DNA of 34,051 nucleotides from positions 160,545 through 194,595 of the IMG/VR virus record IMGVR_UViG_3300048599_000816; one strand, given 5' to 3'. The notes under the pieces are model-generated. The model saw nothing but the letters and a program-made list of their open reading frames with translations, ran no database searches and was not told where the DNA came from. Both the position numbers and the translations under genes were made by a program. This document shows, piece by piece, positions 1 through 34,051 of this stretch. Source of the stretch: a virus. How positions within the stretch are numbered: position 1 is the first letter of the stretch; each line of letters begins with the position of its first letter.

Positions 1-1385
1 TTTTTTACAGATTCAATAAGGTTTTCAATAGAAATTAAAATATCACAATCGCAAAACACAAAAACATCATATTTTGCTTTTAATGCTGCAATATTCATTC
101 CCCAAGACTTATTAAAGTCACCAGAATTTCCAAGAAAAAAATAACGAATTGGGAACGTTACATCTTTAAGAGTAGGATGTTCACCTTGTTCTGTAACTAT
201 TATTTCAAATCCGTGTTGTTTTACAAAAGAAGAGTAATAACTAAGTGTTGCTAAAATTGCTTGTTTTCTATCTGGGTGTGATTCTTTATACGGTATTATT
301 AGTGAAAATTTATATTCAGTTTTTTGATTTTTTATTTGTTGTTCTCCACCCCAAATAGAATATTTCATAATATTACAACCACAAAAAGAAAAATCTTTTA
401 AAGATCTTAAGTTTTGATATTCTTCATTGTTCCAAATATCTTTTATAAAATCTTTTTCAACAGTAAAAAAGCCTATATGTTTTTTGCCTTGGCAACAAGT
501 TACAACTTCTCCATCAGTTTTTATAACCGTTTGTATCCAAGGATAAGAACACAACTTATTTTCGACATCTGGGTTTGATTCTTCACAGTAAAACTCAAAA
601 TACTTATCAACAGGCAGTGAGAAATCATGCCAATTACTAGTTTTTTTTAATTTCTTACCACCAACATGTGATGGAGTAGAGATACGCATTTTAAGTTCAT
701 CAGCCAACTTTACTGCATCATCAAAATTTTGAGCATCTTCTGCTGTCAAACTTGTTTCTTCATTACCATCAATACAACCCAACATAATTTCTTTGATGTC
801 TAAGTTATTAGACCATTCAATTACTTGTCGTAAAAAATTAACATTATTTTTACCCACAACAACAGCAACACGAAGATGAAATTTATCTTGATTTATTTGT
901 TTTTGGATTGATTTTAAGAAGTTTATGTTTTCAACGATTTGCTCAACATTAGTACCTTTTCTCATACTTGATGTTAAACCATCAAAAGAAACATTTACCC
1001 AAGAACCAACTTCTACAATTTTTCTTAAAAGTTCTTTGTTGATTTTATAACTAAGATTCGAAAAAAACTTTATTGTGAAATGATATTTAGAACAAACATC
1101 AAGCATCTCAGCAAAATTTTCGTAAAGGGTTGGTTCACCACGTAAAAACAAATTTATTTCACTTAAATACTCAAACAATTGTTTTTCTAGAGCATAAAAG
1201 ATTTTCATGTCTAAAGGTTTAATGTTTCTTTTATCTTGTGAATAACAATATGAACAACATAGATTACAAGACACAGTAGGCTCTATATATAGCTTTAAAG
1301 GATATGAATTTAAAACAACTTTTCTTTGTTCACATTCTTTAAGATTTAGTAAAGCATTATTATAAGCTTTTTCTGAAACTTTCAT
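1..1385 (-). CDS. Radical SAM enzyme with a SPASM-type auxiliary Fe-S domain fused to a GT2-like glycosyltransferase domain. Partial: the C-terminus runs off the window start.
   Basis: The minus-strand ATG at 1385-1383 overlaps the stop of the upstream 175-aa gene in an ATGA arrangement. The frame stays open to coordinate 1, giving at least 461 aa. The N-terminus has CNLCCSYC, which fits the CxxxCxxC radical-SAM triad, and a RGEP glycine-rich motif. Further along, CSYPW...DGEVVTCC...IGF...DIWN...FCGC matches the SPASM Cys pattern. The last roughly 130 aa have SLIIPYKES and DCD motifs typical of the GT2 family. Confidence 0.6.
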   Translation of the reverse strand, partial: MKVSEKAYNNALLNLKECEQRKVVLNSYPLKLYIEPTVSCNLCCSYCYSQDKRNIKPLDMKIFYALEKQLFEYLSEINLFLRGEPTLYENFAEMLDVCSKYHFTIKFFSNLSYKINKELLRKIVEVGSWVNVSFDGLTSSMRKGTNVEQIVENINFLKSIQKQINQDKFHLRVAVVVGKNNVNFLRQVIEWSNNLDIKEIMLGCIDGNEETSLTAEDAQNFDDAVKLADELKMRISTPSHVGGKKLKKTSNWHDFSLPVDKYFEFYCEESNPDVENKLCSYPWIQTVIKTDGEVVTCCQGKKHIGFFTVEKDFIKDIWNNEEYQNLRSLKDFSFCGCNIMKYSIWGGEQQIKNQKTEYKFSLIIPYKESHPDRKQAILATLSYYSSFVKQHGFEIIVTEQGEHPTLKDVTFPIRYFFLGNSGDFNKSWGMNIAALKAKYDVFVFCDCDILISIENLIESVK

Positions 1386-1909
1386 GATTCTTCTTTTGTT
1401 ACAACATCTAAAGAGAATTTTCTGATAGAAGCACTTGCAAACTTTATTAACAAATTATATGATGTTCTTAATTGATCATCATTCATTTCATTAAAAAGTT
1501 TTGAAAGATCACGCTCAATAGTACTTAACATAACACGAACTTCATCAGGATCTAAATAAAGAATTCCTGCAAGAACTATTTTTATGTCGTCAAATTTATT
1601 TTCAGTAACTAGTTTTTTGAAATATTCAAAAGAAAGTTTTCTTTTTTTATCTTGATAATTTAAAATTATTCTTTTGCTTATTTTTCGAACAATGTAACCA
1701 TCCCATGAACCTAACAAATTACTATAACTTTGAATTGCTTCTAAACAAAATCTAAAGGCTTCTAATTCATTATCTGTTTCAATCAATAAACCATTATTGT
1801 CTACAAAATTTGCATTGCGAAACTGTGCACGAGCTATGTTTAAGAGAACTTTAGTCTCTTTCTTAGGTAAACAATGCCACCCTTCGAATTCGAGCTTTAA
1901 TTTGTGCAT
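1382..1909 (-). CDS. Hypothetical protein (175 aa), translationally coupled to the downstream radical-SAM gene.
   Basis: ORF track. Its stop codon (TGA) overlaps the ATG of the radical-SAM gene (ATGA). I recognised no motif. Confidence 0.5.
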   Translation of the reverse strand: MHKLKLEFEGWHCLPKKETKVLLNIARAQFRNANFVDNNGLLIETDNELEAFRFCLEAIQSYSNLLGSWDGYIVRKISKRIILNYQDKKRKLSFEYFKKLVTENKFDDIKIVLAGILYLDPDEVRVMLSTIERDLSKLFNEMNDDQLRTSYNLLIKFASASIRKFSLDVVTKEES

Positions 1910-1950
1910 TTATCTTCATTTCGTTTAATCTCTTTATATATTAATTTATA

Positions 1951-1989
1951 GAGCAAGAATAAGTTAGATTTTATGAATTATTCTTGCTC
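1951..1989. other. Perfect 12-bp inverted repeat (gagcaagaataa / ttattcttgctc) with a 15-nt loop, overlapping the stop codon of the 185-aa gene.
   Basis: Read directly from the sequence. The repeat is followed on the plus strand by tttttgttgttg, so the U-run sits on the plus-strand transcript only. Confidence 0.4.
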
Positions 1990-2535
1990 TTTTTGTTGTT
2001 GAATTGCACAATCAATAATTCTTCCCCATAGTTCACGATCATCATGAACTCTATTATACAACAATTGTATTATTTCAGGTTTTGTCATACCCCAACTTAA
2101 CAATTCTTTAACTTGCTCTAATCTAGATTGTTTTTCGCCAGAATCGTCCCAGTATTTTTTGTAATCAATTTCAAAATCACCATCAGGTTGCTTTTTTAAA
2201 TATTGAACATGAGGAAACACATCAGCTATATTTTGAAAAATGTGCATTGTCTCATGTGTTACTGTAGATTTTGCATCCTCTAAATACTCAATGACATCAT
2301 CTTTTGTTTTAATGTTGTTTTTAGTAAAATCTTTTAAAGGAAGAAAAATCATTTTTTTTTCATGATTTGAAGCACCACGTTCTTCTTGATCTCTAAATTT
2401 AATCCGTATTTTGTCTAAAACATCAGTTAAATCTTTTTTACTTGTCGTCGGATAGATTTCTTTCAATCTATCTAAGATGTATTTTCTTTTTTTAGGTATA
2501 TCTTTAAAAGTATAAGTATCAGTTTTAATGCTCAT
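1978..2535 (-). CDS. Hypothetical protein (185 aa) with an HExxH motif (THETMH), possibly a small zinc metallopeptidase.
   Basis: ORF track. The HETMH motif is in the middle of the protein, with another His 10 residues downstream. Peptidase function is inferred only. Confidence 0.45.
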   Translation of the reverse strand: MSIKTDTYTFKDIPKKRKYILDRLKEIYPTTSKKDLTDVLDKIRIKFRDQEERGASNHEKKMIFLPLKDFTKNNIKTKDDVIEYLEDAKSTVTHETMHIFQNIADVFPHVQYLKKQPDGDFEIDYKKYWDDSGEKQSRLEQVKELLSWGMTKPEIIQLLYNRVHDDRELWGRIIDCAIQQQKEQE

Positions 2536-3100
2536 TTGTTTGCTCTTTTTTTAACTTTTTAATTGTCTCTTGCATTTCTTGAATAATCAAGTTCTGATGA
2601 GACAGTTTTTGTTGCATTTCGCTGACTACAGAAGAATTGTGTCTCATAACTTTATCTAAATCACGTTGCAACTTCTCTACCATCTGATTCTCAACGTTTT
2701 TTACTATGTTGTTTAATTCATCTTTGTCATTAATCAACACGTATTTGCCTTGATCATCAGATTTTTTAGTAAGAAGACTGACTCTACTATTAAAATCTTT
2801 TTCGAACAAATTACTTAACTCTTGTTCTTCAGCTTTATTGAGCGCAATTATGTTACGCAATTTACCGCACAAAAACGACTCTGTACCTTGAAACTGTCTA
2901 TCAATGTACTCTCTGTCAGGCATTAAAGCAACTTCTTGCAAAGTCGGTCCCCCAACACAACCTTTAAAAAAATCTGGACAATGTGTACAAGGGACCGGCT
3001 TTAATAAACCCAACAAAAATATAGCTTCATTTTTGTCTATATAAGAAATTGAGAAGTCATTTGCTTCTATAGAATCTCCATCGAATTGTTTTACAAGCAT
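2525..3100 (-). CDS. Hypothetical protein (191 aa) with a Cys cluster CTHC-x6-C and a C-terminal coiled-coil.
   Basis: ORF track. It overlaps both neighbours by a few nt, which suggests coupling. Confidence 0.45.
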   Translation of the reverse strand: MLVKQFDGDSIEANDFSISYIDKNEAIFLLGLLKPVPCTHCPDFFKGCVGGPTLQEVALMPDREYIDRQFQGTESFLCGKLRNIIALNKAEEQELSNLFEKDFNSRVSLLTKKSDDQGKYVLINDKDELNNIVKNVENQMVEKLQRDLDKVMRHNSSVVSEMQQKLSHQNLIIQEMQETIKKLKKEQTNEH

Positions 3101-4761
3101 TATTTTTTCCCAAGCACATCATCAATTATTTTCGAATCACTTTGATTGTCAAAAATATCAACATTATAGCTATTTGCACTTATAAAACTTTCTTGTGTTT
3201 CTACAGTTTCAGTTCTATCTTTAGAAGCTTTTTTACCAATATTTTTCTTTTCTTCATCTAAAGCAGCTTGAATTCCAAGAGCAAACTTAGAAACAAGTTC
3301 TAAATTGCAATCGCTTTTCAATTGACTTGCAAATACGTCAATATGTGTTTTAGGAACAAAAGTTGCAGCTTTTTCAAAAACTCTTTTTGCAGCTCTTGGT
3401 GAGCGAACTAAAGGATTGTTTGAAATTAACAATGCAACCTTCGTGCATGTGCCACAATTGTGTAAACTACAACCAACACATTTTGAATTTGCTTTCAAAC
3501 TATAAATCAACTTGCTTCCTGCATGTTGAAGTTTTGAAAAAGCATCAGCCATTTCATCACAATTTGAATATATGTTTGAATCAATAAACAAATAACCAAG
3601 TTGACCATAATGTTTTTGAAGTTTGTACTCATGCTCAGCTAAAAACAAATTAGTTGCTTCAAGACCAAAATGTTTTTTAAGCGAACTTTTAACAAATTCA
3701 AGATCATTTCCTGATGTCATCAAAGCAAAAGCATAATTTGTCATTGCTTTTGAATCTATTGATACAGGTTTTGCTTTAGGTTCTATCTCTACACCTTGTA
3801 AAGTTGAACTTGCAAAATTTGTATCAAAAGTTTGACGATTACTAAAACGTTCAAACTTTGTCAATTCATCTTTGTATTTTTCAGAAAAATCTTGAAATTT
3901 ATCATAACCAAAAGTTCTTGCAAGTTTCTTACCAATTTCTGACCTAGAAAGCTTTGAATTAATTCCAAGCTTATATTCATTAAACATTCTTGCAAGTATA
4001 TTTTGCTTTTCTGTAGAAGAATTCTTTTTTGCATTGTTATCAACATCACGAACAGTCAGTTCTTTGTCATCTGTATCTCTTTGAAATGCAACTCTAGCTT
4101 CTTTATTCTCGTAATAACTTTGTTTGATTTTATCTAGTGAGAATAAAAATTTAGAAGTTACAAACACAGGACGTTTTTGCTCTAACAAACTTTTGTATTC
4201 TTTGACAATAGAACTAGTGACATATTCAAGTTTTGAAAATTTATCAAGAATATCATTAACTGTTGAACGTCGAACTTTAAAATCAACTTTTGATTGTTCT
4301 ACAAGATTTGCATTTTTTTCTTCAAGACTTTCAAAACCAAGAAAAGCATATTTGTCTAGAACTAAACGAATCTTTGATTCAAAGTATTTGAATACGAGCT
4401 CTTTATCGAACTTAGAAAGAAGAGCAGATTGAATTTGTTCAAAACTGTTCTGTTCACGAATCATTGCTTCAACAGCTCTATCTACAGTCTTTATTGCAAC
4501 ATCTTGGGCAACACGTTGAGATTTTTCTTCTGTGAATCTGTTTTGTCTATTTGATTCTCTAGACCCGTCAGAAGTCAGTTCGTTTGCTCTAGATAAACCC
4601 GAATCCTTGTCAAAAGGGATATTAGGTACTTCTAGTTTAGGAGGCTCGTAATTAATCTCCTGTTCAGCGAGCTTTTCAATATAATCAGGCATTGTTTTAC
4701 GACTAGACTCTTGTAGTATACCTGAAAAACCTTGATCAAAAACACCATTTAACTCATCCAT
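3100..4761 (-). CDS. Hypothetical protein (553 aa) with a CVGCSLHNCGTC (C-x2-C-x4-C-x2-C) metal-binding-like cluster near the C-terminus.
   Basis: Long ORF. AAAAGGAGAAAAAATG Shine-Dalgarno upstream of the start at 4761. Confidence 0.55.
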   Translation of the reverse strand: MDELNGVFDQGFSGILQESSRKTMPDYIEKLAEQEINYEPPKLEVPNIPFDKDSGLSRANELTSDGSRESNRQNRFTEEKSQRVAQDVAIKTVDRAVEAMIREQNSFEQIQSALLSKFDKELVFKYFESKIRLVLDKYAFLGFESLEEKNANLVEQSKVDFKVRRSTVNDILDKFSKLEYVTSSIVKEYKSLLEQKRPVFVTSKFLFSLDKIKQSYYENKEARVAFQRDTDDKELTVRDVDNNAKKNSSTEKQNILARMFNEYKLGINSKLSRSEIGKKLARTFGYDKFQDFSEKYKDELTKFERFSNRQTFDTNFASSTLQGVEIEPKAKPVSIDSKAMTNYAFALMTSGNDLEFVKSSLKKHFGLEATNLFLAEHEYKLQKHYGQLGYLFIDSNIYSNCDEMADAFSKLQHAGSKLIYSLKANSKCVGCSLHNCGTCTKVALLISNNPLVRSPRAAKRVFEKAATFVPKTHIDVFASQLKSDCNLELVSKFALGIQAALDEEKKNIGKKASKDRTETVETQESFISANSYNVDIFDNQSDSKIIDDVLGKK

Positions 4762-4810
4762 TTTTTCTCCTTTTGCTTCTCCTCTTATTACAAGAGTAGT
4801 TATTGAAGCA

Positions 4811-5092
4811 TTAATATTTCGTATCTAACACTTTTTTCATTTTGAAATAAGCTTCAATTCCACTTTCGAAATTTTTAAGTTCATCAAGACTAGTAGCTTT
4901 ATGTGTATCATCAAAACCCGATAACCAATTTCTAAAACCATTTTTTTTGGTAATTTCTTGGATTTTCTTGATCAGAGTTTCTAATTCATTTAGATCATTG
5001 TCTAAATTTTCATTATCGTATTGATCAGCAGAAGACTTATTATGTTGTGTTTTTAAAACTCTACACATAGAACAAGTACAATTTTTCAACAT
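4811..5092 (-). CDS. Hypothetical small protein (93 aa) with an N-terminal CTCSMC motif.
   Basis: ORF track, tight spacing with neighbours. Confidence 0.35.
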   Translation of the reverse strand: MLKNCTCSMCRVLKTQHNKSSADQYDNENLDNDLNELETLIKKIQEITKKNGFRNWLSGFDDTHKATSLDELKNFESGIEAYFKMKKVLDTKY

Positions 5093-5124
5093 TTACTCTC
5101 TCCTTAGTTTGCACTCTACAATAT

Positions 5125-6105
5125 TTATTTAGCTTTGCCTATCTCGTTAAGCAGTTCATCATAAGCTTGAAGACTGTTTAACAAATCATTACTAGCTACA
5201 GAACATTGTGTGTTATAATTTTCGTCTGTAAGCTTCATGTAATTTTTCCATTTTGTCGTACTGATAATATTCTTAATTTTTCCGACAAGATCTCCGACTT
5301 TATCAAGTTCGCTCGTGAAATCAACAGAATCTTCGAAGTTTTCAGCAGCTGCTTCTTTTGAGTCTTCATCGTCTTTTTTCTTACAAGGACAATCTGGATT
5401 GGGTCCTGTACCATCAGGCACACCAGGTTCAACACCTGCACTTTTAACTAACTTCACTTCATAGTCACCATATTGATATGTAGTATCATTTACTTTTTTT
5501 CCAGGTCGTTTTTTAATTTCTTCTAAAATCTCAGCTTTAGTTCCTGCTTCACCTGACATTTCAAAAAACGTTGCAACAGCATCGTCAAAAGATTCACCTT
5601 CTACAACACCACCATCTCCTGGTGTTTCACCCATAATATCATACTGTTGTTTTTTTGCTGCTCTTTTATCAGAAATACCATCTTCATTTTCTTTGAAAAG
5701 TCTCATGACATGTTTCTTATCTTCTGATATTTTCCAAAAATCGCCAGTTTCAAGATCTTCATAAACATCACGACCAGCAACTTTAAAAATCCCAGCTTGT
5801 CTATAAGACATTGCTGTCATAATGCTCATCTTTTGCATATCGTTTCTTTGAGCAACAAGAATCCCAAAAAAATCTTCAACAACAGATTCGGGATTTAGGT
5901 CGATTTTTGCTCTTTCTTTAAACGAACTCAATGTACTTTTTGAAACATCAGGACTTTTGTCAAAAGCTCTCAAAGCTTTTTCAACATCTTGTGCAGTCAA
6001 AATAGCTTCTTTACCATCAGGTAACATAGAAGCAGCTGTTTTTACAATACCTCTTTTTGAAACAGAAATATTTTCAAGAAAGGTTGATTCTGTATCTCTT
6101 TTCAT
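5125..6105 (-). CDS. Hypothetical protein (326 aa), acidic, with a Gly/Pro-rich segment.
   Basis: ORF track. No recognisable motif. Confidence 0.5.
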   Translation of the reverse strand: MKRDTESTFLENISVSKRGIVKTAASMLPDGKEAILTAQDVEKALRAFDKSPDVSKSTLSSFKERAKIDLNPESVVEDFFGILVAQRNDMQKMSIMTAMSYRQAGIFKVAGRDVYEDLETGDFWKISEDKKHVMRLFKENEDGISDKRAAKKQQYDIMGETPGDGGVVEGESFDDAVATFFEMSGEAGTKAEILEEIKKRPGKKVNDTTYQYGDYEVKLVKSAGVEPGVPDGTGPNPDCPCKKKDDEDSKEAAAENFEDSVDFTSELDKVGDLVGKIKNIISTTKWKNYMKLTDENYNTQCSVASNDLLNSLQAYDELLNEIGKAK

Positions 6106-6114
6106 ATTTTCTCC

Positions 6115-6393
6115 TTATACAACAAGTAGTTTTTTCTTTATTTGTTTAAGTCTCAACACAAGACTCTTAAAATCATCTTTTGATTCAAGAATACTTGGAC
6201 TTTTTTTACCACTTAAATCTTCAGTAGCTAAATCTACTTCAGCAGATAGACTATTTAGTTTTTCACTCAAAGATGCAGCAAGCTCTAAAGCAGCATCAAT
6301 TTGATCTTGAGGAACTGAAGTAACCACATCAACTGTATCTGATACAGGAGTTTCTTTCTGAAGAATTTCTTTTGCAATCTTTTTAACATCCAT
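6115..6393 (-). CDS. Hypothetical protein (92 aa).
   Basis: ORF track. Adjacent stop/start with the 63-aa ORF. Confidence 0.35.
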   Translation of the reverse strand: MDVKKIAKEILQKETPVSDTVDVVTSVPQDQIDAALELAASLSEKLNSLSAEVDLATEDLSGKKSPSILESKDDFKSLVLRLKQIKKKLLVV

Positions 6394-6585
6394 TTATTGT
6401 TCATCTCCTGTTTTTTTTCTCAACAATTTTGTGCCTTCAACTTTCCAAACATTATCATCAACTCGACCCTCAAAAGGATCTTTTTTAGGAGAACCTAAAC
6501 TTACTCTCTCAAAATAACTAGCTTTTTTTGTTTGAGGAAGATCAAGAACTTTTTCTAGAACGTTTGATTCATCAAATCTAAGCAT
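6394..6585 (-). CDS. Hypothetical small protein (63 aa).
   Basis: ORF track. 1-nt stop/start overlap with the upstream 224-aa gene. Confidence 0.3.
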   Translation of the reverse strand: MLRFDESNVLEKVLDLPQTKKASYFERVSLGSPKKDPFEGRVDDNVWKVEGTKLLRKKTGDEQ

Positions 6586-7259
6586 TAGAAAGCTCCTTTG
6601 ATCTCATAATCTATTTCAGCAACCCCTTTTTCAACAGAACTAAATTTCACTTGATTCTTAAATATTTCTGGTGTTAGTGCTGCTTTTAAATTTTTAAATT
6701 CGCAAGTTAGATATGCAAAAACTTTCCCAAGAATATCATCTATTTCATTCTGATTCAAAACCACGCGATTTGCTGTTTTAAAAATACTCATGTTTTGTTT
6801 AAAATCAACAATCAAAGTTCCCGACATAATATTACTTTTTTTATCGTAATTATATTTTGACCAATCTTCAGAAACTTCTAATTTAGCAAATCTATCAAAT
6901 GAAGCTTTCTTCTCTGTTGTTTCATCTTGTTTTTCCATCTCTTGCTCAACAACATTTGGCTCTTCACTTTTGGGTTGATCTTTTTTCTTTACAGTCAATT
7001 CATCGTTAACTTCTAACTGGTCAATTTCATCAGCAAGAAATTTTAAACTATTGTTAAGTGATTCGCCATAAGTACGAAGTGCATCAGGTGCAGCTAAAAG
7101 AACACCTTTACTGACTTCTTTTCTTCGAACAAGATCTAAAACGTCTTCAAGTACTGTGTTGTCTGCATAACCTTTTGTAACAGCATTGATGACAGCATGA
7201 ACAAAGCTTTTGTTCTCTGATTCTGTCAGTACATTAGTTCTTTCAGCAATTTTGTCCAT
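6585..7259 (-). CDS. Hypothetical protein (224 aa).
   Basis: ORF track. AAGAGGT Shine-Dalgarno 5 nt upstream of the ATG at 7259. Confidence 0.5.
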   Translation of the reverse strand: MDKIAERTNVLTESENKSFVHAVINAVTKGYADNTVLEDVLDLVRRKEVSKGVLLAAPDALRTYGESLNNSLKFLADEIDQLEVNDELTVKKKDQPKSEEPNVVEQEMEKQDETTEKKASFDRFAKLEVSEDWSKYNYDKKSNIMSGTLIVDFKQNMSIFKTANRVVLNQNEIDDILGKVFAYLTCEFKNLKAALTPEIFKNQVKFSSVEKGVAEIDYEIKGAF

Positions 7260-7335
7260 ATTGACCTCTTTTGAATTTTAATACAATAGTTACTAGTTTT
7301 ATAGTTCAATGGCAAGATAAAAACTATAGAAAAAT

Positions 7336-8040
7336 TTAGACAGAAATCTCTTTTTGCACAGTTTTCTTTGATTGCGTATGATAGAGAGAGTTGTACTTTT
7401 TGAGGAGAGAGAATACTTTGTAATAAATTGCAGCTTCTCTCGCTAGTGACACACTTGAAGATTTTTTTAAATACTCTAGTCTTTTTAAACCTAACTTAAT
7501 TCTTGACCCTATAGATTCATAAAGCAAATCAGGTTTGCCTTCAGCTTTCCCAATTTTTTTTGCTATTCTTCTCAAATCATGATCTTTAAAATATTCTAAC
7601 ATTGCAATTTTTTGTTTTTTAGTCACATGTACATCAAGAAAATCTTCCATTTTTGTAATATCAATATTTCTAAAAAAACAAAGCAAGTTTATACGTTTTA
7701 GTGCACGTTTCTTATAATAACATACCATTTCTTGAGATACTTTTAAAATTCTACCCACAACTTCTTGTTTCTTTTTATAGAAAAACAATAAAAGTATCAC
7801 ATATTTTTCTATTTCTGGTAGCATGTGCTCTATAACATAATTTACTTCATTGATTTTCTCTTCATTCTCGAGCTCAATTTGAACGTCTTCAGAAGTATAG
7901 AGACTGTCACTATTTGAAAAAAACAACTCTAAAAGATTATTGTCAATTCTGACTTCACGTTTATATGCACTGATATCTCCACTTGGATCAAAGTGTCTTA
8001 TAATACTTGACTTACTTAATTTTGGGAGATAATCATCCAT
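7336..8040 (-). CDS. Sigma-factor-like protein (234 aa) with a region-4-type helix-turn-helix (VSQEMVCYYKKRALKRI).
   Basis: The motif resembles sigma-70 region 4 (lg.s.erVrqie.rAl.kL). The rest of the protein is not recognisably sigma region 2. Confidence 0.4.
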   Translation of the reverse strand: MDDYLPKLSKSSIIRHFDPSGDISAYKREVRIDNNLLELFFSNSDSLYTSEDVQIELENEEKINEVNYVIEHMLPEIEKYVILLLFFYKKKQEVVGRILKVSQEMVCYYKKRALKRINLLCFFRNIDITKMEDFLDVHVTKKQKIAMLEYFKDHDLRRIAKKIGKAEGKPDLLYESIGSRIKLGLKRLEYLKKSSSVSLAREAAIYYKVFSLLKKYNSLYHTQSKKTVQKEISV

Positions 8041-8043
8041 AAA

Positions 8044-8187
8044 CTATTCTTCTTTCGATGTTTTTTCCTTACAAGAGTCACATATCATACGACCATTTAC
8101 TAAACTTGTAGCTGGATTTTTACCACATTCTTCACATAAACCTGAAGCTATTTTAATTGGTTGTGGTGTACCTTGTTTGTGAAACAT
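8044..8187 (-). CDS. Small zinc-ribbon protein (47 aa): MFHKQGTPQPIKIASGLCEECGKNPATSLVNGRMICDSCKEKTSKEE. Not in the ORF track.
   Basis: Hand-translated from the minus strand. TAAGGAGTTTTTTATG Shine-Dalgarno upstream. Two CxxC pairs (CEEC ... CDSC). Fills the gap between the ligase-like gene and the sigma-like gene. Confidence 0.5.
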   Translation of the reverse strand: MFHKQGTPQPIKIASGLCEECGKNPATSLVNGRMICDSCKEKTSKEE

Positions 8188-8197
8188 AAAAAACTCC

Positions 8198-9100
8198 TTA
8201 GAAATAAATACAGTCTTCTAGCTTTTTATCTTCTCGTATCTTTATATATCTTGCTTCTTGATATTTATCATCTTTACTATCTTTTTCTGACGCTAACATT
8301 TCGAAAACTTTTCCTACTAAAATTTCTTTATTATTGTACAATATTGTTCTTGTATCATACCCATGTACTGGTACATTCATTATTTTTGTAAGAACATTAT
8401 TTCGTAACTGACCACCTTCTAAAGCAACGATCATCTTTTTCAATTTTGGATCATCGCTCTCTACAAGTCCCATTACAGTCATAAAATAAGTTTGAGGAAT
8501 TTTATAAATTCTCCAAGCTGTACTTTGTTTAAAACTATATTTCGCAGCAAGGTCTTTAAAAACAAAAACCTTTATTTCGTTTCTTAATTGTTCAAAAACA
8601 CTTTTTTTATTTTTGCAAAAACCTGCTTGAATTTTGACTGTTTCATCTTCTTTAAATAATTTATTAAGTATAGTACGTCGATCAAATAAAGGCAAGTTAA
8701 AAACATCTTGTCCTGCACTATATATTATGTCAGTCACGTAAAACTGTGCACTTTTAGCAAGATCATCATCTATCTCACCGAGCTTAAGAAATCTAAAAGC
8801 TTTTGACCTGTCATTCTCAAATGTCAAGTAACCTTCAAACAAAGTTTGTTCAGGTAAATTATTTGCTTTTAATGAATTTACAATGTTTGTCAGACTATCG
8901 ATTTTAAATTGTTCTTTATAGTTTTTTTGCTTTCCATGAAATTTAATTTGACCAGAAGCACATACAAGACCTTGATAGCGAACACCTAAACGTATAGGTT
9001 CCATTATCCATTGGTCTGAATACCAAAACTTGTCTTGGTCACTCTCGTTATCAATAGAACCAACACTCCTTGCTTCCATTAGATTCACAAACTCAACCAT
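8198..9100 (-). CDS. ATP-dependent DNA-ligase-like nucleotidyltransferase (about 300 aa) with an apparently degenerate motif I.
   Basis: WIMEPIRLGVRYQG aligns to ligase motif I (T7-type AEIKYDGVRG) but with K to I and D to L. TLFEGYLTF resembles motif III, YVTDIIYS motif IIIa, PLFDRRTIL the R-rich segment, and FVFKDLAAKYSFKQSTAWRIYKI motifs IV-V. I place the start at the ATG at 9100 (MVEF...). That ATG has a GGAGA Shine-Dalgarno and overlaps the stop of the 118-aa gene (ATGGTTGA). The ORF-track start at 9181 has no Shine-Dalgarno. Confidence 0.5.
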   Translation of the reverse strand: MVEFVNLMEARSVGSIDNESDQDKFWYSDQWIMEPIRLGVRYQGLVCASGQIKFHGKQKNYKEQFKIDSLTNIVNSLKANNLPEQTLFEGYLTFENDRSKAFRFLKLGEIDDDLAKSAQFYVTDIIYSAGQDVFNLPLFDRRTILNKLFKEDETVKIQAGFCKNKKSVFEQLRNEIKVFVFKDLAAKYSFKQSTAWRIYKIPQTYFMTVMGLVESDDPKLKKMIVALEGGQLRNNVLTKIMNVPVHGYDTRTILYNNKEILVGKVFEMLASEKDSKDDKYQEARYIKIREDKKLEDCIYF

Positions 9101-9449
9101 TACAATCTCCAAAAACAAATTGAAATCTAGAAATCTTTCTTTTAAAAACATCTTTAAAAACAAATTTATTCTCATTTGCATAAAAACAAATCATATTAGG
9201 TTTGTCTTTAAAAAACATATATGCTCTACCTGTGTGCAATGCTCCAACACTAGAACATTTTTGTAATAATTGCGTCACTTGGCATTCTATAGATTGCATT
9301 GCAATATTATTTATACAAGAAGTTAAATGATTATTATAGATATGCACAATTTGATTTGAAAAATCAGGTACTATAGAAGTGTCAATACACATACTTTCAT
9401 CAAATTCTATTTGCAAATTATCTTCAAATTTGACAACTCTTGCACGCAT
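9093..9449 (-). CDS. Hypothetical protein (118 aa).
   Basis: ORF track. Its start overlaps the NYN gene stop (TAATG) and its stop overlaps the ligase-like start. Confidence 0.4.
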   Translation of the reverse strand: MRARVVKFEDNLQIEFDESMCIDTSIVPDFSNQIVHIYNNHLTSCINNIAMQSIECQVTQLLQKCSSVGALHTGRAYMFFKDKPNMICFYANENKFVFKDVFKRKISRFQFVFGDCNG

Positions 9450-10057
9450 TATTTCTTTCCATCAAACATGAAAGATTCATCAATTTCAAAAAATTTTGAA
9501 GCAACATTTTTCAACTCTTGTGAAGTAACATTCTTATTAGCAGAAAAAGAATATACTTCTACTTGAATATTTTGCAACTTTAAATACTCTACTAATGCTA
9601 CAAAATCACCATCACCCGAGACTAAAACAACAGTGTCAAGAGCATCTTTCTTAGTGATGATATCTATTGCCATTTCAATATCTAAATTGCCTTTTGCTGA
9701 CCCATCACTTCTTTTTTTCAAATCTTTTGAAACTATATTGTAACCAATCTGTTTTAAAAAACTAACAAAACTTGTATTATCATTATCTCCTTTTACAAGA
9801 TAAGCATTTGAAACACAAAGTTTTCTACCTTTAGTAATGCATTCAGTAAGTTTCTTAAAATCTATTTTTTTCTTAAAATTATCCATTGCACCATAATAGA
9901 CATTTTGAACATCAACAAAAATCCCAACTCTTTCGTCAGGTGTGTTTCTGTTCTCTACTCTTACTTGAAACAAAAAATCCCCTTTAAGGGAATCAACAGC
10001 TTCAAGTAGTTTTTTATAGTTCTGTATTTTACTTTCTTTCATTTTTTCCCTTATCAT
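9449..10057 (-). CDS. NYN (LabA-like) domain protein, a putative RNase (202 aa).
   Basis: VGIFVDVQNVYYG ... VLVSGDGDFVALVEYL ... G..V: this is the conserved Asp pattern of the NYN/PIN-like fold. Confidence 0.6.
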   Translation of the reverse strand: MIREKMKESKIQNYKKLLEAVDSLKGDFLFQVRVENRNTPDERVGIFVDVQNVYYGAMDNFKKKIDFKKLTECITKGRKLCVSNAYLVKGDNDNTSFVSFLKQIGYNIVSKDLKKRSDGSAKGNLDIEMAIDIITKKDALDTVVLVSGDGDFVALVEYLKLQNIQVEVYSFSANKNVTSQELKNVASKFFEIDESFMFDGKK

Positions 10058-10061
10058 ATTG

Positions 10062-12338
10062 TCATTCTACAGTTACCAAACTTCCTTCTTCTGTCTTATT
10101 AACAATAATTTCATTTCCATTAATCAAATCTTTTAAAGATTCAATATGAGTAATGACAAATACTTGTTTATAGATTTTTGATATTTCTCTAATGACTTCA
10201 CCAAATTGTAAAATTCCACGAGCATCAAGTTTAGCAATCTTTTCATCAATTATAAGAGCTTCATGCTTCTTTCCTGCTCTTAATGATAAAAGCTTTGCTA
10301 ATGATAAAACAATACTGAAAACTATACGGACAGTTTCACCACCTGAGTACATTTGCAAATCTTTTGGTTCTTTACCTTCTTCTAAAACCAAAATGTCAAG
10401 TCCACCACCTTTTTTAAACTCACCATCTTGTTTTTTAGGGTCTAGATCAAACTTTATTTTTGTTTTTTCAGAATCTTCATTAAATATTTTTAAAAACTCT
10501 GTTGTATATTTTTCAAGCATTGGTATAGATTCTTTTATAATAGATTTTTGAATTCCATCTTTACCAAATATAGTTGAAAGAATTTGATACAACTTTTTTT
10601 GTTTCATGTTTTCTTCATTGATTTTTGCAAAATGAGCTATATCAGTTTTCATTTTTTCAAATTCATCAATTTTGTTTTTTGTCTCACCAATCTCTTGATT
10701 AACATCATCTATTTCGCTTCTATCTGTCTTAATTTCATCTTCAAGTTTTTCTATTGCAAGATTTATTGCTTTAAATGCTTGTTGAATTTTAGGGTCGATT
10801 TTTTGTTCGAGCTCAATAATATTGTCTTTTTTAGATTTAATTGTTATTTTAAGCTCTTCAATTTGTTTTGTTAAATCTATTTGTTCTTCTTCAGAAGTTT
10901 TCAAATACTCTTCAAAATCTTTTTCTTTTTCTTTAAATGTATTTTCATTGTTAATAATTGTTTGCAAAGAAAGTTTCGCTCTAGAAAGCTTATCATTTTC
11001 TTTCTGCCTAGAAAAAGCTTGTATTTCAAGTTTTCTCTGTTCTTTTTTTACAACATCTAATGAAAGTATTGCTTCGTTAAGAGTTTTATTTAGACTTTCA
11101 ATTTTTCCTTGAATCAAATCTAGTTCATTTTGTTTTGAATCTTTAAACTCGTTCTTGAATTTTTCATCGAGAATTTTACACTCTATTTCAATAATTGGAC
11201 AAATCTTCCCAAATTTTTCAAGTTTTGTCAATGTTGTTTTTATAGCATTCAATTCAGTTTTTAAAACAGCAATATCTTTTTCAATAATTTTTATTTCGTC
11301 GTCATGACTTTTGCAAACACCACTTAATTCTTTTATTTGTTTATCTACAACATCAAGTTCTTCAAGAATCTTTTCTTGATCTTTAATTGTTCGTTCTATT
11401 TGAAGTCTTTCTTCTTTTGAATCTTCAATAGATTGTTTACGTCTCTTATAAAGCTCAGTTTGCGATTTTACTTCTTCAATAGAAGACAAAATATCGCTTT
11501 GAGCGTCTTTGTATGCTCTCTCCAAACTTGTCAGGTCTCTATTGCCCTGAACAATTTGGGTTTTTATTAAATTTTCTGTCTCTATTAAAACATTAATTCG
11601 TTGCTTTTCTTCATTTTGTTGTTTTAACTCAATTTCTTTAGACTTCAATTCGCGTTTTGCTTTTTTCAAAACGCTTTCTAAAGTCTTGAAATTTTGTTTC
11701 ACTTGTTCTTCTTGTTCTAGTTGTTTTTGCTTATCTTGAATAAGATTTATATAGACTTGTATTTTTTTATCTAAATCATCAAATTTCTTACTGCATGCTC
11801 TTGCTGCTTTTTCATATAACTCAATATTAAGCAGTTCTCTAAGGATCTCTTTTCTCTCTGAACTTGTTCCTGTAATAATTTGAAGAGATTCACGTTCGTT
11901 CAAATAAGTTGTTGAACTATATGTTTTTGCGCTCAAACCAAGTATTTCTTCGATTGTTTTATCAGTTTTTTTCCAAGTAGCATCTTTCATCTCATTACTT
12001 GTTGTATCTAAAAAAATTTCATAAAGAGCAGAAGAATTTCTTGTTTTTGATCGAATCGATTTAAAACGTTGACCATCGATTTTAAATATGACTTCAAGAT
12101 ACATCTTTGTCATACTGTCATTTATATAGCTATCTAGCAAATCAGCTCTTCCTGAGCCTTTTCCAAAAAAATTCACAACTATTGCTTCAAAAAGACTAGA
12201 CTTTCCAGCACCATTCGACAATTCTGCGTCATCATTAATTCTACCAAGAACAAGACAAGCTTGAACATCAGACAAATCAATTTCTTGGCGTTTCCTATAA
12301 CTTAAAAAACCTTCAAGTATAATCTTCTCAAGTAACAT
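10062..12338 (-). CDS. sbcC: SbcC/Rad50-like ATPase (758 aa) with a long central coiled-coil.
   Basis: N-terminal Walker A (SNGAGKSSLFEAI). C-terminal signature SGGE followed by Walker B (ALIIDE). The middle is K/E-rich and heptad-like. Confidence 0.85.
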   Translation of the reverse strand: MLLEKIILEGFLSYRKRQEIDLSDVQACLVLGRINDDAELSNGAGKSSLFEAIVVNFFGKGSGRADLLDSYINDSMTKMYLEVIFKIDGQRFKSIRSKTRNSSALYEIFLDTTSNEMKDATWKKTDKTIEEILGLSAKTYSSTTYLNERESLQIITGTSSERKEILRELLNIELYEKAARACSKKFDDLDKKIQVYINLIQDKQKQLEQEEQVKQNFKTLESVLKKAKRELKSKEIELKQQNEEKQRINVLIETENLIKTQIVQGNRDLTSLERAYKDAQSDILSSIEEVKSQTELYKRRKQSIEDSKEERLQIERTIKDQEKILEELDVVDKQIKELSGVCKSHDDEIKIIEKDIAVLKTELNAIKTTLTKLEKFGKICPIIEIECKILDEKFKNEFKDSKQNELDLIQGKIESLNKTLNEAILSLDVVKKEQRKLEIQAFSRQKENDKLSRAKLSLQTIINNENTFKEKEKDFEEYLKTSEEEQIDLTKQIEELKITIKSKKDNIIELEQKIDPKIQQAFKAINLAIEKLEDEIKTDRSEIDDVNQEIGETKNKIDEFEKMKTDIAHFAKINEENMKQKKLYQILSTIFGKDGIQKSIIKESIPMLEKYTTEFLKIFNEDSEKTKIKFDLDPKKQDGEFKKGGGLDILVLEEGKEPKDLQMYSGGETVRIVFSIVLSLAKLLSLRAGKKHEALIIDEKIAKLDARGILQFGEVIREISKIYKQVFVITHIESLKDLINGNEIIVNKTEEGSLVTVE

Positions 12339-12357
12339 AAAAATCCTTGTGTAAGTT

Positions 12358-12396
12358 CTTGTTGTTCCTATAGATTTATACTATAAGAACAACAAG
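12358..12396 (-). promoter_or_regulatory. 16-bp stem-loop immediately upstream of the sbcC ribosome-binding site.
   Basis: cttgttgttcCtatag-atttata-ctatAagaacaacaag. On the minus-strand transcript the single mismatch becomes a G-U wobble. On the plus strand it is a C/A mismatch. Lies between the 103-aa gene stop and AAGGATTTTTATG of sbcC. Confidence 0.45.
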
Positions 12397-12406
12397 ATTG
12401 AACAAA

Positions 12407-12718
12407 TTATTTATTCTGCTTTAACTCAGTAACAATTTCTAAAATTTTGTCTAATTGTTTTTGCATATCACAAAGAACAGGTTCTATTTTTTTCATAAGC
12501 AATTCAGACTGTGTAACTATTGGTTTACAAATTTCAGATTTTCTTTGCAAATTTTGCTTATCTAGATCTTGCAAATTTTCAATAAAACCTAATGTTTGTT
12601 TGTTCATTTCGCCAGCAATTTTTTTAGCGTTTTGTAAAAAATCTGCATTAACTGTGTTGATTTTCAATAAAGCTTCTTGTATCTTGTTTTTATCTATCTC
12701 TCTGTTTTCTTTATTCAT
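12407..12718 (-). CDS. Hypothetical coiled-coil protein (103 aa).
   Basis: ORF track. K/E/Q-rich heptad-like composition. Confidence 0.45.
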   Translation of the reverse strand: MNKENREIDKNKIQEALLKINTVNADFLQNAKKIAGEMNKQTLGFIENLQDLDKQNLQRKSEICKPIVTQSELLMKKIEPVLCDMQKQLDKILEIVTELKQNK

Positions 12719-12732
12719 ACGTGACTCCTAGT

Positions 12733-14922
12733 TTAATAGCCTACTTTTTCTTCGCCAAGTTCAAAAACACATTTGATACCATCAACAACAAGTTCGCAAT
12801 TCTCTCTGCTTGTGAATTCTTTAAACCATTTGCGACCAAGTATGACAGCCATTTTTGTTTTTTGAATATTTGAACGAAGTGATCTCAACTTTTTCTGTTT
12901 CTCTCCAATAGTTTTTTCAAACCATGAAGCAATTTCAGCTTTATCTTTGAGTGTTGCTTTTGCGTTTTCCCACAATGTGATTCCTGTTTCAATCAATGCT
13001 TCTGAAGCTGTTCTTGATTTATTTGAAGCAATCTTTTCCATGACTTTTTTGACAGTGGGCAATGTAGCAATACCTGACAATTTAATATCAAAAGTTTTAG
13101 CCATGTAAAAATCTACAGGGTCAGCTTTATCTGTTGGTGGAGAATAAACTCCTCCTCGTTCAACAAGAATACCATTCTCTTTTAAGAACAAAGCTTGTTC
13201 CTCAGTAAAATTTGATGGTACTTCTTGCTCATCACCAAGAACATCTGACTTTAACCACTTAAGAGCTTTAATCTCACCCTTAAGCTTCTGTTCAGCAAGA
13301 ACATTTTTGCAAAGTTCTTCACCTGAAATATCATCACCAGCAAGAACTCTATTGATTGCAGGAAGTTTTCCAAGATCTATTGCATAAACTTTTGATGTTT
13401 TAAAATCATCATCAACAACAATGCCTTCGTTCTTGAATTTCTTGTATGACTCTTGTGAAGAAGTAAGATAGAACACTTTTGTATGGGTATGACCATCTTT
13501 TACGAAAGTATAGTTTCTAAAAACGTAAGTCGGATATTTGTCAATAAAACCCATTTGAGCTGCAGTTTTACCATTTGCTTCATGAAGGTCTATTGTACCT
13601 TTTATTGAAGTTTGAACTGACAAATTAAGACGACTTTCATGCCATACTAAAGTATTAAATGGACACTTACTTGTTTTATCTGCATAAAACTTGCTGTATC
13701 CGTCTTTTTCAGATGATTTTACACCAATTTTCTCATACGCAAACTTTTCGTGATACGGGAAAAAAGCACTTTCAGAATCTTCTGTTAACATATTTAATGC
13801 ATCATACACGCAAAAAGCGTCAGCTTTGGGAAGATAAGTTGCATCACGTCCACATGTGAATCTTGAACTTACATCATTTACAGACTTGCTTATAAATTCT
13901 TCAGTTTCTCCAAACTCTTCAACCATAAAAGCGTTATTAAGCTTGTCAATGATAGCTTTATCCCCAGCTTTTCCAACAATCTCCATAGCAATATCAGTTT
14001 TAGTTTGTTGACTCATTATCAATGCAGCACCATAAATTGCTTTTGCTAATGAATCTTGATTTGACCCAAAATCTACTTTCAAGAGATCAACTTTGTCCCA
14101 AGACTTTGTGTTTGGTTTCTCTGTTGTAAGATAATAGATTTTTACAGGCTTTCCTTTTTCTGGTGCAACATAAATTTTGTCATCATCAAGAGAAAGCGAA
14201 ACAACACCCTGATCAGTAACAGAAAAAATTGCTAAAGTATTTGAAAATAAAGGTTCGACTTCTTCTTTAGGTTCGCTTGAACTTGACATATCAACAAGTT
14301 TTACAATGTGATTTGTAAATTCTTTGACATTTGAACTGTGAATCAACATAGCACCAAGTTTTTCAGACATTTGCGCCATCAACTCTTTGTTGTAATAACA
14401 ACCACAACCTATCAACATTGCTGTATGAATTTTACCTTTGATTTTTTTGATAGAAGCAAAAATTGTATCTACTTCTTTTTTGTAGTTGCTAACAACAGGA
14501 TAACCATCAGTAAAAAGACAAAGCGAAAAGGTTTTTGATAAAACAGACAAATCGTTTACGACAACATCAGTATCAGTGAGAATTTCACTAAAACATGTAG
14601 TGCCTCTTGTTGTGTTGTTCTTTTTAATTGCAGCTTCAAGCGATTTATAATCAGCATTGTCAACAATTCTAAATCCTTTAAAAACCCAATTAAAATCACC
14701 TTCGCTGCTAAACCAGCCCAATGACAAAGAATCTCCTTTTGGGATCTTCTTTGATAACGTGATAAGTTGATCACAAAGTTCAGTAATCAACCCGTACATT
14801 GAACCTGATCTATCATAGATCCAAATATGATTTACAGGTTCTTTTTTTGCAACAATCTTTTTTGATTTTATTTCTTGTTCAACCAAAACAAGATCATTGT
14901 CAAATTTGACATACTTTGGCAT
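12733..14922 (-). CDS. Large von Willebrand factor A (vWA) domain protein with an intact MIDAS motif (729 aa).
   Basis: N-terminal IWIYDRSGSM (DxSxS), then TTRGTT (Thr), then LCLFTDGYP (TDG) make a complete metal-ion-dependent adhesion site. The remaining roughly 500 aa are unrecognised. Confidence 0.6.
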   Translation of the reverse strand: MPKYVKFDNDLVLVEQEIKSKKIVAKKEPVNHIWIYDRSGSMYGLITELCDQLITLSKKIPKGDSLSLGWFSSEGDFNWVFKGFRIVDNADYKSLEAAIKKNNTTRGTTCFSEILTDTDVVVNDLSVLSKTFSLCLFTDGYPVVSNYKKEVDTIFASIKKIKGKIHTAMLIGCGCYYNKELMAQMSEKLGAMLIHSSNVKEFTNHIVKLVDMSSSSEPKEEVEPLFSNTLAIFSVTDQGVVSLSLDDDKIYVAPEKGKPVKIYYLTTEKPNTKSWDKVDLLKVDFGSNQDSLAKAIYGAALIMSQQTKTDIAMEIVGKAGDKAIIDKLNNAFMVEEFGETEEFISKSVNDVSSRFTCGRDATYLPKADAFCVYDALNMLTEDSESAFFPYHEKFAYEKIGVKSSEKDGYSKFYADKTSKCPFNTLVWHESRLNLSVQTSIKGTIDLHEANGKTAAQMGFIDKYPTYVFRNYTFVKDGHTHTKVFYLTSSQESYKKFKNEGIVVDDDFKTSKVYAIDLGKLPAINRVLAGDDISGEELCKNVLAEQKLKGEIKALKWLKSDVLGDEQEVPSNFTEEQALFLKENGILVERGGVYSPPTDKADPVDFYMAKTFDIKLSGIATLPTVKKVMEKIASNKSRTASEALIETGITLWENAKATLKDKAEIASWFEKTIGEKQKKLRSLRSNIQKTKMAVILGRKWFKEFTSRENCELVVDGIKCVFELGEEKVGY

Positions 14923-14950
14923 ATTAGTACCTTTCTGCTCTTACGAGCTC

Positions 14951-16111
14951 CTAAGTGTTTATAATATCAGCTAAAATTTCTTCACCTGCTTTTAGTACTT
15001 CTTCTTTAAGATCAATTTCAGATTGTTCTACATAACTTCTAAACATTTCAACATAATTAAGTTCTTCATTATGTTTTATTTTTATTTCGCTTTGCTCTTC
15101 ACGAACTTCTTGAATACTTTTCCCTATGTAATTCCAAGACTCTTCTTCAAGAAACTGTTCAAGTCCAGTAAAATTTATCAAACTTTTATCTTTTTCTCTT
15201 ATGACTGCTTTCAATCTCACAATAGATTTACTTAAATCCAAGTCTTGAACTGATTCACAAAAGCCTGCCATTTGCTGTCTTGGATCATCAAGAAGATCAA
15301 CAAACAACGTCTTGAACTCTCTATCTTCTATCTCAATAAAAGTATCTTCAGCGTCACGAACAAAATAAAAACCTTTTTTCTCACCCTCTTCTCCAAAATC
15401 AACTTTAGCAATAGAGCCCACATGTCTACAAAAAAAGTTCATTTCTTGTTGTTTGTGTATGTCACCCAAATATACTTTAGTCCAAACATTTTTATCGAAA
15501 ATTGCTAAAGGAAGAACTCTATTACATTTTTCATCCATTCCCATATCGAAACTTTGACCTGCTACAGATTTATCTGTAGCATAATGCCCAAAAAAGTACT
15601 TAAATTTCTTTTTACTTTGTACAGCTTTTTCAGTCAAACTCTTAATGTTTGTTATAACATAGTCATGAAACTGTTTTGCTTCAATATTTGCATCAAAAGG
15701 ATTAACATGAGGCATGAAACAAAAAATCGAATCTTCAACTTCTATAGCAGTGGGTTGGTCGATGACATAAAGATTTTCTATTTGTGTACTAAGTTCTACG
15801 AGCTCAACAAGATCGTGGCCATGAGATTTTCCTTGATCATGATTGCCGAGAAGTAAATAGATTTTTATGTGTCTATCTAGCGCCCATTCAATTTTTGAAG
15901 AAAGTAATCTTCTAAAAATTTGTGCAGGTCGTTTTGTATGGTAAAAATCACCCAAAATCATCACTGTACTTATTTTATTTTGATGTGCATAATTTAGTGC
16001 TTGTTGAATATTATCTAGAATGTCTTGCGTTCTAGAGTCATAACCCAAATTATTCATTTTACCATATTTGTAGCGACCTAAATGAATATCTGATAATAAT
16101 ACCATTTCCAT
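14951..16111 (-). CDS. sbcD: SbcD/Mre11-like calcineurin-fold nuclease (386 aa).
   Basis: Phosphoesterase motifs SDIHLG, LGDFYH and GNHDQ. Confidence 0.85.
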   Translation of the reverse strand: MEMVLLSDIHLGRYKYGKMNNLGYDSRTQDILDNIQQALNYAHQNKISTVMILGDFYHTKRPAQIFRRLLSSKIEWALDRHIKIYLLLGNHDQGKSHGHDLVELVELSTQIENLYVIDQPTAIEVEDSIFCFMPHVNPFDANIEAKQFHDYVITNIKSLTEKAVQSKKKFKYFFGHYATDKSVAGQSFDMGMDEKCNRVLPLAIFDKNVWTKVYLGDIHKQQEMNFFCRHVGSIAKVDFGEEGEKKGFYFVRDAEDTFIEIEDREFKTLFVDLLDDPRQQMAGFCESVQDLDLSKSIVRLKAVIREKDKSLINFTGLEQFLEEESWNYIGKSIQEVREEQSEIKIKHNEELNYVEMFRSYVEQSEIDLKEEVLKAGEEILADIINT

Positions 16112-16120
16112 AATAAATCC

Positions 16121-16576
16121 TTATGCTCTAGAGTTACTAGACTGATCTGTAATAGGTTCGAAATATGCACGCATATTATTCTGTTCTCTATTAGAGATTT
16201 TCGGTTGTTCTATTTTTATATCCATTTTTTCATGTAAATCACTCGTAACAGCAAGTATTTGATCTAAACACTCAAGTATATATCTATATCGAATCACAAT
16301 TTCATGCCAAACAAGCCCTTTTTGAGCTTCAGCGAGTAGCATTTTTTCTTTTAACTGTTGTTTTAACCAAAAAAGACTATGTTGACCGTCAGGCATTCGT
16401 AGATCAGATTTACTTAGCAAAACAAGAAAATCTTGAATGTCTTCATTTGTAGCTTTTGTAATTTGAAGATTTGGTTTATTTAAAACTTGGGAAAGTAACC
16501 AATTGACAGAAATTTCATCATCAAAGACAAAAACTCCTTCTTGCTCATCATAATGATATTTCTTATCTTGCTTCAT
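16121..16576 (-). CDS. Hypothetical protein (151 aa).
   Basis: ORF track. Stop/start adjacent to the homing endonuclease gene (TAAATG). Confidence 0.45.
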   Translation of the reverse strand: MKQDKKYHYDEQEGVFVFDDEISVNWLLSQVLNKPNLQITKATNEDIQDFLVLLSKSDLRMPDGQHSLFWLKQQLKEKMLLAEAQKGLVWHEIVIRYRYILECLDQILAVTSDLHEKMDIKIEQPKISNREQNNMRAYFEPITDQSSNSRA

Positions 16577-17410
16577 TTATTGACAAGATAGACATCTTTT
16601 TGCATTATGAGCTTTAGCTACAAAAAGATTATTACATTTGATGCATTTTTTTTCATACAACTTGGGATTGTTTTTTTTCGTATCACTAATTTTTTGTTTT
16701 GATTTTTCAGTATGAACCTTTCCAAAAAACGAATTACCTTTACCTTTTGTCCGAGCACTAATATTCTTTTTTACTTCTTCTGAAAACTTCTTACCCTCAA
16801 GACTTTTAGTTATTTTTTGTTTAGACTCTAAACTATGTTTTTTGCCAAACATTCCGTTATTTTCACCAGAAGAAGCACGACTTAATTTTCTTTTATGAGA
16901 TTTAGAAAGAACTCTACCTTTATTTGCATTACTTACTTTATCTTTTGCTTCTTGCGTATGTTTTCGTCCATACATACCATTTTTTTCGCCTGCTCCCTTG
17001 CCTTTTCTGTTTCTTTTTAACTTTCTAAGCGATTTATCAGACAAATTATGTATTCCGTCACCACCATCTGTCAAATTTGTTAAAGGCCCAGTTTTTAAAT
17101 CTATTCTACCAATTGATTTTATTAACTGTATTTCAAGTTTAGAAGCATCAACAAAGCTCAAATCTGTTTTTATTTTAATTCTAAAAGCATCTACACCTGT
17201 TTCTCTTTTAATCTTACAAATTTTATTTGCTTTTAATTTATTTGAGTCTTTATGTTTGTAAGCAGACTGTAAGTGGTGATCTATTCTATTTTCTCTTCCT
17301 AAACCTATATAAAAGGGTTCAAATGAAAACAAATTATCAAAAACAATTGGTTTTCTTGGATCTAAATATGCATAAACATAAAAATCAGTTTTTTGACGAT
17401 TTAATTTCAT
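16577..17410 (-). mobile_element. Free-standing GIY-YIG homing endonuclease gene with three C-terminal NUMOD3-like repeats (277 aa).
   Basis: FYVYAYL ... FYIGLGRENRIDHH is the GIY-(10-11)-YIG motif plus a conserved Arg. The repeats are GEKNGMYGRKHTQEAKDKVS, GENNGMFGKKHSLESKQKIT and NSFFGKVHTEKSKQKIS. No Shine-Dalgarno. The 5' end overlaps the ruvC-like 3' end by 26 nt. Confidence 0.8.
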
Positions 17411-18038
17411 TAATTGTTGCCAGTGCTATGCCTATAGAATCTGCAATATCATTGTTGACACCACAATCGCTATAAATATCAGTACTAATTTTTTCATACT
17501 GTTTATCAAACTCTTTCAATTTTTTGCTTAAATCTTTTTTATTGATCCCTTGTTTTTTCCCATCAAGTTTTATTGAAATCGTATCAGCTTTTATTCTGTT
17601 AAAATCTTCTTTGTATTTTATTATTTGCTCTTGTCTTAAAAAATTAAAACGAGAACAAATCTCTACTTGAACTTCTGCTTTTAATGAACTCCCACTAATT
17701 CCTAAATTTTTCTTCCAAGCTGGTGGCTCAAAAAAAAATGGTTCTTTTTTCTTATATGAATACACTTGAAAAATCGCAACACCCGAAAATCTAGAAAGTA
17801 CTTTAAGAATTTTAGGCCCTCTCATAAACGCTATTTCTTCAATACCAATTTCGTCTGGATTATGTAATTCAATTGTTTTTTTTAATTCATTTCCTAAAAG
17901 GTGTAAACGTTGTATTGTACTCATAGTTTTTTCACCTCGTATTAAACCATAAGCAACAACAGAAATATTGTTATCAATTAATTTTAAAACACTCCAGCCA
18001 GTACTTTGTGTTGAAACATCTAGACCCATAATTTTCAT
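17385..18038 (-). CDS. ruvC: RuvC-like Holliday junction resolvase (217 aa).
   Basis: N-terminal MKIMGLDVSTQSTGWSVL, consistent with the RuvC consensus MiiLGIDPGlr.tGygV. GGGGTGATAAATG Shine-Dalgarno. Confidence 0.7.
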   Translation of the reverse strand: MKIMGLDVSTQSTGWSVLKLIDNNISVVAYGLIRGEKTMSTIQRLHLLGNELKKTIELHNPDEIGIEEIAFMRGPKILKVLSRFSGVAIFQVYSYKKKEPFFFEPPAWKKNLGISGSSLKAEVQVEICSRFNFLRQEQIIKYKEDFNRIKADTISIKLDGKKQGINKKDLSKKLKEFDKQYEKISTDIYSDCGVNNDIADSIGIALATINEIKSSKN

Positions 18039-18051
18039 TTATCACCCCGTA

Positions 18052-18090
18052 AAAATGTATTATAGACCTAGTTAGCTTTATAAAAAGTTT
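18052..18090 (-). promoter_or_regulatory. Candidate promoter for the ruvC-like transcription unit.
   Basis: TATAAT (minus strand) at 18064-18059 in an AT-rich context between the terminator and the ruvC Shine-Dalgarno. The -35 is weak (TTTTTA-like). The leader is very short. Confidence 0.3.
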
Positions 18091-18110
18091 ATAAATTAGC
18101 AGAAGTTCAC

Positions 18111-18150
18111 TTTTAAACAAAAAGAGCTAGGGACTTGTTTGTCCCTAGCT
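18111..18150 (-). terminator. Rho-independent terminator downstream of recA.
   Basis: GC-rich 10-bp perfect stem (agctagggac / gtccctagct) with loop ttgttt. Followed on the minus transcript by CUUUUUGUUUAAAA. Sits 13 nt after the recA stop. Confidence 0.8.
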
Positions 18151-18162
18151 TGAGTTACGAAT

Positions 18163-19422
18163 TTACGATTTTGTTTTTCTTTTTATTGTTGTTGTTTCAG
18201 TTTTTTCATTACCTGAATCTTCAACAAGTTCAGCGTTTTTTTCGTCTTCAGCACTCTCTTCATCTGCTTTTTCTTTTTTCACTATAAAACTTTCACTAAC
18301 ATCAGGATTGTCTTCAACAACTTCTTTATCGCTGTAAAACTTTCCTTCTTTGATGAACTTGTAAATTACTTCTTTTATATGAGGATTACTTTCGATTACG
18401 TCTCTGAAATCCTCTTTTTTGAAATGCTCTATCGATTCATCAAAAACCTCATCAGTTCCTGGTTTCACAAAATTGTATTGACCTCGTTTGAGCTTTTTTA
18501 CAAAACCATTTAGTTCTGCTACAGACATCAATTCGCCATCTTGGTCAATTCCTGTGCCATCATAACGAATCCTAATGATAATAGGATCAGCAGGTAAACC
18601 ACCCGCTTTATTTTTGTCAAACTTGATTTTAGCTTGATGTGCAAAAATCTTTCCTGCTTCATCGCGCTCTTCAGTTTTCCAGATTTTAGACACGCGATAT
18701 GATATAGTGTTGTAGAAAGGTAAAGCAGTACCACCTGTTCTTGATTCAGGGTTTGCACCAAATTTTGCATTAGGATTCATTCTAGTTTGATTGATAAAAA
18801 TCAAAATAGTTTTAGAATTCGCTGTTACCATTGCTGATAAAACTTTCTTGAGTCCCTTTGACATCATTGCTGCAACAGAAGCCATACGCTGTGACTCATC
18901 CATTCCCTTATGAATCATTTCGAGGGGGACTAGCTGTGACACAGAATCAACCATAATAATACCAAAATTACCTGGCGTAATGACTTTCTCGACCTCTCCG
19001 TCTGAATTTAGCTGAACATCGCCAAGGATTGCCATCTCAATCATGTCAAAAGCTTCTTCACCAGATATCACAGGCTTTACGTAAAGTTCAGGTACGTTTA
19101 CACCAAGTTGTTGTGCCCATCTTGACTGATACTTAAATTGATTTTCAGCATCAATAATAAGATGATCTCTAGTAGGATTTTTTTTCTGTGATTGAGCTAT
19201 AGCAAGGTAACCCATAAGAGTTTTTCCTGAGTGTTGTGGTCCGTAAATTTCAACCACACAACCTTCAGGGTAACCCTTACAGTCACCAATTGCTTCATCC
19301 ATAAGGAGCGAACCTGTAGAAATAGAAGGAGGGGGCTTTAAGATACTTGCCCCAGCTTTTTCCCATTTCCCGCCAAATTTCTGTTCAATACGCTCTGCTG
19401 CTGAAATAGTTGTTTTAGCCAT
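18163..19422 (-). CDS. recA: RecA-like recombinase (419 aa) with an acidic C-terminal tail.
   Basis: GSLLMDEAIG...GCVVEIYGPQHSGKTLMGY is the RecA Walker A and L1 region. GAAGGAGTAAAAAATG Shine-Dalgarno. Confidence 0.85.
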   Translation of the reverse strand: MAKTTISAAERIEQKFGGKWEKAGASILKPPPSISTGSLLMDEAIGDCKGYPEGCVVEIYGPQHSGKTLMGYLAIAQSQKKNPTRDHLIIDAENQFKYQSRWAQQLGVNVPELYVKPVISGEEAFDMIEMAILGDVQLNSDGEVEKVITPGNFGIIMVDSVSQLVPLEMIHKGMDESQRMASVAAMMSKGLKKVLSAMVTANSKTILIFINQTRMNPNAKFGANPESRTGGTALPFYNTISYRVSKIWKTEERDEAGKIFAHQAKIKFDKNKAGGLPADPIIIRIRYDGTGIDQDGELMSVAELNGFVKKLKRGQYNFVKPGTDEVFDESIEHFKKEDFRDVIESNPHIKEVIYKFIKEGKFYSDKEVVEDNPDVSESFIVKKEKADEESAEDEKNAELVEDSGNEKTETTTIKRKTKS

Positions 19423-19439
19423 TTTTTACTCCTTCAAAG

Positions 19440-20603
19440 TTAAAACGGGATTTTTTTTCCTCTTTTGGGAGCTTCAGCAGGAGCTTCAACTTTCTTGACT
19501 TCAGCAACAATGTCTTTTGTTGAACGATGAGGATCAGTATCAATCTTCAACTGTTTTGCTTTAACATAGAAAGGATGAACTTCTTCACAAGTTGCTTTCA
19601 CAGGACAATCAGAACACATTTTGTCGTTTTCATCAAAGTCACCTTTGCATTCATAAACTTCAATATTGTGTTCGTCATCAAGAGCTTCTTCAGTAGAAGT
19701 CTCAGGTTCTTTCACAGTCTCGACCTTTTTTTCAACAACAGCTTCTTTTTTCACAGTTTCAGTCTTTGTTGCTTCTTCAATTTCTTTTTCTACATCTTCA
19801 ACAGGATCTTTTTCTTTTTTACTTGTTTTGCGTGTTGAAGTTGCTGCAGGTTCGTCAGAAACATACTGTAAAATTTCATTGTAAGGAGCTTTTGCGCCTT
19901 CAAGAATCTTCTTGATTTCTGATAAAGGTGTATTTTTTCTGAGCTCTTTAAGATCATAACCTGTAGCAATAAGTGCCTTTTCTTCAGCAGTAAGAGGAGA
20001 TGCATCACGATCAGGAAGCGTTCTATATTCGCGTCTTTCTTTCACACCTGAAGTGATAATTTCAAGATCGTAACCAGTTTCTTCATTTGAAGGACTTCCC
20101 CATTTTTTTGCGAAGCCAAAAATTTCTTTATAAACTGTGCCACCAACGCCCATTCTTTTACAAGCAAGCTGTCTCTCTTTAGTCTCTTCATTCTCTACAT
20201 AAGCATCTTCACGATGAATGACGTTCATGTCATACCTTGTTTTTGCAGAGACTCTACCAACTTTTGCAAGAAGTGCTTCAACTTCAGGGCTCTTGTCAGT
20301 CATGTCTTCTTCTTCTTTAAGACGATGAATTTCATCCCACTGAACTGAAACCCAATCGCAACAAGCACAACGTTCGTCAATACCGTGTGTTATAGGTTTT
20401 CCAGTTGTAGATCCATTCTGAGGAATCCAGTGTTGTTTGTACCCGTGAAATGGAAACTCACCAGCTTTTTTCGAAGGAAGTACACGGACAGTATGTGTAG
20501 TATTGTCTGAGAACTTCATGTCGCGAATTTTTTGCTTCTTGCTTCCGTCATCTTCACCGTAACGGTCACCTTCATCTAACCATGGATTAACTTTTTCTGC
20601 CAT
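19440..20603 (-). CDS. T4 gp32-like single-stranded DNA-binding protein with a Zn-binding His/Cys subdomain and an acidic repetitive C-terminal tail.
   Basis: VRVLPSK...PFHGY...HGIDERCACCDW resembles gp32 IRFLPSK...HG...C..C. The C-terminus is E/K/T/V-rich and repetitive. I prefer the second ATG (20603), which has a GGAGG Shine-Dalgarno 6 nt upstream. The ORF-track start is 20615. Confidence 0.55.
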   Translation of the reverse strand: MAEKVNPWLDEGDRYGEDDGSKKQKIRDMKFSDNTTHTVRVLPSKKAGEFPFHGYKQHWIPQNGSTTGKPITHGIDERCACCDWVSVQWDEIHRLKEEEDMTDKSPEVEALLAKVGRVSAKTRYDMNVIHREDAYVENEETKERQLACKRMGVGGTVYKEIFGFAKKWGSPSNEETGYDLEIITSGVKERREYRTLPDRDASPLTAEEKALIATGYDLKELRKNTPLSEIKKILEGAKAPYNEILQYVSDEPAATSTRKTSKKEKDPVEDVEKEIEEATKTETVKKEAVVEKKVETVKEPETSTEEALDDEHNIEVYECKGDFDENDKMCSDCPVKATCEEVHPFYVKAKQLKIDTDPHRSTKDIVAEVKKVEAPAEAPKRGKKIPF

Positions 20604-20635
20604 TATGGCCTCCATTTTGTTAAAGATAATACATT

Positions 20636-20666
20636 CATTTTACAAAAAGTTTCTGTTGTTCTATCA
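20636..20666 (-). promoter_or_regulatory. Possible sigma-A-type promoter upstream of the SSB-like gene.
   Basis: TTGATA, then a 19-nt spacer, then TG directly adjacent to TAAAAT (minus strand). The spacing is longer than canonical. Confidence 0.25.
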
Positions 20667-20678
20667 ATTCTATTTATA

Positions 20679-21293
20679 TCAAGTGGGCCAACCATCATTC
20701 TTTTTTAAATCAAAATCTTCATCTTTATTTTCATAGTCTTTCTTGATATGATGATATTCTTTTTTAGGTCCAAAAAACTTGTTTCCACCAAGAGCATCAG
20801 CCTCCCACTTGAGCATAGATGCAATATTAACAATCTTATCGCCTTTTTCGCCAAGACCATTTGCAATAGCAAAAATATGTTTCATGTTCTTTTTTGACAT
20901 TGCAATATCATCTGAATAACGTTCAAAATCAGGATCGACTTTAATCATATCTTCAACCATTTTATCAGTTACACGACCCTTACAAGTTTTCTCAAGTTCT
21001 TTTCTATATTCAGCTGATTTCTTAGAATTCCACACATCAAATTTTGTTTTTAATACATCATATTCATAAACAGCTTCATTATAGATAACATTCCATCTTG
21101 CATGAAGAACTGGATTTTCCGCAAGCATTTTTAACACCATAGGTAAATTCAGTTTGTCAGCCATAGGAATAGACAATGACTCTTCTAAGTCTTGCTCAAT
21201 TGTCTTTTCTCCAACTTTGACTAAGACTTTTATAAAAAAGTCTTTTTCGTCATTTCTGTCAGGCTCAACGGCCTTTGTCCTTCTTGTAATCAT
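20679..21293 (-). CDS. Hypothetical protein (about 204-219 aa).
   Basis: The ORF-track start (21338) is a TTG that overlaps the HU-like gene by 74 nt. The first ATG is at 21293. The true start is uncertain. Confidence 0.4.
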   Translation of the reverse strand: MITRRTKAVEPDRNDEKDFFIKVLVKVGEKTIEQDLEESLSIPMADKLNLPMVLKMLAENPVLHARWNVIYNEAVYEYDVLKTKFDVWNSKKSAEYRKELEKTCKGRVTDKMVEDMIKVDPDFERYSDDIAMSKKNMKHIFAIANGLGEKGDKIVNIASMLKWEADALGGNKFFGPKKEYHHIKKDYENKDEDFDLKKNDGWPT

Positions 21294-21909
21294 GATTTTT
21301 GTCGTACTCTTTTCTTGAAACTTCTCTACTTTCACCAACTAAATAGAGCATTTGTTGCAATCTTTCATATACAGCGTACTGTTTTGTTTGCTTATTTAAT
21401 TCTCTAAAAAAAGGATCAGCAAGTACAAAATCAAAAACAAACATTGGTTTATCATAATTTAATTTCTTTACAATTCCTGTTTGCGCTTTTGTCTCTCGTA
21501 CTTTTATAACACCAATTCTTGGAATTCTATATTCTTTATATTTTCTAATAATTTCAGAAGCTGTTGTTAACCAGAGTTTATATAACATTCTTGTGTCTGT
21601 ATTTTTTAAACCAAACATTTTTGATACAACTTTTAGTTGTTCGAACAAAGGTGCGCAAAATTTTACAGGTGTTGTTAAAACACCACGTACACGTTCTCTT
21701 AAATCATCAACTGGATAAAAATCTATCAAATGATATTTTCGCCCATAAAGTAAATAACTATAAGGTTTAACATAAAACTTACCAACACCCATTATATTTA
21801 TACTACCATACTCAATAGTTCTTTTTCTAATAAAAAAAGAAAATGCATCAATTAACAAAGTTATATCAGTACTTTTCAAGCCTGTCTTGTAAGAGATGAT
21901 ATCAAGCAT
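21265..21909 (-). CDS. Tandem double HU/IHF-like (type II DNA-binding) protein (about 214 aa).
   Basis: The two halves each resemble an HU fold: MLDIISYKTGLKSTDITLLIDAF...IMGVGKFYVK and LYKLWLTTASEIIRKY...IGVIKVRETKAQTGIV. The start is placed at the ATG at 21909 rather than 21957, to avoid a 41-nt overlap with the upstream gene. Confidence 0.4.
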   Translation of the reverse strand: MLDIISYKTGLKSTDITLLIDAFSFFIRKRTIEYGSINIMGVGKFYVKPYSYLLYGRKYHLIDFYPVDDLRERVRGVLTTPVKFCAPLFEQLKVVSKMFGLKNTDTRMLYKLWLTTASEIIRKYKEYRIPRIGVIKVRETKAQTGIVKKLNYDKPMFVFDFVLADPFFRELNKQTKQYAVYERLQQMLYLVGESREVSRKEYDKNHDYKKDKGR

Positions 21910-21916
21910 CTCAGCT

Positions 21917-22837
21917 TTACCAGCATCTAAAGGTTGTTTTCCAACGATCAAATTCATTTAAAAATTGCTCAAATTCTAGTTCTTCAAATTTTTTCTTTAC
22001 AGCATCAATGTCAGTCTGTTGTTCACTGAAATCAGGTTCTACATCAAGATCAGTACATATCTTGACAAGTTTATATGCTATTTTTATGTTTTCTAAATTC
22101 TCTTTCACCTTTTGTCTTAATTCGTCTTTAGCATAAACAATCTCACCTTTTCTATTTAACATTTTTAAACACTCTGGATTGTAAAGAATATTCTCTAAAG
22201 ACCCATTTGCTAATATAAGTTTTGCTGCTGTTTTCTCTCCTACACCTTCAATTCCAGGAATATTATCTGTAGGATCTCCTGTTATTGCCATTGCTTCAGG
22301 TAGTCTATCAGGAGCAATTCCATGCTTATCTAAAACAAATTGCACGTTCTTTATAAGATTGTTTGCTAAAGGATGTAAAACTTCTACATGTCTTGAAATC
22401 AACTGTTCAAAATCATGATCTGCACTTATAATTAAAACTTTCTTTCCTTTTTTTCTTGACTTAACAGTTAAAGTTCCTATTAAATCATCAGCTTCTACAG
22501 CATCAAAATGATATTGTTTCACACCAAATAAAGAAAGGATATTTCTTAATTCGCTAAGTTGCTCGTAAAAAGCATTTTCAAATTTTTTTCTTCCTGCTTT
22601 GTATTCAGGGAAAATCTCTTTTCTTCTATCATTTCCACCATCCCAAGTTAAGAAAATTGTAGAATCTGGATCGCTATAATCTCTTATTATTTTTCTAATC
22701 GAAATAAGAACACTATAGATTGTTTCAGTTCTTTTTCCTTTACTTGTCATTAATGGTTCAGCTGATCTTCCTTTACCAGTCATTAATGAAAAATAACATC
22801 TACATGCAAGTTGATTTCCGTCAATTATTATTACCAT
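21917..22837 (-). CDS. 5'-3' exonuclease / flap endonuclease (RNase H-like, FEN family), 306 aa.
   Basis: N-terminal MVIIIDGNQLACRCYF, comparable to the PolI 5'-exo / T4 RNase H LLIDGNSLAyRafy. Internal helix-hairpin-helix-like GIPGIEGVGEKTAAKLI. Confidence 0.8.
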   Translation of the reverse strand: MVIIIDGNQLACRCYFSLMTGKGRSAEPLMTSKGKRTETIYSVLISIRKIIRDYSDPDSTIFLTWDGGNDRRKEIFPEYKAGRKKFENAFYEQLSELRNILSLFGVKQYHFDAVEADDLIGTLTVKSRKKGKKVLIISADHDFEQLISRHVEVLHPLANNLIKNVQFVLDKHGIAPDRLPEAMAITGDPTDNIPGIEGVGEKTAAKLILANGSLENILYNPECLKMLNRKGEIVYAKDELRQKVKENLENIKIAYKLVKICTDLDVEPDFSEQQTDIDAVKKKFEELEFEQFLNEFDRWKTTFRCW

Positions 22838-22849
22838 AGTATGTTTTTA

Positions 22850-24406
22850 TCAATTTTTTATTGCATCAACAAAATATTGTGGGAAAAATTTTCTATTTTG
22901 TTTAAGAAAGTAATTAAATTGACTATCCATGATGTAGATCGTGCAAAAATCTTTTTCATGTCTTACACCACGACCTGCAGCTTGAACAAGCGTCAAAGCT
23001 GTTTTCCACTTATACCATTCACTATCAAGCTCCATACGTTTTTTTATTTGTTTGTCTCCCAAAAACATAAATGGCAACTTAACTATAACAACAAATCTTG
23101 CAAGATCGTCTTTTAAATCAACACCTTCTGTCATTGAAGGTGTGATCAAAACTTTAGGCTCTTTTGTTTCTAAAAAACCTTTAAGTGCGTTAATTCGAGA
23201 TTCACTATCATGTAAAATTAATCTTGATTGATACTTAGGATCGACGTTTTCTTTTATGTAATTTGCAATTTTATAAGAATGTGCATGAATCAATCCTTTT
23301 TCTGAATCATGAAACTCTAAAATCCTGCCTATATCAAAAGCTATTTTGGGTAAAGATTCTTCAATGTCGTTTTTTCCTAAATTCCCAGACCTTGTTAATA
23401 TGATTGGTCTTATATCTACAGGAAATGAAGAAGGAACTTGAATAAACTTTGTCTTCTTAATATCTAAATCTAAATTTTTACAAAAACTATCTTTATCAAG
23501 AATTGTCGCTGACATAAATAGTTTTTTTTCAGCATGCCTAAAAAGTAAATTTTGAGCAAAAAACCCGACAGTTAAAGGTTTGAAAATAATTGTTTTTGAC
23601 CTTAACTTTTCGTTAGTTGTTATATCAAAGATCCACTCTATTTTCCCATAACTCTCCAAAAACATTTTTACACGTTCTTGTTGACTTATTAAGCTCTCAA
23701 GCTCTTTTTGAAGGTCAGAAATTATTGCTACATCAAGAAATTTGTTTTTCAGTTTTTCTGTAGTTTCTTTTCTTCTTTCTTTTATTTTCTCTTGAAGCAT
23801 CTTTAACCACTCGACATATTCTTCGAGTTTTTCATATAAAGGTATTTTTGAAGTTACACCAAGTTTTGAAAGATTGAAAGACGAAAAACTAAACTCAACA
23901 AACGACATACACTCATTATCTAAACTATGTGCTTCATCACATATCAAAAGTTTTCTATCAGGAAAAGTATTTGTGTAATTTGTAATACAAAGAAAGTACT
24001 TATAGTTCATTAAAGCAACAAAAGATTCTACAGCTTGTTGTTTTGCAACTTCATAAAAGCACTCGGGTTTTACAGGACATTGTTTTGTAGAACAATATGA
24101 ATCTTCACATGTAAAATCAGGAAGCAATTTGCAAGGATAGTTGTTTCTACCTTTAAGAACTCTAACTCTACCCGAACTATAATCTTTTATGTATTGATCT
24201 TGAAGTATTTTTTGCGACGTTAAAAGGAAAGCAGATTTATAATAAAGTCCCAGACAAATTGCAATAGCGCTTTTACCTGAACCTGTAGGGCTTTCCAAAA
24301 CAACATTCTCTATTTCTTCAGAATCTAAACTCTGTTGTATGTCGAGAATTGTTTCTTTTTGAAAAGGTCTGAACGTCGTGTGTGGGAAAAAATCGAGAAC
24401 GCTCAT
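22850..24406 (-). CDS. XPD/Rad3/DinG-family SF2 helicase with an inserted 4-Cys Fe-S domain (518 aa).
   Basis: Walker A SPTGSGKSAIAI. DEAH box LICDEAHSLD. Between them sits CKLLPDFTCEDSYCSTKQCPVKPEC. C-terminal motif VI QAAGRGVRH. Confidence 0.75.
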   Translation of the reverse strand: MSVLDFFPHTTFRPFQKETILDIQQSLDSEEIENVVLESPTGSGKSAIAICLGLYYKSAFLLTSQKILQDQYIKDYSSGRVRVLKGRNNYPCKLLPDFTCEDSYCSTKQCPVKPECFYEVAKQQAVESFVALMNYKYFLCITNYTNTFPDRKLLICDEAHSLDNECMSFVEFSFSSFNLSKLGVTSKIPLYEKLEEYVEWLKMLQEKIKERRKETTEKLKNKFLDVAIISDLQKELESLISQQERVKMFLESYGKIEWIFDITTNEKLRSKTIIFKPLTVGFFAQNLLFRHAEKKLFMSATILDKDSFCKNLDLDIKKTKFIQVPSSFPVDIRPIILTRSGNLGKNDIEESLPKIAFDIGRILEFHDSEKGLIHAHSYKIANYIKENVDPKYQSRLILHDSESRINALKGFLETKEPKVLITPSMTEGVDLKDDLARFVVIVKLPFMFLGDKQIKKRMELDSEWYKWKTALTLVQAAGRGVRHEKDFCTIYIMDSQFNYFLKQNRKFFPQYFVDAIKN

Positions 24407-24855
24407 ATATGCTCTATATCTTGTACTTTTGATTTTACAATTTTATCGAAATATGAGGGCTTTATTTTCACTACACGCTTTCGTATTTCAACTATAATTC
24501 CATCTATATTTGAAAGATCACCTTGTTTTATAATTACATGATCCCCTGTTTTAAATAACGAAGGTTTTGTTTGTTTTAATTCTACGTCAGTAACAGATAG
24601 CTTTTTAATTTGTGCTGATGTAAATTTTTGCGGACCTTCTTTTTTCGTCCCAAGAAATTTCAATACACCTTCAAAAACTAAAAAATTACTTACTTGTTGT
24701 GGTAAAATAGCAGTAGTAGAACGAATAAAAATATAACCTGAAAGCTCTTCTGAAGTAAACACTTCTTGAAAAGCCAAACTTTTTTGTTTTGAGACTAATT
24801 GATCTCTAATATATTGCTCAAAACCTTGGCGGACTAAAAGAATATACCAACTCAA
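24403..24855 (-). CDS. NusG-like transcription elongation / antitermination factor with NGN and KOW domains (150 aa).
   Basis: WYILLVRQGFEQYIRDQL resembles the NusG WYVVQAFSGFEGRV segment, and SGYIFIRS resembles PGYVLVQM. The C-terminal KOW is FKTGDHVIIKQGDLSNIDGIIVEI. ATGA overlaps on both sides. Confidence 0.65.
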   Translation of the reverse strand: MSWYILLVRQGFEQYIRDQLVSKQKSLAFQEVFTSEELSGYIFIRSTTAILPQQVSNFLVFEGVLKFLGTKKEGPQKFTSAQIKKLSVTDVELKQTKPSLFKTGDHVIIKQGDLSNIDGIIVEIRKRVVKIKPSYFDKIVKSKVQDIEHI

Positions 24856-26066
24856 GTTGACAATCCTTTTAATTTTGTTTTTACTGTAGAGACGATCATT
24901 CTTTTCATTTTAATAACATGACCTTTTGATCTCTTGTATTTTTTTGCTATTTCATCATCACCATTAATGTCATATTTCATATTACGTATTATATCATTAT
25001 ACATTGAATTTCGCAAATTTTCTCTCAAATCTCTTTCAATATGAAATAGATCATTAACATCAACATTGTATTTTTTTGCTAAGGAATAAAGAGAATTTTG
25101 CATCGTAGATTTATCTCGAATTACTTGGAGTACCTCCTGTTTTAATTCGTCAGATGCATCAATGGTTTTTAATTGGAACATCATTTGAATATGCTTACAC
25201 ATATCTCTGTTCATAAGATCTTCTTCAAAATTGCTTTGAGGTATATGTGTTTTTTCACTAGAGATTATTTCATCCCATGAACATTCAGGATCGTCTAATT
25301 CTATTTTACAAGCATTTGTTTTTCGTTTTTTTGTAGATAAAAGTTGAAGAACTCTATTGAAAGCACAATTGATCACATACCAAGCATAAGTAGAAAAACA
25401 ACCTGATGATTCTATATCAAACCATTTTGCAACCTGTTTATGCAATGCAATTACAATATCTTGGTAAAAATCAGTTTCAGTCCTATCTTGAAATTGTGCA
25501 AAACGGTGTTTATTGAAACTAACATAATTTCTAATTATTTGGTCCCAAGTTTTACCATTTACACCACGTTGATATAGAATAGTATTAAAAATTCTATTTT
25601 GTTTCTTTTTATCTTCAGTTTCTCTGAATGCTTTGATTAGATCCTTTTCGTCTCTATCTTGAGGAAGTTGATCAGCTTTAACAACTACCTTTATTTTTCT
25701 TTTTTCTTCCTTTTTAATACGCTCTTTTTTAGTTTTAACTACTATAACTTCATGTTGAGTAACAGAAGGAGTGTAACTATCAGGTATTTTAAAATCAAAG
25801 TATTTTGAAAAAAGAGTTAAAAGTTCATGTTCACTAAATATACTACCAATACATCTCATTTTGCCAAGATGTTTTTGTTTAGCTTCTTCTTCGGTAATTT
25901 TAATGAAGTTAGGTCCAAAATCTGGATTGTATTCTAATAGTTGAACTTTTTTTCCAGAAAAGCATGCTTTTTTACCGTTTTCGTGTTTGAAAATCGTAAA
26001 ATGTTTTGTTACGTCAGGCTTGATGTTAACCGGTAAAATTGAGAAAAAATCGTTAGACAAATACAT
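24852..26066 (-). CDS. Sigma-70 family RNA polymerase sigma factor with a roughly 200-aa N-terminal extension.
   Basis: Region 2 CFSTYAWYVINCAFNRVLQ (FxxYAxxWIrqaI). Region 4-like C-terminus. I take the start at the ATG at 26066, which has GGGAGAGATTTATG. The ORF-track start at 26090 is a TTG. Confidence 0.75.
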   Translation of the reverse strand: MYLSNDFFSILPVNIKPDVTKHFTIFKHENGKKACFSGKKVQLLEYNPDFGPNFIKITEEEAKQKHLGKMRCIGSIFSEHELLTLFSKYFDFKIPDSYTPSVTQHEVIVVKTKKERIKKEEKRKIKVVVKADQLPQDRDEKDLIKAFRETEDKKKQNRIFNTILYQRGVNGKTWDQIIRNYVSFNKHRFAQFQDRTETDFYQDIVIALHKQVAKWFDIESSGCFSTYAWYVINCAFNRVLQLLSTKKRKTNACKIELDDPECSWDEIISSEKTHIPQSNFEEDLMNRDMCKHIQMMFQLKTIDASDELKQEVLQVIRDKSTMQNSLYSLAKKYNVDVNDLFHIERDLRENLRNSMYNDIIRNMKYDINGDDEIAKKYKRSKGHVIKMKRMIVSTVKTKLKGLST

Positions 26067-26275
26067 AAATCTCTCCCACACTTTCAACAATGATGAAGGT
26101 AAATTTTTAAGGCGCGAAATAATTAGTGAATGTTATTATAAGGAAAGATTTTTATTGTAGGTAAGTTAATGATTTTTAATGCAGAATTGTGTGACTTTCT
26201 CATACTAAAAACTCCATTTTCGTAGGTGTATCTCATACATACGACAAATTAATTATCGTACCTTAAAATAATAAT
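26067..26275 (-). promoter_or_regulatory. 209-nt non-coding region between primase and the sigma gene. Contains a TATAAT -10 element and a near-duplicate 11-mer.
   Basis: Minus-strand TTACCT-N17-TTATAAT. GATTTTTATTG at 26147-26157 and GATTTTTAATG at 26171-26181. Imperfect palindrome cgtaggtgtatctcatacatacg at 26221-26243. No convincing ORF (26 aa at most). Confidence 0.4.
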
Positions 26276-27388
26276 TTATTGTAGGGCTAATGTAAATACG
26301 TTTTGCATATTTTTTGCATCATTAAGTGATTTTTCAAATTCATCTTTTGTACAATCATCAGGATCTTTTCCTTCAGGCAATACAAGATTAAAAACTTGAA
26401 TATCTGTAAGGTACTCATGCATAATCTTTTGTGCAGCTTCTTGGCCTGGATTTGATTTTTTTCCATTTATATCTATTTTATTATCGTTATCTAATGCTAT
26501 ATAAATTCGTTCAAAATTTTGAACTAACTGTTTCGTCTTATAAGAGTTTAAATGGCAACTTAAAAGCGCGACAACATTGTATCCAAATTTCATAATTCTT
26601 AATGCATCAAAAATACCTTCGCAAATAAAAACTTCTTTTTTGTATTTAATTGCTTCATCCCAGTTAAAAAACAACCTACTCATAGGCGTTCCAAAAGGAT
26701 AAAGTATTTTTTTGTAAAGATATTTATCAATGATACGTTGCTTATCTTGTTTTGAAAGATTTTTTGTCTTCATTATAGCTTTTGCTTTTGCCCATATATC
26801 TGACTTTCCCGACATATCTCTTGCAGCAAAAGTAATCAATTTATTTTGTAAATAAACTGGTATTATTAAACGTTCATGAAAAATTCTATCATCAACGCAA
26901 TACTTCATCCCATATTTTTTAATATCTTCCATACAAACACGTTTTTTTACTATATCGAAATATTTCTCAGCAGGTTCACTTGGGGGCAAAACAACTTCTT
27001 TTAATTGTTCATCATCTTCATCTTCTGTATGATTTTCATAAAACTGAAATGTAGAATTTTTCACTATTGAAAATACATCAACTGTCTCATCAATTCCCAC
27101 TTGTCTTCTTGCAAACGCTATTGCTTCTTTTGTAGAGTTTAGATTTTCTAAGTTTTTTATTAACTTAACAAAATCACCACCTCCGCAAACAAAACAGTTA
27201 TAAACACCATTTTTTTCTTGAATACCAAAAGACGGCGTAGAATCATCATGAAAAGGGCAGAGACACATAAATTCTCTGCCCTTTTTTGTCCTATAAGGCT
27301 TATATTCAATATTGTAGTGCTTAAGAACTTTTTCAAGATTTACTTTTGCGTAAATCTCGTCATAGATTTGTTCATAGTTCTCTATCAT
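26276..27388 (-). CDS. dnaG: DnaG-type DNA primase with a CHC2 zinc-binding domain and a TOPRIM domain (about 370 aa).
   Basis: CLCPFHDDSTPSFGI...YNCFVCGGGD is the DnaG zinc ribbon. FICEGIFDAL is the TOPRIM EGxxD. The ORF-track start is a GTG at 27430. The first ATG is at 27388 and overlaps the upstream gene by 17 nt. Confidence 0.8.
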   Translation of the reverse strand: MIENYEQIYDEIYAKVNLEKVLKHYNIEYKPYRTKKGREFMCLCPFHDDSTPSFGIQEKNGVYNCFVCGGGDFVKLIKNLENLNSTKEAIAFARRQVGIDETVDVFSIVKNSTFQFYENHTEDEDDEQLKEVVLPPSEPAEKYFDIVKKRVCMEDIKKYGMKYCVDDRIFHERLIIPVYLQNKLITFAARDMSGKSDIWAKAKAIMKTKNLSKQDKQRIIDKYLYKKILYPFGTPMSRLFFNWDEAIKYKKEVFICEGIFDALRIMKFGYNVVALLSCHLNSYKTKQLVQNFERIYIALDNDNKIDINGKKSNPGQEAAQKIMHEYLTDIQVFNLVLPEGKDPDDCTKDEFEKSLNDAKNMQNVFTLALQ

Positions 27389-28148
27389 TTTTAGCACACG
27401 TCTTTTTATACTGACAAAAATAACAATCACCTAGTCTTGAATTCAATTTAGGTTCTTTTGCAAAATCTTTCTTTGATATTCGTTCAAGCATATTGTTAAT
27501 TTGTCTAAACAAACTATTAAAATCTTCTTCAGTTCTTTGTGTAAACAAAATATCTCCATCAATAGGATATGCAAGCGCTCCATGAATTGATTCTAATGGA
27601 TATTTATATAGTTCTTTAATGAAAAAACTATAAAAAGTGATTTGTGTATTGTTGTCAATATCTTTCTCTTTGCTTTTTGAAGATTTCCAATCAAGACAAA
27701 TGATTATTTCATTGTTCTCAAGAATAATATCAATCCTACCTGACAAAAAAACATTATCAAGATAAGGATTAATAAAGGGTATCTTACAATATTTTTCTAT
27801 TTCAACTACTCTAAAACCTTCCCAACGTTTTTTCATTTTCTTGACATTTCCAATTTGCAATAATCCCTTAACTAAACAATCATCAAGTTCTTTTGCATTA
27901 GGAAAATTTAAACCCTTTGCTTCTGTACAAAAAGCTATAAACAATGCTTTCCAAGATGAAGCAATTTCATCTAAACTCATTCCATACTTGAAATGTAATT
28001 CTAAAGCTTTATGTAAGACTGAACCAAAAGTCGTAAAAATATATGCTTCATCAGCTGGTCTCTCATCAATAAACTGCCATTTGTACATTTGCGAACATTT
28101 AAAAAACGAAGACAAAGATGATGAAGAAACTGTTAAATAATCTCTCAT
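27372..28148 (-). CDS. Cas4/RecB-family PD-(D/E)xK nuclease with a 4-Cys Fe-S cluster (258 aa).
   Basis: One N-terminal Cys (FKCSQMY) plus C-terminal CYFCQYKKTC (Cx2Cx5C). GRIDIIL...ICLDWKSSK is a D...D-x-K core. TQITFY is a QhxxY motif. Confidence 0.6.
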   Translation of the reverse strand: MRDYLTVSSSSLSSFFKCSQMYKWQFIDERPADEAYIFTTFGSVLHKALELHFKYGMSLDEIASSWKALFIAFCTEAKGLNFPNAKELDDCLVKGLLQIGNVKKMKKRWEGFRVVEIEKYCKIPFINPYLDNVFLSGRIDIILENNEIIICLDWKSSKSKEKDIDNNTQITFYSFFIKELYKYPLESIHGALAYPIDGDILFTQRTEEDFNSLFRQINNMLERISKKDFAKEPKLNSRLGDCYFCQYKKTCAKNDREL

Positions 28149-29446
28149 GATTTCATCTCGTTAAACAAAAACTCTACTGCTTTTTCATTTACTGTACCAA
28201 TGTACATCGAGTTATAAGGTATTTTATTTTGTAACAGATCTTGCTTAATTTTTGCCTCTCTATTAGAATCAAATTTTAAAAGATTTGTAATTCTCATTGT
28301 ATAAGCAACAACTTCATCTTCTGTAGCTTTGATATCAAAATCCTTAACAATCTGTTCTATAACAAGTGACGTCTTCACTACTTGAATTGTACGAGGTGTT
28401 GTGTTTACGATAAAACTTTCTTTTGTTACTTTGCTTTCTTTTTCAAGTTGTCCTTCAGTTTTCCCCATACGTCTCAATAAAGCTTCCCACTCATTATCAT
28501 TTTCTTTATCGATCATCACTTGTGGAATTGGTGAAATTTCTGATTCATCAACAATTTTTGAAAGAATGACTTTTTTAAACGTATCAATTGATTTCTTTTG
28601 TTTTTCATCAAGTAAACGAATTTTCAAATTATCTTCATAAGCTTGAATAGAATCAAAACCCTTTGATTTTGCAAAACTGTCATTATAATCAGGTGCGACT
28701 TTGTATTTTATTGCATTTAGTTTTACAGTAAATATAACTTTTTTACCTGACAATTCTTTACTATGATAATCAACAGGGAAAGTCACATTTACTTGACGTA
28801 CTTCGTTAATTTTCATTCCGACAAGTTGATCTTCAAAATTATCAATAAATTGCTTTCTTCCATTGACAAGATCATTTACTCTAATCTGATAGTTCTTTGC
28901 TGTTCCACCTTTAAAAGGTGTTGTTTCTCCATCAAGAACACCTTCAAAATCTATTAAAGCAATATCAAGATTTTCTAAAATTTCTTTTGTAGAGTCGTGA
29001 ATTGTTTCGCTTTGTTTGATTTCTGCATCAATCTTCTCTTTTAACTCAACATCAGAAATAGTTGTTGCTTCAAGTTTCTCTGTTTCTTTTATCTTATCTA
29101 ATGAAACAAGTTTGACAGTCGGTTTTACTTCAGCAACAAACTCTATAGTAAGTGTTGATTTTCTTTTTAAATCTCCAAAGATCTTAAAATCTCTAGTCGA
29201 GACAAGACTAGTTTCTAATGTCGCAATGTCTCTAACAATCTGATCAATCATTGATTTATATAAACGTTCAACGCCAATTTTAGTTTCAGCAACATCTTGA
29301 GGTACACAACCTTTTCTAAAACCTGGTACTTCGATTTCAGACTTTACTCGTTCGTAAGCAGCTTTCTTTCTTTCATTCACATCATCAGCATCAACTGTGA
29401 CAATGTATTTTACAGGTGTTGGCATTTTTTCTGTCTTAATGTCCAT
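28145..29446 (-). CDS. tig: Trigger factor homologue: ribosome-associated chaperone with a PPIase domain, full length (about 433 aa).
   Basis: N-domain signature VPGFRKGCVP (trigger factor GFRxGxxP). FKBP-type middle domain: IDFEGVLDGETTPFKGGTAKNYQIRV...FIDNFEDQLVGMKINEVRQVNVTFPVDYHSKELSGKKVIFTVKL. C-domain: DSFAKSKGFDSIQAYEDNLKIRL and TIQVVKTSLVIEQIV...ATEDEV. Start placed at the ATG at 29446, with AAGGAG 7 nt upstream. The ORF-track start is 29491. Confidence 0.8.
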   Translation of the reverse strand: MDIKTEKMPTPVKYIVTVDADDVNERKKAAYERVKSEIEVPGFRKGCVPQDVAETKIGVERLYKSMIDQIVRDIATLETSLVSTRDFKIFGDLKRKSTLTIEFVAEVKPTVKLVSLDKIKETEKLEATTISDVELKEKIDAEIKQSETIHDSTKEILENLDIALIDFEGVLDGETTPFKGGTAKNYQIRVNDLVNGRKQFIDNFEDQLVGMKINEVRQVNVTFPVDYHSKELSGKKVIFTVKLNAIKYKVAPDYNDSFAKSKGFDSIQAYEDNLKIRLLDEKQKKSIDTFKKVILSKIVDESEISPIPQVMIDKENDNEWEALLRRMGKTEGQLEKESKVTKESFIVNTTPRTIQVVKTSLVIEQIVKDFDIKATEDEVVAYTMRITNLLKFDSNREAKIKQDLLQNKIPYNSMYIGTVNEKAVEFLFNEMKS

Positions 29447-29450
29447 TATA

Positions 29451-30896
29451 CTACTCCTTGTCTTTCTCGACAACTGTCGAAGATGCTTCATCTACTCTTG
29501 AGTCATATTCAAATCTCATAATATCGAATTTTTTTATAAAAAACAGTTTTGAAACACGTGAGTCTCTTGTCTTAGGAAAATCAAGACATGCTGTTTCATC
29601 ATCTCCTGTGATACCCATCATATTATCTACATTGTGTCCAAGTTTATCAGTGAAAGCTGCATCCATAGAATCAACTTCTTTACCGTGTAAATGTCTTTTG
29701 TGCGACTCTCTATTAAACTGACTTGCTCCTATAATTGGAATACTTCTTGATCTTGCAAGCAATTTTAGATCCCATGAAATTACTCCTACAGGATCGTCTG
29801 ATTTTCTATCGCTTGGTGTCATTAAATAAATTGGATCTATAATTAAAAGGTCAACCCTTTTACCCGAAACATTTTCGAAAGCAGTAATTCTTGAGTCGAT
29901 AAATTGACAATTGCAATTTTGAGGTGCATCAATTATCCAGTAAAAATTTGAATGATCTTCTTTGAGCTTCTTCATTTTTCGTTCTATTAATTGTAGCTCT
30001 TCATCGCTCATTAAATCTGGTGTCTTAATTTTATTGTATGCTACTCTTGTGACTAAGGATGTGAATCTATTTCTTTGTTGCACTAATGGCATTTCAATTG
30101 TGACATAAATGATATTGTAACCTGATTTATATGCATTATAACCAAAATTCAAAAGCAAAATAGATTTTCCCATACCTGGTCTACCAAGAACCAAAGAGAA
30201 CTCACCAGGTTGCCAACCACCAGTTGCTTGATCTATTTTTTTATAGCCTGTAGTTATTCCTTGGTATTTTTCAGGGTTTTCGCGTTTTTCTTTTAACTGC
30301 TCTATATACAAGTCAACGTCTTGAACAACATCTTCTTCTATAACTCTATATTTTCCATTAGAAAGAAGAACTTTATTTACAGAGTCTTGTATGTTTTGTG
30401 CCAAAACCATTGCTTCGTGTTTTTCGTCTACAAAGTCATGTTTTAACTGTTCATTTATTTTCAAATTAATGTCAAGAAGACTTCTATAAAAAAACTTCTC
30501 TTTTAATTTATCATACATTGGTTTAAAAGATTTGCTCTCAAATCTGTATGAAAAAATCTTCTCTAAAACTACCTTTTTTTGCTCGTACTCTTCTTGTTCT
30601 TTGTACTTAGATTTTAGCTCATCAAATAAAAAACTTTTAGATACACATTCTGAAAAAGACACAAAATTTTCTTGTAGTTTAGAAAACATCCATTGTTTAA
30701 AATCTGATGTGAATACTTCTTTAGGTAAGCCCAAAAATGTTACGTAAGACAAATTTGAGTTTATCTCGTCAACATCTGTTTTCATATCAAAATCATTATC
30801 GAAAACAAGCAGTCTTAAAACTTTACATTCTAAAACAACATCGACAAATGGTTTTGTATTTTCACTTGGAGCATCAGTTTGTTTTCTTGAAATCAT
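29451..30896 (-). CDS. dnaB: DnaB-family replicative DNA helicase (481 aa).
   Basis: GEFSLVLGRPGMGKSILLLNFGYNAY...VTIEMP (Walker A / H1). Downstream H2-H4-like motifs. Confidence 0.85.
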   Translation of the reverse strand: MISRKQTDAPSENTKPFVDVVLECKVLRLLVFDNDFDMKTDVDEINSNLSYVTFLGLPKEVFTSDFKQWMFSKLQENFVSFSECVSKSFLFDELKSKYKEQEEYEQKKVVLEKIFSYRFESKSFKPMYDKLKEKFFYRSLLDINLKINEQLKHDFVDEKHEAMVLAQNIQDSVNKVLLSNGKYRVIEEDVVQDVDLYIEQLKEKRENPEKYQGITTGYKKIDQATGGWQPGEFSLVLGRPGMGKSILLLNFGYNAYKSGYNIIYVTIEMPLVQQRNRFTSLVTRVAYNKIKTPDLMSDEELQLIERKMKKLKEDHSNFYWIIDAPQNCNCQFIDSRITAFENVSGKRVDLLIIDPIYLMTPSDRKSDDPVGVISWDLKLLARSRSIPIIGASQFNRESHKRHLHGKEVDSMDAAFTDKLGHNVDNMMGITGDDETACLDFPKTRDSRVSKLFFIKKFDIMRFEYDSRVDEASSTVVEKDKE

Positions 30897-31639
30897 AATT
30901 TATCCAATAAAGATTCACCAATTATATTTCTATAGTCTTCGCCTAATAATTTAACTTCAATTAATCTCTCTTTGAAATTTGAATAAAGTGCTTCACCCAG
31001 CAAATCTCTATTTGACTCTAGAGGATGATTTGAAGTAATTATTGTACACAAATTTGCATCATCACGCTTTGTAAATATTTCGTCAATATTTGCACGTTCG
31101 CTGTCGTTTATCTGACTAAATAATCTACCTATATCGTCAATAACAAAAAATGTACTGTTATTCACAACATAAGAAAAATAAGCTTTTTTTTCTTCACTTT
31201 TCCAACCCGATCTAACAAAATCTATTATTTCTGAAGATCTGCTAAAAAAAGAAGGGTAATAATGTTCAATTGCAATTTTTAAGATAATGATTGCAATTGC
31301 AGTCTTCCCAACACCATGTGAACCAGAAATATACAATCCTATTCCCTCTTTAGCAGCTTTTTCAATCGATGAAATATATTTCTCGATCTTTTTAATTTGT
31401 TCGCCATTAGACTCTATAGTTTCAATTTTGTCGCGTATTGTTGAAAATTGAAACTTAAAATATTTTTCTGGGATATTTGCAAGTAAAAAGTTTTTCTCAA
31501 AAAAATTATCAACAGAACTGTAATGACTCAATCTTTCAACAATTTTTTCATTTCCAAATCTTGAAATATCTATCATGCGATGAAAATGCGACCAAAATTC
31601 ATGCTTTAAAGGACTATCTTGTTTTTTTCTTGTTATCAT
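30893..31639 (-). CDS. DnaC/DnaI/IstB-like AAA+ helicase loader ATPase (about 248 aa).
   Basis: Walker A GLYISGSHGVGKTAIAI. Walker B FFVIDDIGR. The start is probably the ATG at 31639 (ATGA overlap with the upstream stop), not 31651. Confidence 0.65.
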   Translation of the reverse strand: MITRKKQDSPLKHEFWSHFHRMIDISRFGNEKIVERLSHYSSVDNFFEKNFLLANIPEKYFKFQFSTIRDKIETIESNGEQIKKIEKYISSIEKAAKEGIGLYISGSHGVGKTAIAIIILKIAIEHYYPSFFSRSSEIIDFVRSGWKSEEKKAYFSYVVNNSTFFVIDDIGRLFSQINDSERANIDEIFTKRDDANLCTIITSNHPLESNRDLLGEALYSNFKERLIEVKLLGEDYRNIIGESLLDKL

Positions 31640-32523
31640 TGTTGTATCCAATCATAATCTTTTTTTATCTCTTGCTCGCGTTTTTCTTCTAATAAAGTTT
31701 TACAACCTAACAAATACAATCTATTAAGACCCTTAAAGTCTTTAGTTCTTATGTACGCTTGATATGCTGTGTTACCTTCGATTTGTCCAGAAGCTATTTT
31801 AATAGCAAGTTGTTTGTTACTATCTTCAAACTCTTGTTTGTATTGTTTTAAAGTTAAAGTTTTTAAATCGTCTTTGTCAGCTGTTTTATCTGATCGTTCT
31901 TCTTGGATTTTTTTCATTATTCCATGAATATATGATGCAGGTTTTTTAGCATAATGACTTGTAATGTAAATATCACAAGTTTTTTCTAAAACAATTTGAG
32001 GTACTTCGAAAAAAGCATCAGTCAAAAACTTTATATCTTGTAACTCTACTTTTCCTTTTTCGCCATAAAGATACTTAACATGGCCTGAAATAAGTTCAGC
32101 AACTTTTTCAGAAAGTCTTGCATTTGAAAAACTAGTAACAATTCTATCAATGTATTTGTCTAAATAATCAGACATATTTCGTTTTCTTCGAATTTTTATT
32201 GCATCATCAGTCAAAATCAAACGAAATTTTTCATCAGAATTTTGAATCATGCCAATATTAAGTTCATAAGTATTCTGCCCGTAAATTCTTTTGACTAAAT
32301 TCCAATAACTTAATTCGCCCCAAGAGTACTCTATTCTCTCTTTATCTTCTGATATAAGTATATGTTTTTGAAAAACAGATGATGGAACAGAGATTTCGTT
32401 CCCCTTTTCCTTATTATCAAAATAAAAAAATATAAATCGTAATAAAGTACAAAAACTGTCAGGATTAAGCAGTTTTAAATATTGTTCGAGGAACTCTCTT
32501 GGGATCACATTTTTATCTTGCAT
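31636..32523 (-). CDS. Hypothetical protein (295 aa), possibly a replication initiation or organiser protein given its position 5' of the loader-helicase pair.
   Basis: ORF track. Function is inferred from position only. Confidence 0.45.
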   Translation of the reverse strand: MQDKNVIPREFLEQYLKLLNPDSFCTLLRFIFFYFDNKEKGNEISVPSSVFQKHILISEDKERIEYSWGELSYWNLVKRIYGQNTYELNIGMIQNSDEKFRLILTDDAIKIRRKRNMSDYLDKYIDRIVTSFSNARLSEKVAELISGHVKYLYGEKGKVELQDIKFLTDAFFEVPQIVLEKTCDIYITSHYAKKPASYIHGIMKKIQEERSDKTADKDDLKTLTLKQYKQEFEDSNKQLAIKIASGQIEGNTAYQAYIRTKDFKGLNRLYLLGCKTLLEEKREQEIKKDYDWIQQ

Positions 32524-32537
32524 GCCAATTTATAACA

Positions 32538-32813
32538 TTAATTTGATTTAAGTTTACTTTTTATGTAATCTCTTAAATCTATTTCTTGAGCACCTAAGAC
32601 GATAGCTTGTTGTCTTTTTGATTTTACAATATCATAATGTGGGAAACTTTTCTTGTTTTGAAACCAATCGCGTCTCAAACCCAATTTTGAAGCAAACTCA
32701 TGTAGTTCTTGTTCGTTGTCTGAAAACAAATGACACCATTGCGCTCCATATTTTCTAGCTAAAGGATCGATTTGTTCTTTGATATAGATTTGAAGCTTAT
32801 CAACATAGACCAT
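32538..32813 (-). CDS. DUF4031-like small protein (91 aa).
   Basis: YVDKL...WCHLFSDNEQELHEFASKLGLRRDWFQNK..PHYDIV matches the conserved W.HL..d..eELH.FA.rlGl.r.wfq...HYD pattern of that family. Confidence 0.5.
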   Translation of the reverse strand: MVYVDKLQIYIKEQIDPLARKYGAQWCHLFSDNEQELHEFASKLGLRRDWFQNKKSFPHYDIVKSKRQQAIVLGAQEIDLRDYIKSKLKSN

Positions 32814-32828
32814 AATCTATTAATTTTC

Positions 32829-33263
32829 TTAAACTTCTTCTTTAAGAACCTTATCTTTATTAGATTCTATATTTTCTTCAAAAATGCCAAGAAGATTATC
32901 TATAGACTCTCTTGCACCTTTGTCAGAACTATATCTTTCACTTCTAACTTCATTAGGAAAAGTTATGAAATTTTCTACATAATCATTAATACAAACTTCA
33001 GTTTTGTAAGAAGAAAATATTTTGTTTAATTGTGCACTAGGTGATATGTGCCAAATTTGCCATTGATTTAGTGCGTTCTTAATAGAAATAACAGATCTTT
33101 GAAATAACAAAGTTTTTACCCAAGAGCCATCTTGATCATTTAAATCAATCTGAAACATTGGTGAAGTTTCATTATCTAACCACGTCTGTACCTGTTTAAA
33201 AATATCACTTCTAAGTTCGTCAGGTAAAGAAATTTCTTGTTGTTTAAAAGTTCGTACTTCCAT
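32829..33263 (-). CDS. Hypothetical protein (144 aa).
   Basis: ORF track. Confidence 0.45.
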   Translation of the reverse strand: MEVRTFKQQEISLPDELRSDIFKQVQTWLDNETSPMFQIDLNDQDGSWVKTLLFQRSVISIKNALNQWQIWHISPSAQLNKIFSSYKTEVCINDYVENFITFPNEVRSERYSSDKGARESIDNLLGIFEENIESNKDKVLKEEV

Positions 33264-33292
33264 GCTTTTTACCTCTTTATCGTAAACACTTT

Positions 33293-33475
33293 TTATTGTT
33301 TGTTTTTAAATACTAGAAGTTGAACTGAAGGTATGTTGTCTTCTTCAAAAATTTCATATTTTACATTCAAAAACTTAAGTAATTCTTCTATTTTTTCTTG
33401 AGCAGATCCCGGGTCAGTGTCATAATCTATTTGAACTAAATATTCATCTTCTTTTAAATTAGATTTTTTCAACAT
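33293..33475 (-). CDS. Hypothetical small acidic protein (60 aa).
   Basis: ORF track. TAAATG junction with the upstream helicase gene. Confidence 0.3.
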   Translation of the reverse strand: MLKKSNLKEDEYLVQIDYDTDPGSAQEKIEELLKFLNVKYEIFEEDNIPSVQLLVFKNKQ

Positions 33476-34051
33476 TTAAAAGTGCTTCTTTACTTTAAAC
33501 AAAGGTTCAGATTCGTAAATTTTCATTCTTTTCTTTGAATGACCAGTAAGATATCGAATTCTATCATAAAAATCAACAATAATTGCTTCTTTTTTTTCAT
33601 TATTTTCAGCTGAAGGATATGGTCTTAATGTACGTCCCACTCTTTGTAAAGACTTAATAAGTGATTTTCCACCACCTGCCATAATTGCTGAACCTAAAGC
33701 AGGTATGTCAACGCCTTCGTCAGCAACAGAACTTCCTACAAGAACTTGTAATTGTTTTTTACGAACTTTGTTAAGTAAATCTTTTCGCATCTCTCCGTCA
33801 ACTTCACCTTGTATAAAAGCAACAGAGCTAACTCCCGCCTTGTCTAGCATTTCGCATAACACATCACCATGAGGTAACCTGGTGACAGTAATCAACACAG
33901 ACTTACCTAACTCGAGTAATCGTAGACAACTATCAACAATCATTTCATTTCGAAGTTTATTGTTAACAATATAATCTTCGTAAATATTCCTAAAAGATTT
34001 TTGGACATATTTATATCTTGGATGCTCATTTGGGTCAAGCATGTAGATGTG
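33476..34051 (-). CDS. SF2 helicase, C-terminal domain only. The 5' part of the gene lies beyond the window end.
   Basis: Motif VI QRVGRTLRP. Motif V-like LVGSSVADEGVDIPAL. The frame is open through the last 9 nt of the window upstream of the first in-window ATG. Confidence 0.65.
   Translation of the reverse strand, partial: HIYMLDPNEHPRYKYVQKSFRNIYEDYIVNNKLRNEMIVDSCLRLLELGKSVLITVTRLPHGDVLCEMLDKAGVSSVAFIQGEVDGEMRKDLLNKVRKKQLQVLVGSSVADEGVDIPALGSAIMAGGGKSLIKSLQRVGRTLRPYPSAENNEKKEAIIVDFYDRIRYLTGHSKKRMKIYESEPLFKVKKHF

Follow-up and report, generated by a model that had tools for sequence, protein, structure and literature searches.

The window analysed here—a 34,051-nt stretch of a virus record in IMG/VR—carries a T4-like replication module, and at the end of its replication/recombination genes lies a gene in which two enzyme types are joined. 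Genes nearby encode SbcCD, ligase, UvsX, SSB, helicases, and primase. The minus-strand frame is open from an ATG at position 1385 to the window edge, and its 461 codons translate without interruption. The features of this region are given below, with the evidence for each in brackets.

1 to 1385, minus strand: 5' part of the fusion gene, codons 1-461 of 611 (translation, Pfam, identity to the full-length product P0041)
1 to 311, minus strand: N-terminal 103 residues of a GT-A glycosyltransferase domain, beta4GalT/chondroitin-polymerase-like (FNKSWGMNI, DxD)
312 to 350, minus strand: linker of about 13 residues, EQQIKNQKTEYK, between the two enzymes (alignment, comparison with sister phage L012, low pLDDT)
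351 to 572, minus strand: predicted twitch-type auxiliary Fe-S domain, residues about 272-345 (Pfam SPASM, Cys conservation, partial N_Twi_rSAM match)
636 to 1304, minus strand: radical-SAM core, residues about 28-250 (CX3CX2C and GEP motifs)
1382 to 1909, minus strand: 175-aa gene with an ATGA overlap with the fusion start (ORF call; no family found)
1950 to 1990, minus strand: intercistronic RNA hairpin with a 13-bp stem and a 15-nt loop (repeat search, fold)
1978 to 2535, minus strand: 185-aa gene with HETMH at residues 94-98 (ORF call; no family found)
2525 to 3100, minus strand: 191-aa gene with C38, C41, C48, and C78 and a coiled-coil-like C-terminal half (no family found)

A covalent radical-SAM/auxiliary-cluster/glycosyltransferase fusion exists in this phage. 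An earlier note, made from the letters alone, had read the truncated edge gene as a radical-SAM core joined to a glycosyltransferase (GT) domain and had asked for the rest of it; Pfam, the motifs, and the recovered full-length product P0041 all agree with that reading. P0041 is 611 aa long, has a 426,911-bp contig as its recorded source, and is identical to the window translation at 461 of 461 residues; from N- to C-terminus it comprises the radical-SAM core, the twitch-type auxiliary Fe-S domain, and the GT-A glycosyltransferase. The same architecture is found in six contigs from assemblies made independently (sources ENA, JGI, and Logan), and a full-length homologue, P0001, is 92% identical. 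Against the fusion of the relative L001, dN/dS is 0.06 and 0.08 for the two halves (dS 0.68)—purifying selection is strong, and equally so, on both; values for L016 were set aside because of an offset in the alignment. In a first AF2 model pLDDT is low at residues 346-360, the linker region, and <50 over the GT half because the alignment was shallow; the GT half was solved in a second model built on a 65-sequence alignment.

The earlier note could name no known role for such a fusion, and our searches agree: every NCBIfam match falls far under its cut-off, so that no named family fits, and literature searches on radical SAM/SPASM enzymes with glycosyltransferases in phage, polysaccharide, or fusion settings turned up no such enzyme. 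Megablast of window positions 1-12000 matched none of the GenBank phages, and tblastn of the fusion returned only two weak GT matches, both in uncultured phages of 630-640 kb.

The core carries CNLCCSYC (CX3CX2C) at residues 40-47 (nt 1245-1268) and a GEP SAM-binding motif at residues 82-86 (nt 1128-1142), and matches Pfam Radical_SAM (PF04055) with E 2.4e-10 and 41.3 bits against a cut-off of 29.5. C40, C44, and C47 are invariant across the 26 aligned family sequences, as are C18, C98, and C204. Judged by motif and Pfam score, the domain belongs to the radical SAM superfamily.

The auxiliary domain requires a closer definition. The seven-Cys SPASM motif, which serves two auxiliary clusters, reads CX9-15GX4C-gap-CX2CX5CX3C-gap-C, and the twitch domain is a truncated SPASM with one auxiliary cluster, having CX9-15GX4C around a beta-hairpin and a Cys after helix alpha2' (PMC6231123). 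The phage protein has C279-X12-G-X4-C297-C298 at nt 492-551 and C335-X-C337 at nt 375-386; the 26 family members keep CX12GX4C(C) and, further on, a C-X(1-9)-C pair, and CX2CX5CX3C is absent from all of them. The domain had been called SPASM-type, and the Pfam SPASM model does still match (E 7.8e-9, 36 bits against a cut-off of 21.5), but the seven-Cys motif is missing—a finding that the earlier note had itself named as speaking against its reading. NCBIfam N_Twi_rSAM matches in part. By its Cys pattern the domain is probably of the twitch type, with a single predicted Fe-S cluster.

The earlier note also named, as an outcome that would speak against it, a common sulfatase-maturase paralogue of host origin, which the family's spread discounts: it comprises about 31 clusters and is carried by only 2 of 185,579 GTDB species, and it is compact and highly conserved (46-77% identity). 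No anSME model is among the best 25 of 30 NCBIfam matches, and no sulfatase gene lies at any fetched locus. With no family match, a Cys pattern for one cluster only, and no sulfatase partner, the enzyme is probably not an anSME. Nor does it have an N-terminal RRE domain, since the cluster motif begins already at residue 40 and only one helix (residues 5-19) precedes it; sequence matches to SkfB and SuiB leave the RRE regions of both uncovered. An IMG/VR pattern scan with the radical-SAM alignment found no relatives.

In the GT half, FNKSWGMNI spans nt 90-116, and DCD, inside nt 39-53, is the DxD motif; SLIIPYKES is also present in this C-terminal part, and a WGVEDD motif falls beyond the window edge, in the full-length protein. 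Pfam GT2 reaches only E 0.033 on the truncated product; the full-length P0001 matches GT2 at the curated cut-off (23.3 bits) and Glyco_transf_7C as well (23.3 bits against 23), which backs the GT2 hallmarks, SLIIPYKES and DCD, that the earlier note had picked out. A GT profile compared with PDB gave beta4GalT1 (2.8e-14), K4CP (3.1e-12), and beta4GalT7 (2.2e-10). The nearest folds are those of glycan polymerases and beta4GalT enzymes. The domain has a GT-A (Rossmann-like) fold with a DxD metal/nucleotide-sugar site, and FNKSWGMNIG, DCD, and WGVEDD together with the closest similarity suggest that it falls in the beta4GalT-like (GT7/Glyco_transf_7C) subgroup. A glycocin S-glycosyltransferase of the SunS/ThuS type was rejected as a candidate; the closest similarity lies elsewhere, and SunS ranks 59th.

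SPASM/twitch radical-SAM enzymes are routinely read as flags for peptide natural products, and the earlier note had put its emphasis on a peptide or protein maturase. Acting like a sactisynthase or an anSME, the radical-SAM half would then cross-link, epimerise, or oxidise either a ribosomal peptide or a protein of phage or host; the GT would glycosylate the same product, and the outcome would be a RiPP that carries a sugar, or a virion or toxin protein in modified form. We consider this unlikely, given the beta4GalT- and chondroitin-polymerase-like GT and the carbohydrate contexts described below. Compared with the SkfB, SuiB, and anSME maturases, the phage enzyme has no RRE, no sulfatase gene nearby, and no evident precursor gene, and it is missing the seven-Cys motif present in SuiB and anSME; no precursor-like ORF (Cys/Ser/Thr-rich or leader-like) was seen by eye in window positions 1-6000, in L001 at 11800-14100, or in L009.

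Relatives of the phage carry the two enzymes in other forms. In the sister phage L012 the radical SAM and the GT are two separate genes overlapping by 26 nt, with a stop codon and the overlap at the position of the fusion's linker; the fusion is derived from two adjacent overlapping genes. By BLAST, none of the other L012 genes matches the window or its relatives. Two near-identical phages, L005 and L016, keep the GT and are missing the radical-SAM part, so the radical step is dispensable or the coupling may be looser than the fusion suggests. Radical SAM and glycosyltransferase together make up the unit that is conserved.

This unit does not extend to the small genes upstream, which had been proposed to form a four-gene modification cassette with the fusion. 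The 175-aa gene is coupled to the fusion through ATGA, as had been noted (overlap at 1382-1385), and it stays syntenic with the GT whether the radical-SAM part is present or absent. All three small genes are 94-100% conserved in L005 and L016, where the locus has the GT alone, and they are not next to the radical-SAM/GT pair of L012; because they are kept in relatives without the radical-SAM part, they are not radical-SAM partners. The HExxH motif reported for the 185-aa protein is there as HETMH—one occurrence in 10,877 window codons, with 0.21 expected by chance—but no peptidase family was matched in Pfam, NCBIfam, PHROGs, or PDB sequences. An IMG/VR pattern scan with this protein found no relatives, and its candidacy as a metalloprotease was rejected for want of family or PDB support and of divergent homologues for a conservation check. 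The 191-aa protein, described as Cys-rich, is not, since its four Cys amount to 2.1% against a background of 1.3%.

The earlier note had also placed a perfect 12-bp repeat at 1951-1989 and taken it to close off the region. The repeat is perfect, with arms of 13 nt at 1950-1962 and 1978-1990 around the 15-nt loop, but it sits between the 185-aa and 175-aa genes and therefore lies inside the proposed cassette rather than at its end. The hairpin overlaps the stop codon of the 185-aa gene; its coding-strand RNA folds at a dG of -15.6 kcal/mol (z -6.8), and it is conserved in L001, L003, L005, and L016, where C-to-U changes retain G.U pairs on the coding strand. It was rejected as an intrinsic terminator (no T-run, no terminator called), as was a T4-type late promoter (TATAAATA) after it, the motif not being enriched in the window (6 against 3.4 expected).

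Gene context is an indirect form of evidence, and huge phages hold many unrelated neighbours; read in that light, the surroundings of the radical-SAM family are consistent, with carbohydrate genes in every fetched context. Radical SAM and GT lie within a few kb of each other in nearly all of the other fetched loci. A small GT-A is directly upstream of the family radical SAM in L022, and one is found 4-8 kb downstream, with GT8 and GH5, in L006, L011, and L026; those of L006 and L011 match the fusion GT at profile level only, with no BLASTP similarity. On bacterial-type contigs there are four triads (two in L009, one each in L019 and L027) of a family radical SAM, a GT2 synthase resembling PgaC/CelA/NodC, and one further radical SAM; these GT2 partners give weak matches to HpnI, MftF, and the arsenosugar GT, far below NCBIfam cut-offs. 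In a Spirochaetales MAG the family lies beside a DHQ-synthase-like sugar-phosphate cyclase, a BtrH_N-like protein, ACP, dehydrogenases, GT1, and GH10, a layout that resembles an aminocyclitol pathway. The linkage of radical SAM and GT recurs in independent arrangements; the metagenome scan yielded only 7 loci, below the number needed for a statistical neighbourhood test. Among the phages, L001 and L016 have a genuine GalE, which scores 293.6 bits where the cut-off is 262.3, and a small GNAT 7.4 kb downstream. Three membrane proteins come after the GT.

It may be asked whether the fusion has any mechanistic meaning, or whether a frameshift in the 26-nt overlap joined neighbours with unrelated jobs. 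The separate overlapping genes of L012, the lone GT of L005 and L016, and the short, poorly modelled linker would fit such an accident; we nonetheless find it rather improbable, as the linkage occurs in several unrelated arrangements and lineages, both halves are under equally strong purifying selection, and the adjacent pair of L012 sits in a different genomic context. Least probable is DNA hypermodification, in which the GT would glycosylate a modified phage base (compare the T4 and base-J glucosyltransferases) and the radical SAM would further alter sugar or base, shielding the genome from host nucleases: radical-SAM enzymes participate in known phage base modifications, the gene stands at the end of a replication/recombination module, and the L012 pair is 4-9 kb from UDG-like and (weakly) ThyX-like genes, but neither the 34-kb window nor the next 10 kb yielded a gene for a base-hydroxymethylase, TET/JBP, DpdA, or a kinase, the bacterial members occur in polysaccharide-synthase and cyclitol contexts rather than DNA contexts, and the GT has glycan polymerases and beta4GalT as nearest folds and three membrane proteins after it.

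The reading we prefer, at roughly even odds, is that the fusion serves a huge, uncultivated phage as a bifunctional enzyme for carbohydrate tailoring. Because the relatives sit among sugar-handling genes, the building of an unusual modified sugar is most likely, over peptide cross-linking; the earlier note had offered sugar or DNA hypermodification as an alternative, and it is the sugar version that the evidence favours. The C-terminal domain would be an inverting, DxD/metal-dependent GT-A of the beta-1,4-galactosyltransferase/chondroitin-polymerase type, moving a hexose or N-acetylhexosamine from a UDP-sugar donor. Since the phage has its own GalE, UDP-Gal or UDP-GalNAc would be the most likely donor, a link that is circumstantial. 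The N-terminal domain would act as a radical-SAM enzyme of the twitch type that has a single auxiliary Fe-S cluster and cleaves SAM to a 5'-deoxyadenosyl radical, which abstracts an H atom from a sugar C-H, either on the donor before transfer or on the sugar after it. The sugar radical might then be oxidised via the auxiliary cluster, a dehydrogenation of the kind carried out by BtrN or DesII, or it might regain an H atom from a conserved Cys, which would amount to epimerisation. The fusion would couple the radical and transfer steps, and the sugar might be passed to a glycan or lipid of the host envelope, to a virion protein, or to DNA.

Several known systems offer parallels to such a carbohydrate-tailoring enzyme. 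The closest carbohydrate-acting twitch/SPASM-class enzymes are BtrN (butirosin 2-deoxy-scyllo-inosamine dehydrogenase), BlsE, DesII, SpeY, and AprD4, at only 12-23% identity; in contrast to them, the phage enzyme has an extra conserved CC pair and the invariant C18, C98, and C204, and it is phage-borne and GT-fused, with no aminoglycoside pathway in the phage. The GT shares about 18-20% identity with beta4GalT1 and beta4GalT7 and with the GalNAc-transferase domain of the E. coli K4 chondroitin polymerase, and differs from them as a compact, soluble 250-aa domain of phage origin with no stem or transmembrane segment. Pathways that pair a radical SAM with a GT2 on one product include hopanoid HpnI/HpnJ, mycofactocin MftC/MftF, and arsenosugar ArsS with its GT2; these are separate proteins of other radical-SAM subfamilies, whereas the phage enzyme is fused, and hopanoid, mycofactocin, and arsenic genes are all absent. 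A mycofactocin system was rejected, the MftC model scoring 24.3 bits against a cut-off of 265 and P0030, a stand-alone GT orthologue, having no MftF match in NCBIfam. The locus is also like the phage gtrABC-type modules for O-antigen glucosylation, in that a phage-borne GT2-fold enzyme is followed by small membrane proteins and the module is gained or lost among close relatives.

What makes the family of interest is that it is compact, has carbohydrate contexts throughout the fetched loci, and in one phage lineage is fused to a beta4GalT-like transferase. We tentatively suggest that it may be an unrecognised class of glycan-tailoring radical enzymes partnered with glycosyltransferases—with processive polysaccharide synthases in spirochaete-like bacteria and, in huge phages, placing a sugar altered by radical chemistry (epimerised, oxidised, deoxygenated, or C-C-linked) on the infected cell's envelope, the virion, or phage DNA, as an optional layer that near-identical phages gain and lose, for instance to exclude superinfecting phages or to evade defences. 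Fused, split, and radical-SAM-deleted forms all occur naturally and lend themselves to direct comparison. If the sugar reading is true, the single 611-aa polypeptide would allow both activities to be studied in vitro, and the fusion would be a 'Rosetta-stone' link for annotating the unexplained bacterial radical-SAM/GT2-synthase triads; radical sugar tailoring, known mainly from antibiotic pathways, would then also occur in phage-directed glycosylation.

The gene at the window edge runs on the minus strand from an ATG at 1385 to the edge as one uninterrupted frame of 461 codons, in whose translation residues 40-47 read CNLCCSYC. Pfam places Radical_SAM (E 2.4e-10) and SPASM (E 7.8e-9) in this part, with a weak GT2 match (E 0.033) in the truncated C-terminal part. 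The full-length product, of which the earlier note had only a part, was recovered—this 611-aa protein, P0041, matches the window product at 461/461 residues and is on record in a contig of 426,911 bp. Six contigs of ENA, JGI, and Logan origin carry a 92%-identical full-length homologue, P0001, in unchanged gene order; hence the fusion of radical-SAM and glycosyltransferase (GT) parts is not an assembly or sequencing artefact. P0001 reaches the curated Pfam cut-offs for both GT2 and Glyco_transf_7C, which bears out the GT hallmarks read earlier at the C-terminus. Compared with L001, a related locus, the window gives dN/dS values of 0.06 (radical-SAM part) and 0.08 (GT part) at a dS of about 0.68, so both halves are functional.

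The remainder of the window is a T4-like replication/recombination module with all genes on one strand, encoding SbcC/SbcD, a UvsX-like recombinase, SSB, helicases, primase, a DnaB-like helicase, and RuvC, along with a 5'-3' exonuclease, a PD-(D/E)XK nuclease, and a GIY-YIG/NUMOD3 endonuclease. The GC content is 31%, the window holds no tRNAs, and window 1-12000 has no DNA-level match among GenBank phages; the module, this lack of a match, and the 427-kb contig together indicate an uncultivated huge phage. The GIY-YIG/NUMOD3 homing-endonuclease gene (16577-17410, minus strand) is flanked within the module by the RuvC gene and a 151-aa gene without assigned function, and a 234-aa protein at 7336-8040 (minus strand) weakly matches sigma-70 region 4. 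Outside the window, L001 encodes a 485-aa flotillin/Band-7 protein preceded by a weakly NfeD-like one (17079-19121).

Stand-alone orthologues of the GT half (P0030, P0031, P0032, and P0033) are 258-266 aa long. An exhaustive HMMER search returned 1,022 GT relatives at E <=0.001; among the best 150, none carries a CX3CX2C motif and none matches the radical-SAM profile. The consensus of 65 sequences contains FN(R/K)SW..N(V/I)G, DxD, and WGGEDD, and the best PDB matches of the profile are beta-1,4-galactosyltransferase 1 (2.8e-14), K4 chondroitin polymerase (3.1e-12), and beta4GalT7. From these motifs and matches, the GT half is predicted to be an inverting GT-A enzyme of the beta4Gal(NAc)T type.

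About 31 clusters, all scoring at least 380 bits, make up the compact family of the radical-SAM half. Identity to the fusion ranges from 46 to 77% among members, most of which are stand-alone proteins of ~367 aa; the next-best proteins fall to 119 bits. The family occurs in only 2 of 185,579 GTDB species (one Brevinematales and one Spirochaetales MAG), and no NCBIfam model comes near its cut-off for this half (best 71 bits vs 380). Cysteines C18, C40/C44/C47, C98, C204, C279, C297, C335, and C337 are invariant in the family alignment, and C298 is kept in at least 90% of members. The seven-cysteine SPASM pattern, whose absence the earlier note had named as refuting its proposal, is not present: the auxiliary domain shows CX12GX4C(C) and a later cysteine pair, with the CX2CX5CX3C block missing. 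By published definitions of SPASM and twitch motifs (PMC6231123), the domain is twitch-type and predicted to bind one auxiliary cluster.

Fold comparison of the radical-SAM half (comparison protein, value)
SkfB, 21.2
BlsE, 21.2
SuiB, 21.1
anSME, 20.8
PqqE, 19.4
DesII, 19.2
BtrN, 14.4

The fold class is clear, and fold does not tell a peptide from a sugar substrate. By sequence, BtrN is the top PDB match of the family profile (E 1.2e-9). A single helix precedes the cluster motif, so the N-terminus has no space for a RiPP recognition element (RRE). We also noted P0223, a distant metagenomic radical-SAM/SPASM protein of 544 aa (22% identical) that begins with a DUF2064 domain; as that family is GT-A-like and radical-SAM-associated, P0223 is a fusion in reverse order.

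Upstream and co-directional lie genes for 175-, 185-, and 191-aa proteins, as described previously, the first ATGA-coupled to the fusion. Their grouping with the fusion as a four-gene cassette did not hold: all three proteins show 94-100% conservation with or without the radical-SAM part, and no counterparts lie beside the radical-SAM/GT pair of the sister phage L012. None of the three matches any family; HExxH occurs once in the window against 0.21 expected by chance, and the 191-aa protein has four cysteines.

Features around the fusion gene
1950-1962 and 1978-1990: inverted repeat, 13-bp arms, RNA dG -15.6 kcal/mol, z -6.8
3100-4761, minus strand: 553-aa protein without a family match, 98% conserved in L001, in which a CVGCSLHNCGTC cluster (CxxCx5CxxC) falls around residue 415; the 191-aa gene's start codon overlaps its stop
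L001 11839-12920, directly outside the window on the downstream side of the fusion: a trio of small membrane proteins

The inverted repeat was confirmed and is conserved, with C-to-U changes on the coding strand retaining G.U pairs, but it does not close off the region as had been thought. Lying between the 185- and 175-aa genes and having no T-run, it most probably forms an RNA hairpin between cistrons rather than marking a unit boundary. The membrane proteins are common to L001, L005, and L016. The first, of 123 aa, has a coiled coil and two TM helices; the next, of 169 aa, is u-spanin-like, with a LISC lipobox and a TM helix at its C-terminus; the last, of 66 aa, has two TM helices. They may form a lysis-type cassette or serve the GT as membrane partners.

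Related phages show how the fusion varies. L012, at 77% identity, has two separate genes, one for a 356-aa radical-SAM protein and one for the GT, overlapping by 26 nt in different frames; a frame change within such an overlap would give the fusion's 13-residue linker. The corresponding locus of L016-L018 has a GT without the radical-SAM part (order 553-191-185-176-GT-124-169). L005 matches the window at 98.1% DNA identity in its flanks, yet the GT alone is present (L005 1494-2273): it starts MKVSE, the radical-SAM gene's first five codons, and, relative to window 1-1385, lacks residues 6 to ~357, the entire radical-SAM part, in frame. This GT is only 87.4% identical in DNA, and the difference from its flanks places a recombination breakpoint at the junction; L005 has lost the radical-SAM part in frame from a diverged allele. 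The GT-only loci show that the radical-SAM module is optional, added to a GT locus that is itself conserved.

Elsewhere, six huge-phage-type loci (L006, L011, L021, L022, L024, and L026) hold the family radical SAM inside or beside one module of GT8, endoglycoceramidase-like GH5, metallophosphatase, a small GT-A, and a second radical-SAM enzyme. The small GT-A matches the profile of the fusion's GT at 1e-9 to 1e-11 and, in L022, lies directly upstream of the radical-SAM gene. In L006, L011, L021, and L024 a DUF488-N3a gene always directly precedes the radical-SAM gene, itself preceded by periplasmic-binding/ion-channel (glutamate-receptor-like), PspA/IM30, and CesT-like chaperone genes, with GH5 downstream (endoglycoceramidase similarity, E 3e-39). 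Bacterial-type contigs repeat a triad of family radical SAM, PgaC/CelA/NodC-like GT2 synthase, and second radical SAM (two in the Brevinematales contig, L009/L014, and one each in L019 and L027); the Brevinematales contig also holds a 733-aa GT4-radical-SAM fusion. These dense clusters (L009/L014 766-18461, L019, L027) interleave up to eight radical-SAM genes with such synthases and include, at 346 bits, a bona fide N_Twi_rSAM protein; no described pathway known to us matches them. The Spirochaetales contig (L015/L020) carries two family paralogues amid a DHQ-synthase-like cyclase, a BtrH_N/DUF6005 (BtrH_N-like) protein, ACP, dehydrogenases (ADH, SDR), methyltransferases, GT1, and GH10, and looks like an aminocyclitol or pseudo-sugar biosynthesis cluster. 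In the window's own group, L001 and L016 carry, 7.4 kb downstream, genes for a small acetyltransferase and for a true GalE.

We put at about even the chance that the fusion is a bifunctional sugar-tailoring enzyme. This reading is favoured by the recurrent radical-SAM/GT linkage—fusion, overlap, adjacency, and shared module—jointly with the uniformly carbohydrate contexts, the missing RRE, the affinity to BtrN, and the pairing of a beta4GalT-type GT with a phage GalE. Peptide or protein maturation is unlikely; no precursor-like ORF, such as the small one that the earlier note had suggested looking for nearby, was seen in window 1-6000, L001 11800-14100, or L009. Slightly less probable is an incidental fusion of unrelated neighbours, and DNA hypermodification by the fusion is about equally improbable. 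Other explanations take the remaining probability.

Radical-SAM and GT domain classes are both known, as are sugar-acting twitch radical-SAM enzymes from antibiotic pathways; a literature search found no description of such a radical-SAM/glycosyltransferase enzyme. What is new is an uncharacterised, tightly conserved radical-SAM clade linked to glycosyltransferases, together with its occurrence in huge phages and, in one lineage, the covalent joining of such an enzyme to a beta4GalT-like GT.

Follow-up and report, generated by a model that had tools for sequence, protein, structure and literature searches.

A 300-aa protein of a huge phage has kept the fold of a minimal ATP-dependent DNA ligase and lost the adenylated lysine of motif I, together with further catalytic residues. 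The protein is probably a pseudo-enzyme, which would bind DNA nicks or ends without catalysis, or serve as a scaffold, in the replication and recombination machinery whose genes surround its own: the 34,051-nt window, the whole stretch of viral DNA analysed here, holds genes for DnaB, DnaG, FEN, SSB, RecA, RuvC, Mre11 and Rad50. That the protein would no longer be able to adenylate itself or to seal nicks is well supported by the state of its motifs. It is from homology and gene order only that we infer DNA binding, partners and the actual role, and in a phage module packed so tightly, the proximity of two genes is a poor guide to whether their products interact physically.

A DNA-ligase fold in a packed gene array

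The preliminary description had called four ORFs at this site, the ligase-like gene, a NYN gene, a 118-aa ORF and a 47-aa zinc-ribbon ORF, and all four are present on the minus strand as called (Table 1). They are tightly packed: the start of the ligase-like ORF shares 8 nt with the stop of the 118-aa ORF (ATGGTTGA), the start of the latter overlaps the NYN stop (TAATG), and the zinc-ribbon ORF has a Shine-Dalgarno sequence, AAGGAG, 7 nt upstream of its ATG. Since MKESKI forms the N-terminus of all relatives, the NYN gene probably starts at the ATG at 10042. Since neither a promoter scan of the sequence (36 promoter-like sites against 29.3 +/- 6.5 in the shuffled background) nor a terminator scan, whose three terminator-like matches all lie within the NYN gene, rose above the shuffled background, the operon boundaries are drawn from gene spacing only.

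Table 1. Genes of the ligase-like array and its upstream neighbour, in window coordinates
Feature	Coordinates	Strand	Remarks
Sigma-70 region-4-like factor, 234 aa	7336..8040	-	Starts 3 nt past the zinc-ribbon stop
Zinc-ribbon protein, 47 aa	8044..8187	-	MxFxKxG[TSA]PQP...CxxC...NGxxxCxxC
Pseudo-ligase	8198..9100	-	300 aa from ATGGTT; ATP-dependent DNA ligase fold, active site degraded
118-aa accessory ORF	9093..9449	-	Variable slot between NYN and pseudo-ligase, overlaps both
NYN (LabA-like, PF01936) nuclease	9449..10042	-	197 aa from likely start; ORF extends to 10057
SbcC/Rad50-like ATPase, 758 aa	10062..12338	-	Conserved upstream neighbour of the array

What can be said about the ancestry of the 300-aa protein? 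Its proposed alignment to minimal ATP-dependent DNA ligases is borne out by sequence profiles, by hhalign and by AlphaFold2 combined with Foldseek, all of which agree. The Pfam model PF01068 matches it with an E value of 1.7e-5 (25.0 bits, slightly below the cut-off of 26.2) and phrog_114, an ATP-dependent DNA ligase family, with 4.4e-7, and a profile of the pseudo-ligase family finds PDB ligases at 1.1e-7. Aligned by hhalign to 37 lysine-bearing relatives, the family reaches a probability of 100% and an E value of 1e-47 over 280 columns. The ligase similarity is thus far beyond chance. In the AlphaFold2 model (pLDDT 88.9, pTM 0.77), as in the Foldseek comparison, an adenylation (nucleotidyl transferase) domain is followed by an OB domain, which makes up the C-terminal half and is beta-rich and DNA-ligase-like. 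All 50 matches listed by Foldseek against the PDB are DNA ligases (best 1.8e-16), as is every named match among those listed from the viral structure library (best 8.5e-20), and RNA ligases are absent from the fold matches listed for both. The two-domain fold and the length of the protein are the same as in the minimal ATP-dependent DNA ligases of T7 and Chlorella virus, the LigD ligase domain and Lig E.

Loss of catalytic residues across a clade

The pseudo-ligase differs from these minimal enzymes in its active site. It lacks the lysine and the aspartate of motif I (K->I36, D->L38), the glutamate of motif III (E->Y91), the Glu-Gly pair of motif IV, which is K177 V178 here and variable-[V/S/T] clade-wide, and the first lysine of motif V (K->I198). 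It keeps motif IIIa, the motif IV lysine (Lys182), the second motif V lysine (Lys200, mostly kept in the clade) and most of motif VI, of which R-x-D-K is present in the OB domain, with R284, R289, D291 and K292 conserved in the close clade and Gln281 in place of the first arginine of the canonical R-x-P-R. E34, G39, R41, K57 at the motif Ia position and D124 are likewise retained. Several of the positions kept, namely R41, the basic K57, K182, K200 and the R-x-D-K of motif VI, make contacts to DNA or to the nucleotide in active ligases.

The register of motif I, in which EPIRLGVR(Y) stands against the E-x-K-x-D-G-x-R of active relatives, is the same in hmmalign and in the hhalign profile-profile alignment, in accord with the preliminary description. 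Its reading of TLFEGYLTF as motif III holds as far as the motif region is concerned, but the glutamate of this stretch corresponds to the aspartate of L-D-G-E, and the essential glutamate has become Tyr91. Nor are the motif I changes the oddity of a single sequence; they are a family-wide trait. In the hmmalign alignment of 173 relatives, the column of I36 holds lysine in 71 of 74 distant relatives and in 0 of 41 clade members, and the column of Y91 holds glutamate in 82 of 87 distant relatives and again in 0/41 of the clade, which has Tyr, Phe, Ile or Asn there; aspartate occupies the column of L38 in 68/75 distant relatives. The adenylated lysine is accordingly missing from every one of the 41 members of a monophyletic clade spanning 29-96% identity. 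A simple neighbour-joining tree, which carries no support values, groups all lysine-less sequences, even those at only about 29% identity, and has the lysine-bearing P0041, P0045 and P0048 as basal branches.

Is the gene simply decaying? The 25 close homologs share 32 invariant positions, and these, with a conservation that extends down to ~29% identity, rule out a decaying pseudogene. The identity among pseudo-ligases, 48-96%, is comparable with that of the neighbouring SbcC (56-88%), and these comparisons indicate that purifying selection has maintained the protein throughout a deep clade of huge phages. With its motifs lost and its scores under the Pfam and NCBIfam cut-offs (20-41 bits with the NCBIfam ligase models, whose cut-offs are 218-989), it cannot be filed as a functional ligase. 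Some proteins of the lysine-less clade bear the JGI name "ATP-dependent DNA ligase", a label that is probably wrong for this clade and through which metabolic reconstructions would wrongly credit huge phages with a ligase of their own.

A tblastn search of 50,697 deposited phage genomes gave no match to the pseudo-ligase, so that there is no cultured or annotated relative at hand; IMG/VR holds only two loci of the family, and scans with the single proteins P0045, P0041, P0048, P0042 and P0031 yielded none. A metagenome scan with alignment A1 yielded 11 loci.

The ligase slot and its neighbours

The gene order SbcC, NYN, pseudo-ligase, zinc ribbon and sigma-like factor holds without exception in some 16 distinct loci of the lysine-less clade, and also in the contig of P0031. 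Four lysine-bearing or sister phages have SbcC/Rad50, ligase and the sigma-like gene in the same order: in L011 and L013 the lysine-bearing ligase is followed by both the zinc ribbon and the sigma-like gene, in L025 and L026 the sigma-like gene alone was detected after the ligase, and in L011 SbcC directly abuts the ligase. The pseudo-ligase gene is therefore the positional counterpart of an active-looking minimal DNA ligase in sister phages, where that enzyme occupies the same genomic slot.

The four genes had been described as one cassette, a unit that does not survive comparison of the loci, as the array that is conserved extends further and the 118-aa ORF is a lineage-specific insert absent from most relatives. 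Among 5.8 billion proteins this ORF has only 3 homologs, and it has neither a family match nor a fold match; it is a narrow-range accessory insert. The junction between NYN and ligase genes is a hot spot at which small inserts, unrelated to one another, take up 0-800 nt. PADLOC matched NYN alone, with a generic model, and gave nothing for pseudo-ligase, 118-aa ORF, zinc ribbon or sigma-like protein.

The other two assignments fared better. The NYN protein matches PF01936 over profile positions 1-144 of 145 at E 2.7e-35, scoring 122.5 bits where the cut-off is 24.2, and PDB 2qip at 9.3e-24 with FVDVQN, D-I/V and SGDGDF aligned, which are conserved in all relatives (77-99% identity). In the phage protein itself the acidic motifs read FVDVQN, GNLDIE and SGDGDF. 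By its sequence, it is a genuine, intact-looking NYN nuclease and a full-length member of the LabA-like NYN proteins, of which VPA0982 (PDB 2qip) is an example; it differs from them in an extra N-terminal extension of ~35 residues and in its phage context beside a pseudo-ligase. The 47-aa double-CxxC ORF is likewise a real gene, conserved directly downstream of ligase or pseudo-ligase. Both CxxC pairs are kept in all full-length sequences of an alignment of 20 except L011, where the first pair is CxC (L018 is cut at the contig end), although no Pfam family reaches its cut-off with this protein. In one relative, L008, a natural loss of the stop codon (stop-to-Gln) has fused pseudo-ligase and zinc ribbon, the P0018 fusion being known from a single contig. 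The sigma-like gene is the most conserved of the array and always comes after ligase or pseudo-ligase.

A candidate nick binder and its rivals

How might such a protein have arisen, and what could it do? In the explanation we favour, the ancestor of the pseudo-ligase would be a minimal ATP-dependent DNA ligase of the phage itself, encoded in the same place; the protein would have lost self-adenylation and nick sealing but been retained by purifying selection in huge phages. Most likely it would now bind DNA nicks or ends, or scaffold the replication and recombination machinery (Rad50/Mre11, RecA, RuvC, FEN), in concert with the small zinc-ribbon protein of the next gene downstream; the NYN nuclease, presumably gained just upstream by the lysine-less clade, is possibly a further partner. 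Nick sealing would have been handed to another putative ligase, either host-encoded or located elsewhere in the ~427-kb genome.

Our literature search returned nothing direct on lysine-less or pseudo-ligase homologs in phages, the only precedents being poxvirus A20/A22 and Lig4. In A20 of vaccinia and A22 of mpox, an inactive ligase domain is a structural part of the polymerase holoenzyme (bioRxiv 10.1101/2023.09.03.556150). This, too, is a viral and catalytically inactive adenylation-plus-OB unit with a structural part in DNA replication. However, the poxvirus unit is a single domain within a larger protein, and that protein links the uracil-DNA glycosylase D4 to the polymerase E9, whereas the phage pseudo-ligase is a stand-alone protein of 300 aa in a tailed phage, beside Rad50, NYN and zinc ribbon; we liken the two by function only, A20/A22 being absent among the 50 PDB matches listed by Foldseek. 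Catalytically dead Lig4 still supports end joining, with another ligase sealing (PMC9638927, PMC10858965, PMC11754673); the presence of DNA ligase IV on DNA ends matters apart from its catalysis, as we propose for the pseudo-ligase. Lig4 is normally active, though, and its dead forms have been engineered, unlike a pseudo-enzyme that is fixed in nature. The phage protein would represent a natural, deeply conserved turn of a nucleic-acid ligase into a pseudo-enzyme in a tailed phage, with lysine-bearing sisters in the same slot. Pairs of pseudo-ligase and sister make a clean system for a binding-only ligase fold, be it in nick or end recognition, in scaffolding of Rad50/Mre11 or a nuclease, or in the control of nick lifetime, and a ligase fold that recognises nicks without sealing them could serve as a nick-detection reagent.

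Which other functions have to be weighed? The preliminary description had raised an RNA repair or processing module, in which an RNA ligase with KFHG (residues 53-56) as an Rnl2-type motif I would act with an RNase. NYN domains are mostly known as RNases, in line with such a pairing, but this reading of KFHG is refuted by the variability of K53 (K/R/S/D/C/N) and H55 (H/L) among close homologs; the segment aligns with motif Ia (F-x-S-R), and the fold, with its C-terminal OB domain, is that of DNA ligases and not of Rnl2. With a ligase partner whose catalytic motifs are degraded, neighbours that serve DNA replication and recombination, and no kinase/phosphatase, RtcB, Hen1 or tRNA genes near the pseudo-ligase, an RNA module is extremely unlikely. 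Could the protein then still be active on DNA? Lysine-to-alanine ligase mutants are able to seal pre-adenylated nicks, and conservation extends to K57, K182, K200 and the R-x-D-K of motif VI; the pseudo-ligase might perform the last step only, on pre-adenylated ends, or use a relocated nucleophile such as K57. Lysine relocation is known from other enzyme families (pseudoenzyme review, PMC10211241). Against this, the clade as a whole has lost five catalytic positions together, spread over motifs I, III, IV and V, and K57, which is nearly invariant but Q in P0021, aligns in hmmalign and hhalign with the motif Ia arginine, a contact to DNA phosphate and not a residue of the pocket. The wider lysine-less clade has no lysine that all its members share, and we hold residual activity to be very improbable.

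A more specific version of our favoured explanation would make the pseudo-ligase a targeting subunit, which clamps onto nicks or 5'-phosphate ends so that the adjacent NYN nuclease is recruited or activated there, for example in processing recombination intermediates or in degrading host or damaged DNA, with NYN as an obligate partner. Wherever a lysine-less locus includes its flanks, the NYN gene lies directly upstream of the pseudo-ligase, the two sharing a start/stop overlap of 4 nt in L004 and L005; it is missing from the four lysine-bearing or sister loci, and its product is highly conserved with intact acidic motifs. However, the inserts at the junction loosen any coupling, the lineage of P0042 has neither the lysine nor NYN, a fusion of the two proteins was not seen, and the RNase character of most NYN domains fits poorly, so that we consider this version rather unlikely. 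By analogy with T4, the pseudo-ligase might instead be a nick protector or decoy, which blocks host or phage ligase and Rad50/Mre11 and sets the lifetime of nicks, possibly with nick-dependent late transcription via the adjacent sigma-like factor as output. In T4, the ligase gp30 and the gene 46 exonuclease jointly set the replication dependence of late transcription, since it is at nicks that the activating clamp is loaded (PMC2988020). The constant position of ligase or pseudo-ligase between SbcC/Rad50 and the sigma-like factor, and the retention of DNA-contacting residues where the chemistry is lost, are consistent with such a decoy, which we nevertheless regard as improbable: it is drawn entirely from analogy, the sigma-like protein matches sigma-70 region 4 but has no detectable link to T4 gp55, and its gene is adjacent to lysine-bearing ligases as well, so that this adjacency does not depend on inactivity. 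The chances are equally slim that the pseudo-ligase is a "nick reader", which would bind nicks in replicating phage DNA and leave them unsealed, shield them from Rad50/Mre11 and, linked via the zinc ribbon to the sigma-like factor, make nicked, replicating DNA the licence for late transcription; if true, this would be a ligase-derived counterpart of the T4 clamp/nick/gp55 coupling.

Fold and active site of the 300-aa protein

Is the 300-aa protein really ligase-like? It is: a single-sequence Pfam search matches it to PF01068 (E 1.7e-5; at 25.0 bits slightly below the cut-off of 26.2), PHROG 114 (ATP-dependent DNA ligase) is matched at 4.4e-7, and in the PDB a 25-homolog profile picks out DNA ligases of archaea and human, the best at 1.1e-7. 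The confident AlphaFold2 model (pLDDT 88.9, pTM 0.77) comprises an alpha/beta N-terminal and a beta-rich C-terminal domain. All 50 Foldseek matches listed from the PDB are DNA ligases (best E 1.8e-16), including archaeal, ASFV, T4, LIG1, LigD, Lig E and Chlorella virus enzymes, as are all named matches in a viral structure library; neither an RNA ligase nor a capping enzyme is among the structural matches listed from these two sources.

A database search yielded 24 homologs (46-96% identity), in whose alignment P35, G39, R41 and Q43 are invariant; the I36 column contains Ile, Val, Thr, Met or Gly among close homologs, and never Lys. A profile run against 1.84 billion representative proteins yielded 686 relatives; the best 150 listed were aligned with the earlier homologs to the family profile (173 proteins). 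The motif I Lys (I36 column) is present in 71 of 74 distant relatives but in none of the 41 sequences of the window protein's clade, and the same holds for the motif III Glu (Y91 column; 82 of 87), the clade having Tyr, Phe, Ile or Asn instead. The motif I Asp (L38 column; 68 of 75 distant relatives) almost never occurs in the clade, the Glu-Gly that distant relatives have in motif IV becomes a variable residue followed by Val, Ser or Thr, and the first Lys of motif V (I198 column; 87 of 115) is mostly replaced by Ile. This register was reproduced independently when hhalign compared the family with 37 lysine-bearing relatives, profile to profile (probability 100%, E 1e-47). Retained are E34, G39 and R41, a basic residue at the motif Ia position (K57, opposite the S-R arginine in the alignment), D124 and Y127 in motif IIIa, K182 in motif IV, K200 in motif V, and R284, R289, D291 and K292 in motif VI. 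As is established for ligase structures, the lost residues perform nucleotidyl transfer, and several of the kept ones touch DNA or keep the domains joined.

The preliminary description of a ligase-fold protein without the motif I Lys is thus upheld by the clade-wide absence of this residue and by ligase matches from profile and structure. Its alternative, an Rnl2-type motif I at KFHG, was rejected, as in close homologs K53 varies (Lys, Arg, Ser, Asp, Cys, Asn), H55 is His or Leu, and this stretch matches motif Ia in position. Catalytic inactivity is well supported. Although homologous to minimal ATP-dependent DNA ligases, the protein fails their defining catalytic features by sequence and should not be filed as a ligase, although close homologs carry the name "ATP-dependent DNA ligase" in some sources.

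Neighbouring genes and gene order

The window has about 30% GC, with every substantial gene on the minus strand; opposite the four ORFs of 8044-10057, the plus strand has only short AT-rich ORFs.

Selected genes of the window
Feature	Position	Strand	Remarks
Sigma-70 region-4-like protein	7336-8040	-	
Double-CxxC (zinc-ribbon) ORF, 47 aa	8044-8187	-	
Pseudo-ligase, 300 aa	8198-9100	-	
118-aa ORF	9093-9449	-	
NYN protein	9449-10057	-	probable start, ATG at 10042
Conserved 729-aa protein	12733-14922	-	phrog_2426 at 1.9e-118; weak VWA-like match
GIY-YIG/NUMOD3 homing endonuclease	16577-17410	-	in locus L009, 1427-2260
NusG/Spt5-like protein	24403-24855	-	
Trigger factor homolog, full-length	28145-29491	-	Trigger_N, FKBP_C, Trigger_C; phrog_26774

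The start/stop overlaps described for the coupled ORFs are present (TAATG; ATGGTTGA), as is the AAGGAG Shine-Dalgarno site 7 nt ahead of the 47-aa ORF, which is strong, not exceptional, since such sites precede 13 of 32 window genes. The start of the NYN gene was assigned because all relatives begin with MKESKI. Its product is indeed an NYN protein, a full-length PF01936 member with a near relative in VPA0982, an uncharacterised protein from Vibrio (PDB 2qip, E 9e-24). Its acidic motifs align with 2qip and are conserved in relatives, and judging from sequence the protein is probably an active nuclease. The hidden zinc ribbon was also borne out: its four Cys and an N-terminal G-[TSA]-P-Q-P motif are conserved, and other assemblies call the gene. 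In a single contig (L008, 3072-4133), a TAA-to-CAA stop-loss fuses it to the pseudo-ligase, with the internal Shine-Dalgarno site, in frame, and the ATG retained.

The order SbcC, NYN, pseudo-ligase, zinc ribbon, sigma-like protein recurs, in local profiles, at each of the roughly 16 distinct loci of the close clade that have flanks, and is identical at the distant lysine-less homolog P0031. Contigs of relatives measure 424, 192, 149, 112 and 78 kb, one being from an activated-sludge metagenome. Sister loci, a small sample of four (L011 with P0045, L013 with P0041, L025 with P0048, L026 with P0042), contain SbcC, a ligase, in part a zinc ribbon, and the sigma-like protein, with NYN absent. By its slot, the pseudo-ligase corresponds to a phage ligase that looks active, and NYN is therefore an addition accompanying the main lysine-less clade. 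As the zinc ribbon also follows the lysine-bearing ligases of L011 and L013, its partnership is with the ligase slot, not with inactivity itself.

The 118-aa slot is variable, the NYN-ligase gap ranging from 0 to about 800 nt with different small ORFs per phage. Database homologs of the 118-aa protein number only three (100, 78 and 64% identity), the identical copy lying on a 426,911-bp JGI contig; the protein matches no family, and structure searches gave nothing meaningful. Compared across the window and L001, L007, L009, L014, L016, L018 and L019, the junction (window 9100-9449) is a hot spot for unrelated small ORFs; in L001, a 424-kb relative, these are 90, 59 (Lar-like zinc finger) and 66 aa long, the last belonging to a remnant of the 118-aa gene that is split between frames.

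Descent and possible roles of the pseudo-ligase

In a neighbour-joining tree on profile columns, the window protein and P0001-P0040 form one lysine-less clade, reaching about 29% identity. Beside this clade lie two small, separately degraded lineages, P0042/P0044, with Asp or Glu where the motif I Lys stood, and P0060/63/71. Further out lie the lysine-bearing P0041 (EKKYDGRR), P0045 (EPKVNGRR) and P0048 (EPKISGRR), and beyond them ordinary ligases. A single loss of the motif I Lys would fit this topology, provisionally, because the tree carries no support values. P0045 and P0048 have K-x-N-G or K-x-S-G, not K-x-D-G, and may be intermediates toward inactivation or unusual active ligases. NCBI lists P0005 and P0012 under one 'Candidatus Nanoarchaeia archaeon' MAG (PHF86_07775, PHF86_04535), which appears to include mis-binned phage contigs, as theirs are huge-phage genomes, one a 424-kb IMG/VR viral genome.

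The pseudo-ligase gene is maintained, not decaying. Identity to the window, 48-96% versus 56-88% for the neighbouring SbcC, indicates a similar divergence rate; the NYN protein (77-99%) and the sigma-like protein, very highly conserved across the clade (82-99%), are more constrained. Purifying selection thus acts on a ligase fold without its chemistry, in a slot fixed between Rad50 and the zinc ribbon and sigma-like pair, inside a DNA-metabolism block.

What could such a protein do? We infer that it most likely still clamps DNA at nicks or ends in the fashion of a ligase, serving as a non-catalytic binder or scaffold, with a different ligase sealing the nicks. Two precedents exist: in poxviruses, the processivity factor A20/A22 has an inactive ligase domain within the polymerase holoenzyme (bioRxiv 10.1101/2023.09.03.556150), and catalytically dead Lig4 still promotes end joining in a structural role (PMC9638927, PMC10858965, PMC11754673). 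Pseudo-ligase domains are thus already known from poxviruses; we found no report in the literature of a tailed-phage pseudo-ligase that stands alone and spans a whole clade, and no relatives in deposited phage genomes. A narrower version of the binder or scaffold, a targeting subunit for the NYN nuclease, seems doubtful to us. Bolder, and by analogy a long shot, is a nick protector linking nicks to the adjacent sigma-like factor; it would echo T4, in which it is up to ligase gp30 and the exonuclease of gene 46 whether late transcription requires replication (PMC2988020). With five catalytic positions lost together, residual catalysis by a relocated lysine is unlikely.

The surrounding replication and recombination block

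The window covers a huge phage's replication and recombination block, running from the C-terminal part of a helicase through a DnaC-like loader, DnaB helicase, trigger factor homolog, PD-(D/E)XK nuclease, DnaG primase, NusG-like protein, XPD-like helicase, FEN-type 5'-3' exonuclease, HU-like protein, SSB, RecA, RuvC, GIY-YIG/NUMOD3 homing endonuclease, Mre11/SbcD, 729-aa protein and SbcC/Rad50 to NYN, the 118-aa ORF, pseudo-ligase, zinc ribbon and sigma-70 region-4-like protein. The phage's own NusG/Spt5-like and sigma-like proteins point to control of host RNA polymerase. Trigger factor, a ribosome-associated chaperone and unusual as a phage gene, sits inside the block between DnaB and the PD-(D/E)XK nuclease.

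The 729-aa protein, which may be an Mre11/Rad50 accessory factor, lies between these two genes in the window, L001 and L009 and directly upstream of Rad50 in L003; at that position L004 and L005 lack it. The GIY-YIG/NUMOD3 gene, between RuvC and Mre11 in the window and its 96%-identical relative L009, looks like a recent mobile insertion, being absent from the corresponding slot of L001, L004 and L005. L001 also carries, a few kb downstream of the array, a TnpB/OrfB_IS605 (Cas12f-like) gene (15039-16307) that is not in the window.

Follow-up and report, generated by a model that had tools for sequence, protein, structure and literature searches.

We suggest that the gene encoding a 729-aa vWA-domain protein, located between the Mre11 (sbcD) and Rad50 (sbcC) homologues of a huge phage, is probably a self-contained, portable accessory gene, which was inserted at the Mre11|Rad50 junction and whose product would act independently of Mre11-Rad50. 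The gene belongs to the family PHROG 2426, its product has a vWA fold with a conserved MIDAS site, its junction is uninterrupted in an outgroup phage and the family has no conserved synteny with Mre11-Rad50. PHROG 2426 genes occupy unrelated sites in most other phages and in bacterial chromosomes, and therefore the position in this phage looks like an insertion and is not evidence of a repair subunit.

The window, the whole stretch of DNA analysed, is 34,051 nt long and the region had no nucleotide-level match in isolate phages. The gene order on the minus strand is the Mre11/SbcD homologue (14951-16111, 386 aa; Pfam Metallophos 3.7e-10, phrog_100 1.2e-31, TIGR00619), the vWA gene (12733-14922), a 103-aa ORF (12407-12718), a hairpin (12357-12397) and the Rad50/SbcC homologue (10062-12338, 758 aa; Pfam AAA_23/SMC_N, phrog_77 3.7e-52, TIGR00618), confirming the arrangement described in the initial annotation, with the vWA gene and the 103-aa ORF between the sbcD and sbcC genes. 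The spacers are short: the vWA gene is separated from Mre11 by 28 nt and from the 103-aa ORF by 14 nt, and 68 nt lie between this ORF and Rad50. The terminator scan called no terminator-like site inside the Mre11-to-Rad50 block, and the vWA gene is probably co-transcribed with the otherwise tightly coupled Mre11-Rad50 pair. The GC content of the vWA gene (33-34%, window range 26-38%) is uninformative on recent foreign origin. Directly 3' of Rad50, an NYN-domain nuclease is encoded (9449-10057, minus strand; Pfam NYN 2.7e-35); its gene is present in the close clade and missing from the outgroup L045, the same pattern as for the vWA gene.

The vWA domain with a complete MIDAS, proposed from the first reading of the sequence, is genuine. 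The Rossmann-like alpha/beta domain covers residues about 30-215 (14278..14835, minus strand), and the MIDAS (DxSxS, then T, then D) consists of D37-R-S39-G-S41 (14800..14814), T109 (14596..14598) and T138-D139-G140 (14503..14511), all on the minus strand. Residues D37, S39, S41, T109, D139 and G140 are invariant both in alignment A1 (48 homologues, 40-88% identity) and in alignment A5 (12 sequences, reaching phages RB43, Vi01 and AR9 at 24% identity), while T138 is at least 90% conserved in the two alignments. Loss of these residues in homologues, considered previously as a possible counter-argument, was not seen in A1 or A5, and their retention indicates that the vWA domain is functional. 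The window protein scored 18.1 bits against Pfam VWA_2, under the gathering cut-off of 27, and the RB43 homologue clears the Pfam VWA, VWA_2 and VWA_3 thresholds; since the window protein is sub-threshold in Pfam, its assignment to the vWA superfamily is based on the fold and on transitivity within the family.

The N-terminal part of the protein combines the vWA domain with a beta-sandwich (residues about 30-270) and is followed by a conserved, family-specific alpha/beta region of about 460 aa (residues 268-729; 12736..14121, minus strand). About 27 positions of the C-terminal region are invariant family-wide in A5, for example D321, R354, N433, R469, K475, N524-R525 and D604. Structural comparison matched no known fold to this region, including the Ku-core and Nbs1-like folds that the initial annotation had proposed to look for, and the confidently modelled C-terminal fold appears to be one with no solved relative. 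The protein has no evident signal peptide or transmembrane segment (maximal Kyte-Doolittle 19-residue window 1.34).

The protein had been described as matching no known family. We found that it belongs to PHROG 2426, a large family carried mainly by phages, with a phrog_2426 profile match at E = 1.9e-118 (398 bits) and full-length homology: of the 503 isolate phage genomes with a homologue, 486 have tblastn alignments spanning 92-98% of the query. The profile of the C-terminal region detected 1,321 clusters at 50% identity, with a fixed architecture of 700-750 aa. The members in RB43 (ORF119c), Vi01 (Vi01_123c) and AR9 (gp067), annotated as "VWA domain-containing" or "hypothetical", are 24-27% identical over 95-98% of the protein; like the window protein they have about 720-750 aa, the same invariant MIDAS and the same conserved C-terminal positions. 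The difference is in location, as their genes are away from Mre11-Rad50, whereas in the window and its close clade the gene splits the pair. The literature search found no functional study of PHROG 2426, and one paper labels it "magnesium chelatase" by profile similarity (PMC9409062). The family is notable for its size (over 1,300 clusters at 50% identity), a perfect metal site and a C-terminal fold that seems to lack a solved relative, and it is present in well-studied phages (Vi01/CBA120-like, RB43/KP15-like, AR9/PBS1).

Mre11|vWA|Rad50 is the gene order in all clade members at 71-88% identity, and it is limited to relatives at or above 71%. The outgroup L045 has the order RecA-RuvC-ORF-Mre11-Rad50-ligase with no vWA gene, and its Mre11 stop overlaps the Rad50 start (TAATG); its identity to the window is 63% for RecA, 51% for Mre11 and 41% for Rad50. 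The vWA gene thus appears to have entered exactly at the Mre11|Rad50 junction, where the two genes were coupled in translation, in the common ancestor of a single genus-level clade of huge phages, and it would have been co-transcribed with Mre11-Rad50 since then. The minimal form of the insertion is seen in the relative L130, where the vWA gene is start/stop-coupled to Rad50 (vWA-TAATG-Rad50). The initial statement that sbcD and sbcC are normally adjacent is too strong if read as always contiguous: in T4, genes 46.2 and 46.1 lie between 47 (Mre11) and 46 (Rad50). These T4 genes encode 68 and 87 aa and are unrelated to vWA proteins, and, as in the window, the Mre11|Rad50 junction holds unrelated ORFs with no implied role in the complex.

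Outside this clade, no Mre11-Rad50 genes were found near the vWA gene in P0016 and L129 (64% identity each), L004 (55%), L005 (42%), RB43 or Vi01, and 53 kb separate the vWA gene from the SbcD homologue in AR9. The presence of the same gene at unrelated loci in these relatives and in bacterial chromosomes does not agree with the earlier suggestion that its position indicates partnership with Mre11-Rad50. Bacterial chromosomal homologues form a clade with 79-87% identity to one another and intact MIDAS, including the DxSxS motif; their genes are located among housekeeping genes (uppS-cdsA, alaS) with no Mre11-Rad50, and in four of six loci a HAMP-MCP (chemoreceptor) gene adjoins. In one bacterial locus (L128), genes for an FHA protein and two Ser/Thr kinases are close by. 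Over about 40 lineages, five have Mre11-Rad50 within 5 kb of the vWA gene, versus about 2.4 expected by a rough uniform model (p about 0.1), and early-gene clustering would lift the true expectation further. Besides the window clade, Mre11-Rad50 or a Rad50-like gene is found at less than 5 kb in L015, L020, L028 and Rhizobium phage TM30, which are scattered over the protein tree; Mre11-Rad50 is fused in TM30, and L020 has a DHH/RecJ-like gene upstream. In Thanatos-2 the gene just upstream of the vWA gene encodes a DNA ligase, and in L129 LigD modules follow downstream. Among the recurrent neighbour families of about 32 lineages, the top ones (Rad50-like protein, RlaP-like nucleotidyltransferase, PhoH) occur in four lineages each, and no neighbour family is common to more than four. 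A conserved Mre11-Rad50 neighbourhood, the operational sign of a dedicated operon component, was therefore absent across the family.

These data bear on the alternative that Mre11-Rad50 has the vWA protein as a dedicated third component, comparable to Nbs1, Sae2 or Ku. In that case the operon position would reflect co-function, and the MIDAS would tether Mre11-Rad50 to DNA ends, the replisome or another repair protein. The stable order at 71-88% identity, the start/stop coupling in L130, the independent proximity in the four scattered lineages, the ligase and LigD neighbours, and the scaffold role of vWA domains in Ku70/80 and TFIIH p44/p34, all of them among the structural matches of the protein, are consistent with such a role. 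However, about 35 of the 40 lineages have no such neighbour, including the sister lineage L129, P0016, RB43, Vi01 and AR9; the observed proximity (five lineages versus about 2.4 expected) has a rough p of only about 0.1; the bacterial homologues persist with no Mre11-Rad50 neighbour; and the junction accepts unrelated ORFs both here and in T4. The domain content also does not fit: no Ku beta-barrel core follows the vWA domain as in Ku70/80, and no FHA or BRCT domain of the Nbs1/Xrs2 type was detected by Pfam, in which the sole match is the weak VWA_2, or by structural matching. We consider this alternative unlikely. A broader version, in which PHROG 2426 is a phage-specific accessory subunit or recruiter for Mre11-Rad50 (or DNA-end processing), acting via the MIDAS and the new C-terminal fold, appears quite improbable; it would take the proximity in five scattered lineages and the ligase/LigD genes in two others as a remnant of function.

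The portable accessory gene that we favor has its own difficulties. The embedding is tight and stable at 71-88% identity and is coupled in L130, which would be equally expected of a true subunit, and the proximity in L015, L020, L028 and TM30, with the ligase/LigD genes in Thanatos-2 and L129, also counts against it. A residual link of the gene to DNA-end metabolism is possible because five of about 40 lineages have Mre11-Rad50 within 5 kb (rough p about 0.1). By analogy with vWA/MIDAS biology, the protein would be a cytoplasmic module that binds other proteins in a metal-dependent way: its invariant MIDAS would coordinate an acidic side chain on the partner, and the conserved and structurally novel C-terminal 460 aa may give a second binding or catalytic surface. 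The whole protein would act independently of Mre11-Rad50. The locus is a caution against inferring function from a single gene neighbourhood; the phage Mre11|Rad50 junction is an insertion-tolerant site, and the vWA gene is one passenger.

A function in host takeover or counter-defence, with the gene riding on the early/middle replication-recombination transcript and the MIDAS capturing a conserved host protein (e.g., a defence sensor or an end-processing enzyme), was also considered. In large virulent phages the family is typically surrounded by early auxiliary genes (for nucleotide metabolism, methyltransferases, Nudix and PhoH), in phage BpSp the next gene downstream encodes an Apyc1-like anti-Pycsar MBL protein, and the vWA gene, carrying a 3' hairpin of its own, acts like a mobile cassette, all of which is in line with such a function. 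In agreement with this, virions contain the protein in trace amounts at most: a single PHROG 2426 peptide was recovered in the proteome of a Vi01-like phage (PMC10892097), and the AR9 homologue is not marked as a virion protein. The vWA protein, however, had no match in the PADLOC defence-protein models and none in NCBIfam. It is large, single-copy, slowly evolving and conserved in full length across phages of very different hosts, in contrast to most known anti-defence proteins, which are small and fast-evolving. Its retention in a bacterial lineage beside a chemoreceptor gene would be unexpected of an anti-host weapon, and we regard the counter-defence function as unlikely.

The 103-aa ORF has an AGGAG upstream and was tried as a conserved partner of the vWA protein; this was rejected, as the ORF is an ORFan missing from the closest relatives. 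Among 5.8 billion proteins its sole match was itself, with no phage match, and only weak matches of the helical/coiled-coil type were obtained. It is missing from L010 (88%), L006, L130, L131 and L008, where other, unrelated small ORFs are present at the junctions, and the small ORFs at both vWA junctions of the clade are mutually unrelated. After the insertion of the vWA gene, the junctions may have taken a changing set of unrelated small ORFs, including the 103-aa ORFan.

The hairpin (arms 12357-12373 and 12381-12397) consists of a 17-bp stem, in which one pair is G·U, and a 7-nt loop, and it ends 18 nt before the Rad50 start codon; the hairpin reported just before the sbcC ribosome-binding site is thus present, but with 17 bp and not the 16 bp given. 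Its MFE is -23.7 kcal/mol (z = -6.5). It is kept in L010, L006 and L131, and in the resulting set of four sequences with the window, 4 of 13 consensus pairs have compensatory double changes and none is broken, indicating a conserved RNA structure as far as four sequences allow. No Rfam family and no tRNA matched the hairpin. A canonical rho-independent terminator was rejected: the stem is A+U-rich, 14 nt (ACUUACACAAGGAU) precede the only U run, and the terminator scan was silent. A repeated promoter or regulatory motif was also rejected, as its 21-mer occurs once in the window and the 11-mer core does not exceed chance frequency.

Whether the hairpin belongs to the vWA cassette or to Rad50 is a closer question. 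A role as a Rad50 regulatory element (5'-UTR stabiliser, processing site or attenuator), not as the 3' end of the vWA cassette, is a real possibility, although we hold it to be somewhat short of probable. In the four relatives having the hairpin, it ends 15-18 nt before the Rad50 start, even with an intervening ORF (window, L131), and no U-tract directly follows the stem. However, neither L130 nor L008 has the hairpin although their Rad50 is the same, and the outgroup L045 lacks it too. Strong stem-loops also trail the vWA gene family-wide at unrelated loci: they are found 3' of the family genes in 18 of 34 lineages, and for neighbouring ORFs the figure is 108 of 719 (Fisher p = 7e-7).

Other known vWA systems resemble the window protein in part. 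The ArnB / 4fx5-type prokaryotic vWA-plus-beta-sandwich proteins and the Sec23/24 trunk have 8-18% sequence identity to it and have no counterpart of its 460-aa C-terminal region; unlike ArnB, the window protein has no nearby ArnA-like FHA/zinc-ribbon partner encoded in the window. MoxR-associated vWA co-chaperones and the chelatase D / CobT vWA subunits share the intact-MIDAS vWA domain, but no AAA+ MoxR or chelatase ATPase gene adjoins a PHROG 2426 gene in any locus examined, including the window neighbours and the Pfam lists of related loci. A separate MoxR-vWA pair is carried elsewhere by AR9 (gp028/gp029; PMC7824862).

All genes of the region lie on the minus strand. In transcription order, a RecA-like gene (18163-19422), RuvC (17385-18038), a GIY-YIG/NUMOD3 homing endonuclease (16577-17410) and a conserved 151-aa ORF (16121-16576) precede Mre11/SbcD (14951-16111), the 729-aa vWA gene (12733-14922), a 103-aa ORF (12407-12718), Rad50/SbcC (10062-12338), directly followed by an NYN nuclease (9449-10057), and a ligase-like gene (8198-9181); the assignments come from Pfam, PHROGs and NCBIfam. 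Genes for a FEN-type exonuclease, XPD-like helicase, DnaG primase, trigger factor and DnaB-like helicase lie farther upstream. The gene content (RecA, RuvC, Mre11-Rad50, primase, helicases) therefore identifies the window as a phage replication-recombination module, and a 426,911-bp metagenomic contig encoding an identical vWA protein places the phage among the "huge" phages. Within the Mre11-to-Rad50 block, Shine-Dalgarno-like sequences occur in the intergenic gaps, which measure 28, 14 and 68 nt, and the terminator scan called no terminator-like site inside it, consistent with a single transcript.

The homing endonuclease gene and the 3' end of RuvC share 26 nt; of the close relatives, L010 has this gene too, and L006, L008, L130 and L131 lack it. 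The trigger factor (28145-29491) is full-length (Trigger_N + FKBP_C + Trigger_C), its gene flanked by those for the DnaB-like helicase and DnaG primase. Downstream of the ligase, a 234-aa protein with a sigma-70 region 4 domain (7336-8040), possibly a phage sigma factor, is kept in all close relatives.

The order Mre11, vWA, Rad50 was detected in all members of the close clade, L010 (88% vWA-protein identity), L131 (78%), L008/L009 (75%), L006 (73%) and L130 (71%), within a common block running from RecA and RuvC to NYN, ligase and sigma. This conservation is limited to the narrow clade only. The nearest outgroup, L045, was reached via Rad50 (RecA 63%, Mre11 51%, Rad50 41% identity); it has the same gene block without the vWA and NYN genes, and its Mre11 stop and Rad50 start overlap (TAATG). 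The vWA stop and Rad50 start overlap likewise in L130 (TAATG), and so the vWA gene was inserted exactly at a coupled junction. The operon thus gained a second insertion specific to this clade, the NYN gene, which is kept throughout the close clade and missing from L045. The initial annotation took sbcD and sbcC to be normally adjacent; T4 carries genes 46.2 and 46.1 between 47 and 46, a precedent for ORFs inside this junction.

Small ORFs at both vWA-flanking junctions differ by relative in the close clade: 116 aa; 144 aa; a DUF3307 protein; 53 aa plus a gp49_66-family ORF; 72 plus 138 aa; 166 aa; and the 103-aa ORF of the window. They are mutually unrelated, except for a 31-aa N-terminal stretch common to two. 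The 103-aa ORF is an ORFan, with no homologues in a 5.8-billion-protein collection or in isolate phages, and relative to L010 it has been cleanly inserted after the vWA stop and ahead of a hairpin.

This hairpin before Rad50 is kept in L010, L006 and L131 and missing from L130, L008 and L045. Its consensus has 13 pairs, with compensatory double changes in 4 and none broken, and the inner stem and loop sequence (TATAG-TATAAAK-C) is conserved. The hairpin always stops 15-18 nt short of the Rad50 start codon, including where an ORF intervenes between it and vWA (window, L131). A strong stem-loop was detected within 90 nt 3' of the vWA gene in 18 of 34 lineages versus 108 of 719 neighbouring ORFs (Fisher p = 7e-7), so the family gene usually carries a 3' boundary hairpin. 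In the reading we favour, the inserted cassette brought the element before Rad50 with it as its 3' end, and this element now lies within the Rad50 leader, where it may end or stabilise the upstream transcript or alternatively modulate Rad50. It is neither a canonical terminator (the terminator scan made no call) nor a repeated motif, and Rfam gave no match.

Outside the close clade, the same vWA gene occupies unrelated loci. In L129, a sister lineage (64%), glycosyltransferase, TnpB and DnaJ genes lie upstream and ligase, LigD-type PrimPol and phosphoesterase genes downstream, and in P0016 (64%), L004 (55%) and L005 (42%) it lies amid sugar- and nucleotide-metabolism genes. No Mre11-Rad50 was seen near it in RB43 and Vi01, and the AR9 SbcD homologue is 53 kb away. 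The initial annotation held that unrelated loci for this gene in related phages would point to a chance neighbourhood; such loci are what is seen, and the partnership with Mre11-Rad50 that it proposed from gene position is not supported. Among about 40 lineages surveyed (5-10 kb flanks), five have Mre11-Rad50 or a Rad50-like gene within 5 kb: the close clade; L015 (Mre11, Rad50, two small ORFs, then vWA); L020 (DHH/RecJ-like gene, vWA, 114-aa ORF, then Rad50-like gene); L028 (Rad50-like gene 3.5 kb downstream); and Rhizobium phage RHph_TM30 (fused Mre11-Rad50 1.5 kb upstream). By our estimate, a uniform null for genomes of 150-450 kb predicts roughly 2.4 such cases (p ~0.1), and the true expectation is higher because early genes cluster. 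The recurrence is a weak, non-significant tendency toward DNA-metabolism modules, not conserved synteny. A dedicated Mre11-Rad50 accessory factor would account for the tight coupling in the close clade and for the recurrences, which are scattered on the protein tree; given the unrelated loci and the proximity statistics, we regard it as improbable. The reading we think probable is that an ordinary member of a widespread phage family entered the Mre11-Rad50 operon of one huge-phage clade at a junction that tolerates insertions. There it would be co-expressed with both genes and independent of them, acting as a putative protein-binding module that depends on its MIDAS and has a novel second domain.

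The fusion in RHph_TM30 (gp240, L134 472-3351, 959 aa) is annotated only as "SbcD-like" and joins Mre11 (Metallophos, residues 1-189) to Rad50 (SMC_N/AAA_23, from residue 313). The L129 phage contig (2644-3852 and 9557-14000) carries a TnpB/IS605 OrfB gene and separate ATP-dependent ligase, LigD-type PrimPol and LigD phosphoesterase genes, an NHEJ-like toolkit with no Ku gene recognisable in the stretch seen. At the P0016 locus (12777-15776, on a 302-kb phage contig), a LAGLIDADG-containing intein splits a 999-aa sugar epimerase that adjoins UDP-glucose dehydrogenase.

When bacterial and archaeal genomes were scanned for the family, five loci turned up, four forming one tight clade (79-87% mutual identity, ~39% identity with the vWA protein of the window, intact MIDAS) nested among phage sequences in the protein tree. 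The surroundings are plainly chromosomal. Among the bacterial-clade loci L124, L127, L137, L138 (vWA at 7001-10190), L128 and L139, ParA, uppS and cdsA lie near the vWA gene in L128 (946,942-bp contig) and L139, with an SDR, an FHA protein and two Ser/Thr kinases also in L128; elsewhere the neighbours include alaS, TonB-type outer-membrane proteins, thioredoxins and hydrolases. In four of the six, the gene immediately downstream encodes a HAMP-MCP chemoreceptor. The MAG labels (Acidobacteria, Clostridia, Blastocatellia) are doubtful because all have 33-36% GC. The cellular lineage has thus kept the protein full-length and MIDAS-intact while it diverged to ~80% identity with no Mre11-Rad50 neighbour, which speaks for an autonomous module.

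The vWA protein matches PHROG 2426 (E = 1.9e-118; "unknown function"), and by tblastn 503 isolate phage genomes encode full-length homologues (~25% identity), among them Ackermannviridae (Vi01-like), RB43/KP15-like T4 relatives, Rhizobium T4-like, AR9/BpSp jumbo and Shewanella Thanatos phages. The profile of the C-terminal 462 aa alone recovered 1,321 clusters (50% identity); the architecture is fixed, since almost all of them are 700-750 aa long and match from about residue 270 onward. Our literature search found no functional study of the family, named only "VWA domain-containing protein" or, via profile similarity, "magnesium chelatase". The novelty is in the gene context, not the kind of protein, and the family is a reasonable knockout target in Vi01-like, RB43-like or AR9-like phages.

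In an alignment of 12 family sequences, down to RB43, Vi01 and AR9 at 24% identity, about 27 C-terminal-region positions are invariant, many polar (D321, R354, D374, N433, S435, R469, K475, N524, R525, K552, D604, K635), suggesting a defined functional surface. Residues 386-530 and 601-700 are basic (median pI 9.1 and 9.7) and the other segments acidic; the basic segments would be compatible with nucleic-acid contact, without demonstrating it. No hydrophobic segment indicating export was found. A host-directed or counter-defence factor, which we consider unlikely, is hinted at in Bacillus phage BpSp, where the gene next downstream of vWA is Apyc1-like; its product (gp142, L135 7122-7817) is an MBL-fold protein scoring 49 bits against Pfam anti-Pycsar Apyc1, for which the cut-off is 50 bits.

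Follow-up and report, generated by a model that had tools for sequence, protein, structure and literature searches.

The window, the whole 34,051-nt stretch of viral DNA that was analysed (IMG/VR record IMGVR_UViG_3300048599_000816, positions 160,545 to 194,595), carries on its minus strand an array of DNA replication and recombination genes. Embedded in this array is a pair of genes, the first encoding a sigma-70-family protein and the second a NusG/Spt5-family protein (Table 1). The two reading frames overlapped on the minus strand where they had originally been predicted, and all the peptide motifs quoted in that prediction were present in the translations. From the sequence of the 4-nt overlap, the sigma and NusG-like genes are translationally coupled. 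A tight overlap had been expected and was present, but its sequence is TTGA and not ATGA; the latter forms the 4-nt overlap at the next junction (24406-24403), between the NusG-like and helicase genes, which are translationally coupled as well. Gene overlap was the norm across this dense array. No structural genes were found within the window. An apparent ORF-free stretch of 750 nt (629-1381) proved to be a portion of an ORF that runs past the window end.

Table 1. Coordinates of the features of the sigma/NusG-like locus within the window
Feature	Position	Strand	Details
XPD/DinG-like superfamily-2 helicase gene	22850..24406	-	Pfam Helicase_C_2, ResIII and DEAD_2; phrog_2488, E 2.5e-110
NusG/Spt5-family gene, 150 aa	24403..24855	-	TTG start (24855) in sigma stop (TTGA); stop in helicase ATG (ATGA)
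Sigma-70-family gene, 404 aa	24852..26066	-	ATG 26066; GGGAGAG Shine-Dalgarno 26077-26071; stop TGA 24854-24852
Basic C-terminal extension of sigma, aa 353-404	24855..25010	-	pI 10.1; beyond the hhalign match
Sigma domain 4-like helical region, aa ~280-352	25011..25229	-	Helix-turn-helix SLAKKYNVDVNDLFHIERDLRENL
Sigma domain 2, aa ~135-245	25332..25664	-	Region 2.2-like DFYQDIVIALHKQVAKWFD; region 2.3-like FSTYAWYVINCAF
N-domain, alpha/beta, sigma aa 1-95	25782..26066	-	AlphaFold pLDDT 82-94 over aa 1-100; basic, pI 8.9
Short upstream ORF	26123..26236	-	37 codons from the ATG of the first TATGAGA
TATGAGA heptamer, two copies	26198..26237 (26237-26231, 26204-26198)	-	30 and 63 nt downstream of the -10
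Sigma-70-type promoter-like site, TTTACA-17 nt-TATTAT	26268..26296	-	10/12 consensus match; straddles primase stop; -10 non-coding
DnaG-type primase gene, upstream neighbour	26276..27430	-	Pfam Zn_ribbon_DnaG and Toprim; synteny kept; -35-like hexamer in 3' end

Homologue searches recovered 30 homologues of the sigma-like protein and 17 of the NusG-like protein. The gene order primase, sigma, NusG-like was kept in every related contig with enough sequence, and this synteny held from relatives with 96% identity down to distant lineages with a short sigma (contigs of 71-424 kb). At most of the related loci the sigma and NusG-like genes overlapped by 4 nt or 1 nt, or were separated by a gap of at most 25 nt; the exceptions were one longer overlap (L025) and one apparent gap of about 150 nt (L017). 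Between the sigma gene and its 96%-identical orthologue, 60 synonymous and 16 non-synonymous codon changes were counted. By these sequence comparisons, both ORFs are real genes, under purifying selection or conserved.

The phages of the clade are large to huge, with contigs up to 424 kb; all are uncultured, and none has a close relative in culture. Nucleotide and protein searches of a cultured-phage collection, with the locus and the NusG-like protein as queries, returned no relative, and a genome collection of 185,579 species contained no relative of the sigma-like protein or of a stand-alone copy of its N-terminal domain. The Gram-positive host implied by the original prediction was unsupported. 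These phages also encode their own trigger factor.

Domain composition of the sigma-like and NusG-like proteins

The 404-aa protein had no sigma match in Pfam, even at E <= 1, and no match in a direct sequence search of the PDB, so that profile and fold comparisons were needed. Its close relatives P0048 and P0056 gave only sub-threshold matches to Sigma70_r2 (22.1 and 21.2 bits, cut-off 24). The PDB profile matches were nearly all to sigma region 2, and the top 50 Foldseek matches of the structural model were all sigma factors, with modest E-values (4e-4 to 0.2). An exhaustive profile search starting from this protein reached Pfam-verified Sigma70_r2/r4 proteins, and the hhalign match of aa 157-350 spanned sigma-2 to sigma-4 with a probability of 99.4% (E 2e-21). 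Both domain 2, with its region 2.2 helix and region 2.3 aromatic residues, and the domain 4 helix-turn-helix were found, and the region 2.2-like and 2.3-like residues (DFYQ...WFD and FSTYAWY) were invariant or nearly so across the 30 homologues. The first gene does encode a sigma-70-family factor, although a very diverged one, in which domains 2 and 4 have been kept. Its assignment to the sigma-70 family, with a foreign N-terminus, was upheld, but its sigma regions cannot be called clear, as they had been, given the Pfam result.

With a pI of 5.2, the sigma-4 region is acidic, an unusual property in a domain that binds DNA, so that promoters may be recognised in an atypical way; the analysis found no candidate for the target promoter motif of the phage sigma. 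The C-terminal extension contains a second helix-turn-helix-like unit and the most conserved motif of the family, KYKRSKGHVIKMK (invariant alignment columns).

The non-sigma N-terminus is shorter than the 200 aa originally reported. It consists of a domain of about 95 aa (the N-domain) and a linker of about 40 aa, which is K/E-rich and disordered (aa ~96-134; pLDDT below 50 over aa 102-126), and from aa ~135-157 onward the protein is already sigma domain 2. The N-domain belongs to no Pfam family and had no sequence match in the PDB; a match to DUF5655 (E 0.003) in one of its 36 members is a lead only. The domain was also seen as small, basic stand-alone proteins, the gene contexts of which were uninformative, and extending the homologue search brought in nothing but small proteins without a name. 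In three lineages, the N-domain of the sigma is duplicated, the NusG-like protein carrying a fused copy as well. In one genome, the sigma-borne and NusG-borne copies showed 86% identity, and about 145 nt of their DNA were the same. These fusions point to a functional link between the two proteins. That the two genes are packaged together, as originally claimed, was strengthened by the order kept in the relatives and by the occurrence of the N-domain on both proteins. The N-domain is absent from the NusG-like protein of the window itself.

The second gene is a minimal NusG/Spt5-family factor, composed of an NGN domain (aa 1-86), a flexible linker (about aa 87-100) and a KOW domain (aa 100-150). 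The NGN domain was matched by Pfam PF02357 over aa 1-86 (26.9 bits, cut-off 22.2), the alignment covering positions 1-92 of the 93 in the profile. The KOW domain (aa 103-134) scored just below the cut-off for PF23284, KOW2_Spt5 (27.7 bits against 28.9), was matched to Spt5 and NusG KOW domains in the PDB profile search, and is strongly conserved across the family. The AlphaFold model (pLDDT 78; linker aa 90-98 below 50) has an NGN domain with the order beta-alpha-beta-beta-alpha-beta-alpha and a KOW domain of five strands (aa 106-149, pLDDT about 90). An alpha-helical C-terminal domain of the RfaH type was not predicted, the model giving a beta-barrel only, although a single predicted state leaves room for fold switching. 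All 49 Foldseek matches of the model in the PDB at E <= 0.001 were Spt5 or NusG, with full-length matches down to E 5e-9; the best were archaeal and eukaryotic Spt5, and the protein has diverged far from bacterial NusG. It falls in phrog_6386. The predicted NusG paralogue with both modules was thus confirmed by Pfam, by PDB profile matches and by AlphaFold and Foldseek. A KOW-only fragment resembling ribosomal protein L24, which would have contradicted it, was rejected, as the NGN domain was found by its Pfam profile and L24 gave only weak, KOW-only matches (E 0.1-0.6).

The leader upstream of the sigma gene

The 209-nt spacer upstream of the sigma gene (26067-26275) was present as described, and had been put forward as the site of a promoter and of an ops-like element. 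A promoter-like site was found at its upstream end, and the pattern TTTAC(A/T)-N17-TA(T/G)NNT occurred in the same position at 13 of 19 related loci. Within the window this site was no better than chance, and sigma-70-type matches in the window as a whole were at or below chance; the promoter was called solely because the site is conserved across lineages. Both genes are probably transcribed from this promoter of the host type, located where the primase gene ends, and the sigma and NusG-like genes are predicted to be co-transcribed.

The leader also contains two copies of the heptamer TATGAGA, the only such cluster in the window. The leaders hold two to three copies (22 copies in 10 leaders, 0.34 expected), and in each related locus too this is the single cluster. 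Over the whole window TATGAGA was not enriched (9 matches, 6.9 expected), only the leader cluster being significant. The ATG within the heptamer opens short reading frames. The frame from the second copy has 26 codons and a GGAG Shine-Dalgarno sequence, and the relatives have ORFs of 2-30 codons with an ATG-AGA start in the same motif and unrelated peptides. The ops-like element was not borne out: no ops consensus (GGCGGTAGnnTG) was present in the leader, and the window contained four matches with two mismatches, against 3.4 expected. The heptamer TATGAGA is a different conserved leader motif, and no finding tied it to the NusG-like protein. The leader RNA was not structured (z = +0.62), and neither Rfam searches of the window and leader nor a tRNA scan found anything.

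In lambda Q-type, sigma-dependent promoter-proximal pausing, a sigma-70-type promoter is followed closely by short -10-like sequences within the DNA that is transcribed first. The TATGAGA repeats lie where these pause sequences lie, but the likeness is positional only; TATGAGA is a poor match to a -10 element, and no Q-like protein was identified in this analysis.

Comparison with known transcription factors

RfaH, LoaP, UpxY and TaA are likewise second, diverged proteins with NGN and KOW domains, encoded within or beside a horizontally mobile gene array. By analogy with RfaH-type paralogues, the protein would be expected to bind the beta-prime clamp helices of elongating RNA polymerase, and to affect particular transcription units by way of a 5' leader element (PMC7819879, PMC2995049). 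In contrast to these paralogues, the protein described here is phage-encoded, much smaller (150 aa), structurally nearest to archaeal Spt5 and without an ops consensus; it is also always paired with a sigma gene, and in some relatives carries the N-domain of the sigma. Neither the sigma pairing nor a NusG bearing the N-domain is described in the NusG review (PMC7819879), and no phage with a coupled sigma and NusG system was found there or in literature searches.

Phage NusG proteins had been considered much less established than phage sigma factors, which holds in part. Homologues are already annotated in several phages, including Bacillus phage G (gp582), Synechococcus phage S-CRM01 (g104, 'nusG'), Rhizobium phage PPF1 (PPF1_91) and the huge-phage assemblies LR756501-4, and are represented by PHROG 6386. 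However, the NusG genes of the three phages examined (G, S-CRM01 and PPF1) had no recognisable sigma gene adjoining, by annotation and by sigma and N-domain profiles applied to the neighbours. The gp582 protein matched the profile of the present NusG-like family (E 2.9e-10), and phage G was the nearest cultured phage by helicase similarity (32%). Most of the annotated phage NusG proteins are longer and nearer to bacterial NusG (26-45% identity to E. coli NusG), and a tblastn search of the phage collection gave no match to the window's protein. The helicase neighbours in phage G (gp71 and gp72) and Tunturi_5 (gp193, gp194 and gp196) are not NusG-like.

Known phage sigma factors include T4 gp55, with gp33 and the gp45 clamp, SPO1 gp28 and gp33/34, and the sigma-like factors of phage G. 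A late sigma of the T4 gp55 type, which has sigma-2 only and works with gp33 and the sliding clamp, was rejected for the window, whose sigma has both sigma-2 and sigma-4. It further differs from the known phage sigmas in its N-terminal domain, which is new, and in being extended at the C-terminus, and its partner is an elongation factor of the NusG family rather than a gp33-like co-activator. None of the sigma factors of cultured phages matched it in sequence.

Proposed function and alternatives

We propose, with a probability of roughly 60%, that the two genes form a cassette by which a large or huge phage, as yet uncultured, takes over transcription. The phage sigma would steer the core RNA polymerase of the host to promoters of the phage, with later genes as the most plausible targets. 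On the polymerase, the beta-prime clamp helices are a shared site for which sigma region 2 competes with the NGN domain of NusG-family proteins (PMC2995049); because of this competition, the phage NusG-like protein would take the clamp-helix site when the sigma leaves, and would shut out host NusG. Pausing and termination would then be changed on the transcription units of the phage, Rho-dependent silencing included. In this scheme the two proteins may bind the polymerase, confer promoter specificity and affect elongation, and the N-domain and the TATGAGA repeats may contribute. Antitermination or pause modulation by the NusG-like protein, as originally suggested, is purely conjectural. The operons served by specialised NusG paralogues are long or silenced (PMC7819879). 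Here, a strong terminator at 18150-18125 ends the operon only about 8 kb after the leader, and a processivity factor acting in cis is therefore not obviously needed.

In the same scheme, the N-domain, found on the sigma in this clade and on both proteins in some relatives, would carry both factors to a single partner, which could be a nucleic acid, given that the domain is basic, or the polymerase surface. A further reading, which we regard as rather unlikely, is that the N-domain is a recruitment module of a kind not described before, able to sit on the sigma, on the NusG-like protein or on both. Its putative target would be the TATGAGA leader repeats or the surface of RNA polymerase, and the clamp-helix site would be handed directly from the sigma to the NusG paralogue at specific transcription units.

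The position of the cassette among replication and recombination genes, and the ATGA overlap with the helicase start, could also indicate that the NusG-like protein serves the XPD/DinG-like helicase as an adaptor and is no antiterminator. Its NGN domain would sit on the polymerase and its KOW domain would recruit the helicase, which would remove R-loops or stalled polymerases from the path of the phage replisome and so resolve transcription-replication conflicts. The KOW domain of host NusG recruits the Rho helicase. The helicase also neighbours the NusG-like gene in L001, L002, L009 and L038, and KOW domains are known as platforms for protein recruitment (PMC2995049). However, the gene that follows the NusG-like gene in L036 and L037 had no helicase Pfam match, the helicase of Bacillus phage G has no NusG-like gene adjoining, overlapping genes are usual in this array, and the sharing of the N-domain ties the NusG-like protein to the sigma and not to the helicase. 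We consider an adaptor function unlikely.

The minimal build of the protein (150 aa) and its distance from bacterial NusG, the nearest structures being archaeal and eukaryotic Spt5, would suit an anti-host decoy, which would occupy the NusG site without recruiting Rho or the ribosome and, needing no specific recruitment element, would uncouple or stop host transcription or else block the Rho-dependent silencing of foreign DNA globally. A leader without an ops-like consensus or structure, and a window copy without an additional targeting domain, are consistent with such a decoy. We nevertheless judge it improbable, as the strict pairing with a sigma and the N-domain sharing in some lineages suggest targeted rather than global action, and the strong conservation of the KOW domain argues for a maintained partner. 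It might further be asked whether the 404-aa protein is a working sigma at all, or has the fold only and serves as a sigma-derived DNA-binding regulator or an anti-sigma-like decoy. The missing Pfam match, the modest Foldseek E-values, the acidic sigma-4 region, the added N-domain and the helix-turn-helix-like C-terminal extension could be read in this way, but the near-invariance of the region 2.2/2.3-like residues in 30 homologues and the hhalign match across sigma-2 to sigma-4 make it very unlikely.

A virus with the proposed takeover cassette would govern promoter choice as well as how the polymerase behaves during elongation. Should the NusG-like protein block Rho or host NusG, nature would have provided a compact tool for anti-silencing. 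The N-domain offers a concrete experimental handle, namely its binding partner. If its proposed role in recruitment is true, it would represent a new recruitment route for a NusG paralogue, and the locus would be the first sigma/NusG pair with a common targeting domain.

Identity of the sigma-like and NusG-like proteins

Both open reading frames were confirmed at the positions first given for them. The most likely start of the sigma-like gene is the ATG at 26066, with a GGGAGAG Shine-Dalgarno sequence 4 nt upstream and a start methionine common to 30 of 30 aligned homologues. The NusG-like gene starts with a TTG at 24855, which is kept in a 96%-identical orthologue and is ATG in other homologues. 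The overlap of the two genes is therefore TTGA, and not ATGA as originally reported; an ATGA overlap joins the NusG-like stop with the helicase start (24406-24403). These stop/start overlaps make the sigma-like, NusG-like and helicase genes translationally coupled.

A direct scan of the sigma-like protein gave no Pfam sigma match, even at E <= 1, and the description of regions 2 and 4 as clear was thus overstated, although the identification as a sigma stood. Searched against the PDB, a profile of 30 homologues gave sigma factors in 22 of 25 matches, all at region 2 (SigF, E 0.017), and the top 50 Foldseek matches of the AlphaFold model (pLDDT 80, three separate domains) were all sigma factors. 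Weak relatives of the family were reached by an exhaustive profile search of 1.84 billion representative proteins; all ten that were checked matched Pfam Sigma70_r2, and most also r4. Alignment of the family with 13 Sigma70 relatives by hhalign gave 99.4% probability (E 2e-21, aa 157-350). Two stretches, DFYQD...KWFD (region 2.2-like) and the aromatic FSTYAWY (region 2.3-like), were invariant or almost so among homologues, which argues for a working sigma factor; that the protein is instead a non-sigma regulator seems very improbable. Compared with the 96%-identical orthologue, the gene had 60 synonymous and 16 non-synonymous codon changes. As sigma-2 begins at about aa 135 (Table), the non-sigma N-terminus is about 130 aa long, shorter than the 200 aa first proposed. 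An apparent internal duplication of an 'AKKY + helix-turn-helix' unit was observed at aa 280-404 (24855-25229, minus strand), the first unit (SLAKKYNVDVNDLF...) being acidic and the second (EIAKKYKRSKGHVIKMK...) basic. In P0060, a 410-aa relative of the short-sigma type, the N-terminal part of sigma domain 2 is apparently duplicated, the profile having matched two stretches.

The NusG-like protein matched the whole Pfam NusG (NGN) model with 26.9 bits (curated cut-off 22.2) and KOW2_Spt5 with 27.7 bits (cut-off 28.9). It also matched PHROG 6386, 'transcription antiterminator', and its 18-member family profile matched PDB chains of Spt5 and NusG; similarity to bacterial NusG was not detectable by simple search. 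In the AlphaFold model (pLDDT 78), a disordered linker joins an NGN-type beta-alpha-beta-beta-alpha-beta-alpha domain to a barrel of five strands. All 49 of the model's Foldseek matches in the PDB at E <= 0.001 were Spt5 or NusG, headed by full-length archaeal Spt5 (E 5e-9), which is similarly minimal in size (150 aa here). The predicted combination of NGN and KOW was thus upheld, and the NGN fold ruled out a KOW-only, L24-like fragment; neither of the two outcomes named beforehand as contrary evidence, a missing NGN fold or a KOW-only protein, was found.

Features of the window, of the sigma-like protein and of related loci
Feature	Position	Strand	Remarks
DnaB-like and DnaC-like genes		-	Family searches
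Trigger factor	28145-29491	-	Family searches
PD-(D/E)XK nuclease		-	Family searches
DnaG-type primase	26276-27430	-	Family searches
Sigma-70-type promoter-like site	26296-26268	-	TTTACA-17 nt-TATTAT, across primase stop
Spacer/leader	26067-26275		Non-coding
Sigma-like gene	24852-26066	-	404 aa
NusG-like gene	24403-24855	-
XPD/DinG-like helicase	22850-24406	-	Family searches
5'-3' exonuclease		-	Family searches
UvsY-like protein, gp32-like SSB, UvsX/RecA-like recombinase, RuvC		-	Family searches
SbcCD, ligase-like protein		-	Family searches
Intrinsic terminator	18150-18125	-	10-bp stem, 6 G-C pairs, T-run
Homing endonuclease	16577-17410	-	phrog_314; inserted in recombination genes
NYN-domain nuclease	9449-10057	-	E 3e-35; inserted in recombination genes
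ORF of about 47 aa	about 8056-8197	-	Just upstream of the 234-aa ORF; two CxxC pairs, zinc-ribbon-like
Second sigma-related ORF, 234 aa	7336-8040	-	phrog_351 match; Sigma70_r4 the sole sigma match (27.6 bits, cut-off 24.1, aa 74-117)
ORF starting at 1384	1-1384	-	Runs past left end of window; CxxxCxxC motif (SCNLCCSYCY) typical for radical SAM enzymes
N-domain	sigma-like aa 1-95		Alpha/beta, pI 8.9
K/E-rich disordered linker	sigma-like, to about aa 134
Sigma-2	sigma-like aa about 135-245		Followed by disordered linker
Sigma-4-like region	sigma-like aa about 280-352		Unusually acidic, pI 5.2
Basic C-terminal extension	sigma-like aa 353-404		pI 10.1; holds KYKRSKGHVIKMK, most conserved motif of family
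Trigger factor orthologues	L001 6010-7302; L002 6594-7925; L009 3335-4633; L036 878-2167; L038 1694-2992		Loci on related contigs

Constancy of the pair and spread of the N-domain

Homologues of both proteins were found on metagenomic and viral contigs only, of up to 424 kb, and a search of 185,579 species genomes gave no relative of the sigma-like protein. Wherever the sequence of a related locus extended far enough, the NusG-like gene lay directly 3' of the sigma gene, mostly with an overlap of 4 nt or 1 nt or a gap of at most 25 nt. The overlap was longer in one locus (L025); in another (L017) the two genes appear to be about 150 nt apart when the first listed start is used. The order DnaB, trigger factor, nuclease, primase, sigma, NusG-like, helicase, FEN was kept, also in distant lineages with a 288-309-aa sigma lacking the N-domain and in a lineage with a 442-aa sigma variant.

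The N-domain had no sequence match in Pfam or the PDB. Partial matches in the exhaustive search were of three kinds: sigmas of about 290 aa without the N-domain, many proteins of 90-230 aa consisting of the N-domain alone, and three proteins of 267-270 aa with the N-domain fused to NGN and KOW. Such fusions directly follow a full-length sigma with its own N-domain in loci L009 and L008, and L022 holds a truncated third case; the NusG-like protein of the window has no N-domain. The sigma-borne and NusG-borne copies were 86% identical in protein in L009, with about 145 nt of identical DNA, and 56% identical in L008. This identity indicates that the N-domain has been duplicated, or homogenised via gene conversion, between the initiation and the elongation factor. 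Stand-alone copies were basic (median pI 9.8), and the tail was rich in K, P, A, S and T in 14 of the 19 with an N-terminal tail of at least 20 aa; nucleic-acid binding would fit this basic domain. In two virus-like loci, L033 (contig Ga0180433_10007761) and L034, a stand-alone N-domain adjoins genes for a eukaryotic-type topoisomerase I (Pfam Topoisom_I), Band_7, NT5C and radical SAM proteins, and the domain thus extends beyond this phage clade.

The leader upstream of the sigma-like gene

The spacer was confirmed as 209 nt. It gave no Rfam match, no stable RNA fold (z +0.62) and no ops consensus. The pattern TTTAC(A/T)-N17-TA(T/G)NNT was present at the equivalent place in 13 of 19 loci; only the -10 counts as independent evidence, as it is non-coding and the -35 sits in codons of a conserved peptide. 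Sigma-70-type promoter matches occurred within the window at chance frequency.

The upstream regions contain TATGAGA two or three times, often as TATGAGAATGGAG. The copies lie 8-63 nt downstream of the -10 and are therefore presumably part of the 5' leader. There were 22 exact copies in 10 leaders (0.34 expected), the leaders being otherwise about 50-60% identical, and no second TATGAGA cluster was found in the window or in any related locus examined. A short ORF with a GGAG Shine-Dalgarno sequence takes its ATG from the last copy; the encoded peptide is unconserved, and the constraint on TATGAGA thus acts on the nucleic acid. The expectation that the spacer held a promoter and a conserved short motif was borne out by the conservation of both elements among relatives. 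The repeats were absent from three distant, N-domain-bearing loci (L002, L024 and L025). In L002, which also lacked the promoter-like site, a 52-aa ORF with an eight-proline run and a Cys-rich tail (9823-9981) takes the place of the leader. A CTAG-centred motif, (T/A)T(A/G)CTAG(A/T), often palindromic (ACTAGT or GCTAGC), was observed in seven relatives (L001, L003, L014, L016, L017, L020 and L008) in one or two copies, 15-45 nt upstream of the sigma ATG and just before the ribosome-binding site; it was absent from the window.

Genomic setting and proposed role

The minus strand carries every sensible ORF of at least 90 aa in the window (G+C about 30%), and the gene array around the locus is one of phage replication and recombination. 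Against 50,697 phage records, the 6.5-kb stretch around the locus gave no blastn match and the NusG-like protein no tblastn match; judged by the helicase (32% identity), the nearest cultured phage is Bacillus megaphage G. Throughout the clade, DnaB and the PD-(D/E)XK nuclease flank the full-length trigger factor, a ribosome-associated chaperone borne by phage, whose orthologues have Trigger_N, FKBP_C and Trigger_C. The coding strand has only one strong intrinsic terminator, which separates the UvsX-like gene from RuvC and precedes a spacer containing TATAAT; it points to an operon of about 8 kb from sigma to UvsX. Such an operon has no obvious need in cis for a processivity factor, so the target transcription units of the NusG-like factor are probably elsewhere in the genome.

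Annotated phage NusG homologues include gp582 of Bacillus phage G, which matches the NusG-like family profile (E 2.9e-10) and has been called an 'antiterminator' (PMC12484599), 'nusG' of cyanophage S-CRM01 and related cyanophages, and proteins of Rhizobium, Sinorhizobium and Mesorhizobium phages and of huge-phage assemblies (630-735 kb). No recognisable sigma was beside the NusG gene in the three cultured phages examined, and phage paralogues are not listed in a NusG review (PMC7819879).

Sigma region 2 and the NGN of the NusG family compete for a common site on the beta-prime clamp helices (PMC2995049), and this competition offers a mechanistic rationale for encoding both in one virus. We infer, with a probability of about 0.6, that the sigma-like and NusG-like proteins form a coupled takeover cassette acting on the host RNA polymerase in initiation and elongation. 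The coupling extends to the helicase, for which the NusG-like protein might be an adaptor in transcription/replication conflicts, which we consider unlikely. We give equally little weight to the NusG-like protein being a global decoy against host NusG and Rho.

In substance the original prediction held, with three details corrected: the sequence of the overlap, how long the extension is and how clearly the sigma motifs stand out. Both proteins of the proposed takeover cassette are members of known families, their functional roles being proposed. Three features, namely their constant pairing, the N-domain shared by both in some relatives and the conserved repeats of the leader, mark the cassette out as a variant that merits experimental work.

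Follow-up and report, generated by a model that had tools for sequence, protein, structure and literature searches.

A trigger factor encoded within the replication module of a huge-phage lineage

A protein of 433 residues encoded in the DNA of an uncultured huge phage is a trigger factor (TF) by every sequence and fold test applied to it. The window analysed here, meaning the whole stretch of 34,051 nucleotides at positions 160,545 to 194,595 of IMG/VR virus record IMGVR_UViG_3300048599_000816, carries replication and recombination genes in a module of T4-like type, and the contig is a phage. We consider it fairly probable that this is a genuine, functional TF which a huge-phage lineage (contigs to ~427 kb) acquired in the distant past from a Bacillota-like bacterium and has retained as a core gene. 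Judged from its sequence, its most likely role would be that of a chaperone acting on the ribosome for phage nascent chains.

The first-pass annotation had recognised all three TF modules in this product, and profile searches bear this out, with Trigger_N, FKBP_C and Trigger_C matches that each exceed the Pfam gathering scores (Table 1). The NCBIfam equivalog TIGR00115 ('tig') is matched end to end (protein residues 12-427 against profile positions 3-409 of 410) at 240.6 bits, compared with a cut-off of 180.2, and phmmer matches the protein to TFs of solved structure. The peptides quoted in the annotation (GFRKGCVP, IDFEGVLDGE, FIDNFEDQLVGMK, VTFPVDYH and LSGKK) are all located in the 433-residue product. 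The annotation had also named a way in which it could be wrong, namely that the FKBP domain alone would be significant; because the N-terminus aligns to Trigger_N (over profile positions 1-142 of 144) and GFRxGxxP is conserved in relatives, the protein is not just an FKBP domain. A stand-alone FKBP-type PPIase (SlyD/FkpA/FklB type) is ruled out by the presence of both TF-specific domains at significant scores, and a GroES/GroEL-type chaperonin by the lack of any Cpn10 or Cpn60 match in Pfam, NCBIfam or PHROG, the fold matches being to TFs only.

Table 1. Features of the TF gene, its product and the packed gene run around it (positions in the window)
Feature	Position	Strand	Details
DnaG-type primase	26276..27430	minus	phrog_47 3.8e-47; last gene of packed run
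PD-(D/E)XK / Cas4-like nuclease	27372..28148	minus	phrog_69 1.5e-17; directly downstream of TF
ATGA, TF stop overlapping nuclease start	28145..28148	minus	read from sequence; translational coupling
Phage TF gene	28145..29446	minus	433-aa ORF, full length, N-terminus MDIKTEK
Trigger_C arm (chaperone) domain	28163..28648	minus	aa 267-428; PF05698 9e-14, profile 2-161 of 162
FKBP-type PPIase domain	28718..28978	minus	aa 157-243; FKBP_C PF00254 8e-13
Trigger_N ribosome-binding domain	29012..29446	minus	aa 1-145; Pfam PF05697 5e-17 at aa 1-140
GFRKGCVP signature	29300..29323	minus	aa 42-49; aligns to E. coli GFRKGKVP
DnaB-like replicative helicase	29451..30896	minus	phrog_19 1.3e-56; directly upstream of TF
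Shine-Dalgarno AAGGAG	29454..29459	minus	final two dnaB codons (K-E), 7 nt 5' of ATG
DnaC/IstB-like helicase loader	30893..31651	minus	phrog_50 5.4e-28
orf295, 295-aa conserved protein	31636..32523	minus	first gene of packed run

The GFRKG signature reported for the N domain is indeed there, and we take the loop that carries it to be the counterpart of the E. coli TF loop that docks on ribosomal protein uL23. Among 23 phage TFs, F43, R44 and G46 are invariant, and conservation at G42, K45, V48 and P49 is 90% or higher; the FRK triplet, needed for ribosome binding by E. coli TF, is retained in 21 of the 23. Mean identity across the phage clade is 0.62 in this loop, compared with 0.45 in the remainder of the N domain. 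In the FKBP domain, the pocket residues F167, F178, F204, Y227 and F239 are invariant across the clade and map by alignment onto the pocket residues F168, F177, F198, Y221 and F233 of E. coli TF. The AF2 model (pLDDT 88.5, pTM 0.66) predicts the elongated three-domain TF fold with an N-terminal tail, a PPIase head and C-terminal arms, the arm domain being all-helical. The structural comparison proposed earlier agrees with this assignment: the best Foldseek matches in the PDB are full-length TFs, namely E. coli 2vrh_A (9e-21), the second-best match 3gty_X of T. maritima (TM 0.61/0.64) and E. coli 1w26_A, with differing inter-domain angles between the predicted phage protein and the PDB structures (rmsd 7-10 Å). 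Ribosome binding at uL23, PPIase activity and chaperone activity are putative properties of the phage TF, predicted from its sequence.

The gene lies on the minus strand, which the annotation had left unstated, in a tightly packed, gap-free run of genes in the order orf295-dnaC-dnaB-tig-nuclease-primase. Its reported place between a DnaB-type helicase and a Cas4-like nuclease is correct; orthologues of the nuclease match both PDDEXK_1 and Cas_Cas4. orf295, which has neither a Pfam nor a PHROG match, keeps its position in all relatives. The Shine-Dalgarno sequence is, as claimed, buried in the last codons of dnaB: the coding strand at the junction reads AAG GAG TAG TATA ATG, in which the dnaB stop codon TAG is followed by four bases and then by the TF start codon at 29446. 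At the other end, the ATGA overlap between the TF stop and the nuclease start recurs in four relatives (L004, L011, L188 and L230). An upstream ATG at 29491 would give a 448-residue reading; the 433-residue start is favoured on sequence grounds, both by the Shine-Dalgarno spacing and by the relatives, 23 of which were aligned and mostly start at the same Met. We rejected an internal promoter or terminator that would isolate the TF gene, since promoter-like and terminator-like sites are no commoner than in shuffled sequences; the single 10/12 promoter match at the gene overlaps its start codon, and no minus-strand terminator isolating it was found.

The other genes of the window, all on one strand, include those for UvsX, UvsY, a gp32-like SSB, SbcCD, RuvC and a homing endonuclease, and the module that holds TF also has one NusG-like and one sigma-like gene. 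The window contains no tRNAs and no virion structural genes. A protein identical to the window TF is encoded by a contig that measures up to 426,911 bp. By walking along a relative with 56% identity, a 424,144-bp IMG/VR UViG with an orthologous TF, we reached a contractile-tail baseplate module ~20-30 kb upstream of TF, with genes for a gp6-like baseplate wedge protein (phrog_6, 8.6e-30), gp25-like proteins and giant fibre-like proteins. These features of the relative place the lineage among tailed phages (Caudoviricetes) of the jumbo/huge class (>200 kb).

That the DNA is instead bacterial chromosome, a megaplasmid or an assembly chimera is very improbable. Such an origin could be suspected since the GenBank 'phage' records that match TF and were examined (H1, H5 and H20) turn out to be bacterial loci with the order tig-clpP-clpX or tig-clpX-engB, megaplasmids with TF exist, and one relative lies in a MAG labelled Nanoarchaeia. 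However, neither clpP nor clpX, the usual bacterial neighbours of tig, occurs near the phage TF, and T4-type recombination genes and a homing endonuclease adjoin it instead. The helicase is closest to those of jumbo phages (e.g. Bacillus phage G), the DnaB-TF-nuclease arrangement has been assembled independently across many samples, and neither 185,579 species-representative genomes nor the 72,556 plasmids of PLSDB contain a member of the clade. Bacterial contamination is rejected on the absence of clpP, clpX and engB from the window and its relatives, and a megaplasmid on the absence of any clade member from PLSDB and the sharing of one contig by the baseplate module and an orthologous TF. 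The possibility raised in the first-pass annotation, that the contig is bacterial chromosome, therefore fails on the T4-type genes and the baseplate module. As a side observation, at least one MAG assigned to archaea contains misbinned DNA of this phage lineage.

TF is a core gene of this huge-phage lineage and not a one-off, with homologues in at least two other jumbo-phage groups. The arrangement DnaB-(0-1 gene)-TF-(0-1 gene)-PD-(D/E)XK occurs in all seven IMG/VR contigs with a homologous DnaB (at least 39% identity), and DnaB-TF synteny holds in every relative whose upstream region is present. The gene order is also maintained in metagenome contigs at 39-58% TF identity, and L188 and L230 retain the order DnaB-x-TF-nuclease at ~30% TF identity. 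The two other jumbo-phage groups (B and C) have separately branching TFs, with a PD-(D/E)XK nuclease adjacent or in the vicinity and with DnaE not far away. The phage TF clade is monophyletic in all 200 bootstraps of a neighbour-joining (NJ) tree, in which its stem measures 0.57 substitutions per site and it is nested among Bacillota TFs; identity to any cellular TF is only 30-36%. Bootstraps for the sister group scatter among Onthoplasma, Erysipelotrichia and Clostridia, probably owing to long-branch effects. A single origin of all viral TFs is not supported by the NJ tree (1 of 200 bootstraps), though a distance tree would be compatible with one very old capture. The PPIase loop reads IDNFED(Q) in the phage TF and in Clostridia TFs, in contrast to IPGFED in E. 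coli TF. As a phage-specific change this motif had to be discarded, being present in 62 of the 97 closest cellular TFs; as a Clostridia-type trait it hints at the donor.

All three TF domains are under purifying selection. Comparison of the window with a 94% identical copy (L020) gives a dN/dS of 0.057 for TF (N domain 0.053, FKBP domain 0.042, C-terminal arm 0.069), and the flanking replication genes give 0.024-0.059. Neither the 23 clade proteins nor the IMG/VR loci examined include a frameshifted or truncated copy. TF has diverged more rapidly than the replication enzymes next to it (56% identity compared with 81-84% for its neighbours in L012), as might be expected of a recently captured host gene that is useless to the phage and decays as a neutral passenger. 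This reading is rejected, and we regard it as extremely improbable, on the selection and distribution data: the dN/dS value, the presence of TF in seven of seven related contigs, the deep monophyletic clades, the synteny conserved to ~30% identity and the lack of broken copies.

The surface of the phage TF departs from that of its cellular relatives. Net charge is -6 for the window TF and averages -5 in the clade, compared with -38 in the 97 closest cellular TFs, the ranges being non-overlapping, and position 6 of the motif is never Lys in phage TFs, compared with Lys in 86 of those 97. The loss of acidity and of the position-6 Lys points to an altered interaction surface. Although bacterial gene context and acidity are both missing, membership of the TF family stands because neither feature is defining. 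The charge loss and the fixed replisome context fall outside what a ribosome-bound chaperone explains.

The mechanism we favour for the ribosome-bound chaperone is as follows. TF would be expressed with the early/middle replication genes, inside the gap-free run and translationally coupled on both sides; with this position it would be present before the late proteins are made. The GFRKGxxP loop of the N domain would dock on uL23 where the tunnel of the host ribosome opens. Phage polypeptides leaving the tunnel would be held by the C-terminal arms and the FKBP domain, which would keep them from folding too early and from aggregating and would isomerise their prolines, with a higher yield of hard-to-fold phage products as the result. 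Plausible clients are the multi-domain baseplate and fibre proteins of 1,000-3,400 residues, such as a baseplate protein of 1,063 residues and a fibre protein of 3,431, which are encoded 10-30 kb upstream in relatives. We infer which proteins are clients, when TF is expressed and that the host or donor belongs to the Bacillota. Conservation of the motif suggests selection for ribosome docking, unlike in bacteria, where additional TF copies have as a rule lost either the ribosome-binding motif or the entire N domain because TF overdose harms through that motif (PMC11559001). The suggestion in the first-pass annotation, that the phage manipulates co-translational folding, would be a reasonable reading of this motif conservation. 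Since ~98% of bacteria already have TF (PMC11559001), the need for a second one is unexplained. The changed charge and motif, the faster divergence and the fixed position beside helicase and nuclease could also count against the ribosome-bound chaperone.

Ribosome docking might instead serve host takeover, the phage TF displacing host TF, SRP and other exit-site factors from uL23, with the aim not mainly of folding but of disturbing host protein biogenesis and division or of biasing ribosomes towards the phage. When TF is overproduced, E. coli and Myxococcus form filaments and synthesise less protein, an effect that depends on the ribosome-binding motif (PMC11559001), and the phage copy keeps this motif with an altered position 6 and charge, consistent with changed competition at the exit site. 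However, a blocker would need the N domain alone, yet the PPIase pocket and arms are conserved and under purifying selection, and no N-domain-only versions are seen in the lineage. We therefore hold host takeover to be unlikely.

A further possibility, to which we assign only a small chance, is that TF acts mainly off the ribosome, assembling or remodelling the replication-recombination machinery, with the DnaB hexamer and its DnaC-like loader, the primase and the Fe-S Cas4-like nuclease as candidate clients. Phage lambda offers a precedent for chaperones at the helicase, since it needs host DnaK/DnaJ/GrpE to release DnaB from lambda P. TF structures with assembly clients also exist, one of them showing T. 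maritima TF with ribosomal protein S7, which it binds in the course of assembly (PDB 3gty). TF always sits inside the helicase-nuclease-primase run and is coupled translationally to both neighbours, the recurrence of nuclease and DnaE near the TFs of groups B and C and the order retained in L188 and L230 fit the same idea, and ~30 fewer negative charges would lessen repulsion from DNA and DNA-binding proteins. On the other hand, the docking loop is the best-conserved part of an N domain that is under purifying selection throughout, whereas a factor working off the ribosome should lose this loop, as bacterial paralogues do (PMC11559001). Conserved order in a vertically inherited core module needs no functional link, and sigma-like and NusG-like expression factors occupy the same module. 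A more specific form, in which TF is tied to the replisome as a dedicated ATP-independent assembly and remodelling chaperone for the helicase-loader-nuclease machinery, is suggested by the fact that lineage A with L188 and L230, and groups B and C, both have TF beside a Cas4-like nuclease in helicase/primase/polymerase modules, and that lineage A is charge-depleted; we judge it slightly more doubtful. Translation of the helicase, loader and nuclease proteins would possibly be coupled to their assembly under this form.

The ribosome-bound chaperone that we prefer can be set beside several known systems. A virus also supplies its own general folding helper in the case of T4, with the GroES-like co-chaperonin gp31, and of EL and other jumbo phages, with GroEL-like chaperonins. 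These helpers belong to another family and form a post-translational, ATP-dependent cage, whereas TF is co-translational, ATP-free and ribosome-bound. Bacterial Tig (E. coli 1W26/2VRH, T. maritima 3GTY) shares with the phage protein its domain order, length, GFRKGxxP motif, pocket aromatics and predicted fold; the phage TF differs in being virus-encoded, in its long stem, DnaB and Cas4-like flanks and near-neutral charge, and in lacking the position-6 Lys. Second copies beside a canonical TF include chloroplast TIG1/TIG2 and the Myxococcus paralogues without an N domain (PMC11559001); the phage TF differs from the bacterial extra copies in retaining its ribosome-binding motif under selection. 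Huge phages carry tRNAs, aminoacyl-tRNA synthetases, ribosomal proteins and initiation/elongation factors (Al-Shayeb et al. 2020, PMC7162821), which like TF are host-like components of protein synthesis, TF working on the nascent chain and not on decoding. The closest analogy is with the TF of the Hodor conjugative megaplasmid, likewise carried on a very large mobile element with giant multi-domain surface proteins, for which its authors propose that TF chaperones the giant proteins (bioRxiv 2026, PMC12934698). By analogy, this lends support to a giant-protein chaperone role for the phage TF. The Hodor gene belongs to a plasmid secretion module with SecYEG and a class B sortase, whereas the phage gene belongs to a replication module, and no sec genes occur in the window or in the loci examined.

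The first-pass annotation had called a virus-borne TF out of the ordinary for phages. As regards collections and literature this stands: there is no genuine phage TF in 50,697 GenBank phage records and no TF-like fold in the BFVD viral structure library, megablast matches 20 kb of the window to none of the GenBank phages, and we found no description of a phage TF in the searchable literature. The main text of Al-Shayeb et al. 2020 mentions neither trigger factor nor chaperones (PMC7162821), and one virome paper states that TF was undetected. A phage-encoded TF is thus so far undescribed in searchable literature and collections. Within its own lineage the gene is no rarity, being a core gene there and recurring in at least two jumbo-phage groups.

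To our knowledge, TF is the sole ribosome-bound chaperone of bacteria, and it is almost always single-copy because additional ribosome-binding copies are harmful. That a complete, motif-bearing TF has been retained despite deep divergence implies that controlling the exit site pays during infection by very large phages. It would extend the reach of the huge-phage 'translation takeover' from decoding (tRNAs, synthetases and factors) to nascent-chain folding. The phage TF offers a cloneable test case for the limits on production of giant multi-domain virion proteins, and for the coexistence of a second TF with that of the host. As a co-expression or fusion partner, a TF of near-neutral charge adapted to large beta-rich proteins could be of use, and the gene is a marker for this uncultured phage lineage. 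The helicase-TF-nuclease arrangement raises the question of a new, replication-linked use of the chaperone; if TF is indeed tied to the replisome, this would be a role never shown for it.

Every test applied here assigns the protein to the trigger factor (TF) family. All peptides quoted in the first-pass annotation are found in the product, and the claim of a full-length TF is borne out: Trigger_N, FKBP_C and Trigger_C all exceed their Pfam gathering scores, with the N-terminal region aligned to almost the whole Trigger_N profile (see table). The NCBIfam equivalog TIGR00115 (tig) matches end to end (240.6 bits; cut-off 180.2), and the PDB sequences matched by phmmer are TFs only (V. cholerae 1T11, 5e-24; E. 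coli 1W26, 1e-22). An AlphaFold2 model (mean pLDDT 88.5, with an alignment of 23 relatives as input) has full-length TFs as its best PDB matches (2VRH_A, 9e-21; 3GTY_X, TM 0.61/0.64; 1W26_A). The GFRKG signature expected in the N domain reads GFRKGCVP, aligned by phmmer with GFRKGKVP of E. coli, the loop by which TF docks on ribosomal protein uL23.

The source is a tailed, very large phage. All sizeable ORFs of the window lie on one strand, and PHROGs matches outline a T4-like replication/recombination module comprising helicases, a DnaC-like loader, DnaB, TF, a PD-(D/E)XK/Cas4-like exonuclease, a DnaG-type primase, a NusG-like antiterminator, a 5'-3' exonuclease, UvsY-like, gp32-like SSB, UvsX, a RuvC-like resolvase, a homing endonuclease, SbcD, SbcC, a ligase-like protein and a sigma-like protein. 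The nearest counterparts of the 518-aa helicase are encoded by jumbo phages (Bacillus phage G, 31.8%; Tunturi_5, RsoM2USA, XacN1 and the LR7565xx huge phages). The identical TF protein occurs on four recorded contigs (the longest 426,911 bp), and IMG/VR relatives lie on contigs of 424, 192, 71, 63 and 43 kb. As the 34-kb window contains no virion genes, these were sought by walking upstream along the 424-kb UViG of a relative, which, ∼20-30 kb from its TF, encodes a gp25-like protein and a gp6/J-like baseplate wedge protein (phrog_6, 8.6e-30); fibre-like proteins of 1,175 aa and 3,431 aa come next. The same baseplate gene is also present on the 63-kb contig, with a 40% identical TF. Origin from a bacterial chromosome, named in the first-pass annotation as a possible refutation, therefore fails in view of the phage module, the jumbo-phage-like helicase and the baseplate genes of relatives; clpP, clpX and housekeeping genes are absent from the 34-kb window. 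Three of the source samples come from landfill leachate wells; the paper reporting 138 jumbo phages from these wells does not mention TF (PMC12607003).

The placement of TF between the DnaB helicase and the Cas4-like nuclease is read likewise from the PHROGs matches. Its Shine-Dalgarno sequence is indeed buried in dnaB: the junction on the coding strand is AAG GAG TAG TATA ATG, where AAGGAG forms the last two dnaB codons. From orf295 (encoding a conserved 295-aa protein) to the primase, six genes follow one another tightly and overlap, and no promoter or terminator signals above chance are found within this run. Since NusG-like and sigma-like genes are embedded in the module, expression factors travel with the replication genes; NusG Pfam matches are found in orthologs from three relatives (L007, L009, L011), and phages of a second TF-carrying group (group B) encode a Sigma70_r2 protein between nuclease and TF.

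Features of the window and of related contigs (L-numbers denote contigs or loci of relatives; locations without a prefix refer to the window)
Feature	Location	Strand	Details
TF gene	28145-29446	minus	ORF, 433 aa
Trigger_N	aa 1-140		Pfam 5e-17, profile 1-142 of 144
FKBP_C	aa 157-243		Pfam 8e-13
Trigger_C	aa 267-428		Pfam 9e-14
GFRKGCVP	aa 42-49, nt 29300-29323	minus	docking-loop motif
ATGA	28145-28148	minus	TF stop overlapping nuclease start
NusG-like/antiterminator gene	24403-24855	minus	within replication module
Sigma-factor-like gene	7336-8040	minus	within replication module
Homing endonuclease	16577-17410	minus	phrog_314, 5e-23; between RuvC-like resolvase and 151-aa ORF
729-aa protein	12733-14922	minus	phrog_2426, 1.9e-118; between SbcD and SbcC
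SNF2/DEAD-type helicase	33476-34042		upstream of orf295; interrupted by window end
SNF2/DEAD-type helicase, relatives	L020:3966-6461; L012:281-2590 and 3388-6330		
ThyX, Dam methylase; TnpB (Cas12f1-like_TNB)	L007:6266-6886, 8220-9056, 11001-12083		flanking TF; after primase
Integrase, transposase	L016:38-3026	opposite	upstream
gp32-like SSB gene	L005:19027-20456		two pieces, 316 + 126 aa
Group B contigs	L190-L196, L201, L205, L221		
Group C contigs	L212-L220, L222		

Two further genes merit separate mention. The 729-aa protein has vWA-domain homologs in Ackermannviridae, Rhizobium phages and Bacillus jumbo phages. The SNF2/DEAD-type helicase has 492-505 aa in some relatives versus 831 aa in L020, where the PHROG match falls in two parts (aa 20-191 and 546-826) separated by a ∼350-aa insertion, which may be an intein or homing element.

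A search of 5.8 billion proteins places the window protein in a discrete group with 22 relatives at 39-60% identity (clade A), below which scores drop sharply from 303 to 174 bits, to cellular TFs of ≤36% identity. Within this lineage of uncultured huge phages, TF belongs to the core genes and is vertically inherited. The order orf295, DnaC-like, DnaB, TF, PD-(D/E)XK, primase is shared, as compared in the contexts of five relatives and in IMG/VR and metagenome loci; insertions beside TF are occasional (ThyX, Dam methylase, small ORFs), and TF loss is seen in none of the recovered contexts. In a DnaB-profile scan, all seven IMG/VR contigs with a DnaB ≥39% identical carry TF downstream and then the nuclease, including a 416-kb UViG (L188) and a 330-kb UViG (L230) with TFs ∼30% identical (measured at 30% for L188). 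Phage TFs of clade A are monophyletic in 200/200 bootstraps of a NJ tree, with a stem of 0.57 substitutions/site placed inside the Bacillota TF radiation and no stable sister group. Between the window copy and the 94% identical copy of L020, dN/dS is 0.057 (N domain 0.053, PPIase 0.042, C domain 0.069), within the span of 0.024-0.059 given by the flanking replication genes. Docking-loop residues F43, R44 and G46 and FKBP-pocket residues F167, F178, F204, Y227 and F239 are invariant across clade A, and mean identity is 0.62 in the docking-loop region versus 0.45 in the remaining N domain. TF nevertheless evolves faster than DnaB, primase and helicase (in the closest IMG/VR relative, 56% identity versus 81-84%).

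Mobile or accessory insertions around TF are seen in the distant relatives L007 and L016. L005, a 91-kb contig of this lineage (GCA_028717785.1, JAQUND010000006.1), was binned into a MAG labelled 'Candidatus Nanoarchaeia archaeon', so that its TF carries an archaeal name in NCBI; since archaea generally lack TF, it looks like a misbinned phage contig. Its split gp32-like SSB gene, a single 393-400 aa gene in the near-identical contigs L004 and L006, could reflect a frameshift, a misassembly or an intervening element.

Separately branching TFs occupy comparable positions in other jumbo phages. Generic TF patterns match 39 of ∼2.9 million IMG/VR contigs, ∼17 of which (28-266 kb) form groups B and C. 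Their TFs are full length with the motif GFRKGKAP, in the order Fn3-associated protein, PD-(D/E)XK/Cas4-like nuclease, (sigma-70-like, 250-aa protein), TF, small ORFs, DnaE Pol III alpha, with SbcC-like and dNMP-kinase genes nearby; genuine GenBank phages contain no such TFs. B and C are monophyletic in 196/200 bootstraps and all viral TFs together in 1/200 (NJ tree); as B and C fail to join clade A, there were either at least two captures or a single very old one. Six of the 39 contigs carry tig followed by clpP (three also clpX) and represent host flanks, and about six more look cellular. Four large IMG/VR contigs (L208-L211, 89-346 kb) encode a different folding factor, a protein of 387-450 aa that has a TF-type PPIase domain but lacks Trigger_N; it is probably secreted, and a lipoprotein-like signal sequence is also present in the full sequence from L209.

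The suspected rarity of phage TF holds. Clade A has no member among 50,697 GenBank phage records, 185,579 species-representative genomes (best matches 30-34% identical, nearly all Clostridia and Bacilli) or 72,556 plasmids, and the BFVD viral structure library contains no TF-like fold (best E 0.095). The full-length PHROGs family phrog_26774 matches at 3.9e-49 but is labelled 'unknown function'. Of the GenBank 'phage' records with a TF match, the three examined are bacterial DNA: an Acinetobacter record annotated leuA...tig-clpP-clpX, and two UNVERIFIED records with tig-clpP-clpX and tig-clpX-engB, respectively. Records CAKLQH020000005.1 (whose annotation also includes leuA and a TonB receptor), CAKLQF020000005.1, MT835536.1 and OR844993.1, filed as phages and holding bacterial tig-clpP-clpX or tig-clpX-engB, are contaminated or mislabelled, and anyone looking naively for phage TFs would be led astray by them. 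The literature searched yielded no report of a phage TF and describes neither its carrier and context nor the TFs of other jumbo phages: one virome study from the Southern Ocean states that a TF analogue was not detected, and the huge-phage survey of Al-Shayeb et al. (PMC7162821) makes no mention of TF in its main text. The closest precedent is the TF of 'Hodor' megaplasmids, encoded beside SecYEG and sortase and proposed as a chaperone of giant proteins (2026 preprint, PMC12934698).

TF is single-copy in nearly all bacterial genomes; its overproduction causes motif-dependent filamentation and reduced protein synthesis, and in surplus copies the motif or the N domain is lost (PMC11559001). Unlike these, the phage copies keep the motif under selection across deep divergence, which suggests ribosome docking. 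Judged from sequence, we consider it fairly probable that phage TF acts as a ribosome-docked chaperone: made together with early/middle replication genes, it would attach to host ribosomes by its conserved loop, shield phage nascent chains and assist their folding. The clients would likely be the phages' own baseplate and fibre proteins, which are very large and multi-domain.

Clade A TFs differ from cellular TFs in being near-neutral (mean net charge -5, range -11 to +1, pI 5.85), with no overlap with the 97 closest cellular TFs (mean -38, range -49 to -17, pI 4.57), and in never having Lys at motif position 6, present in 86/97 of the latter. These changes are at odds with the view that phage TF is simply an extra host TF. 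Together with the recurrent place of TF beside helicase and nuclease, they keep alive two other readings, each improbable in our estimate: a replisome-linked assembly chaperone, and, with equally low odds, an exit-site competitor used for host takeover. The protein family itself is already known; new are its carrier, a huge-phage lineage, and its genomic context. As a docked chaperone, the reading we favor, phage TF would add the ribosome exit site to the host functions duplicated by huge phages.
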